A stretch of DNA of 64,000 nucleotides, from the NCBI GenBank assembly GCA_018826075.1, contig JAHKAJ010000024.1, positions 69,910-133,909 of the forward strand. Direction: 5' to 3'. Made by a program: the position numbers and the translations under genes. Shown here in pieces: positions 1 through 64,000 of this stretch; the first letter of the stretch is position 1, and each line of letters begins with the position of its first letter. The stretch comes from Candidatus Omnitrophota bacterium. Its GTDB lineage: Bacteria > Omnitrophota > Gorgyraeia > Duberdicusellales > 4484-171. The notes under the pieces were generated by a model. That model was not told the DNA's origin. It saw only the letters and a list, made by a program, of their open reading frames with translations, and did no database searches.

Positions 1-924
1 TTTCCTTATCTTATTGGACTATTCATATTGCTGATATTTTTAAAATCCAGCGGCCTTTCCTTCAATCCTTTCTATACTATTCAACCAGACGAATTGGGAG
101 TATTGCTTCGTTTCGGAAAATTCGTCAAAGCCACTAAATCCGGACTACATTTTAAATGGCCTTTTATCGAGAGGGCCATACCGGTTAAAGTGGAGAAAGT
201 CTTTACCGAGGAGTTCGGTTTTCGCACCCAGTCAACCGGAGTGAGAACTGTTTACAGTCAAAAATCCTACGATGATGAGTCGTTGATGCTTAGCGGCGAT
301 TTAAATGTTTTAGATCTGGAGTGGATTGTCCAATACAAGTTCAAAGATCCCTATGACGTTTTATTCAATGTTAATGATGTGGTTAAAGCCGTCCGGGATG
401 TTTCTGAATCGGTAATGCGCCGGATCGTCGGGGATCATTCCTTCAATGAAGTGCTTACCACCAAGCGTATTGAAATCAACAACCAGGTTCAGGAAGAAAT
501 GCAGCAAATTTTGGATAGTTATAAAATCGGCATTCAGGTGGTAAAGGTGAAATTACAGGACGTTAATCCGCCCGACCCGGTAAAGCCGGCTTTTAACGAA
601 GTCAACCAAGCAAAACAGGAAAGGGAAACGTTAAAAAACCAGGCTTGGGAGGTATATAACCAGAAAATACCTCAGGCCAAGGGTGAGGCTTTGAAGATAA
701 TCAAAGAAGCTGAAGGTTATGCTTTGGAAAAAATTAACCGGGCTAAAGGCGATGCCGAGCGTTTTGTTTTGCTTTATCAAGAATATATCCTTGCCAAAGA
801 GGTAACTTTAAAACGCCTCTATCTAGATAATATGAATGATATTTTAAAGGCAGCCGGCGCAAAATATATAGTTGATCCAAAAGAAAAGGGAATTCTCCCA
901 CTATTAAAGCTTCAACATGAATAA
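1..924 (+). CDS. hflK: HflK, SPFH/band-7 protease modulator. The reading frame is open to position 1, so the 5' end is probably outside the window.
   Basis: The translation has an SPFH domain, an N-terminal hydrophobic segment and a coiled-coil C-terminus. It overlaps the HflC paralog downstream, the typical hflKC arrangement. Confidence 0.75.
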   Translation, partial: FPYLIGLFILLIFLKSSGLSFNPFYTIQPDELGVLLRFGKFVKATKSGLHFKWPFIERAIPVKVEKVFTEEFGFRTQSTGVRTVYSQKSYDDESLMLSGDLNVLDLEWIVQYKFKDPYDVLFNVNDVVKAVRDVSESVMRRIVGDHSFNEVLTTKRIEINNQVQEEMQQILDSYKIGIQVVKVKLQDVNPPDPVKPAFNEVNQAKQERETLKNQAWEVYNQKIPQAKGEALKIIKEAEGYALEKINRAKGDAERFVLLYQEYILAKEVTLKRLYLDNMNDILKAAGAKYIVDPKEKGILPLLKLQHE

Positions 925-1867
925 AAAGATTGGTCTATTTTCCACATTGATTATTATTGTTCTGCTTTTAGCCGGGAATCCTTTTTTTGTGGTCGTTGAA
1001 GGTAGCCAAGCGATAATTACTCAGTTCGGTGATCCGATCGGTCGACCGATAACCGCCGCAGGTCTACATTTAAAAATTCCTTTTATCCAAAAAGTTACCT
1101 ATTTTCAGAAACGGATACTGGAATGGGATGGTTTTCCCAATGAAATACCTACTAAGGATAAACGCTATATTTGGATAGACACTACGGCCCGCTGGAAGAT
1201 AGTTGATGCCCTTGAATTTTTCAAAACCGTTTCTTCAGAGCGGGGAGGTCAAACCATACTTGACGGGATAATCGACGCTGCTGTGCGTGATGCCATAACT
1301 TCTCAAAAATCTACTGAAGTAATCCGTTCTTCAAACCAGTTATTGGAAAATTTAAAGGTGTTACAAGCCGAGGAAGGATTTATTGACGAGGGAGCCTTAG
1401 AAGAGATAAGTTTTGGCCGGGAAAAGCTGCGCCAGGAAATAGTCCAAAAAGCCCGGGAAGATTTAGGCACTCGCTATGGCATTGAACTTATTGATGTACG
1501 GATTAAACGGATAAACTACATTGAGAAAGTTCAGCGTGATGTCTATGAACGGATGAAAGCTGAACGTAAGCGTGCAGCTGAACAATATCGTTCAGAAGGA
1601 AGAGGCATCCGGGCTGATGTTGAAGGCCGGACAGGAAAAGATTTAAAATTAATTCTTTCAGAGGCGTACAAAGAGGCTCAGCGGATTAAGGGAGAAGCTG
1701 ATGCTACAGCTACCAAAATTTACGCCGATGCTTATAATAAAGATCCTGAGTTTTTTTCTTTTTTGAAAACCTTGGAAACTTACGGTAATACCGTTGATAA
1801 AAATACGACTATAATTTTAACCACCGATGGCGAATACTACAAATATCTTAATAAAATTACCCCCTAA
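917..1867 (+). CDS. hflC: HflC, SPFH/band-7 protease modulator
   Basis: N-terminal TM segment, SPFH domain and coiled coil. Start overlaps the hflK stop. Confidence 0.8.
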   Translation: MNKKIGLFSTLIIIVLLLAGNPFFVVVEGSQAIITQFGDPIGRPITAAGLHLKIPFIQKVTYFQKRILEWDGFPNEIPTKDKRYIWIDTTARWKIVDALEFFKTVSSERGGQTILDGIIDAAVRDAITSQKSTEVIRSSNQLLENLKVLQAEEGFIDEGALEEISFGREKLRQEIVQKAREDLGTRYGIELIDVRIKRINYIEKVQRDVYERMKAERKRAAEQYRSEGRGIRADVEGRTGKDLKLILSEAYKEAQRIKGEADATATKIYADAYNKDPEFFSFLKTLETYGNTVDKNTTIILTTDGEYYKYLNKITP

Positions 1868-1889
1868 AAACTTTAATTAACTTAGTCCG

Positions 1890-2741
1890 ATGGATACCGC
1901 CATTCTATTGATATCCTGCCGTGATCAAAAAGGCATTACTGCCGCAGTTACCAATTTTATTTATCAGTATCAGGGAAACATCGAGCATGCTGACCAGCAT
2001 ATAGACTCTCAATCTAATGTTTTTTTTATGCGTATCGAGTGGTCGCTGAAAGGTTTTGCTTTGGCCAAACCAAAAATCATCGCTAAGTTTGCCCCGTTGG
2101 CTAAAAAATTTAAAATGGATTATTCACTTTATTTCAGCGCCGAAACTTCCCGGATGGCGATTTTTGTCTCTGAAGTGACTCATTGCCTTTACGATTTACT
2201 GCTTAAGTTTAAAGAAAAACAACTGTTTTGCCAAATACCATTGATTATCAGTAATCATTCGCAGGCTAAGAAAATCGCCGAAGATTTTAATATTAAATTT
2301 TTCTTTTCCCAAAAAAATCCCCAAAATAAACTTTCAGCCGAGAAAAAGGAGATAGCCATACTGAGGAAAGAAAAAATTGATTTTATCGCTTTGGCCAGAT
2401 ACGGCCAGATTTTTACCCGGCAGTTTGTTAAGGCCTACCATACCCGGATTATCAATATTCACCATTCTTTTTTGCCGGCTTTTGCCGGTTCAAACCCCTA
2501 CCGTCAGGCTTATTCCCGGGGCGTAAAGATTATCGGAGCAACCAGCCACTACGTTACTGAAAAGTTGGATGCCGGGCCGATAATTGAACAGGATATTGTC
2601 CGGGTAAGCCACCGGGATTGTTTAGAAGACCTAAGGTTCAAAGGCCAGGATCTGGAACGCACGGTTTTCAGCCGGGCTGTCCGCTGGCACCTTGAACATA
2701 AAATCCTGGTTTACGGTAATAAAACCGTGGTTTTCGATTAA
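1890..2741 (+). CDS. purU: formyltetrahydrofolate deformylase
   Basis: N-terminal ACT-like region followed by a formyltransferase domain. The HHSFLPAF...SHYVTE.LDAGPII motif is typical of PurU. Confidence 0.85.
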   Translation: MDTAILLISCRDQKGITAAVTNFIYQYQGNIEHADQHIDSQSNVFFMRIEWSLKGFALAKPKIIAKFAPLAKKFKMDYSLYFSAETSRMAIFVSEVTHCLYDLLLKFKEKQLFCQIPLIISNHSQAKKIAEDFNIKFFFSQKNPQNKLSAEKKEIAILRKEKIDFIALARYGQIFTRQFVKAYHTRIINIHHSFLPAFAGSNPYRQAYSRGVKIIGATSHYVTEKLDAGPIIEQDIVRVSHRDCLEDLRFKGQDLERTVFSRAVRWHLEHKILVYGNKTVVFD

Positions 2742-2746
2742 AATAT

Positions 2747-2774
2747 TGCAATCCTTTGAATTTATGCTAAAATA
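2747..2774 (+). promoter_or_regulatory. sigma-70-like promoter (TTGCAA, 16-nt spacer, TAAAAT) ahead of the ABC-transporter operon
   Basis: -35 TTGCAA at about 2747-2752 and -10 TAAAAT at about 2769-2774. A strong GGAGGAGG ribosome-binding site precedes the ATG at 2812. Confidence 0.35.
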
Positions 2775-2811
2775 TGCGTCTTTTCGGGTTTTATCTTAAC
2801 GGAGGAGGCCA

Positions 2812-4095
2812 ATGAAAAAACTTTCGAAATTAATAGTCTTTTTTGTCTTAATCCCGCTTATCTTCGGTTGTTCAGCCAAAAAACCAAAAGACAACACTAT
2901 CATCGTCTGGCACTGGATGACTGACCGTAAAGACGCTTTTTCTGAACTAGCTACCAAATACCAAGCCGAAACCGGAGTCAACGTCGAGTTTAAACTGCTT
3001 TTTCCTCCAGAAACCTATTCGATGAAAGTGACTGCGGCGGCCCGGGCAAAAACTCTCCCTGATATTTTTGGTATTTTGGGAGAAAAAACGACCGTTGGTT
3101 CTTTTATCCGGGCCCAGCACATTGCCGATCTTACTCCTTATATGAATGAAAATTTTCAGGAGTGGAAGAACCGCTTTTATCCTCAAACTTTAGATCTGGT
3201 AGTTTTTAAAGATGGGAATTCATCACAAGTTAAGCCGGGAATATACGCTGTGCCGATTGATACTACGATTATGCAATTTGTCTATAATAAATCGCTTTTG
3301 GATAAATTGGGATTTTCAGCACCCCCGGAAACTTTTGAGGAATTCATAAAATATGCTGCCTTGGTAAAAGGAAAGAGCGACCAGTTCGGCTTTGTCTGCG
3401 GCTGGGGTGAAGGCTGGTTGTTAAATGCTTTAGCGATTGAGTGGGCAATAAACCTAATGGGTGAAGAGAAATTTTTACAGACTATCGAAAGGAAAGTTTC
3501 TTATACTGACCCGGATTGGCTTAAGGTATTTACTTTGTTTGAAACTCTGAAAAATTCCGGTATCCTTGTTCCTAATATCGCCACTATGACCAATAAGGAG
3601 TCAGAAGACGCTTTTGCAAAAGGTAAGGCCCTTTTTTCTTTTAATGGCAGCTGGTCAATAAATGTTTACCAACAGTTGAATCCTGAAATCCAATACGGAT
3701 TTTTTTCGCTTCCCAAAATCTCCATCGAGCATCCGGTAAAAATCTGGGGAGGTTCTGGTTCTTCGTTTATGGTCAATGAGCGTTCGCCTAACAAACTGGA
3801 GGCGATCAAGTTTTTAAAATGGTTTACCGCAAAACAGCAGCAGGTATTTTTGATCGAGAAAACCAATAATCTTCCGGCGATCAAAGACTGTCAGGACCAG
3901 ATGCCGGAAAAACTTAGAAAACTCACCTTGAATTTGTCAAACCTTACTCACCCTGATACTTGGCCGGATAATGAAGATTCAAGGGTTATTGAAGTAATAA
4001 ACCGGGGCCTTCAGCAGATCGTTATGGGCCTTAAAACGCCCTCGGAAGTTGCCCGGGAAGTCCAGGAAAAAAAGGATAAAATTTTTCGAAAATGA
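2812..4095 (+). CDS. ABC transporter extracellular solute-binding lipoprotein (carbohydrate family)
   Basis: Lipoprotein signal peptide (LIFGCSAKK). Length and composition fit family-1 sugar-binding proteins. Two overlapping permease genes follow. Confidence 0.75.
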   Translation: MKKLSKLIVFFVLIPLIFGCSAKKPKDNTIIVWHWMTDRKDAFSELATKYQAETGVNVEFKLLFPPETYSMKVTAAARAKTLPDIFGILGEKTTVGSFIRAQHIADLTPYMNENFQEWKNRFYPQTLDLVVFKDGNSSQVKPGIYAVPIDTTIMQFVYNKSLLDKLGFSAPPETFEEFIKYAALVKGKSDQFGFVCGWGEGWLLNALAIEWAINLMGEEKFLQTIERKVSYTDPDWLKVFTLFETLKNSGILVPNIATMTNKESEDAFAKGKALFSFNGSWSINVYQQLNPEIQYGFFSLPKISIEHPVKIWGGSGSSFMVNERSPNKLEAIKFLKWFTAKQQQVFLIEKTNNLPAIKDCQDQMPEKLRKLTLNLSNLTHPDTWPDNEDSRVIEVINRGLQQIVMGLKTPSEVAREVQEKKDKIFRK

Positions 4096-5006
4096 ATGCT
4101 TCCTTTAAAGAAAATAGCCTGAACTTTTCCTTTGTGGCTCCGGCCTTGTTTATCTTCTCGATTTTTTATATCTACCCGTTTTTTTACAGCTTTATTCTAA
4201 GCCTGACTAACTACGATTTAATCGGTGATTTCAATTTTAAAAACTACTACGTGGGTTTTAGCAATTTTAGAGATGTATTTACCGATAAAGATTGGTGGAA
4301 GTCGATGTATAACGGCGGTTATATCACTTTCTGGGCTTTGACTTTTCAAAACATCCTGGCTTTTGCTTTAGCTTTAGCCGTAGATAAGGTAGTAAGGCTT
4401 AAAAAGTTTTACCGGGTAGTTTTTTTTATTTTACCGGTGCTTTCAGAAATAATTATCGGCCTTTTGATGAAGCAGCTTTTAATCGGCGAACCTACCGGAA
4501 GGAATGTCTTCAATAACCTGCTTAACAGCGCCGGTTTAGGCTTTATGGCTCAGGATTGGATTGGCGGTGACCGGGTCAGGATGATTACCGCTTTGGTCCA
4601 TTGTTGGAAAGGTTTTGGCTGGGCCTTCGTGATTTTATTTGCCGGATTGCAGACTATTCCCGAACAACTTTATGAAGCGGCTAAAATCGACGGCGCTAAT
4701 GCCTGGCAACAATTTCGCAAGATCACCATCCCCTTAGTCATGCCGGTCATTACCCTGGTAGTTGTTCTTACTATTCTGGGGACGATGCAGGCATTTGCTA
4801 TGATTCTAGCTTTAAATGCCGGCGCCGGCGGAGAAACTACGGTTCCGGTTATGATTATTTTTTCGCATCTTGGCGGCGCCAGCAAATTAGCCGGTTTAGC
4901 CTGCGCTGAAGGTTTGATCTTAGGAGCGATATTAGTGGCCGTTTCTTTCAGTATGTTTTTTGTTTCCAAAAAAGTCAGGGAGAAATACGGTGTATTACCA
5001 AGCTAA
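4092..5006 (+). CDS. sugar ABC transporter permease (MalF/UgpA-like)
   Basis: Multi-pass membrane protein carrying the EAA-like motif AAKIDGANAWQQFRKITIP. Confidence 0.8.
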   Translation: MNASFKENSLNFSFVAPALFIFSIFYIYPFFYSFILSLTNYDLIGDFNFKNYYVGFSNFRDVFTDKDWWKSMYNGGYITFWALTFQNILAFALALAVDKVVRLKKFYRVVFFILPVLSEIIIGLLMKQLLIGEPTGRNVFNNLLNSAGLGFMAQDWIGGDRVRMITALVHCWKGFGWAFVILFAGLQTIPEQLYEAAKIDGANAWQQFRKITIPLVMPVITLVVVLTILGTMQAFAMILALNAGAGGETTVPVMIIFSHLGGASKLAGLACAEGLILGAILVAVSFSMFFVSKKVREKYGVLPS

Positions 5007-5826
5007 GAAAATTATTACGGTTATACTTTTACATACCTTTTTGATCAGCGTAGCTCTTTCCTGTATTTTTCCTTTCTTTTGGATGGTCAATGTATCGTTT
5101 AAGACTCAAAGCGAATATGATGCCGATTCAGGCCTAAAGCTTGCCCAGTCGTTAAATTGGGATAATTACCACAAGGTGATCTTTGAAGGCGGTTTTTGGC
5201 GCTATATCGTCAACAGCGTGGTTTACACCTTTGCTACGGTCATTTTTATTGTTTTTATTTCTTCCCTGGCCGCGTTTGGCTTTTCGCGTTTGAATTTTCC
5301 CGGTAAAAATATTATTTTTTTCATGTTTTTAGCGGCAATGATGATACCGCTTCCGGCTGGTTTTGTCCCGATTTACGCCTTGCTTCAGCAACTGGGGTTA
5401 TTGAACCGGGCAGGATATATCTTTGCCATGACTAATATCGGCTTATCGCTTAGCATTTACCTTTTAAAAACTTTCTTTGACCAGCTGCCGCGGGATCTTG
5501 AAGATGCCGCGCGTATCGACGGCTGCAATAAGCTTCAGATCTGGTGGCATGTAGGTTTGCCGCTGGTTGCTCCGGCTTTAGGGGTAGTAGTTATTTTCAA
5601 TGCCTTGAATGTCTGGAACGAATTTGTTTTGGCTAAGCTTATATTTACCGATGAACAGTTTATGCCGCTTCAAGCCGGGCTGATGGAATTTACCGGAAAG
5701 ATGGTGACCCAGCACACTTTGATTATGACTGCTTTGACTATTGCAGCCCTGCCAATAATTATTTTGTATATAAAAATGCAAAAACAGTTTATTAAAGGGC
5801 TGACTGCCGGGGCAGTGGTGGGATGA
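4960..5826 (+). CDS. sugar ABC transporter permease (MalG/UgpE-like). The true start is probably the GTG near 4990, after an AGGGAG ribosome-binding site.
   Basis: Multi-pass membrane protein carrying the EAA motif DAARIDGCNKLQIWWHVGLP. Confidence 0.8.
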   Translation: MFPKKSGRNTVYYQAKKIITVILLHTFLISVALSCIFPFFWMVNVSFKTQSEYDADSGLKLAQSLNWDNYHKVIFEGGFWRYIVNSVVYTFATVIFIVFISSLAAFGFSRLNFPGKNIIFFMFLAAMMIPLPAGFVPIYALLQQLGLLNRAGYIFAMTNIGLSLSIYLLKTFFDQLPRDLEDAARIDGCNKLQIWWHVGLPLVAPALGVVVIFNALNVWNEFVLAKLIFTDEQFMPLQAGLMEFTGKMVTQHTLIMTALTIAALPIIILYIKMQKQFIKGLTAGAVVG

Positions 5827-8120
5827 TGAAGAATAGCATATCGTATATCGTATGTCGTATATCGTTAATTTGTGTTTTAGTCAGCTTTGCCGCTATAAAT
5901 TGCTTTGGGCAGGAGTCTAATGACTATGTCAAAAAAGGCTGGTCATTGAGAGGGGCTAAAAAATACCAGGAAGCTTATCGGATGATCGAGGAATGCCTTG
6001 AAAAATATTCTGCTGAGGCAGATAAGTTGGCTAAAAAATTGATCGCTTTTCCTCCCGAAGGCAAGGAAACTGATTACCAGGTAATGAACGACGTAGCTGA
6101 ATCTTATTTTATTAAAGCTGAGGTTTTGCGCGATGAAGGAAAAATCGATGAAGCGGTAACTACCTTCCAAATTGTCGTGGATAAGTATCCCTTTGCCCAG
6201 GCTTTTGATCCTCGGGGTTGGTTTTGGAAAATAGCCCAGGCTGCGGCTGATGCGGTTTGCGAAATAACCGGAGTTTGTCCGGAAGAAGAAAATATTGTGG
6301 AAAAAGAAATCCCGGCTGTCCTTTATGACCAGGGTTGCGAGTTTCCGGTAGGTTACTCTAAATACGGAGAGTTTATCGATGAAGGAACTAAGGATTATAA
6401 GTTCAAGGTAAAGGATTCCATTGGTTTATCTAAGGCCGTGGGTGAAGGGATCCACCCTAATACCAGCTCAGTAAAATTTGATCCGGGATTTATTGAAACT
6501 AAAAAGGAACTTTCAACGATCGACCATTGGCAGATCCTAAACAGCCGGAATTCAAAACTTGCCTTTTATAAATGGACTATGGCTCCCGAACCTCCCGGGG
6601 TAAAGCAGTTTCATCTTGCTGAAATTTTGGAACGCAGCGGTTTGATCAAACAAGCGATCAAAGCTTATTATTCGATCTTAGTTCATTTTCCAAAAAGCTA
6701 TGGATGGACTTATTGGCATACCCCTTGGTATGTTGCCAAAGTGGCTCTTTATCGGATTAAGTACCTACTTAAACATCATCCTGAGCTGAGCCTTTCCTTG
6801 GAAGGTGCTGATATCAAGATCTTAAACGGTTACGACAATGATATCCGCAACGATGTTTTTATTGTTAATCCCGGAAGGATAGAGCCGCTTTCTTTTTGGA
6901 AAAAAACTTTATTGTCCAGTGTTTGCTCTGAACGTAAGCGTGATCTCGGTAAAATAGTTGACACCCGGGGTGGAAGCGTCAAGCTGGTTAAATACGCCTC
7001 TGGCGATTGGCAAATGTTTTTAAATGATTCGCCGTTTATGATCAAATCTATCACCTACGGTCCCACCCGGGTCGGAGAATCTCCGGATGACGGCACCATG
7101 CAGAATTGGGGCACCCAGGATTTGAACAATAACCAACTTATCGATGCTCCTTTTGAGGCTTGGGTAGATAAAAATCAGAATAACCTAAAGGATGACGATG
7201 AAAAAACAGTCGGAGATTTCGCTTTATTGAAGGGGATGGGTGCTAATTCGATCCGTCTCTACCATCAGCCTTCAGAATTAAATAAAAAAATTCTTCGACA
7301 AATGCATGGAAAATATGGTATATATATACTACTCGGCGATTTCCTGGGTAAATACACCCTGGGTAGCGGAGCTGACTGGGACCCGGGAACCGACTATGAT
7401 AACCCGGATCAAAAGCAAAAAATGCTTGCTAGTGTTGAGAAAATGGTCCGGGAACACCAGGATGAACCTTATGTGCTGATTTGGTTGTTAGGCAATGAAA
7501 ACGTCTATGGGTTAGGCTGCAACGCTGATAAGAAACCCGAGAGTTTCTTTAAGTTTGCTAATGAAGCAGCCCTCCTGATAAAGTCTTTGGATTCTAAGAA
7601 ACGGCCAGTAGCTATAGTTTCCGGGGATATCCTGTATTTAGATATCTTTGCTAAAAATTGCCCGGATATTGATATCTTTGGCACTAATGCCTACCGGGGC
7701 AAATACGGTTTTTTAGACATTTGGGATGAAGTCCGCCGGGTTTCGGGTAAAGCGGCAATGATAACTGAATATGGGACTTCTTCTTTTTCTAAAGGTTATT
7801 CTTTGAAAGAAAGTGAATTGTACCAGGCTACCTATCATAAAGCCTGTTGGAATGATATCATCTGTAATTCCGCCGGTTTTGGAGCCGGGAATGCTGTGGG
7901 CGGAATAGCCTTTGAATGGCTGGATGAATGGTGGAAGGCTTACAAACCTAACTATCATGATCGAAAGGGCCTTTTTAGCGGCCCGTTTTTAGACGGATAC
8001 ATGCATGAAGAATGGTTGGGACTTTGCGGCCAGGGTGACGGAAGCCAATCGCCTTACTTGAGACATTTGAAAGAAGCTTATTTTACCTATAAAGAGCTTT
8101 GGAATAAAAAGTACGAATAG
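5823..8120 (+). CDS. secreted glycoside hydrolase, clan GH-A TIM barrel with a GH2-like catalytic domain and a ~450-aa N-terminal region of unknown function
   Basis: Signal peptide. Acid/base motif LLGNENVYG and nucleophile motif MITEYGTS resemble LacZ/GUS-type GH2 TIM barrels. It is paralogous to the gene at 9500-10879 (shared FEW(L/S)DEWWK and EEW(L/F)G motifs). Confidence 0.55.
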   Translation: MMKNSISYIVCRISLICVLVSFAAINCFGQESNDYVKKGWSLRGAKKYQEAYRMIEECLEKYSAEADKLAKKLIAFPPEGKETDYQVMNDVAESYFIKAEVLRDEGKIDEAVTTFQIVVDKYPFAQAFDPRGWFWKIAQAAADAVCEITGVCPEEENIVEKEIPAVLYDQGCEFPVGYSKYGEFIDEGTKDYKFKVKDSIGLSKAVGEGIHPNTSSVKFDPGFIETKKELSTIDHWQILNSRNSKLAFYKWTMAPEPPGVKQFHLAEILERSGLIKQAIKAYYSILVHFPKSYGWTYWHTPWYVAKVALYRIKYLLKHHPELSLSLEGADIKILNGYDNDIRNDVFIVNPGRIEPLSFWKKTLLSSVCSERKRDLGKIVDTRGGSVKLVKYASGDWQMFLNDSPFMIKSITYGPTRVGESPDDGTMQNWGTQDLNNNQLIDAPFEAWVDKNQNNLKDDDEKTVGDFALLKGMGANSIRLYHQPSELNKKILRQMHGKYGIYILLGDFLGKYTLGSGADWDPGTDYDNPDQKQKMLASVEKMVREHQDEPYVLIWLLGNENVYGLGCNADKKPESFFKFANEAALLIKSLDSKKRPVAIVSGDILYLDIFAKNCPDIDIFGTNAYRGKYGFLDIWDEVRRVSGKAAMITEYGTSSFSKGYSLKESELYQATYHKACWNDIICNSAGFGAGNAVGGIAFEWLDEWWKAYKPNYHDRKGLFSGPFLDGYMHEEWLGLCGQGDGSQSPYLRHLKEAYFTYKELWNKKYE

Positions 8121-8238
8121 AATTAGGAAACAGGATCACAGATAGGATAATAAATAGGATGACCACGGGAAGTAAAGTCTGTGATTCGGTGTTTTAACCA
8201 GGTAGTTCCGTGGTTTAGAAAAGAGGAGGTTTTGAAAA

Positions 8239-9425
8239 TGGGTAGGAGATTATTGTTAGTTGCTCTCTGTCTCATCGGCTGTACCTATTTGGTAACAGCG
8301 AGTGCTTTAAGCGGTGAATGTAAAACGGTGGATAACTTTTTTGTCTATACCGATAAAAATTCACCTTTGAATAATTTTATCCCCAGCGGCTGGATGGGTG
8401 ATTATGGAGATCTGCGGATGAATGACCAGGCTACTGATGAATTCGTTTCCGGTGCGACTTCGATCAAACTTACTTATACCGCTAAAAAAACTCAAGGCCA
8501 AGGTTGGGCCGGGATTTATTGGCAGTCAGCACAAAACAACTGGGGAGCTAAAGACACAGGAGTCGATCTAAGTAAATATAACAAATTGGTTTTAAAGGCT
8601 AAGGGTGAAAACGGCGGCGAGGTCATTACCAAGATGAAAGTAGGCGGCATTACTAAGAATGTAGCTACCGGTGAAGCTGTTGCTTTTCCGGACAGTCTTG
8701 ACGTAGAATCCGGTCCGATCCGTCTGACTAAAGATTGGCAGGAATATTATATAAATCTTGTCGACCAGGATCTTTCCAGTGTCAACGGCGGGTTTGCGGT
8801 AATCTTTAACGTTGACCATGCCGCAGGCGAGCAAGCGATTTATTTGGATGAGGTTTATTTTACTTATGACCCAAATTTAAAGAAAGAAGAAGCCCGCACT
8901 AATTTCCCTTTTTATGTCTATGCTGATTCGAACTCTCTGGACAACCACTTTATCCCCAGCGGCTGGATGCCGGCAACCGCAGCTAAAGATTTACGCTTAA
9001 ATACCAGCTGGAAAAACTATGCTTTTTCCGGAGACAGTTCGATACGCGTTGAGTACAAAAATGAATCGGGAACCCGTTGGGCAGGTATTTACTGGCAACA
9101 GCCGGCAAATAACTGGGGGGAAGTTCCTAACGCCGGTTACAATCTGCAAGGTGCAACTAAACTTACTTTTTGGGCCCGCGGCGACAAAGGCGAAGAAATC
9201 ATTAATGAGTTTAAAGTCGGCGGTATCTCCAGCGGTGAGCATATCGATTCTGACAGCGCCAGCATCGGCCCGGTTAAACTTACTACCGAATGGACTAAAT
9301 ACGAGATCGATTTGACAGGTAAAGACCTATCCTACGTTATCGGCGGTTTTTGCTGGTCGACTAACATCGATGTTAACGATCCCGAAGGTATAGTGTTTTA
9401 CCTCGATGAGATTGCTTACGAATAA
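8239..9425 (+). CDS. secreted protein with two tandem ~190-aa carbohydrate-binding-module-like repeats
   Basis: ATG at 8239 after an AAGAGGAGG ribosome-binding site. Signal peptide present. Internal duplication: FIPSGWMGDYGDL...WAGIYWQSAQNNWG...KVGGI repeated as FIPSGWMPATAAKDL...WAGIYWQQPANNWG...KVGGI. Confidence 0.45.
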
Positions 9426-9442
9426 TTATTGACAATTAACTA

Positions 9443-9467
9443 CCTGCCGGAGATAATCTCCGGCAGG
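9443..9467 (+). terminator. intrinsic terminator hairpin after the CBM-like gene
   Basis: Perfect inverted repeat CCTGCCGGAGAT-AA-TCTCCGGCAGG followed by T-rich sequence. Confidence 0.45.
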
Positions 9468-9499
9468 TATGTCTTTATCAATCTAAAGGTTTTGCTTAT

Positions 9500-10879
9500 A
9501 TGTTCGATAAAATAATTTCTGGTTTTAAAGATCTCAAAGCTGACCGGCCGCGAATCCGGCGCTTAGGTCTGCTTTTAATTTCTTTGCTTCTAATTGGGAT
9601 TTTCGGATATCTGTTGGCTTACACCCAGTATTTAACTCTGAAAGCCGAAAGTAACAAACTCCTTTTACTTAATCAAAAGTTAAGGACCCAACTAAGACTT
9701 TGCCAGGAAAGCCTTAGCTTTTGCCAAGACCGTTTCATAAAAAAAGTCGAGATCATCCCCAGTTCTTGCGGTGGATTTTCATTTTATCTTAAGGGTAAAC
9801 CATTTTTAATCAAAGGAGTAGGCTACAGCCCCGCCCCGGTTGGGAAAGGCTACGATTATGAATTTTTCAGTGATGAAAATAAACCCTGGTTGGTTGACGG
9901 AAAATTAATGAAAGCAGCCGGGATTAACTGCATACGTATTTATTCAACCGGAAGTGACTTAGAGAAAGTTAAACAGTTTATTCAGGAGATGTATGAAAAG
10001 TTTGGCATTTACACTTTAGTCAGTGACTGGCTGGGCTTATGGGACTATCCCCGGGCTAATTACGCTGACCCTGAGTTTCGAGAAAAAACTAAGCAACGGG
10101 TCTTAAATATAGTTGAAACCTTAAAAGATCAGGACGGCCTTTTGATGTGGATCCTGGGCAACGAAAATAATTATACCTTTTCCGGGAGGATAGGATTCTG
10201 GACTTCTCCGGAGATCGAAGCCCTGCCCGAAGCCTGCGATAAACAGAATAAACGGGCTGAAATCTACTACACTTTCGTTAATGATCTGGCTAAAGAGATA
10301 AAAAAAATCGATCCGGTCCATCCGGTGGCTTTGGGAAATGGCGAGGCTAATTTTTTAGAAGTGGCTTCTCAATACGCACAAGACATCGATGTTTTAGCGA
10401 TAATTATTTATCGGGGCAAGCATTTTGGCAACCTGTTTAACAATATCCAGCGTACTTTCGACAAACCGGTTTTGCTTTCAGAGTTTGGTTGTGATTCCTA
10501 CGATGCCTATAAAAAACAGGAAGACCAAAAGGTTCAATCAGAGTTTATTATTTCTCAGTGGAAGGATATCTATGGCGCCACAACTATTAGCGGTAATTGC
10601 CAGGGCAATTCTATCGGCGGTTGCCTTTTTGAGTGGTCGGATGAATGGTGGAAACATAATGAAGGCTATAGAGACGAGTGGAGCGTCCACAATACCGAAG
10701 CTGGCTGGTCACACGGCGCCTATTTCTTCGACATCCGGGCTAAAAATAACTTAAACATGAATGAGGAATGGTTTGGTATAATTTCTCTCGGCGATGAGCA
10801 AGATGGGGTAAATAAGCGTTTACCGAAAAAAGTTTATTATGACCTGGGCGAATTTTTCGTCCGGCCGCATACCGACTAA
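9500..10879 (+). CDS. membrane-anchored glycoside hydrolase, clan GH-A TIM barrel with a GH2-like catalytic domain
   Basis: N-terminal TM anchor. LGNENNY acid/base motif and LLSEFGCDSY nucleophile motif. Paralog of 5823-8120. Confidence 0.55.
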   Translation: MFDKIISGFKDLKADRPRIRRLGLLLISLLLIGIFGYLLAYTQYLTLKAESNKLLLLNQKLRTQLRLCQESLSFCQDRFIKKVEIIPSSCGGFSFYLKGKPFLIKGVGYSPAPVGKGYDYEFFSDENKPWLVDGKLMKAAGINCIRIYSTGSDLEKVKQFIQEMYEKFGIYTLVSDWLGLWDYPRANYADPEFREKTKQRVLNIVETLKDQDGLLMWILGNENNYTFSGRIGFWTSPEIEALPEACDKQNKRAEIYYTFVNDLAKEIKKIDPVHPVALGNGEANFLEVASQYAQDIDVLAIIIYRGKHFGNLFNNIQRTFDKPVLLSEFGCDSYDAYKKQEDQKVQSEFIISQWKDIYGATTISGNCQGNSIGGCLFEWSDEWWKHNEGYRDEWSVHNTEAGWSHGAYFFDIRAKNNLNMNEEWFGIISLGDEQDGVNKRLPKKVYYDLGEFFVRPHTD

Positions 10880-10981
10880 CCTGCAGCAGATTTTTCAATT
10901 CAGTTTCAATAACTAAAGACTAATTAGTAATGTTTATAATCCGGTTTACTCTTTTGCCTATTTTGATATAATATAGAGCGG

Positions 10982-11617
10982 ATGAAGAATTATTGGAATA
11001 TTGCCATAACCTGTTCGCTGTTGTTCCACGGAGCATTTTTCCTGAAGCTTCCGGCTTTCAGCAATTTTTTTGCCCGAAAAAAAACCGTTTTGAAAAAAAC
11101 AGCTGAAAAAGAGATTGTCATGATTGCTGAAGAGATTAAAGCTGAGATTGAAAATAAATCCGGGCCGATTTCCTTGATTAAACCGTTCCCATACACTGAA
11201 AATATCATTAACACGTTGATTAAGAATCCCGGTTCAGGGCCGATCGATAAGCCAAAAGTTTTTGAAAGAAATGTCAGCGAAATAATCCTTTCGGAAATTC
11301 CGCCGCATGATAAAGAGTTGAATAAGAATCCGGCCTATATGAACTATTACCGTCTGATCCGGGAAAAGATCCGAAGCAATACCTACCGTTACTACCGCGC
11401 TCCGGATACCGGAAAGATCTTACTAAGTTTTATTGTTCTTTCTAGTGGCGGCCTGGGAGGGCTTTCTTTTGAAGAAGAATCTGAAAACAGCAATGTTTTG
11501 CGTCAAATCGCTATTGATAGCCTTGAAGCTGCAGCACCTTTTCCGCCGTTTCCTGTGGAATTGCAAAGCTATACCCGGCTTAGTTTTCGGATCCCGATTT
11601 ATTTTAGAAATAATTAG
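10982..11617 (+). CDS. TonB C-terminal-domain protein (putative energy transducer)
   Basis: N-terminal hydrophobic segment. The C-terminal ~90 aa (ILLSFIVLSSGGL...LRQIAIDSLEAAAPFPPFP) matches the TonB_C pattern. Confidence 0.4.
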   Translation: MKNYWNIAITCSLLFHGAFFLKLPAFSNFFARKKTVLKKTAEKEIVMIAEEIKAEIENKSGPISLIKPFPYTENIINTLIKNPGSGPIDKPKVFERNVSEIILSEIPPHDKELNKNPAYMNYYRLIREKIRSNTYRYYRAPDTGKILLSFIVLSSGGLGGLSFEEESENSNVLRQIAIDSLEAAAPFPPFPVELQSYTRLSFRIPIYFRNN

Positions 11618-11623
11618 ATTAAG

Positions 11624-12427
11624 ATGGTGCGGAAACCAGCAGTCAGCGGTCAGTTTTACCCCGGCGATAGTAAAACTTTAGGAGTGATGATCGATGGATT
11701 AATCCCTAAAGAGACCGCGCAAGTGTCAGCGAAAGCCGTGATCCTTCCGCATGCCGGCTATGTTTATTCCGGCAAAGTGGCAGTGGTGACTTTAAGCCGT
11801 GTTTTGCCAAGGAAACGACTGATCATGCTGGGGCCAAATCATACTGGGATAGGCCCCAGATTCAGTCTTTGGAGCAAGGGTGAATGGGAAATCCCTTTTG
11901 GAAAGGTTAAAATAGATGAGGACCTGGCCGAAAAGATTTTAAATGCCGGAAGTTCCATTGAAGCCGATGAGATGGCTCATCAAGATGAGTATTCGTTGGA
12001 AGTGCAGTTGCCGATTTTTTACCGGCTTTTTGGCGAATTTAGTTTTGTTCCGATTGCCTGTCAGGCTGCAGATCTAAAGACTTATCGGCAGGCAGCCGAG
12101 CAAATTGTTGGAGGTTTGAAAAAAATAGATCAAGAGGTTCTTTTTGTGGCTACAACCGATCTGACTCACTATGAACCAGAGCTGGTTGCCCGGGCAAAAG
12201 ACCGGATAGCCATTGCAGCGATGATAAGCCTTGATGATGAGGCTTTGATCCGGGAAGTTGAGAAAAATCAAATAACTATGTGTGGAGTAGCTCCGGTTGC
12301 AGTCTTACTGGGTTGTTTAAAAACAATTGGCGCCCGCAAAGCCGGGGTCTGCCTTTATCAGACCAGCGGCGACTCAAGCAGTGACTACGGTTCAGTAGTC
12401 GGTTACGTCGGGATAACCATTAAATGA
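11624..12427 (+). CDS. amrB: AmmeMemoRadiSam system protein B (MEMO1-family)
   Basis: The VSGQFYPG...LPHAGYVYSG...HYEPE pattern is typical of Memo/AmrB. Confidence 0.75.
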   Translation: MVRKPAVSGQFYPGDSKTLGVMIDGLIPKETAQVSAKAVILPHAGYVYSGKVAVVTLSRVLPRKRLIMLGPNHTGIGPRFSLWSKGEWEIPFGKVKIDEDLAEKILNAGSSIEADEMAHQDEYSLEVQLPIFYRLFGEFSFVPIACQAADLKTYRQAAEQIVGGLKKIDQEVLFVATTDLTHYEPELVARAKDRIAIAAMISLDDEALIREVEKNQITMCGVAPVAVLLGCLKTIGARKAGVCLYQTSGDSSSDYGSVVGYVGITIK

Positions 12428-12434
12428 AGGAGAA

Positions 12435-12785
12435 ATGATGGATCAGGAAAATCAAAAAAAAGTCGATGAAAATTGGAAAAACCAGGTTAACAAGGAAAAA
12501 AAGGAATCCGTAGATAGTAATGATGTTTATCATCAACCGACCTTTTCAATTTTTCTATCTTCCTTGGGAATGCAGGCAATGATTGCTATGGGTAAGCTGG
12601 AAAATCCTTTAACTAAAAAAAGTGAGACTAATTTTGAACAGGCCAGATTCCTGATTGACACTTTAGGAGTTATTGAACAAAAAACCAGAAATAACCTCAA
12701 CCCGGAGGAGAAAACACTTTTAGAAGAGTATCTTTACAATTTACGGATGATGTATATAGAGTTAAAGAAGTCCACTAATGATTAA
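12435..12785 (+). CDS. hypothetical protein (possibly DUF1844-like)
   Basis: Conserved-looking ORF with good coding periodicity. No confident family assignment. Confidence 0.4.
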   Translation: MMDQENQKKVDENWKNQVNKEKKESVDSNDVYHQPTFSIFLSSLGMQAMIAMGKLENPLTKKSETNFEQARFLIDTLGVIEQKTRNNLNPEEKTLLEEYLYNLRMMYIELKKSTND

Positions 12786-12796
12786 CCAGGAGGATA

Positions 12797-13264
12797 ATGC
12801 TTATGAAAACGAACCAGAGAAATAAAATTTTAGTTATTCATGGCCCGAATCTCCATCTTTTAGGAAAGCGCCAGCCGGAGGTGTATGGAAATTTTAGCTT
12901 AAAGGAGCTTAACCAGGGCTTAGCCGAAAAAGCCAGAAAAAAAGGAGTGGATTTAAAAGTTTTTCAATCAAATTCCGAAGGCGAAATCGTTGAAAAAATA
13001 ACAAAATTTAAATATGATTTTTTGATCATTAATCCGGCTGCTTATACCCATACTTCGGTGGCAATCCGCGATGCGCTTTTGGGGGTAAACAAACCGACTA
13101 TAGAAGTGCATATTTCTAATATTTACCGCCGTGAAGAATTCCGCAAAAAGTCCTTGGTCAGCGATGTGGTTTTAGGGCTGATCAGCGGATTAGGCAAAGA
13201 GAGTTATTTACTGGCTCTTGATGCGGCAATAACTTTTTTAAAAAGCCGAAATTTTAAACCGTGA
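12797..13264 (+). CDS. aroQ: 3-dehydroquinate dehydratase, type II
   Basis: The KILVIHGPNL..LG.R.P..YG and NPAAYTHTS..IRDAL motifs are typical. Confidence 0.85.
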   Translation: MLMKTNQRNKILVIHGPNLHLLGKRQPEVYGNFSLKELNQGLAEKARKKGVDLKVFQSNSEGEIVEKITKFKYDFLIINPAAYTHTSVAIRDALLGVNKPTIEVHISNIYRREEFRKKSLVSDVVLGLISGLGKESYLLALDAAITFLKSRNFKP

Positions 13265-14325
13265 ATTCGAGGATAAAAAAATGTTTGGCTTTATTGGAAA
13301 AAGCAGATTGTCCGGCTCTTTTAGTCTCTAACCCTTTAAATACCGTTTACCTTACTGGATTTTCTGATATTTCGGGGTGTCTTTTGGTGAGTTTAGCCGC
13401 CAAGCCAGTCTTTTTTACCAACTTTCTATACCAAAAAGCCGCGGCGAGAATTAAAAACTGCCGAGTAGTCGTTGCCGAAGGCTCCCAGGACCTGCTTAGC
13501 CTAATCGCTAGAACGGTTAAAGCCTTGAAAATTAAGCGATTGGGATTTGAACCTGACAATTTTACCTACGGCCAATATCAAGTTTTAAAGGCTAAAGTTG
13601 ATGGTTGTGGCCTTAAATTGGCAGCGGTTAAGGGGTTTGTGGAGAAGTTACGGATGATCAAAGAGCCGCGGGAATTAAAACTGATAAAAAAATCAGTAGA
13701 GATAACCCGGCTGGCTTTGACTTATGCCGGCCAGATCCATTCTCAGATAGCGACTGAAAAGGATTTAGTCATTGAAATAGAACGTTTTTTACGCCTTAAA
13801 GGCGATAGTGAGATTGCTTTTAATACTATTGTTGCTTCTGGCGGAAACACCGTTTTTCCGCACCATTTTTCTAACCATACGCAAATCAGCAATAAGTTTT
13901 TCCTAATTGATTTAGGCTCAAAATATTATGGATATTGCGCTGACTTGACAAGGGTATTTTTTTGGGGTAAAATGCCCATTCTTTTCAAAAGAATATACGA
14001 TACGGTGCGTAAAAGCCAGGCTGCGGCGATTAAGAAAATTAAAGATGGGGCCAGGGCTTGCGATGTTGATTTGGCGGCCCGCCGGATAATCGAAAAACAA
14101 GGCTGGGGCAAGTATTTTGGGCATGGTCTAGGCCATGGGATCGGTTTGGCGGTGCACGAAGAACCCCGCTTAAACTCAAAAAACACCGCAGTGCTCAAGG
14201 AAGGCATGGTGGTTACGGTTGAGCCGGCGGTTTATTTTAAAAATCAATTCGGTATTCGCATAGAGGATATGGTTTTAGTAAAGAAAAATCACTCTGAGGT
14301 GCTTAGTGGGGATATCCATAGGTGA
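13261..14325 (+). CDS. Xaa-Pro aminopeptidase / M24 family metallopeptidase
   Basis: Creatinase-like N-terminal domain plus an M24 domain containing HGLGHGIGLAVHEEP. Confidence 0.8.
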   Translation: MNSRIKKCLALLEKADCPALLVSNPLNTVYLTGFSDISGCLLVSLAAKPVFFTNFLYQKAAARIKNCRVVVAEGSQDLLSLIARTVKALKIKRLGFEPDNFTYGQYQVLKAKVDGCGLKLAAVKGFVEKLRMIKEPRELKLIKKSVEITRLALTYAGQIHSQIATEKDLVIEIERFLRLKGDSEIAFNTIVASGGNTVFPHHFSNHTQISNKFFLIDLGSKYYGYCADLTRVFFWGKMPILFKRIYDTVRKSQAAAIKKIKDGARACDVDLAARRIIEKQGWGKYFGHGLGHGIGLAVHEEPRLNSKNTAVLKEGMVVTVEPAVYFKNQFGIRIEDMVLVKKNHSEVLSGDIHR

Positions 14326-14866
14326 GTTAAAACCCGGGAATACTATTTTGTATAACCAGGAGCTTTATATCATATTAGCTTGCGAACATGCTAAAATCGC
14401 CAGAGGATCTGCTTTCTGCAGGGTTAAGCTGAAAAACCTAAAAACCAACCAAGTCTTTGAACGTACCTTGCGCGATTCCGATAATGTCAGCGAAGCGGTC
14501 ACTGAAAAACGTAAGCTCCAATATCTCTATCAACAAGCCGAGCAATACCATTTTATGGATTTGACGACTTACGATGATCTTTCTTTATCAAGCTCGCGGA
14601 TCGCCGATAAGGCGGTTTGGCTAAAAGAAGACTTGGGGTTGATCGGATTTTTTTATGATGATCAGCTGATTGATTTAGAACTACCGTCTTCATTGATCTA
14701 CGAAGTCGTTGAAACTGAGCCGGGTTACAAAGGCGATACGGTAAAACAGGGAACTAAACCGGCAAAACTCAAAAATGGCTTAGTAGTTAATGTGCCGATT
14801 TTTGTAAATAATGGCGAAAGAATTAAGGTCGACACGCGGACAAAAGCCTATTTAGGACGGGCCTAA
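14306..14866 (+). CDS. efp: elongation factor P
   Basis: The KPGN.I.....LY.I......KP.KG.AF...KL.NL family pattern. 186 aa. Confidence 0.85.
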   Translation: MGISIGELKPGNTILYNQELYIILACEHAKIARGSAFCRVKLKNLKTNQVFERTLRDSDNVSEAVTEKRKLQYLYQQAEQYHFMDLTTYDDLSLSSSRIADKAVWLKEDLGLIGFFYDDQLIDLELPSSLIYEVVETEPGYKGDTVKQGTKPAKLKNGLVVNVPIFVNNGERIKVDTRTKAYLGRA

Positions 14867-14871
14867 AGGGG

Positions 14872-15306
14872 GTGAAGATGGAAAACGAGATGGAAAGGCT
14901 GAAAAAATTTATTAAGTTTATGGACGATAATAACCTTGCCGAGATAGAAATCGAAGAGGAAGGTAAGCGGATTCGCCTTAAACGTAATGTTTCAGGCGTA
15001 CCGATTATGAATCCAATTCCCTCGGTTGGAACCGAAAACAAGCTAGAAAGTACGATCGAGGAAAATATCGTTGAGATAAAATCTCCGATGGTGGGAACTT
15101 TCTATCGGGCTCCTTCCCCAGGTACAAAACCTTACGTGGAGGCCGGCGAAGTCATTAAACCCGGAGATGTGGTCTGTATAGTAGAAGCAATGAAACTAAT
15201 GAATGAGATTAAAGCTGAAGTCGGTGGAAAAGTAGTAAAGATCCCGGTAGACAACGGAGAACCGGTTGAATTTGGACAAACTTTATTTATTATTGAGCCG
15301 GCTTGA
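14872..15306 (+). CDS. accB: acetyl-CoA carboxylase biotin carboxyl carrier protein
   Basis: Biotinyl-lysine motif EAMKLMNEI and a lipoyl/biotinyl domain. Followed by accC. Confidence 0.85.
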   Translation: MKMENEMERLKKFIKFMDDNNLAEIEIEEEGKRIRLKRNVSGVPIMNPIPSVGTENKLESTIEENIVEIKSPMVGTFYRAPSPGTKPYVEAGEVIKPGDVVCIVEAMKLMNEIKAEVGGKVVKIPVDNGEPVEFGQTLFIIEPA

Positions 15307-15319
15307 TGAGGGTTGACTG

Positions 15320-16672
15320 GTGTTTTCAAAAATATTGATAGCTAACCGTGGCGAAATTGCCATAAGGGTGATCCGGGCTTGTAAAGAATTGGATATCAAG
15401 ACGGTCGCCGTTTATTCGGAAGCCGATAAAAACTCCCTGCATTTGGAGTTTGCCGACGAAGCTATTTGTATCGGCAAGTCTCCTTCCTCGGAAAGCTACC
15501 TTAATATTTCAAGTTTGATCAGCGCTGCTGAGGTGACTGATAGTGATGCTATCCATCCTGGTTATGGTTTTTTGGCTGAAAATGCGCATTTTGCTGAGAT
15601 TTGCGAATCCTGTGGAATAAAATTTATTGGGCCTTCAGCCGAAAACATAAACCTTATGGGGGATAAGATAAAGGCTAAAGACACCATGCGCCGGGCCGGA
15701 TTGCCGTTAATCCCCGGAAGTAAGGCGGCGGTCAAATCAAAAGATGAGGCTTTAGAATTAGCTAAACAAACCGGTTACCCGTTAATTTTAAAAGCCAAAG
15801 CTGGCGGCGGCGGCAAAGGCATGCGAGTCTGCCATAGTGATGTCAGGTTGGTCAGCGCGCTGCTGACTGCTCAGTCAGAGGCCGAAGCGGCTTTTGGCGA
15901 TTCAGAAATCTATATTGAAAAACTGATCCAGAATCCCCGGCATATCGAAATTCAAATCGCTGCCGATAATTATGGAAATATTATCTATCTGGGTGAAAGG
16001 GATTGTAGTATTCAGCGGAGGCATCAGAAAATTATCGAAGAAACGCCTTCTCCGGTTGTCGATGGGCGTTTACGAAAAAAATTAGGTGAACTTTGTTTGA
16101 AAGGGGCCAAATTCATTAATTACCGCAGTGTGGGTACCATTGAGTTTCTTCTTGATTCCAAAGGTAACTTTTATTTTATGGAGATGAATACCCGGATTCA
16201 AGTCGAACATCCGGTTACCGAAGAGGTGACCGGGATAGACCTGCTTAAATTACAAATTTCCATAGCTGCCGGTGAACCAATGAAGATAAAACAAGATGAT
16301 GTTTCGATAAATGGAGCAGCTATTGAATGCCGGATCAATGCCGAAGACCCCGAAAAAGGATTCTTACCTTGCCCGGGAGCAATTAATTTTTGTTATATTC
16401 CCGGTGGCAAAGATGTTCGGGTCGATACTCATATCTATTCCGGATACCGCATACCGCCTTACTATGATTCCTTAATTGCCAAAGTGATCACTAAAGCTGA
16501 CACTCGCCTCCAAGCCTTAAAGAAAATGGACCGGGCTTTAGGCGAATTTCTTATTGAGCCGATAAAGACGACTATACCTTTTTGCCGCGATGTGATAAAT
16601 GACCCTGATTTTAAACGCGGCAAGTATCATACCGGGTTTTTAGATAAGTTTCTTCAACATGCAGAAGAATGA
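15320..16672 (+). CDS. accC: acetyl-CoA carboxylase biotin carboxylase subunit
   Basis: ATP-grasp biotin carboxylase (KILIANRGEIA...GGGGKGMR...). 450 aa. Confidence 0.9.
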   Translation: MFSKILIANRGEIAIRVIRACKELDIKTVAVYSEADKNSLHLEFADEAICIGKSPSSESYLNISSLISAAEVTDSDAIHPGYGFLAENAHFAEICESCGIKFIGPSAENINLMGDKIKAKDTMRRAGLPLIPGSKAAVKSKDEALELAKQTGYPLILKAKAGGGGKGMRVCHSDVRLVSALLTAQSEAEAAFGDSEIYIEKLIQNPRHIEIQIAADNYGNIIYLGERDCSIQRRHQKIIEETPSPVVDGRLRKKLGELCLKGAKFINYRSVGTIEFLLDSKGNFYFMEMNTRIQVEHPVTEEVTGIDLLKLQISIAAGEPMKIKQDDVSINGAAIECRINAEDPEKGFLPCPGAINFCYIPGGKDVRVDTHIYSGYRIPPYYDSLIAKVITKADTRLQALKKMDRALGEFLIEPIKTTIPFCRDVINDPDFKRGKYHTGFLDKFLQHAEE

Positions 16673-16685
16673 TTAATTAGAGGAG

Positions 16686-17273
16686 GTGGTTATGGGTTTT
16701 TTAACAATTTTAGTTTATTTTATCCTATCACTTTTGGTCGGAGTTTTTTTGGTTGGTGCTGCTTGGGACCCGATAGTTTTAAATATCTTGGCTAGTTATT
16801 TTGAAAATGCTTTGTTTTCAGATCACTGGCTAAGGATGATTATCGGTTCATCCGGGATTCTGGTGATTCTGGTCTGTTTCAGTTACCTGCAACGGATATT
16901 ACAGCATTCCCGGCGGGGTAAATCCCTGACTTTTGAATCTGAACAAGGCAAAGTAAGCATAACCTTGTTTGCCATAGAGGATATGTTAAAAAGGATACTT
17001 GATGCCCGTCCGGAAGTTTCCCGGGTAAAAGTCAAAGTAGCTTTAAAAAAGAAATCTATCGAGGTCATGACCCGAGGAGTACTGGCCGCTGAAGTCAACC
17101 TGATCGAATTTACCAAGGAAATACAGGAAAGCGTTAAGGCAAAGATGCATACTCTTTTGGGAGAAGACAAGGAAGTGCATGTTAACCTGGAGATACGTAA
17201 GGTAGCTATCGGGGATAAAAAAGGCTCGTCCGAGGAATACGAACCCGAAGTACCGTTTAGAAACTATGAATAA
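16686..17273 (+). CDS. membrane protein with an Asp23/AmaP-like domain (putative alkaline-shock-family anchor)
   Basis: Two N-terminal TM helices. The soluble part has the GKVSITLFAIEDMLKRIL..RPEVSRV pattern resembling the Asp23/Gls24 fold. Confidence 0.35.
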   Translation: MVMGFLTILVYFILSLLVGVFLVGAAWDPIVLNILASYFENALFSDHWLRMIIGSSGILVILVCFSYLQRILQHSRRGKSLTFESEQGKVSITLFAIEDMLKRILDARPEVSRVKVKVALKKKSIEVMTRGVLAAEVNLIEFTKEIQESVKAKMHTLLGEDKEVHVNLEIRKVAIGDKKGSSEEYEPEVPFRNYE

Positions 17274-17294
17274 ACTTTTAAGGAGGATGGGAAA

Positions 17295-18317
17295 ATGAAG
17301 ATTGGTATTCTCACCGGTGGTGGTGATTGTCCGGGTTTAAATTCGGTGATCCGCGGCGTAGTACGCAAGGCGATTCTTGACGGCCATGAGGTTTTGGGTT
17401 TGCGTTATGGCTGGAAAGGGCTGTTGGATAAAGATACAGTCAACCTGGATTTAAGGTCAGTATCCGGCATTTTACCTAAAGGCGGAACGATTTTGGGAAC
17501 TTCGCGCACTAACCCCTACAAAAAAGAAAATGGTGTAAACACCGCAAAAGAAAACTTTAAAAGTTTAGGCTTAGGTGCTTTAGTGGCTATCGGCGGCGAA
17601 GATACATTAGGTGTTGCCGCAAAATTATCTCAAGACGGCCTTAAAATCGTAGGCGTCCCTAAAACTATTGACAATGATTTGGAGGGGACTGATTTTACTT
17701 TTGGTTTCGACACCGCGGTAAATATAGTCATGGAGTGTATTGACCGCCTTCACACAACAGCTGAATCGCACAACCGGATCATGGTTGTGGAAGTTATGGG
17801 GCGGCATGCCGGTTGGATCGCGGCATATTCGGGAATAGCCGGCGGAGCCGACTATATACTTATTCCCGAGATACCTATAGATATCGAAAAAGTTTGCAGT
17901 TCCTTGCGTAAACGCCATGAACGTGGAAAGAATTTCAGCATTGTAGTCGTGGCTGAAGGAGCTTTCTTCAAGGAAGAAAACGTTTGTTTACAGGAGAAAA
18001 AACTTGATGAGTTCGGACATGTACGTTTAGGCGGCATAGGCCATACTCTCGGCCGGCTGATCGAGGAAAAAACCAGTTTTGAGACTCGAGTCACAGTCTT
18101 GGGCCATATCCAGCGTGGCGGTTCACCCACGGCTTTCGACCGAGTTTTGGGGACCAGATTTGGGGTCAAGGCTTATGACTTGATCAAAGAAGGTAAATTT
18201 GGAAGGATGGCCAGTCTGAAAGGTAAAGAGGTGATTGATGTATCCCTTGAGGAGGCAACAGCTAAATTAAAAACGCTGGACCTTGATCTTTATGAGCTCG
18301 CTTCGATATTCTTTTAA
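17295..18317 (+). CDS. pfp: 6-phosphofructokinase, probably pyrophosphate-dependent
   Basis: GILTGGGDCPGLN and PKTIDNDL motifs. GGEDT replaces the ATP-PFK GGDGS motif (the G104-to-D equivalent), and Lys in GVPKTIDND is the K124 equivalent. Both are hallmarks of PPi-PFK. Confidence 0.8.
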   Translation: MKIGILTGGGDCPGLNSVIRGVVRKAILDGHEVLGLRYGWKGLLDKDTVNLDLRSVSGILPKGGTILGTSRTNPYKKENGVNTAKENFKSLGLGALVAIGGEDTLGVAAKLSQDGLKIVGVPKTIDNDLEGTDFTFGFDTAVNIVMECIDRLHTTAESHNRIMVVEVMGRHAGWIAAYSGIAGGADYILIPEIPIDIEKVCSSLRKRHERGKNFSIVVVAEGAFFKEENVCLQEKKLDEFGHVRLGGIGHTLGRLIEEKTSFETRVTVLGHIQRGGSPTAFDRVLGTRFGVKAYDLIKEGKFGRMASLKGKEVIDVSLEEATAKLKTLDLDLYELASIFF

Positions 18318-18327
18318 TACGTCAGAT

Positions 18328-18891
18328 ATGGATAAAATAATTGCTTCTGCTTTAAACGGACATCGCCAAGCCACTGAGATTATTGAAGCCAATTCCCAGC
18401 TTATTGAAAAAATAGCCGGTATCTTTATCACTACCTTAAAGAAAAAAGGTAAGTTGGTATTTATCGGTAACGGCGGCAGCGCCGCTGATGCCCAACATCT
18501 AGCCGCTGAATTTATCGGGCGTTTTAAACTTAACCGGATTCCCCTGGCAGCTTTGGCGCTTACCACTAACACTTCAACCATCACGGCAGTGGCTAATGAT
18601 TTTTCCTTTGAAGATATTTTTTTGCGCCAGATCCAAGCTTTAGTCAACCCCGCTGATTGTCTTGTCGGCATATCGACTTCGGGGAAATCTAAAAATATTG
18701 TTTTGGCAGTAGAAAAAGCACGGCAGATCGGAGCGAAAACCGTAGGATTTTTAGGCCAGGATGGCGGAGACCTAGCGGGTAAAGTCGACTTGGCCCTTAC
18801 GATTCCAATAGCTGATACTCCCCGGATACAGGAAATGCACATCTTAGCCGGACACATTATCTGTGAGATAGTTGAAAACGAGTTTTTTTAA
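18328..18891 (+). CDS. gmhA: D-sedoheptulose-7-phosphate isomerase (SIS domain)
   Basis: FIGNGGSAADAQHLAAEF...ISTSGKS motifs. The start is chosen at the internal ATG because the upstream part of the ORF overlaps the pfp gene. Confidence 0.8.
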   Translation: MDKIIASALNGHRQATEIIEANSQLIEKIAGIFITTLKKKGKLVFIGNGGSAADAQHLAAEFIGRFKLNRIPLAALALTTNTSTITAVANDFSFEDIFLRQIQALVNPADCLVGISTSGKSKNIVLAVEKARQIGAKTVGFLGQDGGDLAGKVDLALTIPIADTPRIQEMHILAGHIICEIVENEFF

Positions 18892-19387
18892 GCCTTCATC
18901 CACACCTGCTTTTTTTGAAATTTTTATGGTCAAGATCAAAAAACTTAAAGAATTAGTGAGAATTACCCGGCGGTTAAAGAAAAATGGCTGTCGGATCGTA
19001 TTCACCAACGGTTGTTTTGACCTGATTCACCCCGGCCACATAAAGCTGTTTCAAGAAGCAAAAAATAAAGGCGATATCTTGGTGGTTGGCGTAAACAGTG
19101 ACTCTTCAATTAAACGGATAAAAGGCCCCCGAAGGCCGGTATTAAATGAAAAAGCCAGGCTTGCAATTTTGGAACATTTAGACCTGATAGACTATATTGT
19201 TGTTTTTAAAGCTTTGACTCCTTATGAAATAATCAAGTCGATCCGGCCAAATTTTTTAGTTAAAGGTGGTGATTGGCCGGAAAACAATATTGTCGGTAGA
19301 GACCTGGTGAATAAGGTCTACCGGGTAAAATTAAAAAAAGGCCACTCTACTACAGCCTTGATCAAGAAAATTAAAAAACAGTGTTAA
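18872..19387 (+). CDS. rfaE2: D-glycero-beta-D-manno-heptose-1-phosphate adenylyltransferase (RfaE domain II). Probable start is the Met near 18926.
   Basis: Cytidylyltransferase-like fold with GCFDLIHPGHIKLF...VGVNSDSS...RP motifs. Confidence 0.8.
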   Translation: MKTSFFKPSSTPAFFEIFMVKIKKLKELVRITRRLKKNGCRIVFTNGCFDLIHPGHIKLFQEAKNKGDILVVGVNSDSSIKRIKGPRRPVLNEKARLAILEHLDLIDYIVVFKALTPYEIIKSIRPNFLVKGGDWPENNIVGRDLVNKVYRVKLKKGHSTTALIKKIKKQC

Positions 19388-19788
19388 AAAAAGAAATTTT
19401 GAGGGTCGTCGATGCAAATTTTAATCGGGCCAAGGAAGGCCTGCGGGTGGTCGAGGATACCTTCAGGTTTGTTTTTGAGGAAGATTCTTTGCGTAAGACT
19501 GCCCGCACTTTACGTCACGCATTAGACTCGATAGCCCGGGAAGAGATTTTTAAAGATGCAATCTTAAGCCGTAATTCCCGAAAAGATATCGGTAAAGCTT
19601 TAGACCGGTTAGAGATGAAGCGGGAGGATTCCCGTCAAATTCTTTATATTAATTTTCAGCGGGTTAAAGAGTCTTTAAGGGTGCTTGAAGAGTTTTTTAA
19701 ACTTTTACTTCCGTTAAAGGTTTCGAAGGTCAAACAAATACGTTATCAGCTTTATCAGCTTGAACAAAAAGCAGTCAAAAAATGCTAA
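19381..19788 (+). CDS. hypothetical protein, possibly a thiamine-biosynthesis-associated domain (resembles the N-terminal extension of some ThiE proteins)
   Basis: The RVVDANFNRAKEGLRVVED motif. Sits immediately upstream of thiC and overlaps it. Confidence 0.35.
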   Translation: MLKKEILRVVDANFNRAKEGLRVVEDTFRFVFEEDSLRKTARTLRHALDSIAREEIFKDAILSRNSRKDIGKALDRLEMKREDSRQILYINFQRVKESLRVLEEFFKLLLPLKVSKVKQIRYQLYQLEQKAVKKC

Positions 19789-21035
19789 GCCAAGAGTTAA
19801 TACAACAAGTTGCCAAAAATGAGAAAGTTAAACCTCAGTTTTTAAAACAGCAGCTCAACCAGGGCAGAGCTGTCATCCTTTTTAATCGAAATCATCCTAA
19901 CTGTCAGCCGATGGCTGTTGGCGAAGGTTTGAAAGTAAAGATCAATACTAACCTCGGCCTTTCGACTAAGAAAACTGACATAAAAGCCGAATTAAAAAAA
20001 CTCCGGGTGGCTTTAGCCAGCGGGACTGATACGATCATGGATCTAAGCGTTAGCCCGAATTTAGGAGCTTTACGCCGGATGCTCTTACGGCAGTGCCCTA
20101 AGCCTTTAGGAACAGTCCCGCTTTATGAAGCGGCGGTCGAAGTCGAGCGGAGAAAAGGTGATATTAACCGGATGACCTTCGATGACCTCTGGGACGTTTT
20201 GAATTTACAAGCTAAAGAAGGCGTTGATTTCTTTACCATCCATGCCGGAATCTTGAAAAAATATGTTCAAGGATTAAAAACTAAAAAAAGAGTTTGTGGA
20301 ATTGTCAGTCGCGGCGGTTCACTTCTGGCCCAGTGGATGCTGAAAAATAAAACCGAAAATCTTTTTTATACCAACTTTGATAAAATATTAGCCTTAGCCA
20401 AGGCTTATAATATTACGGTCAGTCTGGGAGATGCTTTGCGGCCCGGAGCAATTGCCGATTCTACCGATAAACCCCAATTAGCGGAATTGCGTACTTTAGG
20501 AAGGTTAGTCAAACGTTGCCGCCAAAAGAATGTCCAGGTGATCGTGGAGGGGCCAGGACATATTCGTTTGGACGAAATAGCTACCAATATGTTTTTAGAA
20601 AAAAAACTTTGCCATAATGCCCCTTTCTATGTACTGGGGCCATTACCGATAGACATTGCTTCAGGGTATGACCATATTAGTTCAGCGATCGGTGGAGCTT
20701 TGGCGGCATTTTACGGAGCTAGTTTCTTGTGTGTAGTGACTCCGGCTGAACACTTGCGGCACCCTTCAGCCGAGGACATTAAAGATGGCGTTATCGCCTC
20801 GAAGATCGCTGCTCATTCGGTAGATGTTTTGCGTTTCAAGGATGAGTGGAAGCGCGACCTGACTTTGTCTTTGCATCGTTCGAAAAGGCAATGGCAAAAA
20901 GTTTTTCCTTTGACTATCGATGAAAAAAAAGCCCGTTTATACAGGAAAGACCTGCGGGTTTCCGAAGATATCTGCTCGATGTGCGGAAGTTTTTGTTCGA
21001 TGAAAATTTCTGAGAAATGTAATCTGCTTAAATAG
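19782..21035 (+). CDS. thiC: phosphomethylpyrimidine synthase
   Basis: ThiC radical-SAM family with the C-terminal CSMCGSFCSMK cluster motif. 417 aa. Confidence 0.9.
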   Translation: MLSQELIQQVAKNEKVKPQFLKQQLNQGRAVILFNRNHPNCQPMAVGEGLKVKINTNLGLSTKKTDIKAELKKLRVALASGTDTIMDLSVSPNLGALRRMLLRQCPKPLGTVPLYEAAVEVERRKGDINRMTFDDLWDVLNLQAKEGVDFFTIHAGILKKYVQGLKTKKRVCGIVSRGGSLLAQWMLKNKTENLFYTNFDKILALAKAYNITVSLGDALRPGAIADSTDKPQLAELRTLGRLVKRCRQKNVQVIVEGPGHIRLDEIATNMFLEKKLCHNAPFYVLGPLPIDIASGYDHISSAIGGALAAFYGASFLCVVTPAEHLRHPSAEDIKDGVIASKIAAHSVDVLRFKDEWKRDLTLSLHRSKRQWQKVFPLTIDEKKARLYRKDLRVSEDICSMCGSFCSMKISEKCNLLK

Positions 21036-21110
21036 TATATTAAGGCACTTCGCCGCTGTCGGCTCAGTGCCGCAAAAAAATAAAGAATAACCCTGGGATA
21101 TACTTTTTTT

Positions 21111-21181
21111 GCGGGCGTGGTTCAATGGCAGAATATGACCTTCCCAAGGTTGAGACGGCGGTTCGATTCCGCTCGCCCGCT
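21111..21181 (+). tRNA. tRNA-Gly (anticodon CCC)
   Basis: 71-nt cloverleaf folded by hand. 7-bp acceptor stem GCGGGCG/CGCCCGC, D-loop with GG, anticodon loop TTCCCAA (U33, CCC, A37), T-loop TTCGATT. Confidence 0.85.
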
Positions 21182-21351
21182 TTCTTCTTCGCCCTTGGTA
21201 TTTGAGTTAGGCAATTTGACGGGTTTCGAAGGAATTAAGGGTGGGTTAAAAAAATATTGTCTTTTTTTAAATTTAAGATAAGATAGTACAGTTTTCCCGA
21301 TAAGGATGTTCTGCCAGCTGATATTCTTATTAAAATATAATACCGCTTTTC

Positions 21352-21987
21352 ATGATTGATAAATTGTTTTTATTGCTTATAGCTGTCAGTTTTGCTTCCT
21401 GCGCGCCGGCGCAGTCCCGTTATCAACAACCACGCCTTCAAGTAAGTTCTTCCCAAAAATTAGAATATACCGTTAAATCCGGAGATTCTTTATGGCGAAT
21501 CGCTCAGCGTTACGGAACCTCCCTTCAAACCTTAATGAAAATCAACAGCCTGGGATCAGCAAGTAAATTAAAAGTCGGCCAGAAAATAAAAGTTCCGAGT
21601 TTGGCTCAAAAAGGCGGAAAGATCTTTAGCTGGCCGCTTAAAGGCCAAGTTTTAAATTTTTTCGGCGATAATGTCGATAACTCGATTAACCGCGGGTTAA
21701 ATATCCAGGCTTTGGATTCTTCGAAAGAAGTGCGGGCGTCTGCCAAAGGTAAGGTAATTTTTTCTGACCAGCTCAAAGGCTGGGGTCAGACGATTATTTT
21801 GCGTCATACTAATGATCTTTACACTATTTATGCAAATCTAGATACTTGCTTAATCAAGGAAGGTGTAATTGTCGAAAAGGAGCAAGCTATCGGCCAGGTT
21901 GCTTCCGGGAAAAATGGAAACTACTTGCTGCATTTTGAGATTCGAAAGCGTTATACTCCCCAAGATCCATTGCAATACATTAATTAG
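21352..21987 (+). CDS. LysM-domain M23 family peptidoglycan endopeptidase (lipoprotein)
   Basis: Lipobox FASC. LysM motif (YTVKSGDSLWRIAQRYG). C-terminal M23 domain (LHFEIR). Confidence 0.8.
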   Translation: MIDKLFLLLIAVSFASCAPAQSRYQQPRLQVSSSQKLEYTVKSGDSLWRIAQRYGTSLQTLMKINSLGSASKLKVGQKIKVPSLAQKGGKIFSWPLKGQVLNFFGDNVDNSINRGLNIQALDSSKEVRASAKGKVIFSDQLKGWGQTIILRHTNDLYTIYANLDTCLIKEGVIVEKEQAIGQVASGKNGNYLLHFEIRKRYTPQDPLQYIN

Positions 21988-21992
21988 TTATT

Positions 21993-23555
21993 ATGGCTAA
22001 CGATCTACGAGCAATCAAACTTTCAGTATTCGATAAAAGATTAAAAGCCTTTGCTGACGGTTACCGGCAAAATATCGCCTTGTTGGGAAATGATTCCGAC
22101 GAAACATCTTATCTTCTGCAAAAGTATATACAGGAAGCCAGCAAAAAAGATTTTATTTATATTCATCTGTTTACCGCCTATGTAGGGAAAAAGGAATTTC
22201 TTAAAGCCGTAGCCTTTTCTTTGCTGAGCGGCTATACCCAGCAAACCGACAGTTTGGATAATTTGATCTATTTTTTAAGCCCGCTGCTTCCGGCTACTAC
22301 CGAAAACATCAAACGCTGCCTTAAAAATAGCTCGATCAGTTTTTTGGAAATACTGGAAGTGATCAACGCTTTTATCAATGAGAGCAACCGGCAATGTATA
22401 TTTTTAATCGAAGAATTTCTGGAAGCAGCCAATCTGTTTGATGGTTTTTATGACGATTTTTCAAAATTTATAATTTTACAGAAAAATTGCATGGTCGTTT
22501 TAACCGCTTCGGCAGAAAAAGAGGCCTTAAAAGTATTTTCCGATGAACTAAACCTTTTATTTGGTAATTTTGAAGTAGTCTCCCTAAATGAAAACTTGTT
22601 TTTAAACAGTATTCTTCATCTAAAAAATAATTTATTGCCGTTAAAACCATCGCCGTTTTTTTTATCCTTTTTTGTCAATCTTCTGGGTTCGAATTCTCTT
22701 TATTGCGATTTTTTTGCCAAGTGTATTAAAGACCGGTACCGTCAGGATGATGAAGAGAACTCTATAGTTTCGGTGCTGGCCGATTGCCTTTACGTTCCCC
22801 AAACTTATTGTTTTCAACGGTTTATCAAGAAAATCGAGCAGTTAAAATTCAGCTTCAAGGATTTTAATTCGATTTTAGAGATTTTACTGCATCTTAATCA
22901 AGGCTATCTACGTAAAAAAGACCTTTTGGCGTTAGACCTTTGCGATTCCCGGGAGCTTTCCAGCAAATTACAAAAGCTTACTGATTTGAATTACCTGGTA
23001 AATTTCGGCGATATTTATCGGATTTCTGACCCTTTGTTTTCTTTTTGGCTTTCCCATGTTTTTATTTTTTACTCTTCGGCGCTTTTGCTTGATCCGAAAA
23101 AACGCAGCCAGCTCTACCGGGAAAACCTGGAAAAAGAAATAACCCTTTTTAAGGAAGAGTTTTTCACTGGTTCTTTGGAAAAAGTTTTACAGCTTTTCAC
23201 TTGTTTTAAAAACGATACTCTCCGTTTAGGTAAAATTCGTTATAGCCTGCCTTCAATTGAACGGACTAAAACAATATCTGATTCGGAAAAAGATTTTCAT
23301 TTGATCATCGGTGAAGGTAAAGAGATTATTTTTGCCGGGATTAAAGGATCCGATGCAGACGACAATGATATTTTTGAGTTTATCGAGAAAGGCATCAATG
23401 TCAGAGGTAAGGGGGTAAAAAAAATATTCATCTCTTTGGGTGAATTGCCGACCACTACCCGTCTGATCGCTAAAAATAACAAAATTACGGTTTGGGATCT
23501 AGCTGAGCTCAACCGCCTTTTCCAGATATACAATAAACCGGTATTTGTTAAATAG
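21993..23555 (+). CDS. hypothetical 520-aa protein. Possibly a degenerate AAA/'archaeal ATPase'-like N-terminus with a C-terminal DUF234 / restriction-endonuclease-like fold.
   Basis: No canonical Walker A motif. The C-terminal segment HLIIGEGKEIIFAGIKGSDADD...EFIEKG resembles a PD-(D/E)xK core. Assignment is tentative. Confidence 0.35.
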   Translation: MANDLRAIKLSVFDKRLKAFADGYRQNIALLGNDSDETSYLLQKYIQEASKKDFIYIHLFTAYVGKKEFLKAVAFSLLSGYTQQTDSLDNLIYFLSPLLPATTENIKRCLKNSSISFLEILEVINAFINESNRQCIFLIEEFLEAANLFDGFYDDFSKFIILQKNCMVVLTASAEKEALKVFSDELNLLFGNFEVVSLNENLFLNSILHLKNNLLPLKPSPFFLSFFVNLLGSNSLYCDFFAKCIKDRYRQDDEENSIVSVLADCLYVPQTYCFQRFIKKIEQLKFSFKDFNSILEILLHLNQGYLRKKDLLALDLCDSRELSSKLQKLTDLNYLVNFGDIYRISDPLFSFWLSHVFIFYSSALLLDPKKRSQLYRENLEKEITLFKEEFFTGSLEKVLQLFTCFKNDTLRLGKIRYSLPSIERTKTISDSEKDFHLIIGEGKEIIFAGIKGSDADDNDIFEFIEKGINVRGKGVKKIFISLGELPTTTRLIAKNNKITVWDLAELNRLFQIYNKPVFVK

Positions 23556-23564
23556 TTTGTTTTA

Positions 23565-24062
23565 ATGAGAATTTTAGTGATTTCCGATACTCATATACCA
23601 GTAGCTGCTTTGAGCTTACCGCCAATAGTGCTCCAAGAAGCCAAAAAAGCTGATTGTTGTTTTCACGCCGGTGATTTTATTGAGTACTCGCTTTTTCAAA
23701 CCCTTTGCAGTTTGACTAAGACCTATGCGGTTTGTGGCAATATGGATTGCCAACAGCTAAGGAATGAACTTCCCGAGGAGATGGTCGTACAATTAGAAGG
23801 TGTCAAGATCGCTTTGACCCACGGAGCCGGCCATCCGGCTAATTTATTGAATTATATCCAAAATAAGTTTGCTTCCCGGATGGAGGAAATAGATATTTTT
23901 GTTTTTGGCCATTCGCATTGCGCTACCGATAAAGAATCCGGCGGAAAGATCTACTTTAATCCCGGATCGGCAACTGACAAGGTGTTCACCGCTTGCCGTT
24001 CTTATGGTATTTTGGATATAAGTGGCCGTTCAATCACAAGGAGTATTTTAAAAATTGAATAA
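23565..24062 (+). CDS. metallophosphoesterase, YfcE/MJ0936 family
   Basis: MRILVISDTHIP...GD.....GN.D...GHSH motifs of calcineurin-like phosphoesterases. Confidence 0.75.
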   Translation: MRILVISDTHIPVAALSLPPIVLQEAKKADCCFHAGDFIEYSLFQTLCSLTKTYAVCGNMDCQQLRNELPEEMVVQLEGVKIALTHGAGHPANLLNYIQNKFASRMEEIDIFVFGHSHCATDKESGGKIYFNPGSATDKVFTACRSYGILDISGRSITRSILKIE

Positions 24063-24525
24063 GCTCTGGGCTCCCTGGAGGATACATTATATCCAGGCTA
24101 AAAAAGTTAAAGAGTGCGTTTTTTGTAAAATCGCCAGTCAAAAAACTGACCAGGCTAATTTTATTCTTTACCGGAGCCAATACTGTTTTGCGGTTTTGAA
24201 TATTTTTCCTTACAATAACGGCCACAGTATGATAGTGACTAACCGGCATGTAAAATCTTTGGAGAAGTTAGAAGATTCGGAACTCCTGGATATAATGAAA
24301 ACTTTAGTTAAAACAAAGGCAAAGATTAAAAAAATCCTAAAGCCAGAGGGTTTTAATGTCGGAATTAATTTGGGAAAAGAATCCGGAGCCGGTATAGCCG
24401 GGCATCTTCATATTCACCTTGTGCCGCGTTGGAGGGGAGATACTAACTTTATGCCGGTGATTGCCAAGACAAAAATAATTTCACAAAGCTTAAAAGAGTT
24501 ATGTCGACAATTTAAAAAGAAATAG
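24055..24525 (+). CDS. HIT family (histidine triad) protein
   Basis: Histidine triad HLHIHLVPR. The CVFCKI motif is also present. Confidence 0.8.
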   Translation: MNKLWAPWRIHYIQAKKVKECVFCKIASQKTDQANFILYRSQYCFAVLNIFPYNNGHSMIVTNRHVKSLEKLEDSELLDIMKTLVKTKAKIKKILKPEGFNVGINLGKESGAGIAGHLHIHLVPRWRGDTNFMPVIAKTKIISQSLKELCRQFKKK

Positions 24526-24538
24526 TACAATATAAAAC

Positions 24539-25579
24539 ATGCAGCGCTACCGAGAAGTTTTTCCAGCATTTCATACTTTATATCGTTTGACCACCACCCT
24601 TGACGATTTATCCAGTTTTGCCATGGGTGTTTGTCGTCTTTATCGCAATGCTTTTTCCGCCGACAAAGTGGTAATTGTCTGTAAAGGCAATGCTTCTCAA
24701 GGGTTTATAAAGATTTGTCTTGAAAATAAACGCTCACAGGTAAAAAAAGGCGGCATTTCCATACTTACCCGCGTTGAGCGCGAATTGCTGAAGCAGGAAA
24801 AGGAACTGGTTTTACCTAATCGGTTGATTTATCCCTTTGTCTTTACCCATGTTTTGGGAGGTATTTACATAAAGCGCGGTTCGCACGCCAACGGTTTTAG
24901 CGAAACTGAAAAGCGCTGGTTTCTGTCTCTTTGCGAGGAAGTCAGCCTGGGCTTAAAAATATTTGAACTTTATCAAGAGCAGAAAAAAATAATGCTTAAT
25001 TACATAAAGTCTCTATCCCAATTTTTAAACCAGTACGTACCTACTTCCTATTTGCACACCAAGATCATATTCCGCCTGATCAAGGCTATGACCAAGGCTT
25101 TAAAATTATCCACTGTAGAAGCACAATCCTTAGAATATGCATCGTTACTCCATGATGCCGGAAAAATGCAGGTCCCTTCACAGCTGCTTAAAAAACAACA
25201 ACCGCTTACCGAAGAAGAATTTAAATTAATCGCTAAACACCCTCGCAAAGGTGTCCAATTGTTTAAAAACCTGGAAATTCTAAAGCCGGCTATACCGATA
25301 ATCTTACACCATCATGAGCGTTATGATGGCAAAGGATACCCTTCGAAGTTAAAGAAAGAACAGATACCCCTGGCTTCAAGAATACTAGCGGTTTTAGATA
25401 CTTTTGATGCGATGTATTTTGGCCGGCCTTATCGGCGTAAACGCCGCCTTAAAGAGATTGAAAAAGAATTTCGTGCCCAGCGCGGAAAACAATTTGACCC
25501 GCGGATTGTCGATGTTTTTCTTTCAATACTCAAACGGAAAAATATACAAAAATACTTCAAATTGTCTTCAAAAAAATAG
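24539..25579 (+). CDS. HD-GYP domain c-di-GMP phosphodiesterase with an N-terminal GAF-like sensory domain
   Basis: HD motif (LLHDAGK) and HHERYDGKGYP, the HD-GYP signature. Confidence 0.8.
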   Translation: MQRYREVFPAFHTLYRLTTTLDDLSSFAMGVCRLYRNAFSADKVVIVCKGNASQGFIKICLENKRSQVKKGGISILTRVERELLKQEKELVLPNRLIYPFVFTHVLGGIYIKRGSHANGFSETEKRWFLSLCEEVSLGLKIFELYQEQKKIMLNYIKSLSQFLNQYVPTSYLHTKIIFRLIKAMTKALKLSTVEAQSLEYASLLHDAGKMQVPSQLLKKQQPLTEEEFKLIAKHPRKGVQLFKNLEILKPAIPIILHHHERYDGKGYPSKLKKEQIPLASRILAVLDTFDAMYFGRPYRRKRRLKEIEKEFRAQRGKQFDPRIVDVFLSILKRKNIQKYFKLSSKK

Positions 25580-25663
25580 ATTGCGCCTAATTGGGCTTGC
25601 GATTAAGAAAATCCCTGTCAGGTTAAGGAAACCCTTGATTTTTCCAGGGTTTAGTTTATAATA

Positions 25664-26200
25664 ATGGCTATGGAAGATAGACAGCTTTACCTTTTCGGTC
25701 TTAAAACTAACCCCGGCGAAACCTCTAAAAAACAAAGGGTTGGTCTTCCCTTGGATATTTTGATTATTGTCGGTGTGGTTTTTAGCCTTTCTTTGATCGT
25801 AGCCTTTTCCTTAGGGGTAGAAAAAGGAAAAAAAATAGCCTTAAGAAAGCTTAACCCCGATACGGTTGTAGCCGAACAAAGCTCCGAAGAGGTCAAAATC
25901 GACTTTGAAAAAAAGCCAGAAGTAACCAGTCCTAAACTGCCGGTAAAAGCTTCCGACACTCCAGTTGAAACTGTAAGTGATAAACAAAAATACAATATTC
26001 AAGTTGCCAGTTTCCAGCAGGAAACCGCAGCCCGTAGAGAAGTCGAGCAGCTTAAAGAAAAGGGTTACCCTACCTCGACAAGCAAGAAAGGTAAGTATAT
26101 CGTAATTTACGTAGGTGAATTTGACGATAAAGAAAAGGCCAAATCTAATCTCGAACATTTAAAAAAACGTTATAAAGATTGCTTTCTGCGGCAATTGTAA
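25664..26200 (+). CDS. SPOR-domain protein (septal peptidoglycan binding)
   Basis: TM anchor. C-terminal SPOR-like segment YNIQVASFQQETAARREVEQLKEKGYPT...YIVIYVGEFDDKEKA. Confidence 0.65.
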   Translation: MAMEDRQLYLFGLKTNPGETSKKQRVGLPLDILIIVGVVFSLSLIVAFSLGVEKGKKIALRKLNPDTVVAEQSSEEVKIDFEKKPEVTSPKLPVKASDTPVETVSDKQKYNIQVASFQQETAARREVEQLKEKGYPTSTSKKGKYIVIYVGEFDDKEKAKSNLEHLKKRYKDCFLRQL

Positions 26201-26211
26201 GGAGGAAAATC

Positions 26212-26454
26212 ATGGGTTTACATCCGTCATTAAAACGTGCCAATGCTTTGGGCGGCAGCCGTTCAGTAATGAATCGTACTGAACGGATAAAGTGGCTTAT
26301 CGAAAAAGGTAAATGGAACCAAGGCGATCCAGTTTTAGGATTACCTAAGATAAAAATCGTCAAACTGAAAGCTCTTAAAAAAGAAAAGCAAAAACCTGAA
26401 GAAGAAGGCCAGCCGGCTGACGCCTCAAAGACATCTCAAAACAAGCCAGAATGA
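26212..26454 (+). CDS. small basic hypothetical protein (80 aa)
   Basis: ATG at 26212 follows an AGGAGGAAAATC ribosome-binding site. Lys-rich C-terminus. Confidence 0.4.
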   Translation: MGLHPSLKRANALGGSRSVMNRTERIKWLIEKGKWNQGDPVLGLPKIKIVKLKALKKEKQKPEEEGQPADASKTSQNKPE

Positions 26455-27317
26455 GGATAGGGTTTATTCTCCTGGTATCAGTTTTCTTCTCTGGGCTCTT
26501 GATCTGTGCCCCGGTTACTTATGAAGTAGCCAAGGATCAAATCAATGCTCGGGTCGATTCTACAGTCCTTTCTGAATCTATGGGCTTGTTAAGTGAGGGG
26601 CAAGAAGTCAAAGTCCTTGATGAAAAGTTTGATTGGTATAAAGTCATCCTACCCGAGACTTTTAGCGGTTATATTTCCAAAAACTTTGTTAAGGAAACCG
26701 GAAATAACCAGTTAGTGGTTACCGGCGATAGTGTCAATTTACGCTTCCGGCCAGACTTAACCTCTCCAGTCATCGGAAAAGTTAACCAAGGCGATATTCT
26801 TGATTTTATAGAATCTTCCGGGGATTGGATCAAGGTCGCTGGCTACCCGCACATCACCGGTTGGGTGCATAAAACAGCTTTAAGCCAAAATAATTTTTCA
26901 CCGGAACTAACTGTTTTGCTTGATCAGATTTTCCCTCAGCTTTCCCAGCAGGACATTAAAAACAAAGTTTCTTTGCATAAACAGCTCATTGATCAGGGAG
27001 GAGTAATCATTCCTTTGCTGGAAGCTAAACTTGCCGATCCGGATATCAATGGTGTTTATAGCTTGATTGATATTTTAAGCCAAATAGCTATAAAACAAAC
27101 TGAAAGCGGGGATTGGGGGCTGGCCCGCCATTTTTTAGAAAAGGCAAAAAAATCGACACCTCAGGCGGCAAGCGCTTACTTGGATGTTTTACAAAATGTC
27201 TTAAAACCAGAAGGTAAAAAGACAGCCTATCTCTATTTGAACCAGAAAGGAATGCTTTCGGCTGAAAATATTAAAGTCGCCCTGGACCAATTTAAAACCA
27301 GGCTGGATAGTATTTAA
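26451..27317 (+). CDS. secreted protein with two bacterial SH3 (SH3b) domains
   Basis: Signal peptide. Two repeats of the GYISKNFV / GWVHKTAL type, typical of SH3_3. Confidence 0.55.
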   Translation: MRIGFILLVSVFFSGLLICAPVTYEVAKDQINARVDSTVLSESMGLLSEGQEVKVLDEKFDWYKVILPETFSGYISKNFVKETGNNQLVVTGDSVNLRFRPDLTSPVIGKVNQGDILDFIESSGDWIKVAGYPHITGWVHKTALSQNNFSPELTVLLDQIFPQLSQQDIKNKVSLHKQLIDQGGVIIPLLEAKLADPDINGVYSLIDILSQIAIKQTESGDWGLARHFLEKAKKSTPQAASAYLDVLQNVLKPEGKKTAYLYLNQKGMLSAENIKVALDQFKTRLDSI

Positions 27318-27329
27318 AACCAGTAATCA

Positions 27330-27941
27330 ATGTCTATTCTTTATTTAGCAGCAGTGGTCATTATTCTTTTATTGTCGGTTACTATCCATGAATACGCTCA
27401 TGCTATAGTTGCCGACAAACTGGGGGATTTAACCCCGCGCAGCCAGGGCCGCTTGACCCTGAATCCTTTTTCCCATTTAAGTATCCTTACTACAATAGTC
27501 GTGCCTTTGCTAATTGTTTTTGCCAGTCGGGGTTTGATCCCGCCTTTGGCCAGGGCCAAACCGGTAAGGATCAACCCCTATCATTTTAAAAATCCCCGTC
27601 AAGATATGATTTTAGTCGGGGCAGCCGGTCCTCTGGCCAACATTTGTCTAGCGGCGATCTGTATTCTTCTGGCTAAGATCGCGATCCCCATACTTTCCGG
27701 TATTCTCAGTTTCGCCGCATTTTTGAATTTTATTCTGGCAGTTTTCAATCTCATCCCCATACCGCCTCTGGATGGTTCCCGGATAGTTGCCGGGTTTCTG
27801 CCGATAAGGCAATATCAGATTTACCGCAAAATTGAGAAATTTGGCTTTTACCTTTTAGCTCTGTTGATGTTTTTTTTGATCGCCAGCGGCAGCCTATTAA
27901 AAATTATTGCTTTTTCACAAAACCTGATTTTTTCCATATGA
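27330..27941 (+). CDS. site-2 protease family (peptidase M50) zinc metalloprotease
   Basis: HEYAH (HExxH) in TM1 and the NLIPIPPLDG motif. Polytopic membrane protein. Confidence 0.7.
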   Translation: MSILYLAAVVIILLLSVTIHEYAHAIVADKLGDLTPRSQGRLTLNPFSHLSILTTIVVPLLIVFASRGLIPPLARAKPVRINPYHFKNPRQDMILVGAAGPLANICLAAICILLAKIAIPILSGILSFAAFLNFILAVFNLIPIPPLDGSRIVAGFLPIRQYQIYRKIEKFGFYLLALLMFFLIASGSLLKIIAFSQNLIFSI

Positions 27942-29059
27942 ACGCCAAACTTACAACCAAAACCATACCGGTGAAGTTAAAAGAAAATTCTCACTATATA
28001 CATATCGGCAAAGGCCTATTTAAAACAATTGCTTCTCATATTGCTAAACTTAACCCGGGTAATTTTGGAATTGTGATCACTTCGCCTAACATCTATGCTC
28101 CTTACCGCAAGTTGATTTTAAAGAATTTTAAGCCGGGAAAATATAAGATTATCCAGGTGGTTGATGGTGAAGCCGCCAAATCGAAAAAATGGTTGTTCGA
28201 GGTGGTGGAAGAGCTGATCCGGGCCAATAGCTGGAAGCGGCGGCCGTTCATAGTCTGTTTGGGCGGCGGGACTATCGGCGATCTGGGTGGTTTTGTTGCC
28301 GGCATCTATAAACGCGGCATACCCTATATCCAGATTCCTACCACTTTTTTAGCTCAAATTGACTCAAGCATCGGCGGCAAGACTGCTATCGACAGCCCCC
28401 GGGTAAAAAATATTCTCGGGGTGATCTATCAGCCAAAAGCAGTTTTTATTGACCCGGATTTTTTAAAAACTCTTCCCTTGAGCCATTTTAAAGAAGGCCT
28501 AGCCGAAGCTGTCAAATACGGAGTGATCAAAGACCCTCAGCTGTTTAATTTTTTAAAGACCCACCATAAGAAAATTCTTCAAGGCGATCCGAGCTGCATT
28601 TTACGAGTAATAACTGCCTGTGTTGCGATAAAGGCAAAAATAGTGGAGCAGGACGAAAAAGAAACTAAATCCCTGCGGACAATTCTTAATTTCGGCCATA
28701 CTTTTGCCCATGCTTTGGAAGGTTCACTGAAATATCGAAAAATATCGCATGGCCAAGCTGTAGCTTTGGGCATGGTTTATGCCGCAAACTTATCGTTTAA
28801 CCTGGGATTTTGCAGTCAGCAGCCAGTTTCTCAAATCAAGGAGATCCTGGAACTTTTTGGCCTGCCGACCACCATAAGGTTTAACCAGCTAAAAGCCTAC
28901 CAATCATTGGTTTATGATAAAAAATTCCTTACTGGTAGGCTGCGGATGGTGATTTTGGAAAAAATCGGTAAAGTCCGGGTATCAGAGGCTATAAGCCCCT
29001 CGGAGATAAAAAAAACGTTTAAAGTTTTAAACCGACCGTTCATTGACAAATACCGGTAA
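27938..29059 (+). CDS. aroB: 3-dehydroquinate synthase
   Basis: GGGTIGDLGGF...IQIPTTFLAQIDSSIGGKTAI motifs. Confidence 0.85.
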   Translation: MNAKLTTKTIPVKLKENSHYIHIGKGLFKTIASHIAKLNPGNFGIVITSPNIYAPYRKLILKNFKPGKYKIIQVVDGEAAKSKKWLFEVVEELIRANSWKRRPFIVCLGGGTIGDLGGFVAGIYKRGIPYIQIPTTFLAQIDSSIGGKTAIDSPRVKNILGVIYQPKAVFIDPDFLKTLPLSHFKEGLAEAVKYGVIKDPQLFNFLKTHHKKILQGDPSCILRVITACVAIKAKIVEQDEKETKSLRTILNFGHTFAHALEGSLKYRKISHGQAVALGMVYAANLSFNLGFCSQQPVSQIKEILELFGLPTTIRFNQLKAYQSLVYDKKFLTGRLRMVILEKIGKVRVSEAISPSEIKKTFKVLNRPFIDKYR

Positions 29060-29123
29060 ATATGGTATATTTTATACGGTTTCTACCAATTATTTAATAC
29101 GGTTTGAATATTACGCTGAAAAT

Positions 29124-29453
29124 ATGGATGAACGGCGAAAATACCCAAGAATAAACATATCTTTTCCGGTAGAATGTAAAATGCTGCAGTCACGAGATTA
29201 TTTCTATACTGTCAGTAAAGACCTCAGCCTAGTAGGAGCTAAGATCGTCTGTAACGAATTTCTGCCTAAAAATGATTTTATGAAGTTAAGCCTCAATTTT
29301 ATTAACAAGATACTGGACGTTAAAGCCAGGGTAGTTTGGTCGAGTCAGGAACGCGCTTCTGAGCGCTTTTCAACCGGCGTTGAATTTGTCGAATTAGCCC
29401 CTCAAGCCCGTGATGAACTCACCCGTTTTATCGCCGTAACTCAAGGAAGTTAA
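29124..29453 (+). CDS. PilZ-domain protein (single-domain c-di-GMP receptor)
   Basis: RRKYPRI (the RxxxR motif) and a downstream D.S..G-like motif. Start chosen at the internal Met of the ORF-track ORF. Confidence 0.65.
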   Translation: MDERRKYPRINISFPVECKMLQSRDYFYTVSKDLSLVGAKIVCNEFLPKNDFMKLSLNFINKILDVKARVVWSSQERASERFSTGVEFVELAPQARDELTRFIAVTQGS

Positions 29454-29455
29454 AA

Positions 29456-29605
29456 ATGTCTAAAGCTGAAGATAAGAGAAAAAACTGCTTAAGTTGTAAC
29501 AAGTCGTTAAAGCGTTTTCAATGGTATTACCGTAATAACGGTTATTTTTGTAACAAAACCTGTTTTAGCGCCCACCTTAAGAAGCAACAAGAAGCTTCTA
29601 AATAA
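29456..29605 (+). CDS. small zinc-ribbon protein (49 aa), not in the ORF track
   Basis: ATG 3 nt after the PilZ stop. The CLSC...FCNKTC motif is a CxxC...CxxxC pattern. Sits between two PilZ genes. Coordinates are approximate. Confidence 0.4.
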   Translation: MSKAEDKRKNCLSCNKSLKRFQWYYRNNGYFCNKTCFSAHLKKQQEASK

Positions 29606-29611
29606 TCCTAA

Positions 29612-29962
29612 ATGAACGAGCGACGCAAAGAACCGCGAATCGACAAAATTATTTCCGTTAAATTGTCAGACTCGGAGTTTGACATCTTGACTGAAACAAA
29701 GAACATTTCTGCTAGCGGCGCCTATTGTCCAGTTTCTAAACCGATTCAGCCGATGACTAAATTACGCCTGGTACTTTTGCTGCCGGTTAAGAAAAACCGT
29801 TCTACCCAGATAAAAAAAATATCCTGCGAAGGTGTAGTGGTGCGGCTTGAAAATATTAACGATAACGCTAAATACCCTTACCGGGCCGGAATATTTTTTA
29901 GCACTCTCAGTGATGCCGACAAAAAGTCCCTGCGTTGCTACATACAGTCTTCATTAAAATAG
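29612..29962 (+). CDS. PilZ-domain protein
   Basis: RRKEPRI motif and PilZ-like length and composition. Confidence 0.65.
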   Translation: MNERRKEPRIDKIISVKLSDSEFDILTETKNISASGAYCPVSKPIQPMTKLRLVLLLPVKKNRSTQIKKISCEGVVVRLENINDNAKYPYRAGIFFSTLSDADKKSLRCYIQSSLK

Positions 29963-29974
29963 GCTATCTAGCCG

Positions 29975-30511
29975 ATGCTTGAACTTCAATTTCCCAAACC
30001 AGTAAAATTTATCTGCGGTTTTATCTATTCCGACCAAATGTCCTATCAACAAGTCAAAAAAACTCTGGAACGAAAGTTCGCTAAGGTTGATTCTGAGAGC
30101 CAGGAAATCCCATTCAATTATACTGATTATTACCAAAAAGAAATGGGGAGTGGTTTGATCCGCCGGTTTATCTCTTTTAGCCGCCTGCGGCAGTCGCAAG
30201 ACCTGGTAAAGTTTAAATTATTGTGCCTGAAATTAGAAAGGCGGTTTGCTCCTGATCGTAAACGGATAGTGAATATCGATCCAGGATATCTTAATGAGGC
30301 TAAACTGGTCTTAGCCACCACTAAAGACTTTTCTCACCGCCTGTATCTTGATAAAGGGGTCTATGCTGAAGTGACCTTACAATTTAAAGCAGGTGCTTAT
30401 TCTGATTTAGCTACGACCTTCCCGGATTATCGGACTAAAGAATACAAAAATATATTTATGTCTATCCGATCAATATACCGCCAGGATCTAAAAAAGAACC
30501 GTGGAAAATAA
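29975..30511 (+). CDS. hypothetical protein (DUF4416-like)
   Basis: 178-aa conserved-looking ORF. Overlaps the start of the downstream radical-SAM gene. Confidence 0.35.
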   Translation: MLELQFPKPVKFICGFIYSDQMSYQQVKKTLERKFAKVDSESQEIPFNYTDYYQKEMGSGLIRRFISFSRLRQSQDLVKFKLLCLKLERRFAPDRKRIVNIDPGYLNEAKLVLATTKDFSHRLYLDKGVYAEVTLQFKAGAYSDLATTFPDYRTKEYKNIFMSIRSIYRQDLKKNRGK

Positions 30512-31436
30512 ACCAGCTAAGATAAAATCGATCATCAACCTTCTCAGCCAACGCCTTGAATGTTGTGATATCTGTCCGCGTAATTGCCGTCTCAACCGCT
30601 TAAAAGGTGAAATTGGCTATTGTGGAGGAGGTAAAGACCTAATGGTTTTTACTGCCTTTTTACACTGTGGGGAGGAGCCGGCGATCAGCGGCCCAGGCGG
30701 TTCAGGCACAATATTCTTTTCAGGCTGTAATCTAAAGTGCCTTTATTGCCAAAATTATGAGTTTTCCCAGTTAAAAAAAGGCAAACCAACCAGCCCTGAA
30801 GGGTTGGCTAAAATAATGCTTGGTTTGCAGAAAGATGGCGCCGACAATATAAACCTGGTTACGCCAACTCATTTTCTTCCCCAGATACTGGGGGCCTTAA
30901 GCTTAGCCATAAAAGGCGGTTTGACAATCCCGATCGTCTATAATACTTCGGGTTACGAAAAAAAGAAGGTCATCGAACAATTAGCAGGAATCATCGATAT
31001 ATATTTAACAGATTTACGTTATCTAAATCCGGCTTTAGCCAAAAAATATTCCTCAGCCCAAGACTATCCTCAGGTAGCTTGCGAAAGCATTAAAGAGATG
31101 TATCGTCAATGCCCTGATCCGGAATGGGATGCTGATATGCTTAAAAAAGGCCTGATCATCCGTCATCTGGCCCTTCCGGGGTATCTTCAGGAATCGAAGA
31201 ACATCTTAACCTGGATTAAAGAAAATACCCCTAAGGCTTTGCCCAGCGTCCTATCTCAATACCAGCCTTATTTTAAAGCCAATGATTTTCCGGAAATAAA
31301 CCGCCGGCTTAGCAAAGCCGAATACACTGAAATTAAAAAGCTAGTAGAGGAGTTAGAGATCGATGGGGGTTGGATGCAGGAATATAACTCCCGCGAAGAC
31401 CTGGCCGGTGTACATTTTAAGCCCGACTCTAAATAA
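30501..31436 (+). CDS. amrS: AmmeMemoRadiSam system radical SAM enzyme
   Basis: CNLKCLYC is a CX3CX2C motif. An N-terminal Cys-rich stretch (CDICPRNC...GYCG) is typical of this family. Confidence 0.7.
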   Translation: MENKPAKIKSIINLLSQRLECCDICPRNCRLNRLKGEIGYCGGGKDLMVFTAFLHCGEEPAISGPGGSGTIFFSGCNLKCLYCQNYEFSQLKKGKPTSPEGLAKIMLGLQKDGADNINLVTPTHFLPQILGALSLAIKGGLTIPIVYNTSGYEKKKVIEQLAGIIDIYLTDLRYLNPALAKKYSSAQDYPQVACESIKEMYRQCPDPEWDADMLKKGLIIRHLALPGYLQESKNILTWIKENTPKALPSVLSQYQPYFKANDFPEINRRLSKAEYTEIKKLVEELEIDGGWMQEYNSREDLAGVHFKPDSK

Positions 31437-31523
31437 TTTCTGTGTTTTTTAGTGGTTTTTTGTATACTTGAAAATATTTTAGTTTCTGGTATAATGTTTT
31501 TGAGGTTAAAAAGGAGCTAAAAT

Positions 31524-31739
31524 ATGGCAAAAAAAATCAGTAAAAAAGGGAGGCCCAAAAAGGCCGTAAAATACACCAAAACCATCAATGTCCGCCTGAC
31601 CCATGACCAATGGGTTCAGATCCTTAATTGGGCCCAGCGGGCTAACCTGGAACCTTCAGTATATATCCGCAAGATAGTCCTGGACTTCCTTAATATCGAG
31701 CACGAGATCAATACCGGAAAATCTCTGGCTAAAAAGTAA
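31524..31739 (+). CDS. ribbon-helix-helix (CopG-like) DNA-binding protein with an N-terminal AT-hook-like KKGRPKK motif
   Basis: 71 aa. Basic N-terminus with a GRP core. A beta-strand (TINVRLT) followed by helices, consistent with an RHH fold. Stand-alone gene with its own promoter-like upstream region and a terminator. Confidence 0.45.
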   Translation: MAKKISKKGRPKKAVKYTKTINVRLTHDQWVQILNWAQRANLEPSVYIRKIVLDFLNIEHEINTGKSLAKK

Positions 31740-31756
31740 ACCAAAAGTTTGAACTG

Positions 31757-31790
31757 AGAAGGGCTTAAATACCTATTCTAAGCCCTTTGG
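31757..31790 (+). terminator. terminator-like hairpin after the RHH gene
   Basis: AAGGGCTTA-(11 nt)-TAAGCCCTT followed by TTGG. Confidence 0.3.
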
Positions 31791-31966
31791 TTCACTGCAT
31801 ACCTTACTTCCGATAATATATCTTATGTTAACTTTTATAAATGAGTGATTCTGCCCCTTTGTTTAATAACGCCAAGGGTTTTTAGGGTTTTAACAAAAAG
31901 CTGTGAATTGGCCTGTAGGTACTTACTTCTTCGGGGGTTTTGTATAGTATTCTTACTTTGAACAGC

Positions 31967-32050
31967 GGTTTACTTCAACCGTACTTCATCACCTACGAGG
32001 AGTCCGCTGACTCCTATCTTACGGCGGCCACCTCGTAGGTGTTACATTTT
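31967..32050. repeat. palindromic repeat element, copy 1 (novel ~75-85-bp family)
   Basis: TTTACTTCAACC-(9 nt)-CACCTACGAGG-AGTCCGCTG...ACGGCGG-CCACCTCGTAGGTG-TTACATTTTA. An 11-bp perfect inverted repeat flanks a ~30-nt sub-palindromic interior. Homologous to copies at 39265, 60546 and 59226. Confidence 0.6.
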
Positions 32051-32189
32051 AGGGGGTTATTTGACCCATATAGGCCATTTCTAGGCTTAAGAAGGCTTGG
32101 GGCTTAAGAATTAGGGCAAGAATGGCAATGATAGCGATGATTATAATCAGTTCAATCAGAGTGAATGTCCGGCAGCGTGTTTTCTTCAT
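32049..32189 (-). CDS. 46-aa prepilin-type N-terminal mini-ORF (MKKTRCRTFTLIELIIIIAIIAILALILKP...). Possible truncated pilin or pseudogene. Not in the ORF track.
   Basis: Hand translation of the minus strand. Classic type IV prepilin leader plus F(+1)TLIEL hydrophobic helix. ATG directly abuts the stop of the upstream pilin gene (TAG-ATG). Its stop codon lies at the edge of repeat copy 1. Confidence 0.4.
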   Translation of the reverse strand: MKKTRCRTFTLIELIIIIAIIAILALILKPQAFLSLEMAYMGQITP

Positions 32190-32828
32190 CTATTGTACGC
32201 AATCGATAATTTGTAATAGGGCATCTGGTTTCAAAGGGTCGCCTGAAAAATCATACGGCCCCCAGATATTACCGCTAGATAGGTTACCGTCATCTAACGC
32301 AAAGTCAATTTTTTTCAGGGATTCATAGGGAATTTGACCGGCATTATTCATTAAAGCAGTCATAGCGCCTGGCCAGCAAAAACTTCCATCAGGAAGAATC
32401 CAAGTAGTATACCCCCAATTATAGCCTTTAGTTGGGTACCAAGACACATAATTATTGTCCCAAGGGTTTTTAGCTGGCCATGTCTCTAAATAAGGGCCAT
32501 CCCATGTCGGGCCGTCAATACAGTTTGCACAGGTTTGGGTTCCACCATTTAAATTCCAGAGTTCATCCGGCCAACAGGTAGTTGCGGTTATCGGGGCCAC
32601 AAAACCAGGATCTTTACCCCAGCCACCGACTTTATTACAGGGAAATCTTCGGTTGTCGGCATAATAAGTTAAAGCAGCAGTTTTAATCGCTTTCATATCC
32701 CCTATTGCTTTAGTGATTTTTGCTTTCTCGATAGCTCTGAAAGCATTAGGTGCGATGATGGCGGCAAGGATAGCGATGATAGCGATGACAACGATTAGCT
32801 CGATTAAAGTGAATGATTTTTTCATCAC
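32190..32828 (-). CDS. type IV pilin-like / pseudopilin protein (prepilin-type N-terminal cleavage/methylation domain)
   Basis: MMKKSFTLIELIVVIAIIAILAAI, a prepilin leader with Glu at +5. Cys-containing C-terminal domain. Confidence 0.75.
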   Translation of the reverse strand: MMKKSFTLIELIVVIAIIAILAAIIAPNAFRAIEKAKITKAIGDMKAIKTAALTYYADNRRFPCNKVGGWGKDPGFVAPITATTCWPDELWNLNGGTQTCANCIDGPTWDGPYLETWPAKNPWDNNYVSWYPTKGYNWGYTTWILPDGSFCWPGAMTALMNNAGQIPYESLKKIDFALDDGNLSSGNIWGPYDFSGDPLKPDALLQIIDCVQ

Positions 32829-32834
32829 AATGTA

Positions 32835-33539
32835 TTATAGCAGATTTTTAAGATAATGCTTGCGTTTTTTTTCCGGGAAGCGTTCGATGGCGTATCGAAG
32901 CATGGTCCGGGGCATGGTTGAGGAGTATTTTTTCAAAAATCGCTCCTCTACCGCTAAATTTCGCTTACCGACCTCCCTAAGCATCCAGCCGCAGGCTTTA
33001 TGGATTAGGTCCTCCTCGTCATTAATCAAAATAGCGGCAAGCTTTAGAGTGTCTCTAAAATCATTATTCCTTATAAAGCAAAAGGTTGAAACAATGGCGA
33101 TTCTCCTCTGCCATAAGTTTTTGGATTTGGCCAATTGGTATAGTATTGACCGATTTCTGTTATTAAGGTAAGCTCCAATAATTTTAGGGGCAGTTAAATC
33201 AACCAGATCCCAGTTATTCACCCGATCAATATGCGTTAAATAAAAATCAAAGATTTGGTTTTGGCCTTTTTTGTCTACTTTAGCGTATTTTAAAGTCAGG
33301 ATTATCAGCGCCAAAAGGCGTTCTTCATGAATTTGAGATTTGAGCAGTTTTTTAACTTGGTTAAGCGGTAGTTTCTGGTATTGAACGGCTATTCTGCGGA
33401 TCTGCGGAACCGCCACCCCGATAAAAATATCGCCTTCAGCATATTGACCGGGCCCGGCTTTAAAAAAGCTTGATAAAACTTTGGCTTTCAGTTGGTTTTT
33501 ATGTCGATGAAGCGATTGTTTGGCCTGAAATAAATCCAT
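32835..33539 (-). CDS. DNA alkylation repair enzyme (AlkD-like HEAT-repeat family)
   Basis: Length, helical repeat character and the C-terminal KACGWMLREVGK motif fit the DNA alkylation repair family. Confidence 0.65.
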   Translation of the reverse strand: MDLFQAKQSLHRHKNQLKAKVLSSFFKAGPGQYAEGDIFIGVAVPQIRRIAVQYQKLPLNQVKKLLKSQIHEERLLALIILTLKYAKVDKKGQNQIFDFYLTHIDRVNNWDLVDLTAPKIIGAYLNNRNRSILYQLAKSKNLWQRRIAIVSTFCFIRNNDFRDTLKLAAILINDEEDLIHKACGWMLREVGKRNLAVEERFLKKYSSTMPRTMLRYAIERFPEKKRKHYLKNLL

Positions 33540-33587
33540 GCGGAAAGTCAGCCCCTGGGGCCTTTTTTAGGCACAAGGGGCTATGAT

Positions 33588-33788
33588 TTATATTCTTTTT
33601 TTAATCAGGTTGCGGATATCTCTTGGTGTTTTGGCAATAGTTATTCCAGTCCGGCGTAAAGCTTTTAACATCCGTTCGTAAACCTGGAATAAAGTCTTGC
33701 CTTCAGTAAGGTGATTAAGACACAAGGCTGCGTAACCTTTGCGGTTTTTGATCTTAAAAATCCTTATTTTCTGGGCACCAATTTTCAT
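33588..33788 (-). CDS. hypothetical small basic protein
   Basis: 66-aa ORF with no family assignment. Confidence 0.3.
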   Translation of the reverse strand: MKIGAQKIRIFKIKNRKGYAALCLNHLTEGKTLFQVYERMLKALRRTGITIAKTPRDIRNLIKKRI

Positions 33789-33805
33789 TACTTACCCCCC
33801 ACTGC

Positions 33806-34096
33806 CTATTTGTCTTGAGGTGGCATCATCGGCCTTTGGCCTTGCTGCTGTGGCATCATCATTCGTTTTTGCGACTGTTTTTTAAACCGGCAAGATTTAC
33901 CGGTAGTGGTTCTGTAAGCAGTGAGTGCGATTATGGCTACAACGGCTACCCACATCAACATAGCTAAAATCCTACCGAATTTTTTTAGCCCTTCGCTATC
34001 AGCCTTAGAAGCACCCAACAGTACAAAGAAACTTAAAACCAAAAGCATCAAAATTTTCTTAAGGATCATAAAAATCCCCATGCTCATTCCACCCAT
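33806..34096 (-). CDS. hypothetical small membrane protein with a Met/Pro/Gln-rich C-terminus
   Basis: Two predicted TM helices. Tail MMMPQQQGQRPMMPPQDK. Confidence 0.35.
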   Translation of the reverse strand: MGGMSMGIFMILKKILMLLVLSFFVLLGASKADSEGLKKFGRILAMLMWVAVVAIIALTAYRTTTGKSCRFKKQSQKRMMMPQQQGQRPMMPPQDK

Positions 34097-34164
34097 AGCC
34101 TCCCTCCTTTTTTAAACTCCGCCGTTTGGCGAACAATTTAATTTTAACGCTATAAACAGCCCTG

Positions 34165-35346
34165 TCAAGCCTCAAAACCGTTAAATTTTGAGCCGGCCCG
34201 GTAGATAGCGGTTTCTCCAAACTTATCTTTTATCCAATCGGTAGTTTTATCCACCCTTTGTTTTCGTTTATCTTTTTCTTCAGAAAAAAAGCTGTCCTTA
34301 AAATCAGCGTCTAAGCAATTGGAACCTTTGATTCCCAAAAGCCGTATCGGCTGTCGGCCAGGGTTAAAATCCAAATAGAGTTTTTTTACGGTTTGATAGA
34401 TAATACTGGTAGAATTGCTTGCAGCGATCAGGCTTTGAGAACGGCTGTAAGTCTTAAAATCAGCCAGGCGTATTTTTAAAGCGATGGTTTTTACCTTTAG
34501 ATTTTCCTGGCGTAATCTACGGGATACTTTTTCTGAAAGGCCGAGTAAAGTCCCTAAAAGAAGTTCTCTATCTTTGGTATCCTCCTGAAAGGTAACTTCG
34601 TTACTGACTGATTTTATTTTTTGGTTTTCAACAACTGGCCGTTGGTCACAGCCGTTAGCCAATTCCCACCAGTTTAGGCCGATTTTTCCGAATTTTCGAA
34701 CCAGATCCTCGGGATTTTTTACGGCCAAATCACCAATTGTTTTTATGCCCTCGGCTTTAAGCAAGCTTGCACTTTTTTGACCTAGCCCTGAGATTCTCTC
34801 AATCTCCAGGGGATAGATAAAATCTAACAACTGATTTTTACTGACAATGACTAAACCATCGGGTTTTTTAAGCTCAGAAGCGATCTTGGCTGCCATTTTA
34901 TTAGGGGCGCAGCCTATTGAAGCTGTCAGCCGCAGTTCTTTTTTTATTTGTTCTTTGAGGCGTAAGCAGGTTTTTTCGACTCCGCCAAAAAGATGCAAAC
35001 TAGCACTGATATCTAAAAAAGCTTCGTCGATGCCGACTGGTTCGACTTGAGGTGTAAAGTTATCCAGAATTTCATACATTTTATCGGAAACCGCCTGGTA
35101 TTTTTCCATATCAACTGGCAGAAAAACTCCTTGAGGGCACTTCTTATAGGCTGCAGAGATTGCCAAGCCGGAACGAATGCCGAACTTTCTGGCTTCATAA
35201 GAGCAAGTTGAGACTACCCCCCGGCCCCTTCCCTTTTTTGGGTCAGCCCCGACAATTACCGGCCGGTTAACCAATCCAGGGTTATCTCTCTGCTCCACAG
35301 CCGCAAAAAAGGCATCCATATCCAAGTGAATGATCCAGGATTCCAT
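34165..35346 (-). CDS. dinB: DNA polymerase IV (Y-family)
   Basis: IHLDMDAFFAAVEQRDNP...RPVIVGGD-like N-terminus. HhH-containing thumb and little-finger domains. Confidence 0.85.
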   Translation of the reverse strand: MESWIIHLDMDAFFAAVEQRDNPGLVNRPVIVGADPKKGRGRGVVSTCSYEARKFGIRSGLAISAAYKKCPQGVFLPVDMEKYQAVSDKMYEILDNFTPQVEPVGIDEAFLDISASLHLFGGVEKTCLRLKEQIKKELRLTASIGCAPNKMAAKIASELKKPDGLVIVSKNQLLDFIYPLEIERISGLGQKSASLLKAEGIKTIGDLAVKNPEDLVRKFGKIGLNWWELANGCDQRPVVENQKIKSVSNEVTFQEDTKDRELLLGTLLGLSEKVSRRLRQENLKVKTIALKIRLADFKTYSRSQSLIAASNSTSIIYQTVKKLYLDFNPGRQPIRLLGIKGSNCLDADFKDSFFSEEKDKRKQRVDKTTDWIKDKFGETAIYRAGSKFNGFEA

Positions 35347-35457
35347 AATTTGAGGTTTTTTGGCCTATTTTAGCCATTATACTATAGAATCTATAATATA
35401 TAGTAACCGGGAGCTTCGACGCAAAATAGGCCTATTTTTATGCCAAATATAGCCATT

Positions 35458-36708
35458 TTAAGGGCTTTTTTCGGGATTAAACCGGGAAATCTGCCTGATT
35501 CGTTCTAAAACCGGTGGATGGCTATAATCCAGGAATACTTTTAAGTGGTGAGGGGTTAAATTAGAAAGATTGTTTACAGTCAGTTTTTTTAAAGCCAGGA
35601 TAAAAGCCTCAGGCTGATCATAGGTAGTTACTGAAAACCGGTCAGCTTCATATTCGTGCCGCCGGGAAAACAGGTTGCCGACTATGGAAAAAATAAAGCC
35701 TATCGGGGTATAAAGAAAACTGAAAAAAATAAGGCTGGCATAAACCGAAATTTGCTCCATCCTAAAAGCTTCAAACAGCCCCGGATTGTTAATAAAAAAA
35801 GAAAGCAGGTAAAACATCAGACCTTTAGTTAGGATCGAGTAGATAAAATTTTTCAGGATATGATTTTTTTTATAGTGGCCGACTTCATGAGCTAACACTG
35901 AGACTATTTCGCTGACACTGTGTTTTTGGATCAAAGTATCGTAAAGGGCGATCCGGCGGGACTTACCAAAGCCGCAAAAGAAAGCGTTAGCTTTGGTTGA
36001 ACGCCGTGATCCATCGATTTTATAAATCCCTTTTAAAGCAAACTTTTGCGAATCAGCATAACGGTTAACCGCATTTTTCAGTTCCCCGTCTTCCAAAGGC
36101 CTAAACTTGTTAAAAAGTGGCAAGATCAACAACGGATAGATAAAGGTGATCAGCCAGCTGAAAATAACCACTCCTAGCCAGCACCAGATCCAAGCTCCGG
36201 GCCCAAAACTGGCAAAAAGAACAATAATCGCATAAAAAGGAAGGCCGCCGATAATCACTAAAAGCAGCCAACTTTTAAGCTTATCGGCAATAAAAGTTTT
36301 AACCCGGGTTTGGTTAAACCCATATCTTTCTTCGATAACAAAAGTGCGGTACCAGGAAAAAGGTAACTCCAGAATTTGAGCGACAAAAATAATGATTCCG
36401 GCAAAAATCAATCCGGTTAACGCGAAATTTAAATTCAGGCTACGGGCGATCCGGTCAGCCAGGTTAAAACCTCCGATCAGAATAAAACCGACAACCGCTA
36501 AAGTAAAGACTGTTTCCTGAACCAGGTTGAATTTGGTATTTGTGGTAAGGTATCTTTGGGATTTACGGTAGCTTTCCGGTTGATAATAGCCTTTAAATTC
36601 TTCTGGCAGGTCAGGATCAAGCGCCCTAAGGTTAAGGATTTCAGCTAAAAACCTAAACAGGTAGTTAACGGCTAAAATAGTTAAAATCGCGATTAGATAT
36701 AGATTCAT
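35458..36708 (-). CDS. Ste24-type (CAAX prenyl protease-like) M48 family zinc metalloprotease, polytopic membrane protein
   Basis: About seven TM helices. HEVGHYKKNH (HExxH) and downstream E...NLSN motifs of M48A. Confidence 0.75.
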   Translation of the reverse strand: MNLYLIAILTILAVNYLFRFLAEILNLRALDPDLPEEFKGYYQPESYRKSQRYLTTNTKFNLVQETVFTLAVVGFILIGGFNLADRIARSLNLNFALTGLIFAGIIIFVAQILELPFSWYRTFVIEERYGFNQTRVKTFIADKLKSWLLLVIIGGLPFYAIIVLFASFGPGAWIWCWLGVVIFSWLITFIYPLLILPLFNKFRPLEDGELKNAVNRYADSQKFALKGIYKIDGSRRSTKANAFFCGFGKSRRIALYDTLIQKHSVSEIVSVLAHEVGHYKKNHILKNFIYSILTKGLMFYLLSFFINNPGLFEAFRMEQISVYASLIFFSFLYTPIGFIFSIVGNLFSRRHEYEADRFSVTTYDQPEAFILALKKLTVNNLSNLTPHHLKVFLDYSHPPVLERIRQISRFNPEKSP

Positions 36709-36740
36709 CAGTGGGATAGGCTTAAGTTAAAATTGGCAGG

Positions 36741-36766
36741 TAATAAAAAGGGCCGACAAGGGCCCA
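36741..36766 (-). terminator. intrinsic terminator forming the expression platform of the c-di-GMP riboswitch
   Basis: Minus strand GGGCC-CUUGUC-GGCCC followed by UUUUUAUU. It ends about 33 nt upstream of the ATG of the M48 gene. Confidence 0.5.
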
Positions 36767-36849
36767 CGGTATGTCAACCGGCAACTCAGCCGCCCTAATA
36801 GCCCTTAAGGGTTTTAATCCGTAAGTTGGGGGAGCCTGTTTTTCGAAAG

Positions 36850-36945
36850 ATTTTGGACTTTTAACCCCCGGAACTATCTTAGGCCTGTTACAGCTTTGCG
36901 TCCCCGCCTTTCGACGGGTTTGCCCTTATCGGCAATTAAAGTATA
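36850..36945 (-). promoter_or_regulatory. c-di-GMP-I (GEMM) riboswitch aptamer
   Basis: Minus-strand RNA AAGGGCAAACC-CGUC-GAAA-GGCGG-GGACGCAAAGC-UGUAACAGG-CCUAAG... matches the GEMM-I consensus (AGGGCAAACC, P1b hairpin with GNRA tetraloop, GGACGCAAAGC, GGCCUAA) nearly base-for-base. Compare the Vibrio Vc2 aptamer. Confidence 0.7.
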
Positions 36946-36984
36946 CCTTATTCAGGCTGCCAATTTCAAGTCTAAGTAACCAGT

Positions 36985-38031
36985 TTATTTAGCCAAGTGC
37001 ACAGTTTGAGTCGGAAAGGCAAATTCAATACCGCGTTTTTCAAGTTCAGCCTTTATCGAAAAGTTGATTTCCTGCTGAATATCCATATACTTGTTGTAAT
37101 CCGAACTTAACACATAGTAAACCACTTCAAAAACCAGGTTAAAATCGCCGTAAGCGGAAAAATGAGCCCGGTCAAAAAGCGCATCTTTGACTTTTTTTAT
37201 GATCTCGGCAATCGCCCCCGGCATTTCTTTGAGTTTGGAGAGCGGAGTGTCGTAGGTGACTCCTAGATGAAAGACAACCCTTCTTTTCTGCATTCGTTTA
37301 TAGTTACGCAGGCGGGAATCAGTTAAATCAGAGTTAGAAAAAACCAGTTCTTCTCCGCCAAGGCTACGAATGCGAGTAGTCTTGATGCCGACGTGTTCGA
37401 CAGTGCCCAGAAGGTCTCCGACTATGATAAAATCGCCTATTTCAAAGGGACGGTCAATAACAATTGCAAAGTAACTGAATAAATCTTTTAAAACTGCCTG
37501 AGCCGCTAAAGCTATGGCTACACCACCGATACCCAGGCCGGCAATAACCGTTGTAATTTTAAACCCCAAGTTATCCAGATAAAAAATAAGGGCTAAAACC
37601 CAGATCGAAAATTTAACTACCTTCAATACTCCACTCAAGCTGTGTTTTAATGACTGGCCTTTGTCGGATTTATGCCAGTATACTTCAAAACCATAGTTGA
37701 CCAAACGGATGATCAGGCGAACCGAAAACACAGTCAGAACCGCAATGGCTAAGGTATTAATAATCCGCACCAGATAATCGTTTAAAGTTAGGGACTTGAT
37801 CCCTAGGTATAACCCAAAAAGGTAAAGAAAAGGTACGGCTATCTTTTCAATGATCTCCACTAAAAAATCGTCAAGGGTATTGCTGGTTTTTTCTGCCCAA
37901 CTTTTAAGACGTTTTAAAAAGATTATTTTAAATACTTTGGCCGCAAAACTGATGCCTAAAAAAATAGCCGCACAAATCAAATAACTCAACAATGAATTAC
38001 CAAAAAATATGAGATTTAGAGACTCTGGCAT
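36985..38031 (-). CDS. mechanosensitive ion channel, MscS family
   Basis: Multiple N-terminal TM helices followed by an MscS beta-domain (IGDFIIVGDLLGTVEHVGIKTTRIRSLGGEE). Confidence 0.8.
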   Translation of the reverse strand: MPESLNLIFFGNSLLSYLICAAIFLGISFAAKVFKIIFLKRLKSWAEKTSNTLDDFLVEIIEKIAVPFLYLFGLYLGIKSLTLNDYLVRIINTLAIAVLTVFSVRLIIRLVNYGFEVYWHKSDKGQSLKHSLSGVLKVVKFSIWVLALIFYLDNLGFKITTVIAGLGIGGVAIALAAQAVLKDLFSYFAIVIDRPFEIGDFIIVGDLLGTVEHVGIKTTRIRSLGGEELVFSNSDLTDSRLRNYKRMQKRRVVFHLGVTYDTPLSKLKEMPGAIAEIIKKVKDALFDRAHFSAYGDFNLVFEVVYYVLSSDYNKYMDIQQEINFSIKAELEKRGIEFAFPTQTVHLAK

Positions 38032-38045
38032 AATTCCTCCTGAAC

Positions 38046-39239
38046 TTAGTTTTCCGATATTAAATAGGGAGATTTGGCCTTTTGTATATTTAGAGCGATA
38101 GAAAGCTCTTGTTCTGATAAAAAGCCGGATTCCTTTAGGATCTCACCAAGAGCCACGCCTTTTTTCCAATGAGTCAAAAGGGCTTCGTTAAGTTGTTCGG
38201 CAGAGATTGATTGCCGTTCGACTAAAATCTGGCCCAAAGGTTTATAGAAGCTTTCGGATTTACGTTGGGAAATCTCCGGCTTAGCATCTTTGTTTATTTT
38301 AGTATCCCGGCGGTCAACCATAAACTTACTTCCCGGGATAGCTTTCAGATAACGTTTTATCTCAGCGACCTTCTCATTGAGCTGGATCATGTTTTCAATT
38401 CCAAAAGTATACTCTTTATTTACTACCGCCACCGAAACTGTCATTAAAGGCGTATTAGTAAGTTTACGCGACCGGTCCCGGCTTACCACAAAACCCTGCT
38501 GACGGTCAGTTTCAGAATAATGAAAAGGCATCAGCTGGTCAAAATTCTTAATGAAGTTACGGCAAATCTTTTGATATTTGTCCAAGCTGGAAATAAAAAC
38601 GAAATCATCGCCTCCAATATGGCCGACGAAATCGTCGGGATTGCCGAAATTTCTTACTGCCGCGATCAATAAATAGGCAGTCTGAAGTATCGCCCCGTCT
38701 CCTCTACGGTAACCATAAACATCATTAAAAGATTTAAAATTATCGATATCCAAGTAAGCAAAAGAAAAAGGATTGCCTTTTTTAAATTTTTCATTCAGAA
38801 CATCCTCAAATATCTTGCTTCCGGGAAGGCCGGTTAAAGAGCTGGCATAGATGCTATGTTGAGAACGCCTGACCGCCATCTCGATTCTTATCCGTAAATC
38901 TAATGGGTCCGGTGGTTTTATTAAATAGTCATCCACGCCTTGTTTTAAGTTTAACAACTGGGCTCTTAATTGGCGTTTATTGATTAGGGTTATAACCGGT
39001 ATAAAAGCAGTGGTGAAATTTTCTTTTAACTGCCGGCAGATAGCCAGTTGTTCCTTACGGGCAGATTGGATATCGATGACAATCACATCGGGTGAAATTT
39101 TTTTGATTTTTTCGATATCCTGAGGTTCAGAGAATTGGCGCAAAATAACTTCATAGCCCCAGCCGTCAAAGCAAAAACGCAAAACTTCCTTTAGCTGGTT
39201 GTCAGAAGAAATAATCAGGATTTTCTTAATGGTATCCAT
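38046..39239 (-). CDS. response-regulator receiver, GGDEF diguanylate cyclase and C-terminal MshEN-like c-di-GMP-binding domain
   Basis: REC domain (DIVIIDIQ, Asp pocket). GGDEF domain with GGDDF active-site motif and RGDG. The C-terminus carries two LG(Q/E)IL...(S/L)..(E/Q)L..AL repeats typical of MshEN/T2SSE_N. Confidence 0.75.
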   Translation of the reverse strand: MDTIKKILIISSDNQLKEVLRFCFDGWGYEVILRQFSEPQDIEKIKKISPDVIVIDIQSARKEQLAICRQLKENFTTAFIPVITLINKRQLRAQLLNLKQGVDDYLIKPPDPLDLRIRIEMAVRRSQHSIYASSLTGLPGSKIFEDVLNEKFKKGNPFSFAYLDIDNFKSFNDVYGYRRGDGAILQTAYLLIAAVRNFGNPDDFVGHIGGDDFVFISSLDKYQKICRNFIKNFDQLMPFHYSETDRQQGFVVSRDRSRKLTNTPLMTVSVAVVNKEYTFGIENMIQLNEKVAEIKRYLKAIPGSKFMVDRRDTKINKDAKPEISQRKSESFYKPLGQILVERQSISAEQLNEALLTHWKKGVALGEILKESGFLSEQELSIALNIQKAKSPYLISEN

Positions 39240-39264
39240 CGCGAATATTATAACATCCTACAGG

Positions 39265-39348
39265 TTTTACTTCAACCATGCTGCGCCACCTTCGAGGAGT
39301 CCGCTGGCCTCTATCCTACGGCGGACACCTCGAAGGTGTAGAGTTTTA
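39265..39348. repeat. palindromic repeat element, copy 2
   Basis: TTTTACTTCAACC...CACCTTCGAGG-AGTCCGCTGGCCTCTATCCTACGGCGGA-CACCTCGAAGGTG-TAGAGTTTTA. Both stem arms carry the compensatory A-to-T / T-to-A change relative to copies 1 and 3. Confidence 0.6.
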
Positions 39349-39352
39349 GAAT

Positions 39353-42300
39353 TTATTCTTTTTTTGGTTTCTTTTGTTCCTCGGATATTTTTTGGGCGAT
39401 TTCCTTAGGCACCGGAATATACTTTTTAAAGTGCATTGAACAACTGGCCCGGCCGCTGGAAAGTGACCGTAGATTAGTGACATGGCCGAACATCTCAGCC
39501 AAAGGAGCTTCAGCCAGGATCTGTTTCTGGCCGCCTTTAGTCTCCATGCCCAAAATTTTACCTCTTCGGGAACAGATATAACCGACAATGCTGCTGGTGT
39601 ATTCTTCGGGAGTGAGGATCTCTAAATCCATGCAAGGTTCAATAAGGGTTGGCTCGCACTTTAAAAAAGCTTCACGAAAACAGCCCAAAGCCGCAAGCTT
39701 AAAGGCAATCTCTGAAGAATCGACCTCATGATAGGAACCATCGATAAGGTTTATTTTAATATCCACTACTGGATAACCGGCATAAGCGCCTTTCTTCATG
39801 GCCTCAATAAGGCCCTTTTGAACTGCCGGAATAAAATTTTTAGGTATAGCCCCACCTTTAATGCTGTCAGTAAATTCAAATCCGGCTGCCGGCTGGTTAG
39901 GAGAAAGCTCAAAAACTACGTGGCCGTACTGACCTCGTCCTCCGCTTTGTTTAACATGCTTATATTCCTGAGTTGCTGAGCCGGAAATTGTCTCTTTATA
40001 GGCTACTTTGGGCTGACCCACCGTAGCCGAAACCTTAAATTCTTCTTTGAGACGCTCAACAATTATTTCCAAATGCAGTTCGCCCATTCCCGAAAGAATT
40101 GTCTCAAGAGTCTCTTCATCAGTGTGAGCGGTAAAGGTCGGGTCTTCTTCGGTAAGTTTAGCGATTCCTTTAGCCAACCGGTCCTGATCAGTGCGGCTTT
40201 CCGGTTTGATGCTTATCGAAACTACTGGATCGGAAAAAACTATTGATTCAAGCAGTATGGGGTTTTCTGAATTGCAAAGAGTATCTCCAGTTAAAGTAAA
40301 GTTCAACCCGACTATTGCTCCGATATCACCGGCAAACATAACGTCAACGTTTTCCCTCTGGTTGGCATGCATGCGGACAATCCTACCCACGCGTTCTTTT
40401 TTATTTTTAGTCGCGTTTAGAATATAACTACCGGCCTTTAAAAACCCCGAATAAACCCGTGCGTAAACCAACTTGCCTACGTGTTGATCAGCCTGAACCT
40501 TAAAAGCTAAGGCCGAAAAAGTTTCCTCATCCTGAGGCTTACGTTCTAATTTTTTTTCCGGGTCATCAGGGTCATTGCCGATCACTGCCGGTACTTGGGC
40601 CGGCGACGGCAAATAAACAGTAATCGCATCAAGCAAATCCTGGATACCTTTGTTTTTTAAAGCTGCTCCGCATAAAACCGGTATGATCTTATTTTCAACT
40701 GTCGCCTGATGCAGAGCTTTCTTAATCTCCTCGTTAGTAATTGTATCTTCTGACTGAAGATATTTTTCCATCAGTTGGTTGTCAAAAGAAGCAACTTTTT
40801 CTATTAAGCTGTGGCGGTATTGTTTAGCCAACTCCTTGTCGTTTTCGGGTATTTCTTCCAGCTTGATATCTTTGCCGAAGGAATTCTCATCATAAAATTT
40901 AGCCTTCATCTCAATAAGGTCGATCACACCCTTAAACTCAGTTTCTTTGCCGACCGGTATTTGTAAAGCTACGGCATTAGCCCCGAGAGTAGTGACTATT
41001 TCCTGAAAAACTTTAAAAAAATCAGCACCCAGTCTGTCCATTTTGTTAATAAAGGCTATTTTGGGGACTTTATATTTAATCGATTGGCGCCAGACAGTCT
41101 CGGTTTGTGATTCAACTCCGCCTACCGCACAAAATACTGCGACTGCTCCGTCAAGAACCCTCAAAGATCGTTCTACCTCAGCGGTAAAATCAACGTGGCC
41201 AGGAGTATCAATGATCGTGATCTGGCAATCAGCCCAATTACAGGTAGTTGCTGCTGAAGTTATGGTAATGCCTCTTTCCTGTTCTTGTTTCATCCAATCC
41301 ATCTGGGCAGCTCCGTCATGGACTTCGCCGATTTTATGAGAACGGCCGGTATAAAAAAGAATCCTTTCAGTGAGCGTAGTCTTTCCAGCGTCAATATGGG
41401 CCATAATGCCGATATTGCGGATTTTATCCAAAGTTATTTTTCTTTCCGGAGGCGGTTCTTCTTTTTTCTTAACCATCTCCGTCTTGACTTCCGGTTCGGG
41501 TTTAGCTATCTCTTCCTCTGCCGGTAGCTGGATCGGGGCCGGATTTTCAGCTAATGGTTCTTCAGCTGGAACTTCCAAAGGCGGACTTTCTTCAGGCAAC
41601 TCGGGAATTGCCGGTTTTTCTTCCGGGTTTTGCGGTTCAGGCGTTAAAGTAACGGTACGCTCAAGACCCCGCAACTGGTTAAGAATACGGATCCTTTCCT
41701 CATCAATTTTTTTTGTTTCTTCCTCTTTGAGCGTCAACTCCTTTTTTTTGATTTCCAGTTCGTCTCGCAAATTTTCACATTGATTTTCCAACAAAGAATA
41801 ATCTTCTTTGGAAATCCAGCCGCTTTGACGCTCTTGTTCCTTAAGTTTGGTCAAATCGGCCAGATATTGGTTTTTTTCTTTAGCTAGATCCTGCATCTTT
41901 TGGCCCTGCTCTTTGGCTTTAGTCTCTAATAAGATTATTTTCTCATTTAGCTGGCTGAGGTTTTCCTCTTTTATCCCGATCACTTCTTCGGTTTGCTTAA
42001 GGTCCTTCTTAAGCTGGACATTATTGGAAAATTCTTTTTCCAACTGTTTTTCGGTTTCAATGAATTTAAACTTTAAAGTTTCATAAGGGCCTTTGCCTTT
42101 TTTCAAAATATCCTGTTGGCTATTCAGCCATTTTTTATTTCGTTGCAGTTCATCAGTCAACTCTTTGACCTTTTGGCTGCTGGCCTGATATTTTTGCTGT
42201 AAAGCCAAGTTATCAGTCTTAGCCTTTTCCAAAGAAATGTTTTCATTTCTAACTTCTAACATTTCCCGTTTTAAAATTTTAACATTTTCATGAAGGGTGA

Positions 42301-42439
42301 GGATTTTTTGAGCCTCGGGGCTGGACTTGGAAAGGAATCCCCGGCTAAGCAATTTTTTCGGGTCTAAAGAATCGTCGGTATTTACCGCGTAAAGAACCAG
42401 GGCTACCGCTACTCCGATAAAAAGAAAAATTACCACCAT
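39353..42439 (-). CDS. elongation factor G homolog fused in-frame to an N-terminal TM anchor, ~250-aa coiled coil and Pro/Glu-rich linker
   Basis: Residues ~340-1028 are a full EF-G ([14 protein letters not shown], domain [11 protein letters not shown]). Residues 1-330 are a hydrophobic N-terminus, Lys/Glu/Gln-rich heptad sequence and a PEPE linker, with no stop codon in the frame. An internal Met ~20 aa before the G-domain could be an alternative start. Confidence 0.7.
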
Positions 42440-42510
42440 GCTAAAATTATATCATATCTTTACAATAAACAAAGTCTTGAGGGAAAATTTATCTGTGTTA
42501 TAATGCATCT

Positions 42511-42960
42511 ATGCTTGCCGATAAGATTTATCAGGATTATGTCACCGCATTGAAAGCTAAGAATAAGGAAAAAACTTCATTCTTAAGCTTTATCCGGGCA
42601 GATCTACAAAATAAAGCTATTGAGCTAAAAAAAGATAAACTGGCTGACGAAGAAGTGCTGACAGCGCTCAAAAAACTTCAAAAACGCCTGTTGGACACTA
42701 AAGAAAGCTTAGCCCAATCTCAACGGACTGACCTCATTGAAAGCGCTGATAAAGAGCTTGCGCTTTTAGAAGAATACCTGCCTAAGCCTTTAACTGACGC
42801 GGAATTATTGAAAATCATCGATGAGGCAATCTCTCAAGCCGGCGCTTCTTCTATGAAGGATATGGGTAAGGTTATGAAAGAAGTCAATGCTAAAGTCGGC
42901 GTCCGGGCTGACGCTAAAAAAATCAGCCAGCTGGTTAAACAGAAACTCACCCCGAAATAG
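42511..42960 (+). CDS. GatB/YqeY domain protein
   Basis: 149 aa with YqeY-family composition. Confidence 0.75.
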   Translation: MLADKIYQDYVTALKAKNKEKTSFLSFIRADLQNKAIELKKDKLADEEVLTALKKLQKRLLDTKESLAQSQRTDLIESADKELALLEEYLPKPLTDAELLKIIDEAISQAGASSMKDMGKVMKEVNAKVGVRADAKKISQLVKQKLTPK

Positions 42961-43083
42961 CTACCTTTTTCCTTTTTTCTGAAACCGCTTCTAAAAACCA
43001 CCCCAAATCGCCTTTAAAAAATATGTATGTCATGTTACCCTTAAAAGGTAGACATACTATCGCGTGGAGAGGCGAAAATAAAA

Positions 43084-43845
43084 ATGCATAGACAGAAAAC
43101 AATTTGGGTGGTTATTTTATTGGTTCTGGGTTCTCTTAGCTTTGTGCAAGAAAGCCATGCCCAAATATCAAAAATGGCTGTAACGCCGCCGGGAGAAATT
43201 TCATCACAGAATTTACCGTCGTTTTCTTCAGGAAACAAAAAATTTATTACTCTTCCCAAAGGATACGAAAAAACAGTAAAAAGCCTTGAAGTAAGGCTGC
43301 AGGAAAAAAGGCAAGACTTAAAAGTTGTTGAGCCAAGACTATCAAAAAACACTAAACGAATAAAAAACCTTCACCAACAACTAGGGTTAGTAAAAAGGGA
43401 ATCAGGCGTAAAACTTATTGATTTTGAAAAAAATCCAGAACTGTGGCAAGCAACAAAGGAAGAAGTAGCGGTGTTAGCAAAGGCGATACGACGAGACAAA
43501 GCTCCGGTAGTAAGTTTGAAATCGAACATAAAAGTACTAGAGACAGAATTAGAAACCTATAATAAAGCTGCTTCCGGCAACGACATACTCGCTGTGCTCT
43601 CGATCCGCGTCAAGCTGCTAGGTCCTGCCCGTGTAGATACCGGAAAATATTTTAAAATGTTGGCATCTGATGTGCCTATACCGACTGCAATATACCTATC
43701 CGAACATTTTCAAAACGCACAGAAGATATATTCAGAGTTAACTCCTAAACAGATCGAATATGTTCTTAAAAACTACGATCAATATTTCCGTCATCTTACC
43801 CTAGGAGAAGCTGTTTTTCGCGCACTTCCCCAAATAGTAAACTAA
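43084..43845 (+). CDS. hypothetical secreted coiled-coil protein
   Basis: Signal peptide. No family assignment. Confidence 0.4.
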   Translation: MHRQKTIWVVILLVLGSLSFVQESHAQISKMAVTPPGEISSQNLPSFSSGNKKFITLPKGYEKTVKSLEVRLQEKRQDLKVVEPRLSKNTKRIKNLHQQLGLVKRESGVKLIDFEKNPELWQATKEEVAVLAKAIRRDKAPVVSLKSNIKVLETELETYNKAASGNDILAVLSIRVKLLGPARVDTGKYFKMLASDVPIPTAIYLSEHFQNAQKIYSELTPKQIEYVLKNYDQYFRHLTLGEAVFRALPQIVN

Positions 43846-44169
43846 TCACCATTCTCCCGACCACTCGACATCGCCATTTTGGCCCAAATCCTGGAATAAT
43901 TCCTGAAGAAATTCAACTACCGGATGGGTATTTTTTTGGAAAGCTTTTTTGATTAAGTTTTCCAAACGCTGGGGTTTTAAAAGTTCCTGGCGGATTTTGG
44001 CAAGGTTGAAATCGACCTGACCGTCAAAATAAACCAATAGATCGTTCATAAAAACATCGAGGTTGTAATTTTTATGATAATCACTTAAATTTGATATTTT
44101 TTTTACCTGGTTGCGGCGCAAAAGTTGATAATCAAAATCCGACTTACTATGTTGATCGGGGTTGTCCAT
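43846..44169 (-). CDS. hypothetical protein
   Basis: 107-aa ORF with a good ribosome-binding-site context. No family assignment. Confidence 0.35.
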   Translation of the reverse strand: MDNPDQHSKSDFDYQLLRRNQVKKISNLSDYHKNYNLDVFMNDLLVYFDGQVDFNLAKIRQELLKPQRLENLIKKAFQKNTHPVVEFLQELFQDLGQNGDVEWSGEW

Positions 44170-44178
44170 TGAGGTTAT

Positions 44179-44787
44179 TTACGGTTTAGGGTTATCGCGA
44201 TTCCAAGAATTCCAACTGCGAAGTTCTGACTCGACCTTCCAGGAGCTATCTTTTTGGCGAGAAAACATAATGTAGATGCCGGAACCGGTAGCCCGGTCCC
44301 ATTGACTACCTACATGCAATAAAGCCTGATCTCTGGTTTGGTTAAAACCAACCCGGGAAAAAGTAATTATTCCTTCGGAACGCGGGTTGCGCCGGTAATA
44401 TCTGTCCCAATAAGGATTGTGGTCGAAAATCGCGTTAAGCTCTGCCTGGCTGACGATGGTGCAATTGGCTCGCTGGTTTAAAAATGGTTCCAGGGAATAA
44501 GCTTTTATGTTTTTAGCTTTAAAATCGTTGATAATCTGATCGCCAAGGGTCGGCATCTTTTCGCGAAGATAGTTTAGCTCGGTTTCAACTGGCTGGCCGG
44601 ATTGATAAATCGCTGTGTGATCGCGAATAAAAATTTCAGCAAGTTTATCGTCTCCGCACCAGGAGTCAATTGCCGTGGAATAGATCAGGTACTCCTCCGG
44701 TTCAAAAACATATTCGTTTAAACCCCAGGCAATGCCCGAAATAGACAAAACCAAGTAAGCTAGAACCGCTAAAGTAAATAATTTCAT
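44179..44787 (-). CDS. hypothetical secreted protein
   Basis: Signal peptide. Trp-rich C-terminus. Confidence 0.4.
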   Translation of the reverse strand: MKLFTLAVLAYLVLSISGIAWGLNEYVFEPEEYLIYSTAIDSWCGDDKLAEIFIRDHTAIYQSGQPVETELNYLREKMPTLGDQIINDFKAKNIKAYSLEPFLNQRANCTIVSQAELNAIFDHNPYWDRYYRRNPRSEGIITFSRVGFNQTRDQALLHVGSQWDRATGSGIYIMFSRQKDSSWKVESELRSWNSWNRDNPKP

Positions 44788-44801
44788 TTTGGCGGGAAGG
44801 C

Positions 44802-45035
44802 CTACATTAAAGCAGCGGCTTCTTGAATTACAGGTAGAATCGCTTCGACTTCATCCTTGGACATCCTTCCTAAGCGGGTAAAGCGAAAATCACCGTTAGA
44901 GTCCCGGTTTTCCCGGGTAACCTGCATTTTTTTAGCGCCTTTGTTGTAGGAAAATACCCCTACGGTAATCTTAGTAGTGTCAGATTCCCAGGATTTAGAA
45001 AAAATTTTTTCATCCAAATTGCTGTCATACGGCAT
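44802..45035 (-). CDS. hypothetical small protein
   Basis: 77-aa ORF. Confidence 0.3.
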   Translation of the reverse strand: MPYDSNLDEKIFSKSWESDTTKITVGVFSYNKGAKKMQVTRENRDSNGDFRFTRLGRMSKDEVEAILPVIQEAAALM

Positions 45036-45123
45036 AAATATCCTCCTTGATTTACTCTGGTTATTTTAACCAAAGTAATTACTATTACTTTATTATAACA
45101 CAATTTTTCAATCTGGCTACTGT

Positions 45124-45837
45124 TTAAGCTGAATGAGTAATATGGCGTTCAACGAACAATACGATTTTTTCTTGAGTTTTTGCATCGAGATCGTAAAACT
45201 CAAGGCCCATTCCCGGAAAATCATCAGGCTGGATCTCCTGGTCAGTGATCCAGACCACTTTAGTGTCTACCTCAATGACCCCTGGTTCCGGCAAAAGGTG
45301 CACCCGGCTGGTAAGCGAATCACCTATCGAAAAAAGTTTTTGAGCCGCCACAAAGACTCCATCAGCGCTTAAATTGATGATTTTACCGCTGTAGAATTCG
45401 GCTTGGTCAGAAAATTTTTGCCGGTATTCGATGACTGTATTGAGGGGTATGCGCGTGAAGCGGCGCCGAAAGGGTTTTTCTGAAGGCGATCCAGAGTGGG
45501 TTTCTTCCTTGATTTTTTTAAAAGCGTGGTCTTCAGTAACGTGGTATTCAAACACCCGGTCTAGGCCGACGATGGAAAATAATTTCATTACGTGAGACGG
45601 GACATTGCAGAGTTTTATTATTCCGTTATGGTTAAGTACATTTTTATAGATCACCGCTATTAACGAAATACCTACATAATCAATCAGATTGACCGATTCA
45701 AAATTGCAAATGATCTGTTTAGATTTATTAGTCAAGACCCAGCCTACAGTCTCAACAAAGTTGGATGCATTTATATCGATATTGCCTTCCAGGTCTAAAA
45801 TTGCTACGTCGTCTTTCTCGCGAATATTAATATTCAT
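45124..45837 (-). CDS. STAS (anti-sigma-factor antagonist-like) domain fused to a C-terminal PilZ domain
   Basis: N-terminal region (DVAILDLEGNIDINAS...NFESVNLIDYVGISLIAVI...LCNVPSHVMKLFSIVGLDRVF) matches the SpoIIAA/STAS pattern. The C-terminus has RRRFTRIP (RxxxR) and a D.S.DGVFV-like PilZ signature. Confidence 0.6.
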   Translation of the reverse strand: MNINIREKDDVAILDLEGNIDINASNFVETVGWVLTNKSKQIICNFESVNLIDYVGISLIAVIYKNVLNHNGIIKLCNVPSHVMKLFSIVGLDRVFEYHVTEDHAFKKIKEETHSGSPSEKPFRRRFTRIPLNTVIEYRQKFSDQAEFYSGKIINLSADGVFVAAQKLFSIGDSLTSRVHLLPEPGVIEVDTKVVWITDQEIQPDDFPGMGLEFYDLDAKTQEKIVLFVERHITHSA

Positions 45838-45844
45838 TTTGAGT

Positions 45845-46579
45845 TTATATTAATAAGCTTACTAAAGAAATTAGAATACAATAGTAACCAAAAAAACTGA
45901 ATTTTTGATTTTTTAAAGTTTTGTTGACGATAAATAAAGCTAAAAGCCCCGACAGGAAAGCAGCGAAAAAACTGCCTAACAAATTAATCGGGACTATTTT
46001 TAATTCAGTCAATTCCCGGGCTTTAAGGAAAAAAGCGCCTAAAATAGCCGGGATAGCCATTAAAAAAGAAAAGGTGAAAGCTTCCTGAGGGGCGAAGCCT
46101 TTTCTAAGTAAGCTGGAAATAGTTATCCCTGAGCGAGATATTCCCGGGAGCACAGATAAGCCTTGCAGCAAACCCAAAGATAAAGCATCTTTAAACTTAA
46201 TCTCATGATGGTGTTTCTTGCCAGAAGTTTTCTTTAAACTCAACAGAATCGCAGCATTGATTAAGAGAAAAAAAGATATGAAAAAACGGCTTTCAAAAAA
46301 ATTGACTAAAAAACGGTCGATAACCAAACCAATTATAGCAGTAGTAGCAGTAATGATAGTCAGATTAAAAAAGGTTTTTTTTCGAAAAAGGAGCTTAACT
46401 ATTTGACGGCGTAAAAATATAACTATTGCTAGTAAAGTCGCCAGATGTAACAAGACAAAAAAAGGAATTAAATTATCTGAAAGGTGGGTGAGACGTTTGA
46501 TAATAAATAAATGGCCGGAACTGCTTACCGGCAGGAATTCAGTCAATCCTTGGGCAATACCCAAAGCTATTGTTTTCAC
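45845..46579 (-). CDS. uppP: undecaprenyl-diphosphatase
   Basis: The GI.QGLTEFLPVSSSGH and GISRSG motifs of BacA/UppP. Confidence 0.85.
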   Translation of the reverse strand: MKTIALGIAQGLTEFLPVSSSGHLFIIKRLTHLSDNLIPFFVLLHLATLLAIVIFLRRQIVKLLFRKKTFFNLTIITATTAIIGLVIDRFLVNFFESRFFISFFLLINAAILLSLKKTSGKKHHHEIKFKDALSLGLLQGLSVLPGISRSGITISSLLRKGFAPQEAFTFSFLMAIPAILGAFFLKARELTELKIVPINLLGSFFAAFLSGLLALFIVNKTLKNQKFSFFGYYCILISLVSLLI

Positions 46580-47229
46580 GCACTTCGTCCTTTCACAAAA
46601 AGATAAACAAAAATTAAAAAAATAACAATGCCGACGACTAAGATGACATATTCAAATATATCCGATTTTTCTTTTTCCAACGGTAGCTTATCTAAAGAGT
46701 ATGATTCCTTTCTTTCACTTGTTTCATCAGGCAAAGGTTCAGAGAGTTTCGGCTCGAGATTCTCCGGTTCAGGCTCGTTTAAGCTTTCCACCACCGCCGG
46801 TTCAGTATTTTCGACGACTTTATCTTCGGCCGGTAAAGGCGGAACTGAACTTCTCTCATTTTTATCTGCAGGGATATCCGGCAGAATTTCATTATCTTGC
46901 TGGTTTGCCGGCTGACTGGCGGCTACTGGTTCTGGTTCGTTGCTGGCTGCTTCTTGAGGAGTTTCGGTTACAATTGGTGCAGCTTCCTGGGAGGATTCAG
47001 GTAGTTCGATATCTATCCCTTCCCCGGGGACATATTCTATGTCGGCATTTTGTGATGTTTGCTCAGGCTTACTTTCCTCAGGAATTGCTAATTTATCCAT
47101 CAGCTCACCTAAGGTGCTACGGCAGTCATGACAAACACAAAGATGTTCTTCAACCAACTTGATCTCTTCGTCGGTCGCAGTATGGTTAAAGTATTTCGGT
47201 ATTACCCCTTTGATCTCTTGACAATCCAT
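46576..47229 (-). CDS. putative zinc-finger (zf-HC2) anti-sigma factor with an acidic Pro/Glu-rich periplasmic region and C-terminal TM helix
   Basis: HLCVCHDCRS zf-HC2 motif near the N-terminus and a single C-terminal TM segment. AGGGAGGG ribosome-binding site. Confidence 0.5.
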   Translation of the reverse strand: MDCQEIKGVIPKYFNHTATDEEIKLVEEHLCVCHDCRSTLGELMDKLAIPEESKPEQTSQNADIEYVPGEGIDIELPESSQEAAPIVTETPQEAASNEPEPVAASQPANQQDNEILPDIPADKNERSSVPPLPAEDKVVENTEPAVVESLNEPEPENLEPKLSEPLPDETSERKESYSLDKLPLEKEKSDIFEYVILVVGIVIFLIFVYLFVKGRSA

Positions 47230-47299
47230 ACAGCCCTCCCTTTAAATTATAGATACTGATATAATTATAGCATAGGGAGTTTGAGGAGCAAGAAAATTA

Positions 47300-49294
47300 T
47301 TAAAATTCGTAGTTAACTTTAACGATGAAATTTCTGGTCGGATTAGGGTATAAATTATAAGCTCCGGTAGTAGCATTCCTCACTCCGTATTCGCTGTATT
47401 CACGGGAAGCTAAATTGTTAACGCCGGCCAAAAACTTCCAATTATCTCGGGAGTAAGATAAAGATAGATTGATAGTTTGATAGGCTCCAATCCGGTCATA
47501 CCTATTAGCCTGATCATTAATATAAAATTTTTCATCGATGCAGTTAGTTGACAGGTCGATTTTTAAACTTTCCAGCGGCAGCCAACGCATGCCAATCAGA
47601 ACTTTATTGCGCGGTACCATCGGAATGGTATTTCCGGCATAGGAATCGCCCCGGAAGGTCGCCTTAAGATAAGTATAGTTACCGTAAAGCTCAAGCCAGC
47701 TAAAAAATTTAGCATCAAAGGAAAATTCGATCCCGTCACGCCGGGTCTTGTTGTAATTTTCGTTGGCGCCGAAAGCAAAAGGGCCTCCGGTGGGATTATA
47801 ATAAAGTTCGTTTTCCAAATCCATCCGGAATAACGACAAACCGGCCTGGAAATTATCATTGAACTTTTGCTCGGTTCCGATTTCGAAATTATCGGAAACT
47901 TGGGGTTTCAAATCCAGATTAAGCGAACCCCAGGTAAAATATTCGTCGGTTGCCGGGGTACGGAAGCTTCGGCTGATGTTTAAAAATACTTTTGATTGTT
48001 CGGTATGGCTATAAACCAAACCGCTGTTGTAAGCTTTCTGGTAAAAGTCGCTTTTACGGTCAATGTCGGGATAGGTCCCGGAATTATCATGATAATCAAA
48101 ATCGTAGCTTACCTTTTCTCTGCGGTAGCCTCCGATCAACTTTAACTTTTCAAAAATTGAAAATTCATTCTGAAAGTAAGCGGCGTAGGTTGTTTTATTA
48201 ATATCGTTGAAGTCCTGAAGCTGATCGGAAAGATTGTAAGTGTCGGCGCTGTAGTCGTATTGATATATATCGATACCGGCGATCAAGCTATTGTCGTGGC
48301 CGAAAAACGGCTGTTTAAAAGCATGTTTAGAGGTTAAGGAAAAGGTTTCAATATAGCTTTTAAGAATCGGATTCCAGCCGGCATTGGCTCCCAAAAAGTA
48401 ACTGTATGCATCGCGGTTACGAAATGACAGATCAACTGAGCTTTCTCCCCATTGGCCAAAATCTTTATCTAATCCCAAAGTGAAATAATAGTCTTTTTCT
48501 TTAACATAATCGTCCCCGTATTTAGAGTGGGTTCGGTCAAAAACTTCTAAATCGGTTCCGCTTAAATTACCGGGCAGGCCAAAGTCAGCTTTGTGAAAAC
48601 CGCTGTCAAAACGTAAATTCCAATCCGGACCGAAAGCATATTCAAGCTTTGATCCGAAATCATAACTTTTAAGATAGCTGTTATTGCGATAACCGTGGGT
48701 ATGAATACGACTTCCGGTCAGCTGGTAAGAAAGTTTTTCCAAAGAACCGCTCAAGGAGAGCTCTTCAGAATCAAAGTTATAGCTGCCATACTGGCTTTTG
48801 TAGCTGAGTTTGGGTTTACCCCGGCCTTTTTTGGTAATAATATTTACTACGCCGGATACGGCATTGTCGCCGTACAAAACCGCTCCCGACCCGCCACGGA
48901 TGACTTCAATGCGTTCAACCTGGCTTAAAGGTATTTGCGACCAATCGACGCCGCTTAAGTCGACTTCATTGATTCTTCTTGAATCAATAAGAACTACCGA
49001 GTTCATTGCTGCCTGTTCGCCAAATCCCCTAATGTCAATAGAAGCTTTAGCTGAATTACCATACCAATCTCTGACTACAATACCGGGGACAACCCTTAAG
49101 CTATCCAAAACTGTTACCGGATTACCGTTTTCGATATCCTCTTGGCCTATAACCGTCAATGAACCACAAGTTTGGCCGGCTGCCTGGGGGTAACGATAAG
49201 GGGTCACTACTATTTGTTCTAAATTAATCTGTTGAGCCATTAAATAAAAAGGAACCGCTAACAACCATGAAAGAACCGTTAATGTTTTTTTCAT
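47300..49294 (-). CDS. TonB-dependent outer-membrane receptor (BtuB-like, cobalamin-riboswitch controlled)
   Basis: Signal peptide, plug domain, beta-barrel with C-terminal aromatic residue (…VNYEF). Start set at the Met after the leader of the ORF-track ORF. The cobalamin riboswitch lies immediately upstream. Confidence 0.8.
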   Translation of the reverse strand: MKKTLTVLSWLLAVPFYLMAQQINLEQIVVTPYRYPQAAGQTCGSLTVIGQEDIENGNPVTVLDSLRVVPGIVVRDWYGNSAKASIDIRGFGEQAAMNSVVLIDSRRINEVDLSGVDWSQIPLSQVERIEVIRGGSGAVLYGDNAVSGVVNIITKKGRGKPKLSYKSQYGSYNFDSEELSLSGSLEKLSYQLTGSRIHTHGYRNNSYLKSYDFGSKLEYAFGPDWNLRFDSGFHKADFGLPGNLSGTDLEVFDRTHSKYGDDYVKEKDYYFTLGLDKDFGQWGESSVDLSFRNRDAYSYFLGANAGWNPILKSYIETFSLTSKHAFKQPFFGHDNSLIAGIDIYQYDYSADTYNLSDQLQDFNDINKTTYAAYFQNEFSIFEKLKLIGGYRREKVSYDFDYHDNSGTYPDIDRKSDFYQKAYNSGLVYSHTEQSKVFLNISRSFRTPATDEYFTWGSLNLDLKPQVSDNFEIGTEQKFNDNFQAGLSLFRMDLENELYYNPTGGPFAFGANENYNKTRRDGIEFSFDAKFFSWLELYGNYTYLKATFRGDSYAGNTIPMVPRNKVLIGMRWLPLESLKIDLSTNCIDEKFYINDQANRYDRIGAYQTINLSLSYSRDNWKFLAGVNNLASREYSEYGVRNATTGAYNLYPNPTRNFIVKVNYEF

Positions 49295-49321
49295 ATTTTT
49301 CTCCCGGATAAAAATACTCAA

Positions 49322-49356
49322 AAATAAAAAAACCCTATACCGCATTTGGTATAGGG
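49322..49356 (-). terminator. intrinsic terminator (expression platform of the cobalamin riboswitch)
   Basis: Minus strand CCCUAUACC-AAAUGC-GGUAUAGGG followed by UUUUUUUAUUUUU, about 30 nt before the receptor start. Confidence 0.55.
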
Positions 49357-49439
49357 TGCACCCTGATTTACTTAGCCCTAAAAAATAAATCTTTCAAGTC
49401 ATTCCGCGTAACTTAAAAAAATTCTCTAACCTTTGATCA

Positions 49440-49585
49440 GGTATTCTGACTTCCCCGCTCTCTTAGCGGCCTTCCCATCCGGCTGGACAGTGGCTAAAAG
49501 GCTAAAAGAGTTCCCCGAATTTCGGGGCAGGGTTACAGCTGCGGGACAGCTACCGATTCGCACGGTATTCCCTAAACCAAAGAAT
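49440..49585 (-). promoter_or_regulatory. cobalamin (AdoCbl) riboswitch
   Basis: Minus-strand RNA contains UUAGGGAAUACCGUGCGAAUCGGUAGCUGUCCCGCAGCUGUAA (compare consensus AGGGAA..GGUG.AAAUCC..GCUG.CCCGCAAC.GUAA). It also has the B12 box AGCCACUG and a downstream GGGAAGGC. Confidence 0.7.
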
Positions 49586-49589
49586 AGTC

Positions 49590-50096
49590 TTAATTTGACA
49601 AAAGAGCAAGTTTAGCCTTGCGGCTTGGGACCTTTTTGGATACAAATTCATAGGTACCCAAAAGTACCAGCATATAAAATACATTTGAAACTAATGACGT
49701 CCTGAAAAAAGGTATGGCTAAAGTGTAACATTGGATTAAACCGTTTATTGTCCGGGGATACCAGCCACCCAGCCAAACACCGAGATTAGTGACAATAAAA
49801 AAGATGACCGAAGAAATCGCAGCATAAGAAAGATTGGTCACCAGGCTTTGATTTCGTTTTAATCGTTTACCCAACAAAGTTATCAGAAAAACACTGCCCC
49901 AGGTAAATAAAACTACTCCGTGTAACCCGATTATCAAATCGGAGATGACATAGAGTACTATCGGCAACCAAAGCGAATATTTTTTATTCAGGTAAGCACC
50001 CGAAAACAAAGCGATGGCTATGATTGGGCTAAAATTAGCCAAATGCGGGGTTAACCGGGAAGCCAGGCCAAGAATAAACAACGCGATTATTAACAT
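49590..50096 (-). CDS. hypothetical polytopic membrane protein (168 aa)
   Basis: About five TM helices. No confident family assignment. Confidence 0.45.
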   Translation of the reverse strand: MLIIALFILGLASRLTPHLANFSPIIAIALFSGAYLNKKYSLWLPIVLYVISDLIIGLHGVVLFTWGSVFLITLLGKRLKRNQSLVTNLSYAAISSVIFFIVTNLGVWLGGWYPRTINGLIQCYTLAIPFFRTSLVSNVFYMLVLLGTYEFVSKKVPSRKAKLALLSN

Positions 50097-50152
50097 AGTA
50101 ATGTAACCATATCAAAGGTTAAAGTTTCTGTCAAGTAATTTTTAATTTTATC

Positions 50153-50225
50153 TGCCCCCATCCCGAATCGAACGGGAATTTCAGCCTTAGGAGGGCCGCG
50201 CTCTATCCGTTTGAGCTATAGGGGC
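50153..50225 (-). tRNA. tRNA-Arg (anticodon CCU)
   Basis: 73-nt cloverleaf on the minus strand. Acceptor GCCCCUA/UGGGGGC, D-stem GCUC/GAGC, anticodon loop CUCCUAA, T-arm UCCCG-UUCGAUU-CGGGA. Confidence 0.85.
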
Positions 50226-50239
50226 TAAACGATTAGGCT

Positions 50240-50755
50240 TTAATATTTGATCAGCGAATATACGGGGTATCCGGCCAACTTCTCTTTTCCTTTCAAAAAA
50301 GTCAGCTCAATAAGAAAAGCGATGGCGGTAATCTCGCCGTTAAGTTTTTTTACCAGTTCAATCATAGCACTGGCGGTTCCACCAATCGCCAGAAGATCAT
50401 CTAAAATCAGAATTTTTGCTCCGGCCGGGAAAGCATCCTGATGGATTTCCAATGAATCTTCTCCGTATTCCAAAGCATAAGTGTGACGGTAAGTTTTGGC
50501 CGGAAGCTTCCCGGGTTTTCGTACCGGAACAAATCCACAACCTAATTTGTAGGCTAAGGCCGCTCCAAAAATAAAACCCCGTGATTCGGCAGCCACAACA
50601 TAATCAATATCTTTATCAGCGATCAACCCGGCCAGTTGATCAATCGCCGAAGGAAAAGCTTTCTTATCATTTAAAATCGTAGTTATATCCTTAAATAAAA
50701 TTCCTTTCTTTGGAAAATCTGGAATATCCCGGATAAGTTTTTTAAGTTCACTCAT
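50240..50755 (-). CDS. apt: adenine phosphoribosyltransferase
   Basis: The IRDIPDFPKKGILFKDIT and PRPP-binding motif ILILDDLLAIGGTA. Confidence 0.85.
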   Translation of the reverse strand: MSELKKLIRDIPDFPKKGILFKDITTILNDKKAFPSAIDQLAGLIADKDIDYVVAAESRGFIFGAALAYKLGCGFVPVRKPGKLPAKTYRHTYALEYGEDSLEIHQDAFPAGAKILILDDLLAIGGTASAMIELVKKLNGEITAIAFLIELTFLKGKEKLAGYPVYSLIKY

Positions 50756-51570
50756 TCAATATCCCTCTTGCGTTCTTCCTGAGTGTATTTTCGTAATTTT
50801 TTCAAAGCTTCCTGTTCGATCTGCCTTACCCTTTCCCGAGAAACGTTTAGGCTGTCGGCGACTTCGGCTAAAGTATGCGGCCGGCCGTCAGTTATGCCAA
50901 AACGTAAATCAAGCACTGATTTTTCCCGTTCGCCTATAGCGCTAAGCAGTTGCTTGACTCTTTCCCGGGTAAATACCTTTTCCACGTTAGTCTCAGTATC
51001 GCTTTGTTCACTGCCTTCGATAAAATCACCGAGTTGCGACTCGCCTTCACTTCCCACCGGCGCTTCCAAAGAAGATTTTTTTTGAGACCAAAGCTCGATC
51101 TCAGCTATTTTTTCAATCGGCAATTTCAAACGTTTAGCTATTTCTTCACGCTGCGGATCACGGCTGTTTTTCTGACGAAGCTGTTCGGATATTTTTCGGT
51201 ATTTTGACATCAATTCGCTCATGTACACCGGAATGCGGATAGTCTTTCCCTGATCGATCAAAGCCCGAGTTATGGCCTGACGTATCCACCAAGCTGCATA
51301 AGTTGAAAATCGGTAGCCACGGCGAGTATCGAATTTGTCAATTGCCCGCATCAGACCGATGTTACCCTCGGCGATCAAATCCATCAAGCTTAAGTTTAGG
51401 TGGCTATAATGTTTGGCAATGTTGACTACCAGCTTAAGGTTGCAATTGATGATCTTGCGGCGGGCTTGACGGTCTCCCTGCTTTGCCTTCGTGATCAAAT
51501 CGATCTCTTCGGTTTTTTTAAGCAGCGGGAGACTTTTAATTCTTTCTAAATAGGCTTTGATTGCTTCCAT
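50752..51570 (-). CDS. RNA polymerase sigma factor, sigma-70 family (regions 2-4, non-ECF)
   Basis: Region 2 (DLIAEGNIGLMRAIDKFD...FSTYAAWWIRQAI) and region 4 helix-turn-helix (LAEVADSLNVSRERVRQIE). Confidence 0.8.
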   Translation of the reverse strand: MEAIKAYLERIKSLPLLKKTEEIDLITKAKQGDRQARRKIINCNLKLVVNIAKHYSHLNLSLMDLIAEGNIGLMRAIDKFDTRRGYRFSTYAAWWIRQAITRALIDQGKTIRIPVYMSELMSKYRKISEQLRQKNSRDPQREEIAKRLKLPIEKIAEIELWSQKKSSLEAPVGSEGESQLGDFIEGSEQSDTETNVEKVFTRERVKQLLSAIGEREKSVLDLRFGITDGRPHTLAEVADSLNVSRERVRQIEQEALKKLRKYTQEERKRDIE

Positions 51571-54396
51571 TTATCTTTTCTTAGTTTTCGGTTTTGGTTT
51601 TCCTTGCTGGTTCTGGTTCAAGGCGGCTTGAGCAGCAGCTAACCTGGCGATCGGTACCCGGTAAGGCGAGCAACTTACATAGTTCAAGCCGATCTTATGG
51701 CAAAAAGCCACTGAGTTAGGTTCGCCTCCATGCTCACCGCAAATGCCCAATTTAATATCCTTGCGGGACTTTCTTCCCAATTCAACTGCAATCTTAACCA
51801 GACGCCCTACGCCATCTATATCTAAAACCTGGAAGGGATCGTATTCATATATCCCGGCCTTAACATACTCAACTAAAAATTTACCGGCATCATCGCGGGA
51901 AAAACCGCAACCCATCTGCGTCAAGTCATTTGTTCCAAACGAGAAAAATTCTGCCACCTTAGCTATCTCGTCAGCAGTAACTGCGGCCCGGGGAACTTCG
52001 ATCATAGTCCCAATTTTAACCTCAAAAGGCAATTTTGACAACTTCCTTTCTTTTTTTATTTCCTCAATAACCTGTAAAACAACCTTTTTTTGCATCGATA
52101 ACTCTTTAACATTACCTACCAGAGGAATCATGATCTCCGGATGAACTTTTAGTTTTTTAGCTTTAACTGCTAGACCAGCTTCGATAACTGCCCTGGTTTG
52201 CATGATGGTGATCTCCGGGTAGGTTATGCCTAAACGGCAGCCCCGATGGCCGAGCATCGGGTTAAACTCATGCAAAGATTCAACGGTCTGTTTTACCTGT
52301 TCATAAGCTATACCCATTGATTGGGCCAGTTGACGTTGGCCTTTTTCATCTTGAGGTAAAAATTCGTGTAACGGCGGGTCAAGAAAGCGAATAGTACAAG
52401 GATAACCTTTAAGAGCCTTAAAGATTCCTTCAAAATCCTCTCTCTGAAGCGGAAGAAGTTCTCCCAAAGCCTCCAAATACTGGGCTAAAGGGTCTTGAAG
52501 TTCTTTTTCTAAACTATTCTTTTTATCAGGATCGCTTTCCTGAGAGATTTGTTCACGTAAAGTCTTCACTTTTTGAGCTACTAAAATCATTTTACGGAAA
52601 GAAGTGATTCTTTCTCCTTCAAAAAACATATGTTCAGTTCGGCAAAGGCCAATACCTTCAGCACCGAATTCAATAGCCACAGCTGCATCGTTAGGCGTAT
52701 CAGCATTTGTGCGTACGCCCAATTTTCTTACCTGATCGGACCAACTCATGATTATTCCAAAAGGCCCGGTCATTTTGGGGATTATAGTTTTAATCTGCCC
52801 CAGATAAACTATGCCTTTGCTTCCGTTGAGAGAGACCCAATCGCCTTCTTTTATTACCTGGCCTGCGCATTGCATTTGTTTTTTAGAAACATCCATAGCA
52901 ATATCACCGGCTCCGGCAATGCAGCATTTTCCCCAGCCGCGGGCTACTACCGCAGCGTGCGAAGTCATTCCGCCGCGGGCAGTCAAGATACCTTCGGCTG
53001 CATGCATGCCCCGGATATCTTCCGGTGAAGTCTCCAAACGGCAAAGAATAACCTTTTCACCCTTTTCTTTCCAGGCCTCGGCGTCTTTAGCCGTAAACAC
53101 TGCTCGGCCGACTGCTGCTCCCGGAGAAGCCGGAAGACCGGATTTAGAAAGGATCTTGGCTTTTTTTTCTTCGTTAAGATCAAACATCGGATGAAGCAAT
53201 TGATCGATCTGTTCAGGTTCAACCCGCATTAAAGCGGTATTTTTATCAATCAGCTTTTCGGAAACCATATCCACGGCTATCTGCACCGCTGCCTGGGCTG
53301 TGCGTTTTCCATTACGGGTCTGCAGCATAAATAACTTGCCCTTTTCGATGGTAAACTCAAAATCCTGCATTTCAGCATAGTGTTTTTCTAATTTTTTTCG
53401 GATAGTCTGAAGTTGGTTATAAATAACCGGGTTATCTTTTTTCATCTGGTCAATATGCAACGGCGTACGGATTCCGGCTACGACGTCTTCACCTTGAGCG
53501 TTCATTAAGAATTCACCGTAAAGTTTATTTTCTCCAGTAGAAGGATTGCGGGTAAAGGCGACCCCAGTTCCCGAATCATTGCCCATGTTGCCAAAAACCA
53601 TTGCCTGGACATTGACTGCCGTACCCAAAAGGCCTTTGATGTTATTGATCTGACGATAGGCAATAGCCCGGTCATTATTCCAGGAACCAAATACAGCATT
53701 GATCGAAGCCATAAGCTGTTTCATCGGATCCTGAGGAAATTCAGCCTTAGTATGCTGTTTATAGATGCGTTTGTAGCGGCTAACCAGCTCTTTTAAGTCT
53801 TCAATTCCCAAAGTCGTATCAGGAACGACTTTATTTAAAGCTTCCTGAACCAGGTCTTGGCTGTTCTTGACCCCTTTTCTCTTGGCAATCTTGCGTTTGA
53901 CTTCTTCTAATTCATGCTCAAAAGCATGATGAGGAACATCCATGGCTACATCACCGAACATTTGAATAAAACGGCGGTAGGAATCCCAGGCAAAACGCTC
54001 ATTTTTAGTAAGGTTGATAAGGCCTTCAATCGCCTCGTCGGTAAGGCCAAGATTAAGAATCGTATCCATCATCCCCGGCATTGAAGCTGCAGCACCGCTG
54101 CGCACCGAAACTAAAAGCGGATTTTTTCGATCACCGAATTTTTTAGCGGTAGCTTTCTCTAATTTCCTAAGGTTTAGCTCTATCTCTTTTAGCAACCCTT
54201 GAGGGTACTTATGGTTATTTTCATAATAAAGTCTGCATACTTCGGTAGTAATAGTCAACCCCGCCGGAACCGGAAGGCCGATGCTGGACATCTCGGCTAA
54301 ATTAGCACCCTTACCGCCAAGCAGGCTTTTCATTTTAGCGTTTCCGTCAGATTTGCCCATGCTGAAAAAATAAACATACTTTGTCTTGCCAGCCAT
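51571..54396 (-). CDS. ppdK: pyruvate, phosphate dikinase
   Basis: 941 aa. N-terminal ATP-grasp, central phospho-His domain (GGMTSHAAVVARGWG) and C-terminal PEP-utilising TIM barrel. Confidence 0.9.
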   Translation of the reverse strand: MAGKTKYVYFFSMGKSDGNAKMKSLLGGKGANLAEMSSIGLPVPAGLTITTEVCRLYYENNHKYPQGLLKEIELNLRKLEKATAKKFGDRKNPLLVSVRSGAAASMPGMMDTILNLGLTDEAIEGLINLTKNERFAWDSYRRFIQMFGDVAMDVPHHAFEHELEEVKRKIAKRKGVKNSQDLVQEALNKVVPDTTLGIEDLKELVSRYKRIYKQHTKAEFPQDPMKQLMASINAVFGSWNNDRAIAYRQINNIKGLLGTAVNVQAMVFGNMGNDSGTGVAFTRNPSTGENKLYGEFLMNAQGEDVVAGIRTPLHIDQMKKDNPVIYNQLQTIRKKLEKHYAEMQDFEFTIEKGKLFMLQTRNGKRTAQAAVQIAVDMVSEKLIDKNTALMRVEPEQIDQLLHPMFDLNEEKKAKILSKSGLPASPGAAVGRAVFTAKDAEAWKEKGEKVILCRLETSPEDIRGMHAAEGILTARGGMTSHAAVVARGWGKCCIAGAGDIAMDVSKKQMQCAGQVIKEGDWVSLNGSKGIVYLGQIKTIIPKMTGPFGIIMSWSDQVRKLGVRTNADTPNDAAVAIEFGAEGIGLCRTEHMFFEGERITSFRKMILVAQKVKTLREQISQESDPDKKNSLEKELQDPLAQYLEALGELLPLQREDFEGIFKALKGYPCTIRFLDPPLHEFLPQDEKGQRQLAQSMGIAYEQVKQTVESLHEFNPMLGHRGCRLGITYPEITIMQTRAVIEAGLAVKAKKLKVHPEIMIPLVGNVKELSMQKKVVLQVIEEIKKERKLSKLPFEVKIGTMIEVPRAAVTADEIAKVAEFFSFGTNDLTQMGCGFSRDDAGKFLVEYVKAGIYEYDPFQVLDIDGVGRLVKIAVELGRKSRKDIKLGICGEHGGEPNSVAFCHKIGLNYVSCSPYRVPIARLAAAQAALNQNQQGKPKPKTKKR

Positions 54397-54411
54397 ACTT
54401 GCTTCTCCTTC

Positions 54412-55743
54412 TTAGTTAGTCTTCTCTTGAATAAAAGCGAATAATTTATCCGTGGAAACCCTGGTCTGTTGCATGGTATCACGATCACGGACAGTAACAC
54501 ATTTATCAGTTAGACTATCGACATCGACAGTTACGCAAAACGGTGTTCCGATCTCATCCTGTCTGCGGTAAAGTTTACCGATAGCAGCGCTGTCATCGTA
54601 TACAACCGAAACCTTATTTTTTATATCATAAAATATATTTTTTGCAAGCTCAACTAAATCCGGCTTATTTTTCAGTAAAGGGAAAATCGCCAGGCGAAAG
54701 GCGGCCAAGGAAGGTTTTAGTTTTAATACGGTTCGTAATTTACCTTTGACTTCCTCTTCGTGATAGGCATTACAGATAAGAGCAAAAAATGTCCGGTCCA
54801 CTCCGGCCGAGGGCTCTATAACAAAAGGTATGAATCTTTCATTAGTCTCCGGGTCAAAATAAGAAAGGTCTTTTTTGCTCACCCGGGCATGTTCAGTCAA
54901 GTCAAAGTCTCCCCGGTTAGCTACCCCTTCCAGTTCGCTCCAACCGAAAGGAAAATTAAATTCGATGTCGGTACAGGATTTTGCATAGTGGGCCAATTCA
55001 TCCTTGGCGTGTTCGCGCAGGCGTAAATTATCTTTAGCCAGGCCGATTTTCTCCAAATAAAAATTAAAACGTTCATTGACCCAATATTGGTAGGCTTGGG
55101 CGGCTTTTTTGGGATGAACAAAATATTCGATTTCCATCTGCTCGAACTCTTTCATCCGAAAAATAAAACTCCCGGTAGTCACTTCATTACGGAAGGCCTT
55201 GCCGATCTGAGCTATGCCCAAAGGAAGCTTTTTATGAGTAGTATTTAATACATTAGCAAAGTTAACAAAGATGCCTTGAGCGGTTTCCGGACGCAGATAA
55301 GCATAGTTAGGATTGTCTTCAGTAGCGCTTAAGTTAGTCTTAAGCATCAGATTGAATTTGCGAGGTTTACTCTTCTCGATATCGATATCCTTTTTACATT
55401 CCGGGCAACGGTAGGCATGTTTGTCTTTTTTCTCCAGTTTATCCAGGCGAAAACGCTTTTTACAACCCGGACAATCAACCAAAAGGTCAGAAAACCCTTC
55501 CAGGTGGCCGGAAGCCCGAAATACATCTTCATGCATGATCAAACTGGAATCAAGTCCAACGATATCTTCACGGCCTAAAACATAGGTATCCCACCAGACA
55601 TCCTTAATCTTCTTTTTCAGGACCGCGCCTAAGGGTCCGTAATCCCAGATACTGGAAAGCCCTCCGTAGATCTCAGAGCCTCCAAAAACAAAGCCCCTTC
55701 TGCGGCAAAAAGCTACGATTTTCGATAGTTTATCCTCAGGCAT
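54412..55743 (-). CDS. glyS: glycine--tRNA ligase (alpha2 dimeric type)
   Basis: Class II aaRS motifs with the anticodon-binding domain. The 443-aa single-chain form is typical of GlyRS. Confidence 0.9.
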   Translation of the reverse strand: MPEDKLSKIVAFCRRRGFVFGGSEIYGGLSSIWDYGPLGAVLKKKIKDVWWDTYVLGREDIVGLDSSLIMHEDVFRASGHLEGFSDLLVDCPGCKKRFRLDKLEKKDKHAYRCPECKKDIDIEKSKPRKFNLMLKTNLSATEDNPNYAYLRPETAQGIFVNFANVLNTTHKKLPLGIAQIGKAFRNEVTTGSFIFRMKEFEQMEIEYFVHPKKAAQAYQYWVNERFNFYLEKIGLAKDNLRLREHAKDELAHYAKSCTDIEFNFPFGWSELEGVANRGDFDLTEHARVSKKDLSYFDPETNERFIPFVIEPSAGVDRTFFALICNAYHEEEVKGKLRTVLKLKPSLAAFRLAIFPLLKNKPDLVELAKNIFYDIKNKVSVVYDDSAAIGKLYRRQDEIGTPFCVTVDVDSLTDKCVTVRDRDTMQQTRVSTDKLFAFIQEKTN

Positions 55744-56005
55744 AGGTGTACAATTATACCTTAAAATCCGATTTTTTTAAGAATTATTTTTGGAACAAAT
55801 AGATATGGCTTTCCGAAATAATAGTTATTTAATATTTATTTCATTGACCTCTTTATGCAGTCAAGCTTTTCTTTCGTTCGAACCAACATAGCATCCCCGC
55901 TTTTTTCCATTTTTCTACTGCCTCCAGCAATAAAAAGTACCCCTCATTCTAGCCTACTAGATTGAGGCGGGGTTTACCTACCTCGAATCTAAAACAACCA
56001 CCTCA

Positions 56006-56350
56006 CTAAGATATTTTTTTGATGATTTCGGTTAAATGTTTCCGGAGTTGAGGTAATGAGGTTTCGATAATGCTCCAAACTATATCCAAATTGACCCCAA
56101 AATAGTGATGGATCAGTTTATCACGGACTTTGGCAAAATCATTCCAAGGAATTTGAGGGTATTTTTGGGAAAAGTCGCTAGAAATATTTTTGGAGGCTTC
56201 GCCGATTATTTCGAAATTACGTACTACTGCATCCTGAATTATTCGGTTTTTCATGAAGGCAGCATAGTTAATATCTTGACAATAGCTGATTATCCGCTTT
56301 GCTGCTTCAAGAATATCGGCTAGATACTCAGAATTACTCCTTTTAGACAT
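56006..56350 (-). CDS. hepT: HepT-like (DUF86) toxin of a HepT/MntA toxin-antitoxin pair
   Basis: DUF86-type composition with a conserved R..H-like C-terminal region. Overlaps the upstream nucleotidyltransferase gene. Confidence 0.65.
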   Translation of the reverse strand: MSKRSNSEYLADILEAAKRIISYCQDINYAAFMKNRIIQDAVVRNFEIIGEASKNISSDFSQKYPQIPWNDFAKVRDKLIHHYFGVNLDIVWSIIETSLPQLRKHLTEIIKKIS

Positions 56351-56645
56351 AACGTAGGTTCTTTTTAATTGTCTTGCTGACTTGGGGAAGCCTAATTCCC
56401 TGAAGGCCTCCGGGAGTTAAAATATCTACCTCTTTACCTAATTTTTTCTCTAGGTAGTCAGCAAGAGCAATGAATTTTAATCCAGGCAGTCGGCTAAATT
56501 CAATCAATAAATCAATATCGCTATTTTCTTTAGGTGTTCCTTGGGCAAAAGAACCAAAAACAGCGATTCGGCTCACCCCAAAATTATCATGCAAGTAAGG
56601 CATTACTTCCTTTAAAACAGAGAAAAGTCTTTCGCGTGTCAACAT
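56343..56645 (-). CDS. mntA: MntA-like nucleotidyltransferase antitoxin
   Basis: Minimal nucleotidyltransferase motif GS.A.G.....SDIDLLIEF. 8-bp overlap with the hepT-like gene. Confidence 0.65.
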   Translation of the reverse strand: MLTRERLFSVLKEVMPYLHDNFGVSRIAVFGSFAQGTPKENSDIDLLIEFSRLPGLKFIALADYLEKKLGKEVDILTPGGLQGIRLPQVSKTIKKNLRYV

Positions 56646-56839
56646 ATATCTCCTAAGTTAACAGTGAGAAGATTATAGCAGTAGGGATTATTTTAGGCAA
56701 GGAGTTTTTCTGAAAGCATGATTTATGAAAGCAGGACTTTTAAAAATTTCAAAACTGCCGGAATTATCCTTGATTTTAATGGAGTGATTATGGAGTGATT
56801 TACACGGGACCTGTCCCGGAATTATAAGAACTATTTTTG

Positions 56840-57592
56840 TTATCTAGACGTCTCTTCCTCAATTATTTTTAAGAGTTGATTAGCCCTATTGGGATTTATT
56901 TCTGTTAATATCTTATGCTGCTTAATAGCCTCTTCTTTATTGCCAGACTTTATATGGGCTATTCCCAGATTAAGATGCGCAGGGGCATGTCTACTAGTTA
57001 AGCTAATTGCTTTTTTAGAAAATTTTATCGACGCATTTAAATCATTTTTTCCTAAATAGGCTGTACTTAAATTGTAATATACATCTGATAATTCAGGGGT
57101 ATCGGGATATGTTTCTAAAATTTTGTTTGAAAATTCAATAGTCTTATCAAATTTGCCTTCAGTTAGATATATAGCCCCAAAAGTATATAATGCCCCAAAG
57201 TGATTCGGAAAACATTCTAGGGAAAGGTTTAATTTTTCTTTAGCTGTATTCAAATCACCTTTCATCATATAATTTAGAGCTTCTTTAGCATATAGGTCAG
57301 CCTGTTCTAAATCATACTTTTCACTAAGTATAGCTTTTATATTTTCGCTGAATTGTAAAGGTTCTCCCTCAATACTGTTGATATCGCTGAGATAATAAGT
57401 AATTGGAATATTTGCGATGTTGACTTTTATATATTTGTCAGTTTTTTCTATAATGTCGCCTTCCACTGTTTTTCCAGATTTGAGAACAATTACCTCAGCA
57501 AATACAGCAATCGAGAAGTTAAATAATACAAATATAAAAATATAAATTGAATGTTTAATCATATTTTTTCTCCCTTTTAATGTAAACATCAA
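56840..57592 (-). CDS. secreted TPR-repeat protein
   Basis: Signal/TM N-terminus, a ~45-aa module shared with the next gene, then TPR repeats. Confidence 0.6.
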   Translation of the reverse strand: MMFTLKGRKNMIKHSIYIFIFVLFNFSIAVFAEVIVLKSGKTVEGDIIEKTDKYIKVNIANIPITYYLSDINSIEGEPLQFSENIKAILSEKYDLEQADLYAKEALNYMMKGDLNTAKEKLNLSLECFPNHFGALYTFGAIYLTEGKFDKTIEFSNKILETYPDTPELSDVYYNLSTAYLGKNDLNASIKFSKKAISLTSRHAPAHLNLGIAHIKSGNKEEAIKQHKILTEINPNRANQLLKIIEEETSR

Positions 57593-57641
57593 CGGCCATT
57601 ATGATCTCGAAGGCGTGCTTATCGACGGTCAGTTTATTTCT

Positions 57642-59159
57642 TTATTGATCCCTCCCCGAAGCACGGCGCAGTTCTTGTAGGAATTCTGGATTAACTTGCC
57701 AGCCTAAATGTTCAGCTTTCTGTACATCTTCCCATGCTTGAGTATAGTCGCCTTTGTGATAATAGGCAACAGCACGATTAAAGTAAGCATGGGGTACGTT
57801 AGGATTAAGATTGATAGCACGATTATATTCGACAATAGCCTGTGTAAAATCGCCTTTGCCAGCATAGATAAAGCCAAGGTTATGGTGTGGTTCGGCTAAG
57901 TTTTGATTAATATTTAGAGCCTGGTTATAGTCAGAAATCGCCCGAGTAAATTCGCGCTTGCTACAATAAGCGTTACCGCGGTTGTTGTAGGCAAAGGTAT
58001 CATAGGGATTAATTTTTAAAACTTGGTTGTAGTCTGAAATCGCTCGGTCAAGTTGGTCTTGCCTGTGATATGCAAGGCCGCGGTTGTTGTAGGCGGCGGC
58101 TAAGTTTGGATTAATATTTAGAGCTTGGTTATAGTCGAGAATCGCCTGGGTTAAGTTACCTTTACTGTAATAGACAAAGCCAAGGTTATTATAAATGTAG
58201 GCAGTAGCAGAATAACTATCGGTTAAGGCTAGATAAGAATACTCCACGTTTAGCAGTTCTTTTTGGCTCATTTGGCCAATTGTCTTTTCTCCTGTTTCCA
58301 ATTGTTTTCTGATTTCTTTTACTCTATCAAAGTTGAGCCGGTGTTCAGGCTTTAAGGCAATATAACTTCCCCCGATATCGTAATAAAATTCAATGTTAAC
58401 TATTTCAAATATTTGGTTAGTGAAATCAATGAAAAGAATTTGGCGGCCATCAAAAGATATATAGTTAAAAATGTGACTCGGCGATAAAGCGGTCATTGCA
58501 TCAAACCCCAGCATAGTTAATAGAATACTTCCTAACTGAGTAATGGCACTACATGCAAACTTGCTTTTCTTCTCTTCCTCTTTTTCTCTGCGAGATAAAG
58601 AGCTTGATTCGATAAGATCAATAATATCTTCTTTGCATAAGCCGTTAACTAATGATACAAGTAAAGGATGGATATTAGGGTAACTGAGTTGTCTTTCTTC
58701 ATCGATAAAACTGCCTATTTCAGCAACAAAGTTTTTTAGGCTGATAAGATTAGTTTTATCTTTTTGGGCTTGAATTTTTAATTGAGGGAAATTCATCTTA
58801 GTTAAAAACGGGATGAGTCGTTTCTCTATATCAAGGCACGCATATTCAGGATAGCCTAAATTTTCTAGAAGTTTGTGGACATTTTCAGTATCTATTTCTT
58901 CAAAAGATGAATTGATGTAGCTTATTTGAGACGAGTGCGTTTCTCTTGTTTCATTTCTTTGTATAACACCATTAATACTTTCAATGTCTTCCACATAATA
59001 TCTAAGTGGAACGCCGTGGAAATCTATCTTGATATATTTATCTGTTGTTTCCATTATATCAGCATCAATGGTTTTACCATTTTTTAGCTTGATAGTTTCA
59101 GGATAACAAGGATAAAAAATTAAGGCTGTAATAATAAATTGTAAAAATATTTTTTTCAC
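57642..59159 (-). CDS. secreted TPR-repeat protein (paralog of 56840-57592)
   Basis: Signal peptide. Shared N-terminal module IKLKNGKTIDADIMETTDKYIKI...YYVEDIESING. C-terminal array of about six TPRs (AYNNRG.AY... repeats). Confidence 0.6.
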   Translation of the reverse strand: MKKIFLQFIITALIFYPCYPETIKLKNGKTIDADIMETTDKYIKIDFHGVPLRYYVEDIESINGVIQRNETRETHSSQISYINSSFEEIDTENVHKLLENLGYPEYACLDIEKRLIPFLTKMNFPQLKIQAQKDKTNLISLKNFVAEIGSFIDEERQLSYPNIHPLLVSLVNGLCKEDIIDLIESSSLSRREKEEEKKSKFACSAITQLGSILLTMLGFDAMTALSPSHIFNYISFDGRQILFIDFTNQIFEIVNIEFYYDIGGSYIALKPEHRLNFDRVKEIRKQLETGEKTIGQMSQKELLNVEYSYLALTDSYSATAYIYNNLGFVYYSKGNLTQAILDYNQALNINPNLAAAYNNRGLAYHRQDQLDRAISDYNQVLKINPYDTFAYNNRGNAYCSKREFTRAISDYNQALNINQNLAEPHHNLGFIYAGKGDFTQAIVEYNRAINLNPNVPHAYFNRAVAYYHKGDYTQAWEDVQKAEHLGWQVNPEFLQELRRASGRDQ

Positions 59160-59225
59160 AGTATTATTATGATTTTATTATTTTTACATAACAACCAATA
59201 ATCCACTTCAGATGTCATAATTCAA

Positions 59226-59300
59226 TTTTACTTCCCGGACCCCTAGAAAATGTCCTTTGTTTTATCCTGCAGCAGACGCTTCGATAGTGTAGAGTTTTAC
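59226..59300. repeat. palindromic repeat element, copy 4 (degenerate)
   Basis: The 5' end TTTTACTTCC and 3' half TATCCTGCAGCAGACGCTTCGATAGTGTAGAGTTTTA align with copies 1-3, but the 5' stem arm is lost. It overlaps the stop codon of the gene at 59297-59824. Confidence 0.4.
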
Positions 59301-59824
59301 TTCTGTTTCCATGTGCCTGGGGAGACTTCTAACCACCAGCCGCTGGAGGCGCGTTCGTAGTCGTCCTGAAAGAATACTTTTTGAGTTTCCGAAACGTCTA
59401 CTCCGTTTTTCTCGGCGGTGTATTGATAAATAATCTGACGGTCGGCATTCTCGCTGTTAACTAAACTTTCAATACCAGCCGCTGCTTTCGAACGGACCTC
59501 AAGCAATGCTTTGCGGTTTTCGCCGATATAACCCTGATTAAAATTTTCTTCTATCTGTCCGGCCCGGGCCTTTCTCCGTTCGATAGCCGCTTCTAAATCA
59601 TCTACGCTGGCAGCATAAGCCTGGCTGAAATTAAAAAGAAAGTTTATTTTTTTCTCATTATTGCCGTAGATCTGGTCATTGATTGATTCAGCGTCTTTAG
59701 CCACATGCTGATAAACATCGATCCGCATATTTATATCGACCTTGATCGGTTCTTTGGTCTCGACATTAAGCTTGGCACACCCCAAAACCGCAAACATCAA
59801 CAAAACCACTCCGAATTTTTTCAT
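59297..59824 (-). CDS. YdbL-like (DUF1318) periplasmic lipoprotein
   Basis: Lipobox LGCAK. GYIGENRKALLEV resembles the conserved G(l)iGE...G motif of YdbL. Confidence 0.4.
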   Translation of the reverse strand: MKKFGVVLLMFAVLGCAKLNVETKEPIKVDINMRIDVYQHVAKDAESINDQIYGNNEKKINFLFNFSQAYAASVDDLEAAIERRKARAGQIEENFNQGYIGENRKALLEVRSKAAAGIESLVNSENADRQIIYQYTAEKNGVDVSETQKVFFQDDYERASSGWWLEVSPGTWKQK

Positions 59825-60654
59825 TGGGTACCTCCTTGGTTTAAAACCCTTAGTTTATCTTCTATGTTTTTTATCCTGGCCTCAGGGTCAGGATGTGATG
59901 ACAAGTAAAAAGGAACCTGCCCGCGATTGTTATTTTCAGCTTCAAGCTTTTTAAAAAGAGTTAAAGCGGCTCGCGGCTGGTAGCCGGCAGAATTAACATA
60001 CTGAAAGGCTAAAGAGTCGGCTTCCAGCTCGTCTTTTCGTGAATAACCCAACGATATTAAACCGTATAACTGATCGACCATTTGTTTGGCCTGGGTTTGT
60101 TCCGGAGTCCTTAGTAAGGTAGCAGCTAAGACACTAACGCTTAAACTTGCCCCCAGCTGTTTTAAGCTGTGCCGGGCAGAAACGTGGCCGATCTCATGAG
60201 CCAGGACAAAAGCTAATTCCTGCTGGCTGACTTTATCCAGTAGGCCCCGGTAAACAAAAATATGGCCGCCGGGAATAGCTAAAGCATTGACTTCCGGTGC
60301 ATCAATAATATAAAAATGGTAAGTAAGGTTATTACGGTGGCTTACTGCAGCTACTTTATTCCCAATCGCCGCAATTACTGTATTCTTTTCAGGATCACTA
60401 TTGATCTTATTCTCATCAATGAACTGCCGAGCCATGGCATCACCCCAGGAAACCTCCCCCTTTTCATCAAAAATATACCATTCCTTTTTACCGCTTACCG
60501 GATTATAAACCGAAACACAACCCGATAATAGAACTAAAAAAACTATTACTCCAACCGCGCTGCGCCACCTACGAGGAGTCCCGCCTTCGGCGGGCCACCT
60601 CGTAGGTGTAGAATCTTTACTTGCCGTAAAATTGCATTTGCTTTTTTTACTCAT
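59821..60654 (-). CDS. M48 family zinc metallopeptidase lipoprotein. The first ~25 codons are encoded by repeat copy 3, so the annotated start is doubtful.
   Basis: HExxH motif LAHEIGHVSARH. Lipoprotein signal VIVFLVLLSGC is preceded by an unusually long basic N-extension. Confidence 0.7.
   Translation of the reverse strand: MSKKSKCNFTASKDSTPTRWPAEGGTPRRWRSAVGVIVFLVLLSGCVSVYNPVSGKKEWYIFDEKGEVSWGDAMARQFIDENKINSDPEKNTVIAAIGNKVAAVSHRNNLTYHFYIIDAPEVNALAIPGGHIFVYRGLLDKVSQQELAFVLAHEIGHVSARHSLKQLGASLSVSVLAATLLRTPEQTQAKQMVDQLYGLISLGYSRKDELEADSLAFQYVNSAGYQPRAALTLFKKLEAENNNRGQVPFYLSSHPDPEARIKNIEDKLRVLNQGGTQ
60546..60620. repeat. palindromic repeat element, copy 3
   Basis: TTACTCCAACC...CACCTACGAGG-AGTCCCGCCTTCGGCGGGC-CACCTCGTAGGTG-TAGAATCTTTAC. 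The interior is replaced by a compact GC hairpin with UUCG loop. Confidence 0.6.
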
Positions 60655-61412
60655 TGTATTATCTCTATCTCGTAAGGCGTGTTTACGATGATTTCTGGAC
60701 CATTATATTCCCGGATCCGGCCGGATACAGAAACCGTCTTATCACGATAAAAACTTACCGGATCTATCCCCTGCTGCCGAAAAGCGCCTAAGGAATTATT
60801 GAAAATAACTACCGTAAAATCAGTTTTATAATCCTGGCCAAAGTTTAGAAATACGCATTTTGCCGACTGATAAGTACTTAAAACTTTACCTTGCACTGTC
60901 CGGATCTGGCCGATAAGATTACCTGCAGCTTCCGGAGCAATAACCTGATAACTGCCCCAGAGCCCGGCTTTTTTATCCCGGGCCTGTTTTTGCAAATCAA
61001 AAAAACGGTCGGCATATTTAACATTAGGAGGGTAAGTATACAATACCGCATACCCTTGCTCAATAAGTTTTGCATTCACAAAAATATCATCGACAAAACA
61101 ATACCCCAAAAGCCGGCCGTATTTATCTTCTTTTTCTAGATCAAACTCGATCTTTACCGTCTTGCCTTCTACCAGTTTGCGGTTGTATTCCTTGGCTTCT
61201 TCAGCAAACGGCTGAGGCTGATAAATAAATTTACCGCCTTTTTTAAGGTTTGTCTCGGGAGTGTCGATTCCAATATAACGCAGTAACCTTCCATTAGCCA
61301 AACGGACAGTATCTCCGTCAATAACTTCAGAAACTAAAATTTGGGAGTGATCTTGCGGGATACTCCGGCAAGAAATCAAAAAAATAACTAAAAAAAGAAG
61401 TTTTTTCGCCAC
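60651..61412 (-). CDS. thermonuclease (SNase-like) domain lipoprotein with a C-terminal OB-like domain
   Basis: Lipobox ISCRS. GDTVRL.NG...RYIGIDTPE and KYGRLLGY motifs of the staphylococcal nuclease family. Confidence 0.65.
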   Translation of the reverse strand: MAKKLLFLVIFLISCRSIPQDHSQILVSEVIDGDTVRLANGRLLRYIGIDTPETNLKKGGKFIYQPQPFAEEAKEYNRKLVEGKTVKIEFDLEKEDKYGRLLGYCFVDDIFVNAKLIEQGYAVLYTYPPNVKYADRFFDLQKQARDKKAGLWGSYQVIAPEAAGNLIGQIRTVQGKVLSTYQSAKCVFLNFGQDYKTDFTVVIFNNSLGAFRQQGIDPVSFYRDKTVSVSGRIREYNGPEIIVNTPYEIEIIQ

Positions 61413-61780
61413 TATAAGTCTTCAACGATCTTAAGAAAGACTTTTTGCGCCATCTGCGGCTTAGGTAAGAAATTTCTTCGTGCAGAAACCTTCAAACGTT
61501 GACTATCCGAGCTAATAGTATTTATCTTAACGGTTATATTATGGTCTGAAATCCGGGCCTTGATCATCCCTTGGGATTCTCTGACTAACAATACCTCCGC
61601 CTCCATGTCTTCCAAAACATCCGAGCAGACATCCCAAAGCACCCGGTATTCGCTTTTGACATTTCCCATAGCCGAGGCATTACTTAGGCTGTATCCGGTT
61701 ACCAGCCCGGCAGCAATTAAAGCCGGAACGCAACCGCTCAATAGTAATACACCGACGATAAAAAAACTAATGTTTTTCAT
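61412..61780 (-). CDS. hypothetical lipoprotein
   Basis: Lipobox LSGCV. 122 aa. Confidence 0.4.
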   Translation of the reverse strand: MKNISFFIVGVLLLSGCVPALIAAGLVTGYSLSNASAMGNVKSEYRVLWDVCSDVLEDMEAEVLLVRESQGMIKARISDHNITVKINTISSDSQRLKVSARRNFLPKPQMAQKVFLKIVEDL

Positions 61781-61850
61781 AGTTCATTCTCTTTGAATTA
61801 AATATACCAAAAAAAAATTCTTTTGCAAGCATTAATCCAAAAAAATAAAG

Positions 61851-62468
61851 TTATTCTGTGGTGATGTTTATTTTTTTCAGGTCTAAAACTAGCTGCGGGC
61901 AATCTTTAAATAAAATACAGTTAAGTTTAAATTTTTGGGCTTGAGTTATTAAATCCTGGCGGTCATCGATATAAATCAGTTCCGGGAAGGTTACTTTGGC
62001 TCGATCAGCCAGCTTCTGGTAGATTTCTTTCTCCGGTTTGACTGATTTTATCGCATAGGAAAGGACCAGGCCGTTAAACAACGAAAAAACTTCAGGATAT
62101 TCCTGGTTTAAATATTCAAAATGCAGCTGGTTGATGTTGGAAATAAGGTACAGGGGGTATTTACCTTTAAGGTTTTTTACTAAATCAATGACTTCAAGAA
62201 TCGGAAAAAATATCTTACACCAGGCATCTACAAACTCCGAATAAGCAAAATCAATCCCAAACTCTTTCATGAATAACCGGTAAAACTCCTCTCCGGTAAC
62301 CAACCCTTTTTCGAAAGGGATAGTGAAGTTTTTATCATAAAGGGAGTAAATGACCTCAGGGATAGTGACTTTCATTCGGCCTTTGATCTTATTTAAGGCT
62401 ATAGTGTAATCAAAACCAAAAAGCACATTGCCCAGGTCAAAAGCTAAAACTTTTGGACTATTCTGCAT
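61851..62468 (-). CDS. HAD-superfamily hydrolase
   Basis: N-terminal DxG/DLGNV-type motif I (AFDLGNVLF) and a C-terminal DD motif (IYIDDRQD). Confidence 0.6.
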   Translation of the reverse strand: MQNSPKVLAFDLGNVLFGFDYTIALNKIKGRMKVTIPEVIYSLYDKNFTIPFEKGLVTGEEFYRLFMKEFGIDFAYSEFVDAWCKIFFPILEVIDLVKNLKGKYPLYLISNINQLHFEYLNQEYPEVFSLFNGLVLSYAIKSVKPEKEIYQKLADRAKVTFPELIYIDDRQDLITQAQKFKLNCILFKDCPQLVLDLKKINITTE

Positions 62469-63390
62469 GGTATAGTTTTTCAGCGCTGGTTAACAGGTTG
62501 ACTCTGGCCGGATAAGGTATTTTAAAACCTAATGATTCTATTTTGTCGGTGCTGTAAACCCGGTCCTTTAAAAAGAATTTAAACTTTTTACCGGCCCAAG
62601 GCAGGCTCAACAGCATAGTCTCGATTGATTTAGGAAGCCGAAAAGGCGGTTTAGCCTTAACCGCCCTGGCAAAAATATCAAAAATCTCACCGGTAGTTAA
62701 CACTTCTTTATCGGCAATAAAAAAAGAGCCTTTTAAACATTCGGGTTTATCCAAACAAAAAATCATTCCCGAGACTACATTTTCAATATAAACCAGATGT
62801 AATTTACTCATCCCCTGATTAACTAAGGGTAAGATCCTCCATTTTAACAATTTAAGCAAAATCGTCAGCATATGCGGTTCATCCTCACCATAGACCATCG
62901 GCGGCCGCAAAATCACCACCGGCAAACCTTTATCCCGGTATTCCCAAACCACTTTTTCAGCTTCAAGCTTTGATTCACCGTAAGGATTCGTAGCAGCCAA
63001 AGGTAAATCTTCAATTAAAGGTACTTCTTTGTTACCGCTGACCACTGCCACTGAACTTAAATAAATCAACCGGCTAACCCCCTGGTTTAGGGCTAACTCA
63101 CAGATATTACGCGTACCCTCGACATTGACGGTTTTTAGTTTCTCGGGATTAGAGTTCTCTACACAAGCAGCACAATGAAAGATTAAGTCAAAGCTATAAC
63201 CATTTAACTTTTCTAAGAATTGTTTATCGGTAATATCTCCGGAAATTATTTCTATATCTAGGCTTTCGAGTAGTTTCGCTTTTTTTAGATTCCGCAGCAG
63301 ACAAAAAATCTCATAGCGCTTATCTTTTGCCAGTTTTTTGACTAGATGCCTGCCGATAAAACCAGTAGCTCCGGTAACTAAAACCTTCAT
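62458..63390 (-). CDS. NAD-dependent epimerase/dehydratase (SDR-extended family)
   Basis: Rossmann motif VTGATGFIGRHLV and YxxxK (YGESK). Confidence 0.75.
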   Translation of the reverse strand: MKVLVTGATGFIGRHLVKKLAKDKRYEIFCLLRNLKKAKLLESLDIEIISGDITDKQFLEKLNGYSFDLIFHCAACVENSNPEKLKTVNVEGTRNICELALNQGVSRLIYLSSVAVVSGNKEVPLIEDLPLAATNPYGESKLEAEKVVWEYRDKGLPVVILRPPMVYGEDEPHMLTILLKLLKWRILPLVNQGMSKLHLVYIENVVSGMIFCLDKPECLKGSFFIADKEVLTTGEIFDIFARAVKAKPPFRLPKSIETMLLSLPWAGKKFKFFLKDRVYSTDKIESLGFKIPYPARVNLLTSAEKLYHAE

Positions 63391-64000
63391 TAATTTTTTA
63401 TTTTTTCTTCTCGCTGGGAAAGAATTTGAGCGATCTTATGCATATCTTCGGCGGAGATCAACCAGTTAAGGCTGCCGCAATTATCCTCAACCTGTTTTAA
63501 ATTACGCATTCCAACAATGGTTGAAGTGATCCCCTTTTGGCTGAAATTCCAATTGATGACCAGCTGACTAAGAGTTTTTTGATAACCCGAAGCAATAGCT
63601 TTTAATTTTGAAAGCGTATCTTTATTGATTGAGGACAACGGCTCCTGAAAGTGCTTTTTTTTCATCTTACGGTTAGTGTCTTCTGGGATCGGCAAATCAT
63701 CCAGGAAAAATTTACCGGTCAACAGTCCGCTGTAAAGCGGTGCATAGGTAATAATCGCGATTTTATTTTCGATACAGAAAGAAGTAGTCTCTCCCTCAAT
63801 ATCCCGCTTAAACATGCTGTATTCCGGCTGAAGACAGTGAAGCGGCGAATATTTCATAAACTCCTTCATCTGAACCACTGAATAGTTGCTTACGCCGACC
63901 GACTTGGTGACCCCCTTATCATAAAGTTGATGCATTACTTCGGCAGTTTCACCGATCGGGGTATTCGGATCCGGCCAATGGACCTGATAAAGGTCAAAGT
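63390..64000 (-). CDS. aldo/keto reductase. The N-terminal part extends beyond the window end.
   Basis: Frame stays open upstream of the annotated Met to position 64000 (…FDLYQVHWPDPNTPIGETAEVM…), matching the AKR catalytic region. Confidence 0.7.
   Translation of the reverse strand, partial: FDLYQVHWPDPNTPIGETAEVMHQLYDKGVTKSVGVSNYSVVQMKEFMKYSPLHCLQPEYSMFKRDIEGETTSFCIENKIAIITYAPLYSGLLTGKFFLDDLPIPEDTNRKMKKKHFQEPLSSINKDTLSKLKAIASGYQKTLSQLVINWNFSQKGITSTIVGMRNLKQVEDNCGSLNWLISAEDMHKIAQILSQREEKIKN

Follow-up and report, generated by a model that had tools for sequence, protein, structure and literature searches.

A family of STAS-PilZ fusion proteins in Omnitrophota, encoded beside a predicted tail-anchored zf-HC2 protein: a possible c-di-GMP-gated partner switch

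The window analysed here, a stretch of 64 kb from a Candidatus Omnitrophota MAG, encodes a protein in which a STAS domain is fused to a PilZ domain. This STAS-PilZ fusion defines a conserved Omnitrophota family, whose members carry an invariant tyrosine at the position of the phospho-acceptor serine of SpoIIAA and RsbV and whose genes have, as their most persistent neighbour, a gene for a zf-HC2 protein (ZAS) that is predicted to be tail-anchored. As the mechanism, we tentatively favour a phosphorylation-independent, c-di-GMP-gated partner switch acting on the ZAS protein, a reading to which we give a little less than an even chance.

The STAS-PilZ protein and its family

The gene and its parts are as follows.

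45124..45837, minus strand: STAS-PilZ gene, 237 aa plus stop (ORF, Pfam, AF2, Foldseek)
45496..45837, minus strand: STAS domain, residues 1-114, beta-alpha fold ending in helix 102-114 (Pfam, SpoIIAA profile match, AF2)
45664..45681, minus strand: loop D53-Y54-V-G56-I-S58, with the Y54 codon at 45676-45678 (HMM alignments)
45469..45495, minus strand: interdomain linker, residues 115-123, SGSPSEKPF (predicted disorder, poor conservation)
45451..45465, minus strand: RxxxR c-di-GMP-binding motif R125-R-F-T-R129, immediately C-terminal to the linker (sequence)
45127..45468, minus strand: PilZ domain, residues 124-237, beta-barrel plus C-terminal helix 219-235 (Pfam, TIGR02266, Foldseek)
45358..45375, minus strand: (D/N)xSxxG c-di-GMP-binding motif N155-L-S157-A-D-G160 (sequence)

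A preliminary description of this locus had proposed the fusion of the two domains and suggested a domain search as the check. Both domains were found by Pfam profiles with scores above the cut-offs: STAS (PF01740) matches residues 2-103 at 49.1 bits (cut-off 22.6, E=5e-13; profile positions 1-104 of 106), and PilZ (PF07238) matches residues 124-230 at 56.7 bits (cut-off 22.5, E=3e-15; profile positions 2-101 of 102). The AlphaFold2 (AF2) model, with a mean pLDDT of 84, supports both folds, and the fusion is confirmed as proposed; its pTM of 0.49 makes the interdomain geometry unreliable. In the linker region (residues 115-126) the pLDDT falls below 50, and the mean conservation of the linker is 0.47.

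The model is confident across residues 1-110 of the STAS domain (pLDDT 82-95). Searched with Foldseek, the N-terminal half matches SpoIIAA, RsbV and TM1442 with target-normalised TM scores of 0.83-0.88 and an rmsd of 1.3-1.7 A, among them 1vc1_A (TM 0.88, rmsd 1.3 A) and 1th8_B (TM 0.83, rmsd 1.7 A); the SpoIIAA chain 1th8_B is also matched by sequence profile at E=1e-13. The score for TIGR00377 (anti-sigma factor antagonist), 52.1 bits, narrowly misses the cut-off of 53.45, and the SpoIIAA equivalog TIGR02886 is not reached (44.8 bits, cut-off 114.75). The PilZ half scores 49.7 bits against TIGR02266 of NCBIfam, and in the AF2 model it takes the fold expected of PilZ, a six-stranded beta-barrel followed by a helix, with strands between residues 130 and 215 and the helix at 219-235, mostly with pLDDT of 84-92. 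Its Foldseek matches are PilZ domains, namely those of Alg44 (4rt1, TM 0.75), MotI (5vx6), MapZ (5xly), YcgR (5y6f) and BcsA. With regard to the two PilZ motifs read earlier from this protein, RRRFTR is present and contains RxxxR, whereas the second motif is NLSADG, the N variant, and not DxSxxG. By fold and intact motifs, the PilZ half appears to be of the canonical c-di-GMP-binding type, and would be expected to bind the ligand.

The fusion is far beyond chance, because a deposited Omnitrophica MAG protein (NCBI) is 100% identical to it and 178 clusters match it at E<=0.001; in 120 of the 120 matches listed, both domains are present over full or nearly full length. Conservation was scored over 64 non-identical family members of 43-78% identity. 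Two segments are the best conserved of the protein: residues 124-131 with the RxxxR motif, which reach the highest value of the whole protein (0.89), and residues 53-70, the beta3-alpha2 loop with helix alpha2, which form the best-conserved part of the STAS domain (0.86). R125 and R129 are invariant (64/64), and so are N/D155, S157 and G160 (64/64). The beta3-alpha2 segment is the canonical partner-binding face of STAS domains, and its loop carries the phospho-acceptor serine, Ser58 in SpoIIAA and Ser56 in RsbV. HMM alignments to 1th8, 1auz and 1sbo place Y54 on this position, that is, on the first S of MD-S-SG. A phosphorylatable Ser or Thr, whose conservation had been raised as a point to verify, is thus absent: the residue is Tyr in 64 of the 64 members, and is retained down to 26% identity. 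The loss of the phospho-acceptor serine from the STAS domain is permanent.

We also considered whether the STAS-PilZ architecture is limited to one family, and rejected this, as an exhaustive representative search returned other, rare STAS-PilZ groups. Some of these outside proteins (P0205, P0208 and P0245) retain the canonical serine within DSSG or DSxG. No ZAS, RsbW or RsbU genes were found around the outside groups in the contexts examined.

The ZAS neighbour and the gene context

The genes around STAS-PilZ considered here are the following.

46576..47229, minus strand: ZAS (zf-HC2) protein, 217 aa, predicted to be tail-anchored (Pfam zf-HC2)
47092..47229, minus strand: N-terminal zinc-finger domain of ZAS, residues 1-46, C3-x25-H29-x3-C33-x2-C36 (alignment, Pfam)
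46594..46650, minus strand: C-terminal transmembrane helix of ZAS, residues 194-212, then the 5-residue tail KGRSA (hydropathy)
45845..46579, minus strand: uppP/bacA, undecaprenyl-diphosphate phosphatase (Pfam BacA, 195 bits)
44802..45035, minus strand: p77, conserved 77-aa downstream gene, 88 bp after STAS-PilZ and co-oriented
50752..51570, minus strand: sigma-70-family gene, 272 aa, with regions 1.2, 2, 3 and 4, RpoD/RpoS-like and without region 1.1 (Pfam, NCBIfam)

As previously described, the zf-HC2 gene lies two genes before STAS-PilZ, with uppP between them and all three on the same strand. The ZAS stop codon overlaps the uppP start by 4 bp, and uppP is separated from STAS-PilZ by 7 bp in the window, where a 4-bp overlap is frequent in relatives. 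The zf-HC2 profile (PF13490, cut-off 22.2) matches the whole ZAS protein at 25.7 bits and its N-domain alone at 29.5 bits, and was matched in 30 of 30 ZAS homologues (best E=4.9e-10), all of which carry the full C-x25-H-x3-C-x2-C motif. The invariant columns in the 30 aligned sequences are C3, Y13, H16, E27, H29, L30, C31, C33, C36 and R37; H16 is conserved in all homologues except one further homologue, where it is Cys. Conservation ends at about residue 46, roughly half of a classical anti-sigma domain, which has four helices and about 80-90 aa, and PDB profile matches of the N-domain to ChrR, RslA and RsiW are weak and not significant (E=0.2-0.8), so that Pfam membership is the only ground for treating ZAS as a putative anti-sigma factor. 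An acidic, Pro-rich linker (residues 47-190; 26% D+E, 15% P) joins the N-domain to the transmembrane helix, and its variation accounts for the range of homologue lengths from 90 to 455 aa. In a hydropathy scan, the distance between the best transmembrane window and the C-terminus is 1-11 residues in every homologue, with 2 as the most frequent value. Because the chain ends this close behind its only transmembrane helix, the ZAS protein is predicted to be tail-anchored, with no space for an extracytoplasmic sensor domain.

The pairing of the two genes was followed through a survey of 52 genomes, among which 49 species genomes were testable for ZAS upstream of STAS-PilZ; the complete chromosome CP070797.1 (L042) was not scored, its sequence upstream of STAS-PilZ being masked with N. 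Other complete or near-complete Omnitrophota genomes with the family are CP070684.1, GCA_018829265.1 and GCA_021735655.1. A ZAS homologue lies upstream of STAS-PilZ on the same strand in 47 of the 49. Within these 47 species loci, uppP stands between the two genes in 35 and is absent in 12, where ZAS directly adjoins STAS-PilZ with a gap of -4 to 79 bp. The surroundings of the 12 directly adjacent pairs are otherwise unrelated, and comprise his/pur/pyrG genes, PPDK-sigma-apt or a cobalamin cluster; the flanking genes have been reshuffled many times while the pair was kept, often with overlapping stop and start codons. ZAS, not uppP, is the most persistent neighbour of STAS-PilZ across Omnitrophota. 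The impression gained from five loci, that uppP is a key partner, was downgraded in view of the 12 lineages with ZAS adjacent and no uppP, and uppP is an insertion of one sub-lineage and not a fixed part of the module.

A reciprocal scan seeded with ZAS found STAS-PilZ at 31 of 40 testable loci. The other nine lack an intact STAS-PilZ gene, and three of the nine carry a frameshifted, internally deleted remnant; at least five lineages have ZAS without intact STAS-PilZ. Conversely, two divergent lineages (L051 and L055) have STAS-PilZ without ZAS. These nine loci and two lineages reject an obligatory pair, and the pairing is strong, not obligatory. The distances of the ZAS N-domain co-vary with those of STAS and not with those of PilZ (partial r of 0.41 and -0.05, partial Mantel p about 0.001), and the same holds with UppP as control (0.30 and -0.01). 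This STAS-ZAS mirror-tree signal is indirect: the distances of UppP are themselves tracked better by STAS than by PilZ (0.67 vs 0.45), so the signal may in part be due simply to STAS being a better phylogenetic marker than PilZ.

Downstream of STAS-PilZ, p77 has 93 homologues, the named ones all from Omnitrophota. It is found only in the sub-clade with uppP and a long linker, and so is possibly a member of the operon; several lineages keep ZAS-uppP-p77 after the loss of STAS-PilZ. No match to p77 was obtained in Pfam or PDB sequence searches. Its AF2 model (pLDDT 91) has a beta-beta-beta-beta-alpha topology, for which the best fold match, suggestive only, is the PUR repeat of Borrelia Pur-alpha (3nm7, E=0.02, TM 0.51).

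The Pfam scan, which covered all 69 window ORFs of at least 80 aa, identified the gene at 50752-51570 as the only sigma factor among them. This agrees with the earlier statement that no ECF sigma is adjacent and that this gene is the nearest sigma; no ECF sigma was found among the 69 ORFs or in about 100 related loci. The gene order PPDK-sigma-apt-(tRNA)-ZAS-STAS-PilZ recurs in many relatives, and in a subset of loci an RpoD/RpoS-like sigma gene lies 1.2-6 kb upstream, with apt and a tRNA gene in between. The sigma factor at 50752-51570 is a candidate target of the module. In a promoter and terminator scan of 43.7-51.7 kb, promoter-like sites were fewer than the shuffled expectation, so the scan gives no operon boundaries. 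The genes of the putative transcription units stand in the order riboswitch-btuB-ZAS-uppP-STAS-PilZ-p77.

The organism has c-di-GMP as a live messenger. The window contains a c-di-GMP-I riboswitch, and its genes include those for a REC-GGDEF protein, for an HD-GYP protein whose motifs are intact and, besides STAS-PilZ, for two more proteins of the PilZ type. A search for partner-switching enzymes, which the preliminary description had recommended, covered the 64 kb of the window and flanks of 7-10 kb in relatives; the window ORFs and the flanks annotated in five relatives yielded neither an RsbW-type kinase (HATPase_c_2) nor an RsbU/SpoIIE PP2C phosphatase. BY-kinase and low-molecular-weight phosphotyrosine phosphatase domains were likewise not found in the window ORFs. 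Of the coupling between c-di-GMP and partner switching suggested earlier, the domains, the binding motifs and the link to ZAS are therefore retained, and the classical phospho-serine, kinase and phosphatase are not.

A possible c-di-GMP-gated switch and its alternatives

In the mechanism that we tentatively favour, the STAS-PilZ protein would be a soluble two-domain c-di-GMP receptor, with PilZ as the sensor and STAS as the protein-binding output, and with the RxxxR arm placed in the flexible interdomain linker. The second messenger would replace the kinase and phosphatase input of classical partner switching; since the phospho-acceptor serine has given way to an invariant tyrosine, the input once provided by phosphorylation may now come from c-di-GMP. 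Binding of c-di-GMP at the junction of linker and PilZ would cause PilZ to re-pack against STAS, for which the ligand-induced domain closure known for YcgR-type PilZ proteins serves as a model, and the re-packing would expose or mask the conserved beta3-alpha2 face of STAS. The likeliest partner of this face would be the cytoplasmic zinc-finger domain of the co-encoded ZAS, which has no external sensor domain and so would depend on a signal from the cytoplasm. If ZAS works like known ZAS anti-sigma factors, its hold on a sigma factor encoded elsewhere might change when STAS binds, and the presumably co-transcribed uppP of this lineage hints at an envelope-related output. The intact PilZ motifs, the conserved STAS face, the lost serine, the pairing with ZAS and the STAS-ZAS co-variation speak for this scheme, with HsbA and RsiG, described below, as precedents. 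Against it count the short ZAS N-domain, the lack of an adjacent ECF sigma gene at any locus, the apt and tRNA genes that stand between the module and the RpoD/RpoS-like sigma gene, and the lineages in which one of the two genes occurs without the other. In this scheme we infer c-di-GMP binding, the contact between STAS and ZAS, and any effect on a sigma factor. We know of no STAS protein that binds a ZAS-type anti-sigma factor, nor, to our knowledge, is there an experimentally characterised precedent for c-di-GMP replacing phosphorylation as the input of a STAS protein. A more detailed version, in which two genes suffice for a phosphorylation-free switch, the PilZ-gated STAS domain with Tyr in place of phospho-Ser binding the zinc-finger head of ZAS in a c-di-GMP-dependent manner and thereby releasing or capturing at the membrane a sigma factor, which may be the neighbouring one of RpoD/RpoS-like type and not an ECF sigma, is rather doubtful as a whole.

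The alternative that survives best, although we consider it unlikely, is that the fusion is a c-di-GMP adaptor with a different partner, or has a nucleotide- or anion-binding STAS domain, and that its adjacency to ZAS reflects co-expression or inherited gene order and not contact. ZAS and STAS-PilZ each occur without the other, no ZAS gene lies beside the genes of distant STAS-PilZ proteins that fall outside the family, and STAS domains in general have diverse partners (reviewed in PMC8256260); in addition, the loci all come from one phylum, so the conserved gene order may be partly inherited. However, the pair has survived the repeated reshuffling of its flanks, its stop and start codons often overlapping, STAS and ZAS show a specific co-variation, and conservation falls on the surface with which STAS domains canonically bind proteins.

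The position of uppP raises another possibility, which is quite unlikely: a c-di-GMP-dependent, post-translational regulator of lipid-carrier recycling, in which STAS-PilZ, perhaps recruited to the membrane by ZAS, binds UppP or a polysaccharide or peptidoglycan machine. PilZ domains often regulate exopolysaccharide synthases and gate BcsA and Alg44, both of which are among the Foldseek matches, and MlaB is a STAS protein in the service of a membrane transporter. In 35 of the 47 species loci uppP separates ZAS from STAS-PilZ, commonly with 4-bp overlaps at both of its ends, which suggest translational coupling and a fixed stoichiometry, and ZAS, with its flexible spacer 40 to 400 aa in length, has the look of a membrane tether. 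Yet in 12 species-level lineages ZAS directly adjoins STAS-PilZ with no uppP at the locus, and several lineages that lost STAS-PilZ retain ZAS-uppP-p77. Moreover, UppP, as a polytopic membrane enzyme, exposes little surface to the cytoplasm, and we know of no regulator of it.

It is very unlikely that the protein is a classical antagonist of an unlinked kinase anti-sigma factor of the RsbW/SpoIIAB type, sequestered when c-di-GMP is bound or absent, with the ZAS protein making no physical contact. Such a role would suit the STAS domain, whose nearest relatives by sequence and fold are SpoIIAA and RsbV, known from crystals of their complexes with SpoIIAB and RsbW, and which scores barely under the TIGR00377 cut-off (52.1 against 53.45 bits); moreover, the search for such a kinase covered only 64 kb of the genome and 7-10 kb flanks in relatives. 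But the very residue phosphorylated by these kinases is an invariant Tyr, neither the window nor the flanks annotated in five relatives gave a HATPase_c_2 or PP2C gene, and a classical antagonist leaves unexplained both the linkage of ZAS and STAS-PilZ in unrelated contexts and the tracking of STAS by ZAS divergence. Finally, we regard as highly improbable that Tyr54 itself is phosphorylated by a bacterial tyrosine kinase/phosphatase pair, with Tyr phosphorylation and c-di-GMP being integrated. In its favour, an invariant Tyr stands exactly at the phospho-acceptor position, conserved beyond the need of a permissive substitution. But a role as a contact residue explains an invariant aromatic residue equally well, no BY-kinase or low-molecular-weight phosphotyrosine phosphatase domain was found in the window, and we know of no precedent for Tyr phosphorylation of a STAS domain.

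Relation to known systems and significance

The closest sequence relatives of the N-terminal half, SpoIIAA and RsbV of Bacillus and relatives, share its fold and the same conserved beta3-alpha2 docking face. They differ from the present protein in that here Tyr replaces Ser, no kinase or phosphatase gene is nearby, a PilZ domain is fused and the neighbour is of the ZAS type and not of the kinase type. HsbA (PA3347) of Pseudomonas aeruginosa, in the HptB-HsbR-HsbA-HsbD system, is a STAS protein with two binding partners, FlgM, which is an anti-sigma factor of the non-kinase kind, and HsbD, which is a diguanylate cyclase (PMC5085249). It is alike in being a STAS protein wired into c-di-GMP signalling with a non-kinase anti-sigma partner; however, HsbA is a single-domain protein that switches by phosphorylation of Ser56 and acts upstream of c-di-GMP synthesis, whereas STAS-PilZ would sense c-di-GMP directly and would not be capable of Ser phosphorylation at that site.

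On the PilZ side, the two-domain receptors YcgR, MotI (DgrA) and PlzD and the single-domain adaptor MapZ resemble the present protein in their canonical PilZ domain, whose RxxxR arm belongs to a flexible segment before the barrel and, in the two-domain receptors, after an N-terminal domain; the ligand-induced repacking expected here would likewise control a protein-protein contact. In the present protein, the N-terminal domain is STAS and not PilZN/YcgR_N, and its likely target would be a transcription regulator and not the flagellar motor or CheR. In Streptomyces, c-di-GMP arms the anti-sigma factor RsiG against sigma(WhiG) (PMC7005675). The likeness, that the level of c-di-GMP decides sigma sequestration, is conceptual only: RsiG binds c-di-GMP itself via a coiled-coil motif at the interface of sigma and anti-sigma, whereas a separate, PilZ-bearing antagonist is proposed here, and RsiG and STAS-PilZ have no sequence or fold relationship.

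The ZAS neighbour shares the C...H-x3-C-x2-C motif and the zf-HC2 match with RsrA, RsiW, ChrR and RslA, and, like RsiW and RslA, is predicted to be membrane-anchored with a cytoplasmic zinc domain. It differs from these anti-sigma factors in having about 46 conserved residues where their domain has about 85, an extra invariant Cys31, an almost invariant His16, a tail anchor that leaves no extracytoplasmic domain and a spacer that is acidic and differs greatly in length, and in never lying next to an ECF sigma gene. The predicted and uncharacterised PilZ-PrsW fusion LIC_20173 of Leptospira, PrsW being the site-1 protease of RsiW (PMC12943098), is another predicted c-di-GMP route to a ZAS-type anti-sigma factor. 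Its mode of action would be proteolysis and not partner binding, and its architecture is unrelated.

No published description of a STAS-PilZ protein was found in the full texts searched, a scope that leaves aside the PilZ architecture survey in J Bacteriol 2020 (doi 10.1128/JB.00664-19). The results suggest a so far undescribed way for c-di-GMP to control transcription. If the proposed switch is true, STAS and ZAS would be paired for the first time, and a sigma factor would for the first time be under PilZ-based control; PilZ proteins would gain a new class of output, the control of an anti-sigma-like protein, and STAS partner switching a new class of input, with a second messenger instead of Ser phosphorylation. 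With two small proteins and one ligand, the module is a compact study system for which heterologous expression is feasible, and the family, with its invariant Tyr at the phospho-site, amounts to a natural experiment on the requirements of the STAS beta3-alpha2 loop for partner binding. Should the mechanism be wrong, a conserved and uncharacterised family of putative c-di-GMP effectors and its gene module are still documented. Omnitrophota form a widespread phylum of uncultured and often ultra-small bacteria, of whose regulatory biology almost nothing is known, and the module, if it works as proposed, would offer a way into the gene regulation of this phylum.

Domain architecture and family of STAS-PilZ

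The STAS-PilZ gene (45124-45837, minus strand) is an ORF with an ATG start that encodes a protein of 237 aa. In Pfam searches, STAS (PF01740) was assigned to residues 2-103 with 49.1 bits against a gathering score of 22.6, and PilZ (PF07238) to residues 124-230 with 56.7 bits against 22.5. An AlphaFold2 model, computed from a family alignment of 26 sequences, has a mean pLDDT of 84 and a disordered linker (residues 115-126). In Foldseek comparisons with the PDB, the N-terminal half resembled SpoIIAA, RsbV and TM1442 (target-normalised TM 0.83-0.88; rmsd 1.3-1.7 Å), and the C-terminal half resembled the PilZ domains of Alg44, MotI/DgrA, MapZ and YcgR. The fusion proposed in the preliminary description is thus borne out by both profiles and folds. 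By every test that could be applied, the protein belongs to the STAS and PilZ domain families, and it is very probably a c-di-GMP receptor with a STAS output domain.

Residue conservation was evaluated in 64 non-identical full-length members, taken from genome and metagenome loci and sharing 43-78% identity with the window protein. R125 and R129 of the RxxxR motif, as well as N/D155, S157 and G160 of the second motif, (D/N)xSxxG, are present in all 64; strict selection acts on the c-di-GMP-binding signature. The class of the second motif had been recognised correctly, but the window protein carries NLSADG, the N variant, rather than the DxSxxG originally given. The STAS domain carries the almost invariant motif D53-Y54-x-G56-x-S58. 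In profile alignments with SpoIIAA (1th8/1tid and 1auz, representing two species) and TM1442 (1sbo), Y54 falls on the first Ser of "MD-S-SG", which is the phospho-acceptor. Tyr occupies this position in 64/64 members and is kept in members down to 26% identity; therefore, the phosphorylatable Ser, the conservation of which had been left to be checked, has been permanently replaced. Within the whole protein, conservation peaks in the RxxxR segment (0.89) and in residues 53-70 (mean 0.86), and it is lowest in the interdomain linker (0.47). Residues 53-70 make up the beta3-alpha2 loop plus helix alpha2; in established structures, SpoIIAA uses this face on SpoIIAB. The STAS domain has conserved its classical interaction face and lost its phospho-acceptor.

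A Candidatus Omnitrophica MAG encodes a protein that is 100% identical to the window protein, and 178 clusters match the latter at E<=0.001. Among the 120 matches listed, all contain STAS and PilZ in 234-254 aa, and the named organisms are all Omnitrophica/Omnitrophota; automatic database names are "anti-sigma factor antagonist", "PilZ domain-containing protein" and "stage II sporulation protein AA". GTDB species, each represented by one genome, were scanned with family-specific peptide patterns, which make the scan uninformative on other phyla; 52 STAS-PilZ loci were found, nearly all labelled Omnitrophota. The exceptions, some TPA assemblies labelled "uncultured Planctomycetia" and one labelled "Methanosarcinales", are presumed to be labelling or binning artefacts. 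An exhaustive search of 1.84 billion representatives returned 31 at E<1e-30, followed by a thin tail of other 230-245 aa proteins with one match across both domains (66-95 bits); therefore, the architecture also occurs outside the family, where it is rare. These distant groups have Ser or Gly at the phospho-site, with the canonical D-S-S/x-G kept in P0205, P0208 and P0245, and their neighbourhoods contain no genes for RsbW, RsbU or ZAS, the zf-HC2 anti-sigma-like protein described below.

The module can be duplicated, since one species (L031) has two tandem STAS-PilZ genes (217-927 and 1018-1767) and one MAG (L034 and L037) has two separate ZAS/STAS-PilZ pairs on different contigs. On the complete Omnitrophota chromosome CP070797.1 (L042), a stand-alone PilZ gene of 125 aa (7676-8053) begins 10 bp past the stop codon of STAS-PilZ; upstream of STAS-PilZ, the sequence is N-masked, and the locus was left out of the ZAS count.

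Gene pairing of STAS-PilZ with ZAS

The genes around STAS-PilZ include the following features:
50752-51570, sigma-70-family protein with regions 1.2, 2, 3 and 4
49419-49595, minus strand, cobalamin riboswitch (RF00174; 79.4 bits, Rfam)
47300-49345, minus strand, TonB-dependent receptor, directly downstream of the cobalamin riboswitch
46576-47229, minus strand, ZAS
45845-46579, BacA/UppP (uppP)
44802-45035, minus strand, p77, a gene of 77 aa

Pfam upheld the zf-HC2, intervening UppP and sigma-70-family assignments made earlier. The receptor is probably a BtuB-like B12 importer, because the riboswitch lies directly upstream; in relatives, it comes after CobU, CobS, DBI_PRT, FecCD and an ABC ATPase (cobalamin salvage/transport). 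The receptor gene is followed by a 70-bp gap, ZAS, a 4-bp overlap, uppP, a 7-bp gap and STAS-PilZ, and then by an 88-bp gap, p77, p202 and p107. ZAS-uppP-STAS-PilZ might receive partial read-through from the receptor gene 70 bp upstream.

A ZAS homologue lies upstream of STAS-PilZ on the same strand in 47 of 49 testable loci, three of the 52 species-level loci having been left out because of a contig end or N-masking. In 35 of the 47, uppP is located in between, often with a 4-bp overlap with STAS-PilZ. ZAS is directly adjacent in the other 12 (gap -4 to 79 bp), where the flanking genes are wholly unlike those of the window, for example hisH/hisF/purF/pyrG with a downstream macro-domain-like gene, or PPDK-sigma70-apt. 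Survival of a pair through repeated reshuffling of its flanks, often with stop/start overlap, typically marks a functional two-gene module. L051 and L055, which are the most divergent members (43-45% identity), lack ZAS and keep the Tyr.

Because these loci were all picked via STAS-PilZ, a reciprocal metagenome scan was seeded with the ZAS motif EEHLC[VI]CxxC. It yielded 50 loci with a genuine ZAS gene; two further, weak seed matches (L113 and L114) proved not to be ZAS proteins. After exclusion of 10 loci as too short, STAS-PilZ was found downstream of ZAS in 31 of 40 (17 directly, 14 with uppP between), and nine had enough room yet no intact STAS-PilZ. Three of them (L069, L070 and L072) carry a decayed remnant, with residues 8-73 and 172-235 in different frames, so gene loss is ongoing in one lineage. 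The L069 pseudogene (~5465-5847) has ~100 codons deleted and is flanked by intact uppP and p77. In L075, L076/L077, L097 and L100/L094, STAS-PilZ is gone entirely and ZAS is kept, with or without uppP and p77. The pairing is strong and not obligatory. No ECF sigma gene is adjacent to ZAS/STAS-PilZ in any locus. The order PPDK, sigma-70 (~273 aa), apt, (tRNA), ZAS, STAS-PilZ recurs in many lineages; this proximity could be mere inherited synteny, because apt and the tRNA gene intervene.

ZAS in the window has 217 aa. All homologues share an N-terminal domain of ~46 residues with C3, Y13, E27, H29, L30, C31, C33, C36 and R37 as invariant positions; H16 is also conserved except in one homologue, which has Cys. 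In the window (47092-47229, minus strand), this domain contains the full ligand set C-x25-H-x3-C-x2-C plus an extra Cys (C31) and His (H16), giving four Cys and two His within 36 residues (HLCxCxxC); the extra residues could form a second metal site, an Fe-S cluster or a redox switch. An acidic, Pro-rich spacer follows (26% D+E and 15% P in the window), and its length variation results in proteins of 90 to 455 aa. The homologues end with a single TM helix and a tail of 1-11 residues, most often two. Therefore, ZAS is tail-anchored, with a cytoplasmic zinc domain and no extracytoplasmic sensor, and its input, if it is a regulator, must be cytoplasmic. The zf-HC2 profile matches 30/30 ZAS sequences (best E=4.9e-10, Pfam). 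The conserved domain is about half as long as a classical anti-sigma domain, and profile matches to ChrR, RslA and RsiW in the PDB are non-significant (E 0.2-0.8); therefore, the anti-sigma function is assumed from family membership.

Pairwise distances from 59 non-redundant ZAS/STAS-PilZ pairs were compared by the mirror-tree approach. Distances of the ZAS N-domain correlated with those of STAS at r=0.51 and of PilZ at r=0.32. The ZAS-STAS partial correlation was 0.41 with PilZ controlled (partial Mantel p ~0.001), and ZAS-PilZ was -0.05 with STAS controlled. When UppP served as the external control (n=38), the values were 0.30 and -0.01, respectively. UppP, too, is tracked more closely by STAS (0.67) than by PilZ (0.45), so part of the ZAS-STAS signal may reflect marker quality. 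Such co-variation is the pattern predicted from STAS-ZAS contact, as seen by an indirect method.

c-di-GMP components and other genes in the window

c-di-GMP signalling is active in the source organism. The window contains:
36777-36934, minus strand, c-di-GMP-I riboswitch (RF01051; 61.7 bits vs gathering score 35)
24539-25579, HD_5 protein with intact HD and GYP motifs
38046-39239, minus strand, REC-GGDEF protein with the variant site GGDDF
29043-29453 and 29612-29962, plus strand, two stand-alone PilZ proteins with complete RxxxR and (D/N)xSxxG

These components make the physiological setting plausible for a PilZ receptor. The riboswitch lies upstream of an M48/CAAX-type peptidase gene (35458-36708), and together they constitute a second c-di-GMP output in the neighbourhood. 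In the REC-GGDEF protein, GGDDF replaces GG(D/E)EF and the GGDEF profile match is partial (positions 5-90 of 161). Its C-terminal 60 residues (PLGQILVERQSISAEQLNEALL...ALGEILKESGFLSEQELSIALNIQ) resemble, by eye, the tandem MshEN/T2SSE_N c-di-GMP-binding motif, with no Pfam match to T2SSE_N at E<=0.001; the protein might be a receptor instead of, or besides, a cyclase. The two stand-alone PilZ genes are side by side, with aroB on one flank and a DUF4416/radical-SAM pair on the other, and this arrangement recurs near the STAS-PilZ locus in the relatives L013 and L024.

The p77 protein belongs to no Pfam family; it has 93 homologues at 55-100% identity and is conserved within Omnitrophota. Its AF2 model (pLDDT 91) has a beta-beta-beta-beta-alpha topology with Borrelia Pur-alpha (3nm7) as the best PDB match (E=0.02, TM 0.51), so p77 may bind single-stranded nucleic acid in the manner of PUR/Whirly proteins. 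Only the sub-clade with uppP and long-linker ZAS has p77 after STAS-PilZ, and p77 is still at the locus in lineages that have lost STAS-PilZ. An EF-G homologue (39353-42439, minus strand, 1028 aa), with EF-G domains beginning at residue 339, has an N-terminal extension that combines a hydrophobic segment with a long coiled-coil-like stretch and a Pro/Glu-rich spacer. Relatives (871-1076 aa) have conserved this extension, and the protein looks like an unusual, membrane-tethered translation GTPase. A HepT-like RNase/MNT nucleotidyltransferase toxin-antitoxin pair (56006-56645, minus strand) lies in a low-GC stretch (~36% GC at 56-58 kb vs ~41% elsewhere).

Possible mechanism and alternatives

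In the two-domain PilZ receptors YcgR, PlzD and MotI, the N-terminal domain changes its orientation when ligand binds at the junction between the domains. In STAS-PilZ, the RxxxR arm is on the flexible linker immediately past the last STAS helix. By analogy, c-di-GMP binding would make PilZ repack against STAS and thereby switch the availability of the STAS face. Gene context and co-variation point to the ZAS zinc domain as the partner of this face, an assignment that we hold at slightly less than even confidence. As with ZAS anti-sigma factors, the contact would change how far a sigma factor is sequestered; that the system controls a sigma factor is somewhat doubtful, and the mechanism as a whole is put forward tentatively. 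Partial precedents are HsbA, a STAS protein whose partners include FlgM, a non-kinase anti-sigma, and a diguanylate cyclase (PMC5085249), the anti-sigma RsiG, armed by c-di-GMP (PMC7005675), and a Leptospira PilZ-PrsW fusion, a predicted link from c-di-GMP to the ZAS anti-sigma RsiW (PMC12943098). No c-di-GMP-binding STAS protein appears in a review of STAS-only proteins (PMC8256260).

The pairing in 31 of 40 loci fits a ZAS with its own function and STAS-PilZ as a dispensable input module, and it is likewise compatible with the weaker reading that the two are neighbours only. That STAS-PilZ is an adaptor with another partner, the adjacency to ZAS being physically meaningless, appears unlikely. 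The insertion of uppP between the two genes, and the gene overlaps at such loci, would suit a post-translational regulator of UppP or envelope synthesis with ZAS as a membrane tether; however, 12 lineages lack uppP and some retain ZAS-uppP after STAS-PilZ loss, which makes this role distinctly improbable.

It is very improbable that STAS-PilZ is a classical antagonist of an unlinked RsbW-type kinase, given the Tyr at the phospho-site and the lack of such kinase genes nearby. The partner-switching kinase or phosphatase (RsbW/RsbU-like) envisaged in the preliminary description was found neither in the window nor in the annotated flanks of five relatives: HATPase_c, HATPase_c_2, SpoIIE/PP2C and ECF-type sigma are absent from the 69 window ORFs of at least 80 aa (Pfam), and partner-switching enzymes and ECF sigma from 8-10 kb flanks of the relatives (precomputed Pfam annotation). 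In contrast to the phosphorylation-driven antagonists SpoIIAA and RsbV, STAS-PilZ has no phospho-Ser, no cognate kinase and phosphatase found locally, and a score narrowly below the cut-off of TIGR00377, the NCBIfam model of the anti-sigma-antagonist superfamily (52.1 vs 53.45 bits). It is therefore outside that class, and it may work like an antagonist all the same. A phospho-tyrosine switch at Tyr54 is extremely improbable.

PilZ fusions are numerous, and one more would hardly astonish a specialist. In the literature covered, to which one key PilZ survey did not belong, we found no paper on this architecture, the missing phospho-site or the ZAS partner. The novelty is a new combination of two well-known signalling domains together with a new conserved gene partner. 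To our knowledge, essentially no regulatory biology of Omnitrophota has been described. The system is small, its STAS domain has invariably lost the phospho-site and its ZAS partner is tail-anchored; together, these features provide a concrete, testable hypothesis in this phylum.

Follow-up and report, generated by a model that had tools for sequence, protein, structure and literature searches.

A cobalamin riboswitch with an intrinsic terminator upstream of a TonB-dependent receptor gene, probably located between two genes of one operon, in a Candidatus Omnitrophota bacterium

The minus strand of the window (the whole 64-kb stretch of Candidatus Omnitrophota DNA that was analysed) carries a long-form, class-I-type cobalamin riboswitch that very probably attenuates transcription in response to B12 ahead of the gene of a TonB-dependent corrinoid receptor. 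It is a further member of the known class RF00174 and is probably intercistronic, i.e. located between two genes of one operon rather than in a promoter-proximal leader. An initial annotation of this DNA had placed a riboswitch and a terminator upstream of a TonB-dependent receptor gene, and all three are borne out.

The RF00174 covariance model, with which the initial annotation had advised searching the minus strand, matches 49595..49419 with 79.4 bits (gathering score 31.5; E 6.6e-18), the match being full length (model positions 1–189 of 189) and not truncated. The aptamer (49419..49595, minus strand) is of the long form and has the peripheral P6 extension but not the P2 hairpin (1 nt versus 23 in the model). 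Its core blocks GGGAA, UCCCG (loop L5), GCCACUG, GGGAAGGC and AGUCAGAAUACCUG all occupy the RF00174 consensus positions. The blocks initially quoted as hallmarks of a riboswitch were all found on this strand where they had been reported: GGGAAUACCGUGCGAAUCGGUAGCUGUCCCGCAGCUGUAA at 49572..49533, GCCACUG at 49494..49488 and GGGAAGGC at 49476..49469. The name B12 box had been given to GCCACUG, which is instead another conserved block of the aptamer; we take the name to belong to the 3' block rAGYCMGgAgaCCkGCcd, represented here by AAGUCAGAAUACCUGAUC (49435..49452, minus strand), which aligns with the model consensus gAGCCAGGAGACCuGCC. The box is said to have been so defined by Vitreschak in 2003 and by Nahvi in 2004. 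The window riboswitch shares all core blocks and the P6 extension with the long AdoCbl-type members of the class (Escherichia coli btuB, Thermoanaerobacter tengcongensis) and likewise precedes a TonB-dependent receptor gene, but it differs from them in lacking P2 and in its position, directly against the stop codon of a preceding gene rather than behind a promoter.

Downstream of the aptamer, an intrinsic terminator (49320..49357, minus strand), detected by a terminator scan, consists of a 10-bp stem ACCCUAUACC/GGUAUAGGGU, the loop AAAUGC and a U7-A-U5 run, the stem and the U7 tract spanning 49357..49326. The hairpin arms are CCCUAUACC (49356..49348) and GGUAUAGGG (49341..49333); the independent scan gave a stem of 10 pairs (5 of them G-C) with a 6-nt loop, followed by TTTTTTTATTT, and the folding energy is -15.7 kcal/mol (RNAfold). 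The transcribed strand thus has, ahead of the regulated ORF, the stem-loop and U tract expected of an intrinsic terminator. The strong terminator claimed initially therefore stands, the U8 that was to follow it being in fact U7-A-U5. Among 19 related loci, a strict search for perfect stems found a terminator 45–64 nt past the aptamer in 15, and the remaining four have imperfect hairpins followed by U runs. The terminator is thus conserved by position and not by sequence. A terminator as read-out also distinguishes the window riboswitch from that of E. coli btuB, which acts by occlusion of the ribosome binding site.

The plus strand of this region contains a 60-aa ORF with a TTG start (49433..49615), which had been considered spurious. 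This is very probably right, as the ORF is wholly antisense to the 79-bit RNA match and has no Pfam match at E<=1; six related contigs have no gene call in the equivalent gap. Stop-free antisense stretches of 38–81 aa are common across the related aptamers and are uninformative about this ORF.

The expression platform is of one kind in 18 related riboswitch loci: a P13 hairpin with a loop complementary to L5 comes first, followed by an antiterminator segment and the terminator. In the window, the P13 hairpin AAGUUA[CGCGGAA]UGACUU (loop in square brackets; 49396..49414, minus strand) comes directly after P1. Its stem is delineated by covariation: in 11 sequences, changes on both sides affect seven of seven pairs, and the pairing holds in 89% of cells versus 22–44% when the arms are slid; none of 500 shuffles attained its score. 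The core stem is weak (-1.1 kcal/mol only), and the AU-rich extended stem reaches -9.4 kcal/mol. The loop L13 (49408..49402) complements L5 (UCCCG, 49542..49546, minus strand, positioned from the Rfam alignment), the aptamer half of the predicted kissing loop. In 13 of the 18 loci, L13 contains CG-N1-3-GGA, a motif that complements L5 UCC-CG when a bulge is allowed; the loops of the other five fit L5 poorly. As L5 is nearly invariant (xCCCG) across 19 related riboswitches, the kissing loop rests on complementarity and not on covariation. The predicted L5:L13 duplex (-6.8 kcal/mol) compares with -5.4 and -4.6 kcal/mol for two alternative G-runs. The initial annotation had named a fold devoid of the pseudoknot pairing as a reason to abandon the riboswitch; instead, the covarying hairpin after P1 offers a loop, CGCGGAA, able to form the L5–L13 kissing interaction expected of a cobalamin riboswitch, as judged from complementarity.

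The putative antiterminator 5' segment A1, UUUAGGG (49376..49382, minus strand), can pair with the CCCUA(U)A that starts the 5' arm of the terminator. Column-wise covariation on a MAFFT alignment could not be used, the register of pairing being different from one sequence to the next, and this pairing was evaluated by comparing duplex energies within and across loci. A1 forms a duplex of -8.87 kcal/mol on average with the terminator arm of its own locus versus -6.91 with those of other loci, a difference reached by none of 5000 permutations. Since the related sequences share phylogeny, the shuffle and permutation controls overstate significance. Compensating changes with respect to the related locus L093 are present both in P13 and in the pairing of A1 with the terminator arm, where an A-U pair is replaced by U-G. 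The antiterminator is weak (-4.8 kcal/mol as a hairpin, -7.3 as a duplex) relative to the terminator, so that the switch would have to be kinetic; the antiterminator as proposed may also be incomplete.

A second conserved block, A2 (CAGGGUGCA; 49357..49365, minus strand), abuts the terminator and can pair with CCCU in the terminator arm to give a 4-bp mini-hairpin (-4.5 kcal/mol). Within A2, GGGUGCA is kept in 10 of the 11 platform sequences of the subgroup while the terminator arm varies. Neither A1 nor A2 was retained as L13, as the hairpin whose stem covaries and whose loop fits L5 best is the first one after P1; this loop contains CGG, shown in Priestia megaterium to pair with CCG (PMC10327014). 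Pairing of A2 with the 3' core of the aptamer (CCUGAU:AUCAGG), which forms in the minimum free energy structure of the window sequence, was not adopted because this complementarity is lost in the relatives.

This platform matches that of the repressing corrinoid riboswitch of P. megaterium metE, for which a CCG:CGG kissing loop was tested by mutation (Kennedy and Taga, PMC10327014). The logic predicted for the window is that of metE: a weak P13 is stabilised by an L5 (CCG):L13 (CGG) kissing loop, and an antiterminator segment, placed on the 3' side of P13 or beyond it, pairs with the 5' arm of the following terminator. In the window, however, the antiterminator lies about 14 nt past the core P13, within its AU-rich extension and not in the stem proper, and the terminator has an additional conserved block (CAGGGUGCA) in front of it; the two riboswitches also differ in host phylum and in regulated gene. 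The match to the metE model suggests that B12 most likely triggers termination. By analogy, the switch can be viewed as follows. When a corrinoid is bound, the L5–L13 kissing loop would stabilise the weak P13 and its AU-rich extension. The stabilised P13 would keep the antiterminator segment from engaging, the terminator would form and the RNA polymerase would stop before the receptor gene. When no corrinoid is bound, P13 would be unstable and UUUAGGG would pair with CCCUA(U)A, leading to read-through.

The regulated gene (47300..49294, minus strand) encodes a TonB-dependent receptor presumed to be a corrinoid outer-membrane importer. It was initially described as 681 aa long, but this reading starts at ATG 49345, inside the terminator loop. 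The actual start is ATG 49294, six bases after the Shine-Dalgarno sequence GGGAG (49301..49305, minus strand), which lies downstream of the terminator; the resulting 664-aa protein is 100% identical to P0001, a protein recorded at NCBI for a Candidatus Omnitrophica MAG. It has the features of the TonB-dependent receptor superfamily, i.e. a signal peptide (N-terminus MKKTLTVLSWLLAVPFYLMAQQ), a plug (PF07715, 73 bits) and a beta-barrel (PF00593, 160 bits), together with a TonB-box-like EQIVVTP. With E. coli BtuB it shares the plug, a 22-strand-type barrel, the TonB-box-like N-terminus and control by a cobalamin riboswitch. It remains under every NCBIfam cut-off, including those of the two BtuB models (TIGR01779, 141.1 bits versus 599.7; NF007926, 96.8 bits versus 836), and the best-scoring stretch for both is the N-terminal 203 residues. 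The family comprises 1,567 proteins at E<=1e-20, and the named members among the best 120 all belong to Omnitrophota/Omnitrophica; in a contig collection without this lineage, the only match was a distant one to a plug domain of Draconibacterium (30% identity). A literature search combining Omnitrophota, cobalamin and TonB found nothing relevant.

Receptor orthologues from other Omnitrophota (44–64% identity) lie behind the same riboswitch, RF00174 being present at every orthologous receptor locus tested. The orthologous gene either directly follows a gene encoding a DUF6580 protein or is the last of a riboswitch-btuF-btuC-btuD operon, often with cobA/btuR adjoining (upstream in L008, L011 and L006). 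The riboswitch is directly upstream of the receptor gene in the loci of the first type and in L002, which has no DUF6580 gene; in L005 and L006, it precedes btuFCD and the receptor gene, btuFCD taking the place of the DUF6580 gene. The search for btuFCD or cobalamin-dependent enzymes elsewhere in the genome that had been advised gave nothing in the window: the approximately 50 ORFs scanned in the 64 kb include no btuFCD, no cob gene, no B12-dependent enzyme and no EcfT/CbiQ. A B12 riboswitch is thus found together with synteny to B12 uptake and salvage genes, as expected of a corrinoid-importer locus, and the identification of the receptor as a corrinoid outer-membrane importer holds as a functional inference from regulation and synteny. 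The corrinoid-importer part of the initial description, "BtuB-like corrinoid importer", is retained on these grounds; equivalence to BtuB itself is given up, since both BtuB models are missed.

Upstream of the riboswitch is a DUF6580 gene that was absent from the initial annotation (49590..50096, minus strand; 168 aa). The gene encodes a predicted six-helix S-component-like membrane protein, and its UAA stop codon (49592..49590) overlaps the first bases of the Rfam match. A promoter-like sequence, TTGACA-17-TATGGT with an extended TG (50106..50134, minus strand), is located directly upstream of this gene; it is only a 10/12 match to the consensus, and is the probable start of the riboswitch-carrying transcript. 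No comparable site was found between it and the aptamer. As the DUF6580 gene ends at the first bases of the aptamer and no promoter-like site separates them, the riboswitch probably acts within an operon. Transcription would start upstream of the DUF6580 gene and the riboswitch would work between the two cistrons; the DUF6580 protein would be made regardless of B12, and the costly receptor only when B12 is scarce.

The DUF6580 protein is a candidate inner-membrane corrinoid transporter and the likely inner partner of the receptor. Known S-components for B12 include CbrT, which is an ECF S-component (PMC5997447), and BtuM of Thiobacillus denitrificans, a solitary S-component and vitamin B12 transporter whose Cys80 ligates cobalt (PMC6072759). 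The DUF6580 protein has the S-component fold in its structural model. Unlike BtuM, it belongs to Pfam family PF20221, has no detectable sequence homology to BtuM (among all PDB sequences, phmmer and a profile of 52 sequences gave no match to 6FFV or 8OVV at E<=10; in the structural alignment, identity is 15%) and is often paired with the gene of a DUF4430 protein (transcobalamin C-terminal-like), a pairing not described for BtuM. Among 52 DUF6580 homologues, a single cysteine, C123, reaches a conservation of 90% or more. DUF6580 and PF20221 were also searched for in the literature, with no relevant result.

Other readings of the control of this locus have to be considered. The best-studied btuB riboswitch acts largely at the translational level via L5–L13 (summarised in PMC10327014), and control in the window could likewise be translational or dual, the kissing loop and P13 acting on ribosome binding as in E. 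coli btuB or env8HyCbl and the hairpin and U run being incidental. This is very unlikely, as GGGAG (49305..49301) lies at least 15 nt past the U tract, stays single-stranded in the predicted folds and finds no complementary segment in the platform, and as a terminator at a fixed distance is kept in all 19 related riboswitches despite its varying sequence. The riboswitch might also be a conventional 5' leader, transcribed from a promoter concealed within the 3' coding end of the DUF6580 gene, this gene being a separate unit that merely abuts it. Such a promoter might escape detection, since the scans used an E. coli-type consensus and the promoters of Omnitrophota are uncharacterised. Furthermore, weak 9/12 sites occur 40–121 nt upstream of the aptamer in three of 17 loci, and in L002, the closest receptor orthologue, the same riboswitch follows a promoter-like site of its own (TTGACA-16-TACAAT, ending 19 nt before the aptamer). 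However, the other 14 loci have no sigma-70-like site (>=9/12) in the 160 nt upstream, whereas sites of 10–11/12 do occur in the same lineage at the very places where a promoter would be expected, ahead of the DUF6580 gene of the window and of the L002 aptamer. In addition, across 17 loci the DUF6580 stop codon is found between -54 and +15 nt relative to the Rfam start, in most of them no more than about 15 nt from where the aptamer begins; held so near, it leaves no untranslated room. The leader with a hidden promoter is thus unlikely, and intercistronic control by transcription termination is the reading retained.

The substrates can be debated in the same way. The barrel of the receptor finds its best PDB sequence matches in YncD and PqqU (E about 1e-34) and resembles them more than BtuB, to which the plug is closest among solved structures; BtuB similarity in the PDB is confined to that plug, all BtuB cut-offs are missed, and the relatives are named "iron complex outermembrane receptor protein" by JGI. 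The receptor might thus import a non-corrinoid such as PQQ or a metallophore, the riboswitch tying its uptake to the B12 status only indirectly. These names are nevertheless generic and automatic, the orthologues end riboswitch-btuF-btuC-btuD operons and adjoin cobA/btuR, and a TonB-dependent receptor directly behind a cobalamin riboswitch is the standard signature of a corrinoid receptor in comparative genomics, as cited in PMC6072759; a non-corrinoid substrate is therefore highly improbable. For the DUF6580 protein, doubt is greater: it could be an MreD-like or other membrane protein of S-component fold whose adjacency to the riboswitch is incidental, which we consider somewhat unlikely. On the reading of both proteins as corrinoid transporters, a broader model, to which we give an even chance, can be drawn. 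DUF6580 (PF20221) would be an unrecognised and widespread family of BtuM-like corrinoid transporters of S-component fold. In Omnitrophota, it would replace BtuFCD and form with the receptor a two-gene operon split by an intercistronic riboswitch-terminator, the inner transporter being constitutive and the receptor B12-repressed; through the stop codon that abuts P1, the end of translation may be coupled to the folding of the aptamer. In other phyla, the partners of DUF6580 would be a DUF4430 binding protein, transcobalamin-like, and a PduO adenosyltransferase, controlled by a B12 riboswitch.

Found in a candidate phylum that has been little studied, the riboswitch itself is one more well-behaved member of the most widespread class, and it permits a corrinoid-importer annotation for an anonymous "TonB-dependent receptor". 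BtuCDF is missing from about half of the bacteria that depend on B12, in which the proteins carrying B12 across the inner membrane are for the most part unknown (PMC6072759); the DUF6580 protein is a concrete candidate for these missing transporters, testable by complementation. The conserved order of DUF6580 stop codon, aptamer, terminator and receptor gene would provide a clean natural case of a riboswitch uncoupling two transport steps within an operon.

A scan of the whole window with Rfam at gathering thresholds gave four matches, the best of which is a cobalamin riboswitch (RF00174) of the minus strand (49595..49419; 79.4 bits, family threshold 31.5, E 6.6e-18). This match covers model positions 1–189 of 189 and is not truncated. 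Its alignment displays P1, P3, P4, L5 (loop UCCCG, 49546..49542) and a peripheral extension at P6, which includes GCCACUG (49494..49488) and GGGAAGGC (49476..49469), then the 3' block AAGUCAGAAUACCUGAUC (49452..49435); P2 is missing (1 nt vs 23 in the model). The riboswitch plus terminator recognized in the initial annotation is confirmed, and all the sequence blocks quoted there are found on the minus strand of 49200..49750. GCCACUG had been named the 'B12 box', a term that, as historically defined (Vitreschak 2003, Nahvi 2004), belongs to the 3' block. The 60-aa ORF at 49433..49615 (plus strand), previously dismissed, is indeed very probably spurious: it has a TTG start, lies wholly antisense to the aptamer, has no Pfam match at E<=1 and corresponds to no gene call in the equivalent gap of related contigs. 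As stop-free antisense stretches of 38–81 aa are common over related aptamers, the openness of this frame carries no weight.

The window also carries a c-di-GMP-I riboswitch (RF01051, 36777..36934, minus strand, 61.7 bits vs 35) whose second hairpin is enlarged by 71 inserted nt; the gene downstream of it (35458..36708, minus strand) encodes an M48/CAAX-type peptidase. Just upstream of the riboswitch are genes encoding an MscS-like channel (36985..38031, minus strand) and a response-regulator GGDEF protein (38046..39239, minus strand). A 1028-aa EF-G-like GTPase (39353..42439, minus strand) is extended by about 330 residues at its N-terminus, where a coiled-coil Lys/Glu-rich part and then a Pro/Glu-rich part precede a complete EF-G domain set, a layout that is unusual among elongation-factor paralogues.

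As proposed initially, the regulated gene encodes a TonB-dependent receptor, with plug (73 bits) and barrel (160 bits) domains. The mechanical ORF of 681 aa (47300..49345, minus strand) has its ATG inside the terminator loop (49345..49343); the length of 681 aa given earlier should be corrected to 664 aa, as an in-frame ATG at 49294, six bases past GGGAG (49305..49301), gives a product (N-terminus MKKTLTVLSWLLAVPFYLMAQQ) that matches NCBI protein P0001, from a Candidatus Omnitrophica MAG, at 100% identity. The receptor scores below every curated NCBIfam cut-off, two BtuB models (141 vs 599.7 and 97 vs 836) have their best stretch in its N-terminal 203 residues only and, among solved structures, its plug is nearest to that of BtuB but its barrel to that of YncD/PqqU. 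Rather than a BtuB equivalog, it is therefore a member of an Omnitrophota-typical family of TonB-dependent receptors, with 1,567 relatives at E<=1e-20.

When the DNA around seven receptor orthologues (46–64% identity) was scanned with Rfam, RF00174 was found at all seven loci (73–111 bits). The family thus belongs consistently to a B12 regulon, which supports its interpretation as a putative corrinoid importer. The earlier 'BtuB-like corrinoid importer' thus keeps its second half through regulation and synteny and loses its first, the BtuB HMM cut-offs being missed. Among the related loci (L numbers), one architecture is (cobA/btuR)–DUF6580–riboswitch–receptor–TonB-like gene (L003/L004, L008/L009, L010, L011/L012 and L093/L094, the last reached via its DUF6580 protein), another is (cobA/btuR)–riboswitch–btuF–btuC–btuD–receptor (L005, L006/L007), and the closest orthologue (L002, 64%) shows tRNA–riboswitch–receptor without DUF6580. 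In Omnitrophota, DUF6580 and btuFCD alternately occupy the same slot from cobA to the receptor. Neither btuFCD, cob genes nor recognizable B12-dependent enzymes were found among the ~50 window ORFs scanned.

In the window, the receptor gene is followed by a zf-HC2 (anti-sigma-like) gene (46576..47229, minus strand), whose product includes a long linker of acidic/Pro-rich composition and, at its C-terminus, a transmembrane helix. This gene is conserved only in L002 (2668..3444); in other Omnitrophota loci, a TonB-like 228-aa protein takes its place. Memo and M24 peptidase genes are directly 3' of the receptor–TonB pair in L003, L008 and L011; those of the window lie on the opposite strand at a distance of about 35 kb (11624..14325, plus strand), which implies that the surroundings of the B12 uptake locus were rearranged.

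The riboswitch directly follows the DUF6580 gene (168 aa, 49590..50096, minus strand; PF20221, 155 bits), whose UAA stop codon (49592..49590) lies within the 5' end of the Rfam match, 3 bases before P1. In 17 loci, this stop lies −54 to +15 nt, mostly −6 to +15, from the Rfam start. The 160 nt upstream carry no sigma-70-like site (at least 9 of 12 against an E. coli-type consensus, which may not be that of Omnitrophota) in 14 of the 17, whereas L002, which lacks DUF6580, has TTGACA-16-TACAAT (11 of 12) ending 19 nt before the aptamer. Within 49000..50300 of the window, the only promoter-like sites are TTGACA-17-TATGGT (50134..50106, minus strand) and one overlapping it, both in the 56-nt interval from a tRNA-Arg(CCU) gene (50225..50153, minus strand) to the DUF6580 start downstream of it. 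The simplest reading is that DUF6580, aptamer, terminator and receptor form a single transcript in which the riboswitch would attenuate transcription between the two cistrons; synthesis of DUF6580 would then not depend on B12, and the receptor would be made at low B12 only. An internal promoter of another type driving the riboswitch seems rather improbable. In L002, a tRNA gene truncated by the end of the contig lies ~200 nt upstream of the riboswitch; if it is the same tRNA-Arg(CCU), this points to gain or loss of DUF6580 at this junction.

An independent consensus scan located a terminator-like site at 49357..49332 (minus strand), with a 10-pair stem including 5 G-C pairs and a 6-nt loop, then TTTTTTTATTT; the hairpin reaches −15.7 kcal/mol (RNAfold). 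The strong hairpin with a U run described earlier is present, the run being U7-A-U5 and not U8. In all 19 compared riboswitches located directly 5' of a receptor-type gene, P1 is followed by a P13 hairpin, a G-run, a conserved block and a terminator, in this order. The terminator lies 45–64 nt past the aptamer and is detected by strict perfect-stem search in 15 of them, the other four having imperfect hairpins, then U runs.

The hairpin directly 3' of P1 (AAGUUA[CGCGGAA]UGACUU, 49414..49396, minus strand) is P13/L13. In an 11-sequence alignment, both sides change at 7 of 7 stem pairs, 89% of cells are paired vs 22–44% with the partner slid by 1–3 columns, and the covariation score is reached by none of 500 shuffles, a control that overstates significance for phylogenetically linked riboswitches. 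The L13 motif CG-N1-3-GGA (13 of 18 sequences) complements, with a bulge, the nearly invariant UCC-CG of L5, and the L5:L13 duplex (−6.8 kcal/mol) beats pairing of L5 with either downstream G-run. The P13 core has only −1.1 kcal/mol (−9.4 with an AU-rich extension that runs into the UUUA of the antiterminator segment), which fits a helix dependent on the kissing loop to persist.

The putative antiterminator, the G-run segment UUUAGGG (49382..49376, minus strand), is complementary to the start of the terminator 5' arm, CCCUA(U)A, and varies together with it (UUAGGA:UCCUAA in L026, AUUGAG:CUCAAU in L030, UGAGGA:UCCUCA in L051). Between the window and its close relative L093, a G-run:arm pair changes from A-U to U-G and the P13 closing pair from A-U to G-C. 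Duplexes of the G-run region average −8.87 kcal/mol with the arm of their own locus vs −6.91 with those of other loci, the former mean being matched by none of 5000 permutations, with the same overstatement. The conserved block C(A)GGGUGCA (49365..49357, minus strand) abuts the terminator 5' arm; its sequence is kept while the arm varies (window, L002, L013, L015, L016, L022, L023, L026, L027, L051, L093). The CAGGGUGCA block can form a 4-bp mini-hairpin with CCCU (−4.5 kcal/mol); its pairing with the aptamer CCUG in the window MFE structure is not kept in relatives, and no conserved partner for C(A)GGGUGCA was found among the related loci.

Because this platform combines a weak covarying P13, an L5-complementary loop, an arm-matched G-run and a terminator, it is most likely, by analogy, an OFF switch acting by transcription termination, of the type known from Priestia megaterium metE. 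In the latter, the kissing loop steadies a weak P13 and, without ligand, the 3' side of P13 and the terminator 5' arm form the antiterminator (PMC10327014). The process in the window can be viewed as follows: with ligand, the L5–L13 kissing loop would let the weak P13 persist; without ligand, UUUAGGG, located past the core P13 stem unlike the antiterminator of metE, would pair with the start of the terminator 5' arm. Since the antiterminator is far weaker than the terminator (−4.8 to −7.3 vs −15.7 kcal/mol), the switching decision would have to be kinetic; this weakness, the invariance of L5 and the CAGGGUGCA block are the weak points of the mechanism. Control at translation instead is unlikely, as the receptor RBS sits past the U tract and is unpaired in predicted folds.

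The DUF6580 protein has no match in NCBIfam or, by phmmer, in PDB, and a literature search found no mention of DUF6580/PF20221; one member is named 'DUF6580 family putative transport protein' at NCBI. The AlphaFold model obtained with alignment A1 (52 sequences; pLDDT 84.6, pTM 0.80) has a predicted S-component fold whose best structural match is BtuM, although both are unrelated by sequence. Of the 52 sequences, at least 90% share C123 and all share H18 and R14; the cobalt ligand of BtuM is an invariant cysteine (PMC6072759).

The stronger evidence comes from genomic context. Scanning metagenomes with the DUF6580 alignment gave 80 loci (38–59% identity), and context was analyzed for L013–L094 plus the window gene. 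Within flanks of at most 3.5 kb, 32 of the 80 loci carry a B12 riboswitch (RF00174 or RF01689, AdoCbl-II). With a few cobalamin riboswitches per genome as the general rule, chance would place one or two in the ~360 kb examined. The riboswitch is directly after DUF6580 in 13 loci, as in the window, upstream on the same strand in 15 (L061, with one on both sides, being counted in both groups), divergent in 4 and ~3 kb downstream in L017. It directly precedes DUF6580 in L053, L061 and L092, and the order is riboswitch–receptor–DUF6580 in L043, L074, L075, L087 and L089. The two full cobalamin riboswitches of L061 (1082..1317 and 2023..2239; 94 and 101 bits) flank a single DUF6580 gene, one upstream and the other separating it from the following gene. 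DUF4430 domains, which form the C-terminal part of transcobalamin-type B12 binders (PMC4350170), are encoded by genes lying between riboswitch and DUF6580, and PduO-type cobalamin adenosyltransferase by genes past DUF6580. A DUF4430 gene is immediately 5' of DUF6580 in 20 of the 80 loci, and a riboswitch, DUF4430 or PduO neighbour is present in 45; CobA and BtuF neighbours are also found, and a B12 riboswitch, DUF4430, PduO/CobA or corrinoid receptor adjoins DUF6580 in at least 45 of the 80 metagenomic loci. Some points call for caution: L044 and L088 have DUF6580 together with btuF(CD), 35 of the 80 loci have no B12 neighbour in the fetched DNA, and in window-type loci DUF6580 itself is outside riboswitch control. 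On balance, we slightly favour the view that DUF6580 is a previously unrecognized family of BtuM-like corrinoid transporters, unrelated to BtuM by sequence.

Taken as a whole, the finding is real and its initial interpretation essentially right. The riboswitch adds a member to a very well-known class, and its expression platform is of a known type too, hence the low surprise. What is added is its conserved intercistronic placement at the DUF6580 stop codon and the evidence for DUF6580 as a candidate unrecognized B12 transporter family, which bears on B12 import without BtuCDF.

Follow-up and report, generated by a model that had tools for sequence, protein, structure and literature searches.

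The window, by which we mean the whole 64-kb stretch of Candidatus Omnitrophota DNA that was analyzed here, encodes an M48 metalloprotease on its minus strand, and a copy of a palindromic repeat (copy 3) lies within the 5' coding end of this gene. Both the ORF and the repeat are present as the original prediction had described them, while the interval that it assigned to the repeat (60546-60654) has to be narrowed: the element does lie within this interval, but the latter runs on to the ATG, and the element itself covers at most 60546-60620 (Table 1). The Peptidase_M48 domain (PF01435, amino acids 89-266) and the HEIGH motif of the product are intact, and its N-terminus reads MSKKSKCNFTASKDSTPTRWPAEGGTPRRWRSAVGVIVFLVLLSGC. 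A protein search returned 928 homologs, and the identical protein, which NCBI lists for Candidatus Omnitrophica as "M48 metalloprotease", occurs on 9 contigs that derive from at least 3 samples (JGI and NCBI assemblies). Upstream of the M48 gene lies an SNase gene, whose TGA stop codon (60651-60653, minus strand) shares the sequence ATGA with the M48 start, and the gene order SNase-M48-DUF1318 is kept at ortholog loci.

Table 1. Positions of the M48 gene, the features of its signal peptide, and the repeat copies in the window.
Feature	Position	Strand	Details
M48 metalloprotease gene, host of the element	59821..60654	minus	277 aa; Pfam PF01435
ATG start of the M48 gene	60652..60654	minus	sole in-frame canonical start before the lipobox
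Copy 3, maximum extent	60546..60620	minus	75 nt, 25 codons; S12-V36/I37 of the M48 precursor
Copy 3, hairpin core CACCTACGAGGTG-GCCCGCCGAAGGCGGG-ACTCCTCGTAGGTG	60566..60608	minus	43 nt
Copy 3, 3' tail GCGCAGCGCGGTTGGAG	60549..60565	minus	from an alignment of 12 Omnitrophota copies and metagenome matches
Lipobox LLSGC, codons 42-46	60517..60531	minus	motif kept in orthologs P0002-P0014
Copy 1, intergenic	31969..32052 (hairpin 31990-32041)	minus	just downstream of a truncated pilin-like ORF
Copy 2, intergenic	39266..39349 (hairpin 39287-39338)	minus	between the EF-G and response-regulator/GGDEF genes
Copy 4, decayed	59225..59299 (about)	minus	both ends recognizable, hairpin lost, z = +1.2

A palindromic repeat within a predicted lipoprotein signal peptide

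The similarity of copies 1, 2, and 4 to copy 3 extends from (G/C)TAAA to AGTAA, while the conserved core, consisting of the hairpin and its tail, comprises 60 nt (60549-60608). With 70% GC, the hairpin core of copy 3 stands out from the window (41% GC), and its short-loop variant is also found in L054, where two pairs have changed in a compensatory manner. The tail of copy 3 is kept among Omnitrophota copies, for which the consensus is GCGAAGCRCGGTTGRAG, and codes for RSAVG(V), the beginning of the hydrophobic core of the signal peptide. On the gene strand, copy 3 can be read without a stop in a single frame, and this is the frame used by M48; of the other two, one holds TAA/TAG and the other a TAA in the tail, where TGA or TAA interrupts both.

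The predicted lipidation site of the M48 precursor is Cys46. VIVFLV-LL-S-G-C matches the lipobox pattern ([LVI][ASTVI][GAS]C), and the lipobox L-S-G-C is preceded by the core AVGVIVFLVLL and by an N-region with a net charge of about +6. According to PROSITE rule PS51257, the lipoprotein cysteine is located at positions 15-35. Cys46 lies beyond this range, which confirms the earlier remark that such a basic N-region in front of a lipobox is atypical. When the element is deleted in silico, the cysteine moves to position 21 (deletion of the 75 nt at 60546-60620, resulting in the 21-aa signal peptide MSKKSKCNFTAIVFLVLLSGC) or to position 26 (deletion of the 60-nt core, signal peptide of 26 aa). 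Both lengths are multiples of 3, and both deletions leave a signal peptide of canonical length and form.

The comparison with orthologs is in agreement with this. In 11 orthologs (P0004-P0014, 45-66% identity), the element is absent and the signal peptides, which include a lipobox, are 18-24 aa long. The closest orthologs, P0002 and P0003 (70-73% identity), have a long N-terminus as well, which stems from another, AT-rich palindromic repeat spanning the start codon; the same extension without a repeat, which would have spoken against the original prediction, was found in none of the orthologs. In P0003 (L047, 2967-3096), the repeat consists of AAAC[TC]CTAAAT-type units across the start codon and is translated as ...LGFKFCVLDLFRVLGLGFRI..., and TTG codons that lie in frame within this repeat may be where translation really starts. 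Among close relatives, no genome with an empty M48 site was found. Because P0002 and P0003 carry a different repeat at the same place, the 5' end of the M48 gene appears, as judged from these alignments, to be a recurrent landing place for palindromic repeats.

Reading the codons along the M48 ORF revealed no ATG, GTG, or TTG in frame between the element and Cys46, and ATG 60654 is the sole canonical start in front of this cysteine, as the original prediction had noted for the stretch up to the hydrophobic core. This ATG is located 33 nt upstream of the element, and its surroundings are mostly unpaired in the predicted fold. Due to this distance and its overlap with the SNase stop codon, it looks native rather than brought by the element. 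Thus, from the earlier proposal that the element gave the gene both a start and an N-terminal extension, the extension can be retained (about 20-25 residues that are absent in orthologs), but not the start codon.

It could be argued instead that the element belongs to the 5'-UTR, that M48 starts downstream at a noncanonical codon, and that the long ORF is a chance extension. Copies 1, 2, and 4 are indeed located directly after the stop codon of the upstream gene and copy 3 about 30 nt past that of SNase; the TTG codons within the repeat of P0003 offer alternative starts there; and it has been cautioned that most N-terminal REPs may be extragenic, i.e., annotation errors (Di Nocera et al., PMC3733652). 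However, besides the lack of a canonical start between the element and Cys46, the only near-cognate codon is ATA (60544-60546), which would give MVFLVLLSGC without a charged N-region and lies 2 nt from the nearest GGAG. Furthermore, the element is open in exactly the frame of the gene while the other two frames carry stops, and the ATGA overlap is typical of a coupled start. Since no usable codon exists, we regard a downstream, noncanonical start as highly improbable.

A second possibility is that the insertion crippled the gene, with the 46-aa pre-sequence failing in export or lipidation and the protease being mislocalized or becoming a pseudogene. A crippled export signal is suggested by the position of Cys46 beyond the usual range for lipoproteins, and, in addition, a hairpin of about -35 kcal/mol lies 46 nt into the coding region. 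On the other hand, neither the M48 domain nor the HEIGH motif is impaired, the identical protein occurs on 9 contigs from several samples, RRWRS puts positive charge right in front of a hydrophobic core of 13 residues with a perfect lipobox, and related copies are tolerated inside the essential genes for UvrB, PurD, and LeuRS (see below). We therefore consider a loss of function unlikely.

Further copies of the repeat in the window

Together with copy 3, the window contains 3 intact copies, all in one orientation, which were matched by the Omnitrophota profile with nhmmer E-values of 1e-22, 5e-23, and 3e-19. In each copy, the outer stem (CACCTNCGAGG / CCTCGNAGGTG) measures 11 bp and encloses an inner stem-loop that varies, with the tail (GCGMAGCNNGGTTGRAG) following on the 3' side. 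The GC content of the hairpins (62-70%) exceeds that of the window (41%). Fold energies of the intact copies range from -34 to -40 kcal/mol, corresponding to z-scores between -3.9 and -4.7 for both strands, and, based on 100 shuffles, the exact hairpin is expected 0 times. In copy 2, a compensatory T:A is found at a pair that is A:T in copies 1 and 3. The start of copy 4 coincides exactly with the native TAA stop codon of the DUF1318 gene, the orthologs of which also end in ...WKQK or ...WREK followed by the stop. The sequence GAAGTAAAA is present at both ends of copy 4 and may represent a target duplication or a site preference. No Y1 transposase gene was found within the 64-kb window.

At the gathering score, Rfam gave no family at the site of copy 3 in the window, and the best permissive match was CRISPR-DR58, with 17 bits compared to a cutoff of 38 (E = 0.8). 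Several other kinds of element were considered and rejected. Unlike integron attC sites, the copies lack R'/R'' boxes and are separated by 7-20 kb, each lying between housekeeping genes; distances to start codons are inconsistent and copies occur in both orientations within ORFs, unlike in a riboregulator that sequesters the Shine-Dalgarno sequence; and no T-tract follows the hairpin, with 0 terminator-like sites in the scan, unlike in an intrinsic terminator.

The surroundings of the intergenic copies, as well as other parts of the window, include features that deserve mention in their own right. Upstream of copy 1, the short ORF 32053-32190 (minus strand) repeats the N_methyl/pilin helix of the adjacent 212-aa pseudopilin (32763-32815); this pilin-like ORF stops at copy 1 and is possibly a pilin gene that was cut short by the insertion. 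On the other strand beside copy 1, a 71-aa ORF (31524-31739, plus strand) matches the mobilization protein NikA (Pfam PF21983, E = 4e-6) and may be the remnant of a mobile element. The EF-G gene next to copy 2 (39353-42439, minus strand) is called as a 1028-aa ORF, in which GTP_EFTU is matched only from amino acid 339 onwards; the first 338 aa look like an N-terminal TM helix, after which comes a long coiled coil with many E, K, and P residues. The ORF could be a genuine fusion that anchors EF-G in the membrane, or else two genes have been called as a single one. Furthermore, a c-di-GMP-I riboswitch match with a large insertion (36777-36934, minus strand; 158 nt compared to 87 model positions) lies upstream of an MscS-like gene region, and a cobalamin riboswitch was identified with 79 bits (49419-49595, minus strand). 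Finally, a TPR gene (57642-59159, minus strand) contains four tandem 102-nt repeats (57762-58196) with 63-72% identity, which are ordinary duplications of the TPR unit.

The wider repeat family and candidate Y1 transposases

Beyond the window, the arms of the family, CACCTNCGAGGTG and ACTCCTCGNAGGTG, recur in MAGs of Omnitrophota and Patescibacteria (CPR), both of which are ultra-small groundwater bacteria. A scan for the hairpin arms with one genome per species resulted in 46 matches on 43 DNA stretches, and a few more copies, some of them on contigs from the same sites, came from scanning metagenomes for the tailed Omnitrophota type. Since the viral collection gave 0 matches to the hairpin, there is no evidence of a phage vector. 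A HMMER scan with amino acids 9-40 of the M48 protein returned 7 weak matches, all of them long repetitive proteins without the element peptide, and a search for translated copies via a peptide concatemer gave no candidates. In the open-access literature, the exact arm sequences matched unrelated primers only, and no account of this family turned up in searches on palindromic repeats of Patescibacteria and Omnitrophota.

Among the matches, several MAGs are titled "uncultured Gammaproteobacteria bacterium" (L008, L009, L012, L013, L015, L022-L024, L027, L033, L034, L036, L039, L040, L043, and L045). The UvrB of one such TPA MAG is 85-89% identical to Candidatus Daviesbacteria proteins, and, on the basis of this protein, the MAGs appear to be mislabelled, Daviesbacteria-like CPR. 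An initial assignment of the family to six or more phyla was cut back accordingly, and with this relabelling to CPR, the secure host range consists of Patescibacteria and Omnitrophota. Outside this range, single matches carry the labels Planctomycetia, Clostridia, and Mycobacteriales, as deposited.

While the arms are nearly invariant across the family, the inner stem-loop varies freely without losing its pairing. For the 37-nt class, pairing is seen in 97% of cells and 4 pairs have changed on both sides, a score that is reached by 0 of 500 shuffles, suggesting that the hairpin is maintained. Of 51 hairpin copies, 27 are in frame and stop-free within long ORFs, in both orientations and all frames; the remaining copies are intergenic, and none was seen to split a gene. 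The peptides encoded by the in-ORF copies (TSEV...TPRRW, HLRGV...HLGGG, SPPRS...PPRRW) represent repeat-derived inserts that are contained in protein alignments and phylogenies of these lineages. On average, 5.0 of 6 frames are open in the in-ORF copies compared to 4.2 of 6 in the intergenic ones (Mann-Whitney p = 0.001). Moreover, none of the six frames of the consensus arms (CACCTCC joined to GAGGTG) contains a stop codon, which may allow copies to colonize signal peptides and the coding regions of essential genes such as those for UvrB, PurD, and LeuRS. Omnitrophota copies are co-oriented with the neighboring genes in about 8 of 10 cases.

The host ORFs include those of UvrB, PurD, and LeuRS, for which a comparison with solved structures was possible. 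PurD from an Omnitrophota MAG has exactly 15 extra amino acids, equal to a 45-nt hairpin, whereas UvrB has about 21 extra amino acids between two conserved blocks and LeuRS about 7. Orthologs of this UvrB at 86-89% identity lack the insert, and between the filled and the empty site, about 9 nt are replaced without target duplication; the junctions of the insertion are thus not clean. Since the extra residues of PurD match the hairpin in length and close orthologs of UvrB are devoid of the additional stretch, the family members are, as far as alignments tell, true insertions into genes.

In the UvrB linker of Daviesbacteria (L040, L058, L059; alignment columns 417-448), three different inserts occur by lineage, namely a three-arm hairpin, a two-arm hairpin (in a more distant ortholog), and an unrelated repeat translated as SLSVIPANAGIQ...SRLRGNDD. 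The linker is thus a putative insertion hot spot. As for target duplications elsewhere, AGTAA(A)-like matches are present at both ends of the copies in the window, and in L052, GTAATACC is found on both sides. The AGTAA-like end matches could be target duplications, in which case the insert would be 71 nt long, which is not a multiple of 3.

The search for an enzyme that could move the family led to a 217-aa gene of another MAG (L032, 4469-5122), which matches Pfam Y1_Tnp. On either side of it, no more than about 25 nt away, stands GTTCCACCTC[G/C]GAGGTGGAAC, a sequence that includes the 13-mer of the family; these flanking copies (4441-4461 and 5148-5168; also written GTTCCACCTC[G/C]GAGGTGGAACATGGTTATC) are direct repeats, not inverted ones. 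Among solved structures, E. coli TnpA-REP (PDB 4ER8, E = 2.9e-5) is the best match to the protein, with ISDra2 TnpA ranking lower. A homologous Y1 gene is found in L008, on a contig with family hairpins, where its flanks are 46-nt inverted repeats with AACACCTTAGAGGTGTT, i.e., the same stem with another loop. A third homolog, from Daviesbacteria (L062, 7030-7707, as well as L061, L063, and L064), is a RAYT-like Y1 gene located between uvrB and uvrA; it is flanked by a different palindrome, AAGGTCSGACCTT (AAGGTC[C/G]GACCTT), which represents another cognate repeat with the same 6-1-6 layout. The Y1 transposases comprise 217-225 aa and score below the NCBIfam cutoff for REP_Tyr_transpos.

Most inner loops of family copies are C(GAA)G triloops. 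This triloop is very stable in DNA, and its prevalence therefore fits a single-stranded DNA intermediate. Based on the flanking repeats and the relationship to TnpA-REP, the Y1_Tnp protein of L032 is a likely candidate for the mobilizing enzyme of the family, and we infer that a Y1 enzyme moves the family in the source genome.

Interpretation and relation to known repeat systems

We consider it probable that copy 3 is a REP/REPIN-like doublet that was spread by a RAYT-like Y1 transposase and is now translated, at a near-neutral cost, within a cleavable signal peptide. Such an element would be non-autonomous, with two inverted, near-palindromic arms of 13-14 nt around a variable stem-loop, and would most likely have spread as an ssDNA hairpin via a RAYT-like Y1 (HUH) transposase. 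It would have landed, or survived only, in the sole stop-free frame between MSKKSK... and the hydrophobic core. Coupled to the nuclease gene upstream, translation would begin at ATG 60654, the native start, and read through the hairpin, adding 20-25 hydrophilic, net-basic residues and bringing the N-region to its net charge of about +6. Since RRWRS adjoins the hydrophobic core and places positive charge beside it, the signal should still work, and signal peptidase II would be expected to remove the entire pre-sequence at Cys46. With the pre-sequence wholly removed, the mature protease would be unchanged and the insertion close to neutral; the peptide itself is presumably made, exported, and cleaved.

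It has to be weighed against this whether the hairpin was co-opted in cis, either as a structure by which the translation or the stability of the M48 mRNA is tuned or through a Tat-like TPRRWRS that changes the export route. In favor of such a role, the hairpin has stayed perfect even though translation would not require any structure, the family arms are similar to anti-Shine-Dalgarno (CACCTCC) and Shine-Dalgarno (GGAGGTG) motifs, most Omnitrophota copies point in the same direction as neighboring genes, and an RR pair directly precedes the hydrophobic core. However, an insertion that occurred recently would account for the intact stem just as well, copy 3 has TAGGTGG rather than GGAGGTG, and members of the wider family are found in either orientation and in every frame of their host genes, with neither an Rfam family nor a terminator-like tail. 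Moreover, the Tat consensus is S/T-R-R-x-F-L-K, and RRWRS lacks its hydrophobic positions. Co-option is thus very unlikely in our estimation. The earlier suggestion that the element is a structured RNA, in the 5'-UTR or translated, which affects expression or secretion of the protease, is not supported either, because the absence of an Rfam match, the absence of a downstream start, the mixed orientations and frames, and the link to Y1 transposases all argue for tolerated selfish DNA instead of a regulator. The element reads as RPE-like selfish DNA and not as a riboswitch-like 5' element or a new regulatory device.

For the annotation, this means that the M48 gene model is to be kept, since the N-terminal repeat is not a start-site error. 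It further implies that the stretch of a signal peptide from the charged N-terminus to the hydrophobic core can absorb 20-25 foreign residues. Translated palindromic repeats are thereby extended to Omnitrophota and CPR, with a candidate link to Y1 transposases, and both the mechanism of mobilization and the cost of in-frame hairpins become testable. More tentatively, and with less confidence than we place in the reading of copy 3, the copies might form an undescribed, untagged REPIN-like family common to CPR and Omnitrophota and moved by a RAYT-like Y1 clade of about 220 aa. If true, this would be an RPE-like phenomenon over a far wider phylogeny, with the M48 5' end and the UvrB linker as hot spots.

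With regard to known systems, palindrome-associated elements derived from IS200/IS605 have distinct left- and right-end hairpins and insert beside a specific 4-5 nt target. Dependence on a hairpin, a Y1 HUH transposase acting on ssDNA, and a lack of target duplication would be shared with the explanation favored here, but a target of this type is not evident in the flanks of family copies. PARCELs resemble the element in their dyad-symmetric coding, with both strands translatable, in their frequent occurrence in membrane-targeted proteins or lipoproteins, and in a patchy distribution across phyla. However, they are tandem 25-residue amphipathic domains in proteins of unknown function, whereas the element is a single hairpin in a conserved enzyme.

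The likeness to REP/REPIN-RAYT systems extends to several levels. These likewise consist of short, GC-rich, imperfect palindromes in several copies (REPs measure 20-40 bp and are repeated many times per genome, compared to 3 intact copies and 1 decayed copy of the element in 64 kb), and REPINs are inverted doublets that form one long hairpin, as is the case here, with arms that pair over 11 bp. Each arm, CACCT-NCG-AGGTG, is itself a near-palindrome, and because the arms are small palindromes like those flanking Y1 genes while the whole hairpin is an inverted doublet, the architecture is that of a REPIN. Alternating arms, as known from REP clusters (BIME-like), are also found, with 3-5 arms in L022, L038, and L040, and just as RAYT genes are accompanied by their cognate repeats, the Y1_Tnp gene of L032 is flanked by the family repeat, albeit in another MAG and not in the window. 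REPs are mostly located just downstream of genes, and some intragenic REPs and REP dimers code for 20-30 aa, including in uvrA and uvrB (Di Nocera et al. 2013, PMC3733652); the copies described here behave likewise. In contrast, the GTAG/CGTC tag of REPs is not conserved at the foot of the hairpin in the flanks of 46 copies: a plus-strand GTAG is present on the 3' side of the hairpin in window copies 2-4, but absent from copy 1 and related copies. The hosts also differ, being Omnitrophota and Patescibacteria here, and the transposases are longer and divergent.

Finally, the RPEs of Rickettsia (Ogata et al. 2000) are translated palindromes that are fused into proteins (PMC10969869). As selfish palindromes that are translated in frame in unrelated housekeeping genes of bacteria with small genomes, they behave like the element. 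RPEs are about 100-150 bp long, restricted to Rickettsia, and have no identified transposase, whereas the element measures 43-75 nt, has another sequence, and occurs in two phyla. By sequence, it is therefore not a member of an RPE family, in view of its size and of its matches, which come from Omnitrophota and Patescibacteria MAGs and a few with other labels. The event is nevertheless of a known kind, that of translated palindromes such as RPEs and intragenic REPs, and its setting here is a signal peptide with no alternative start.
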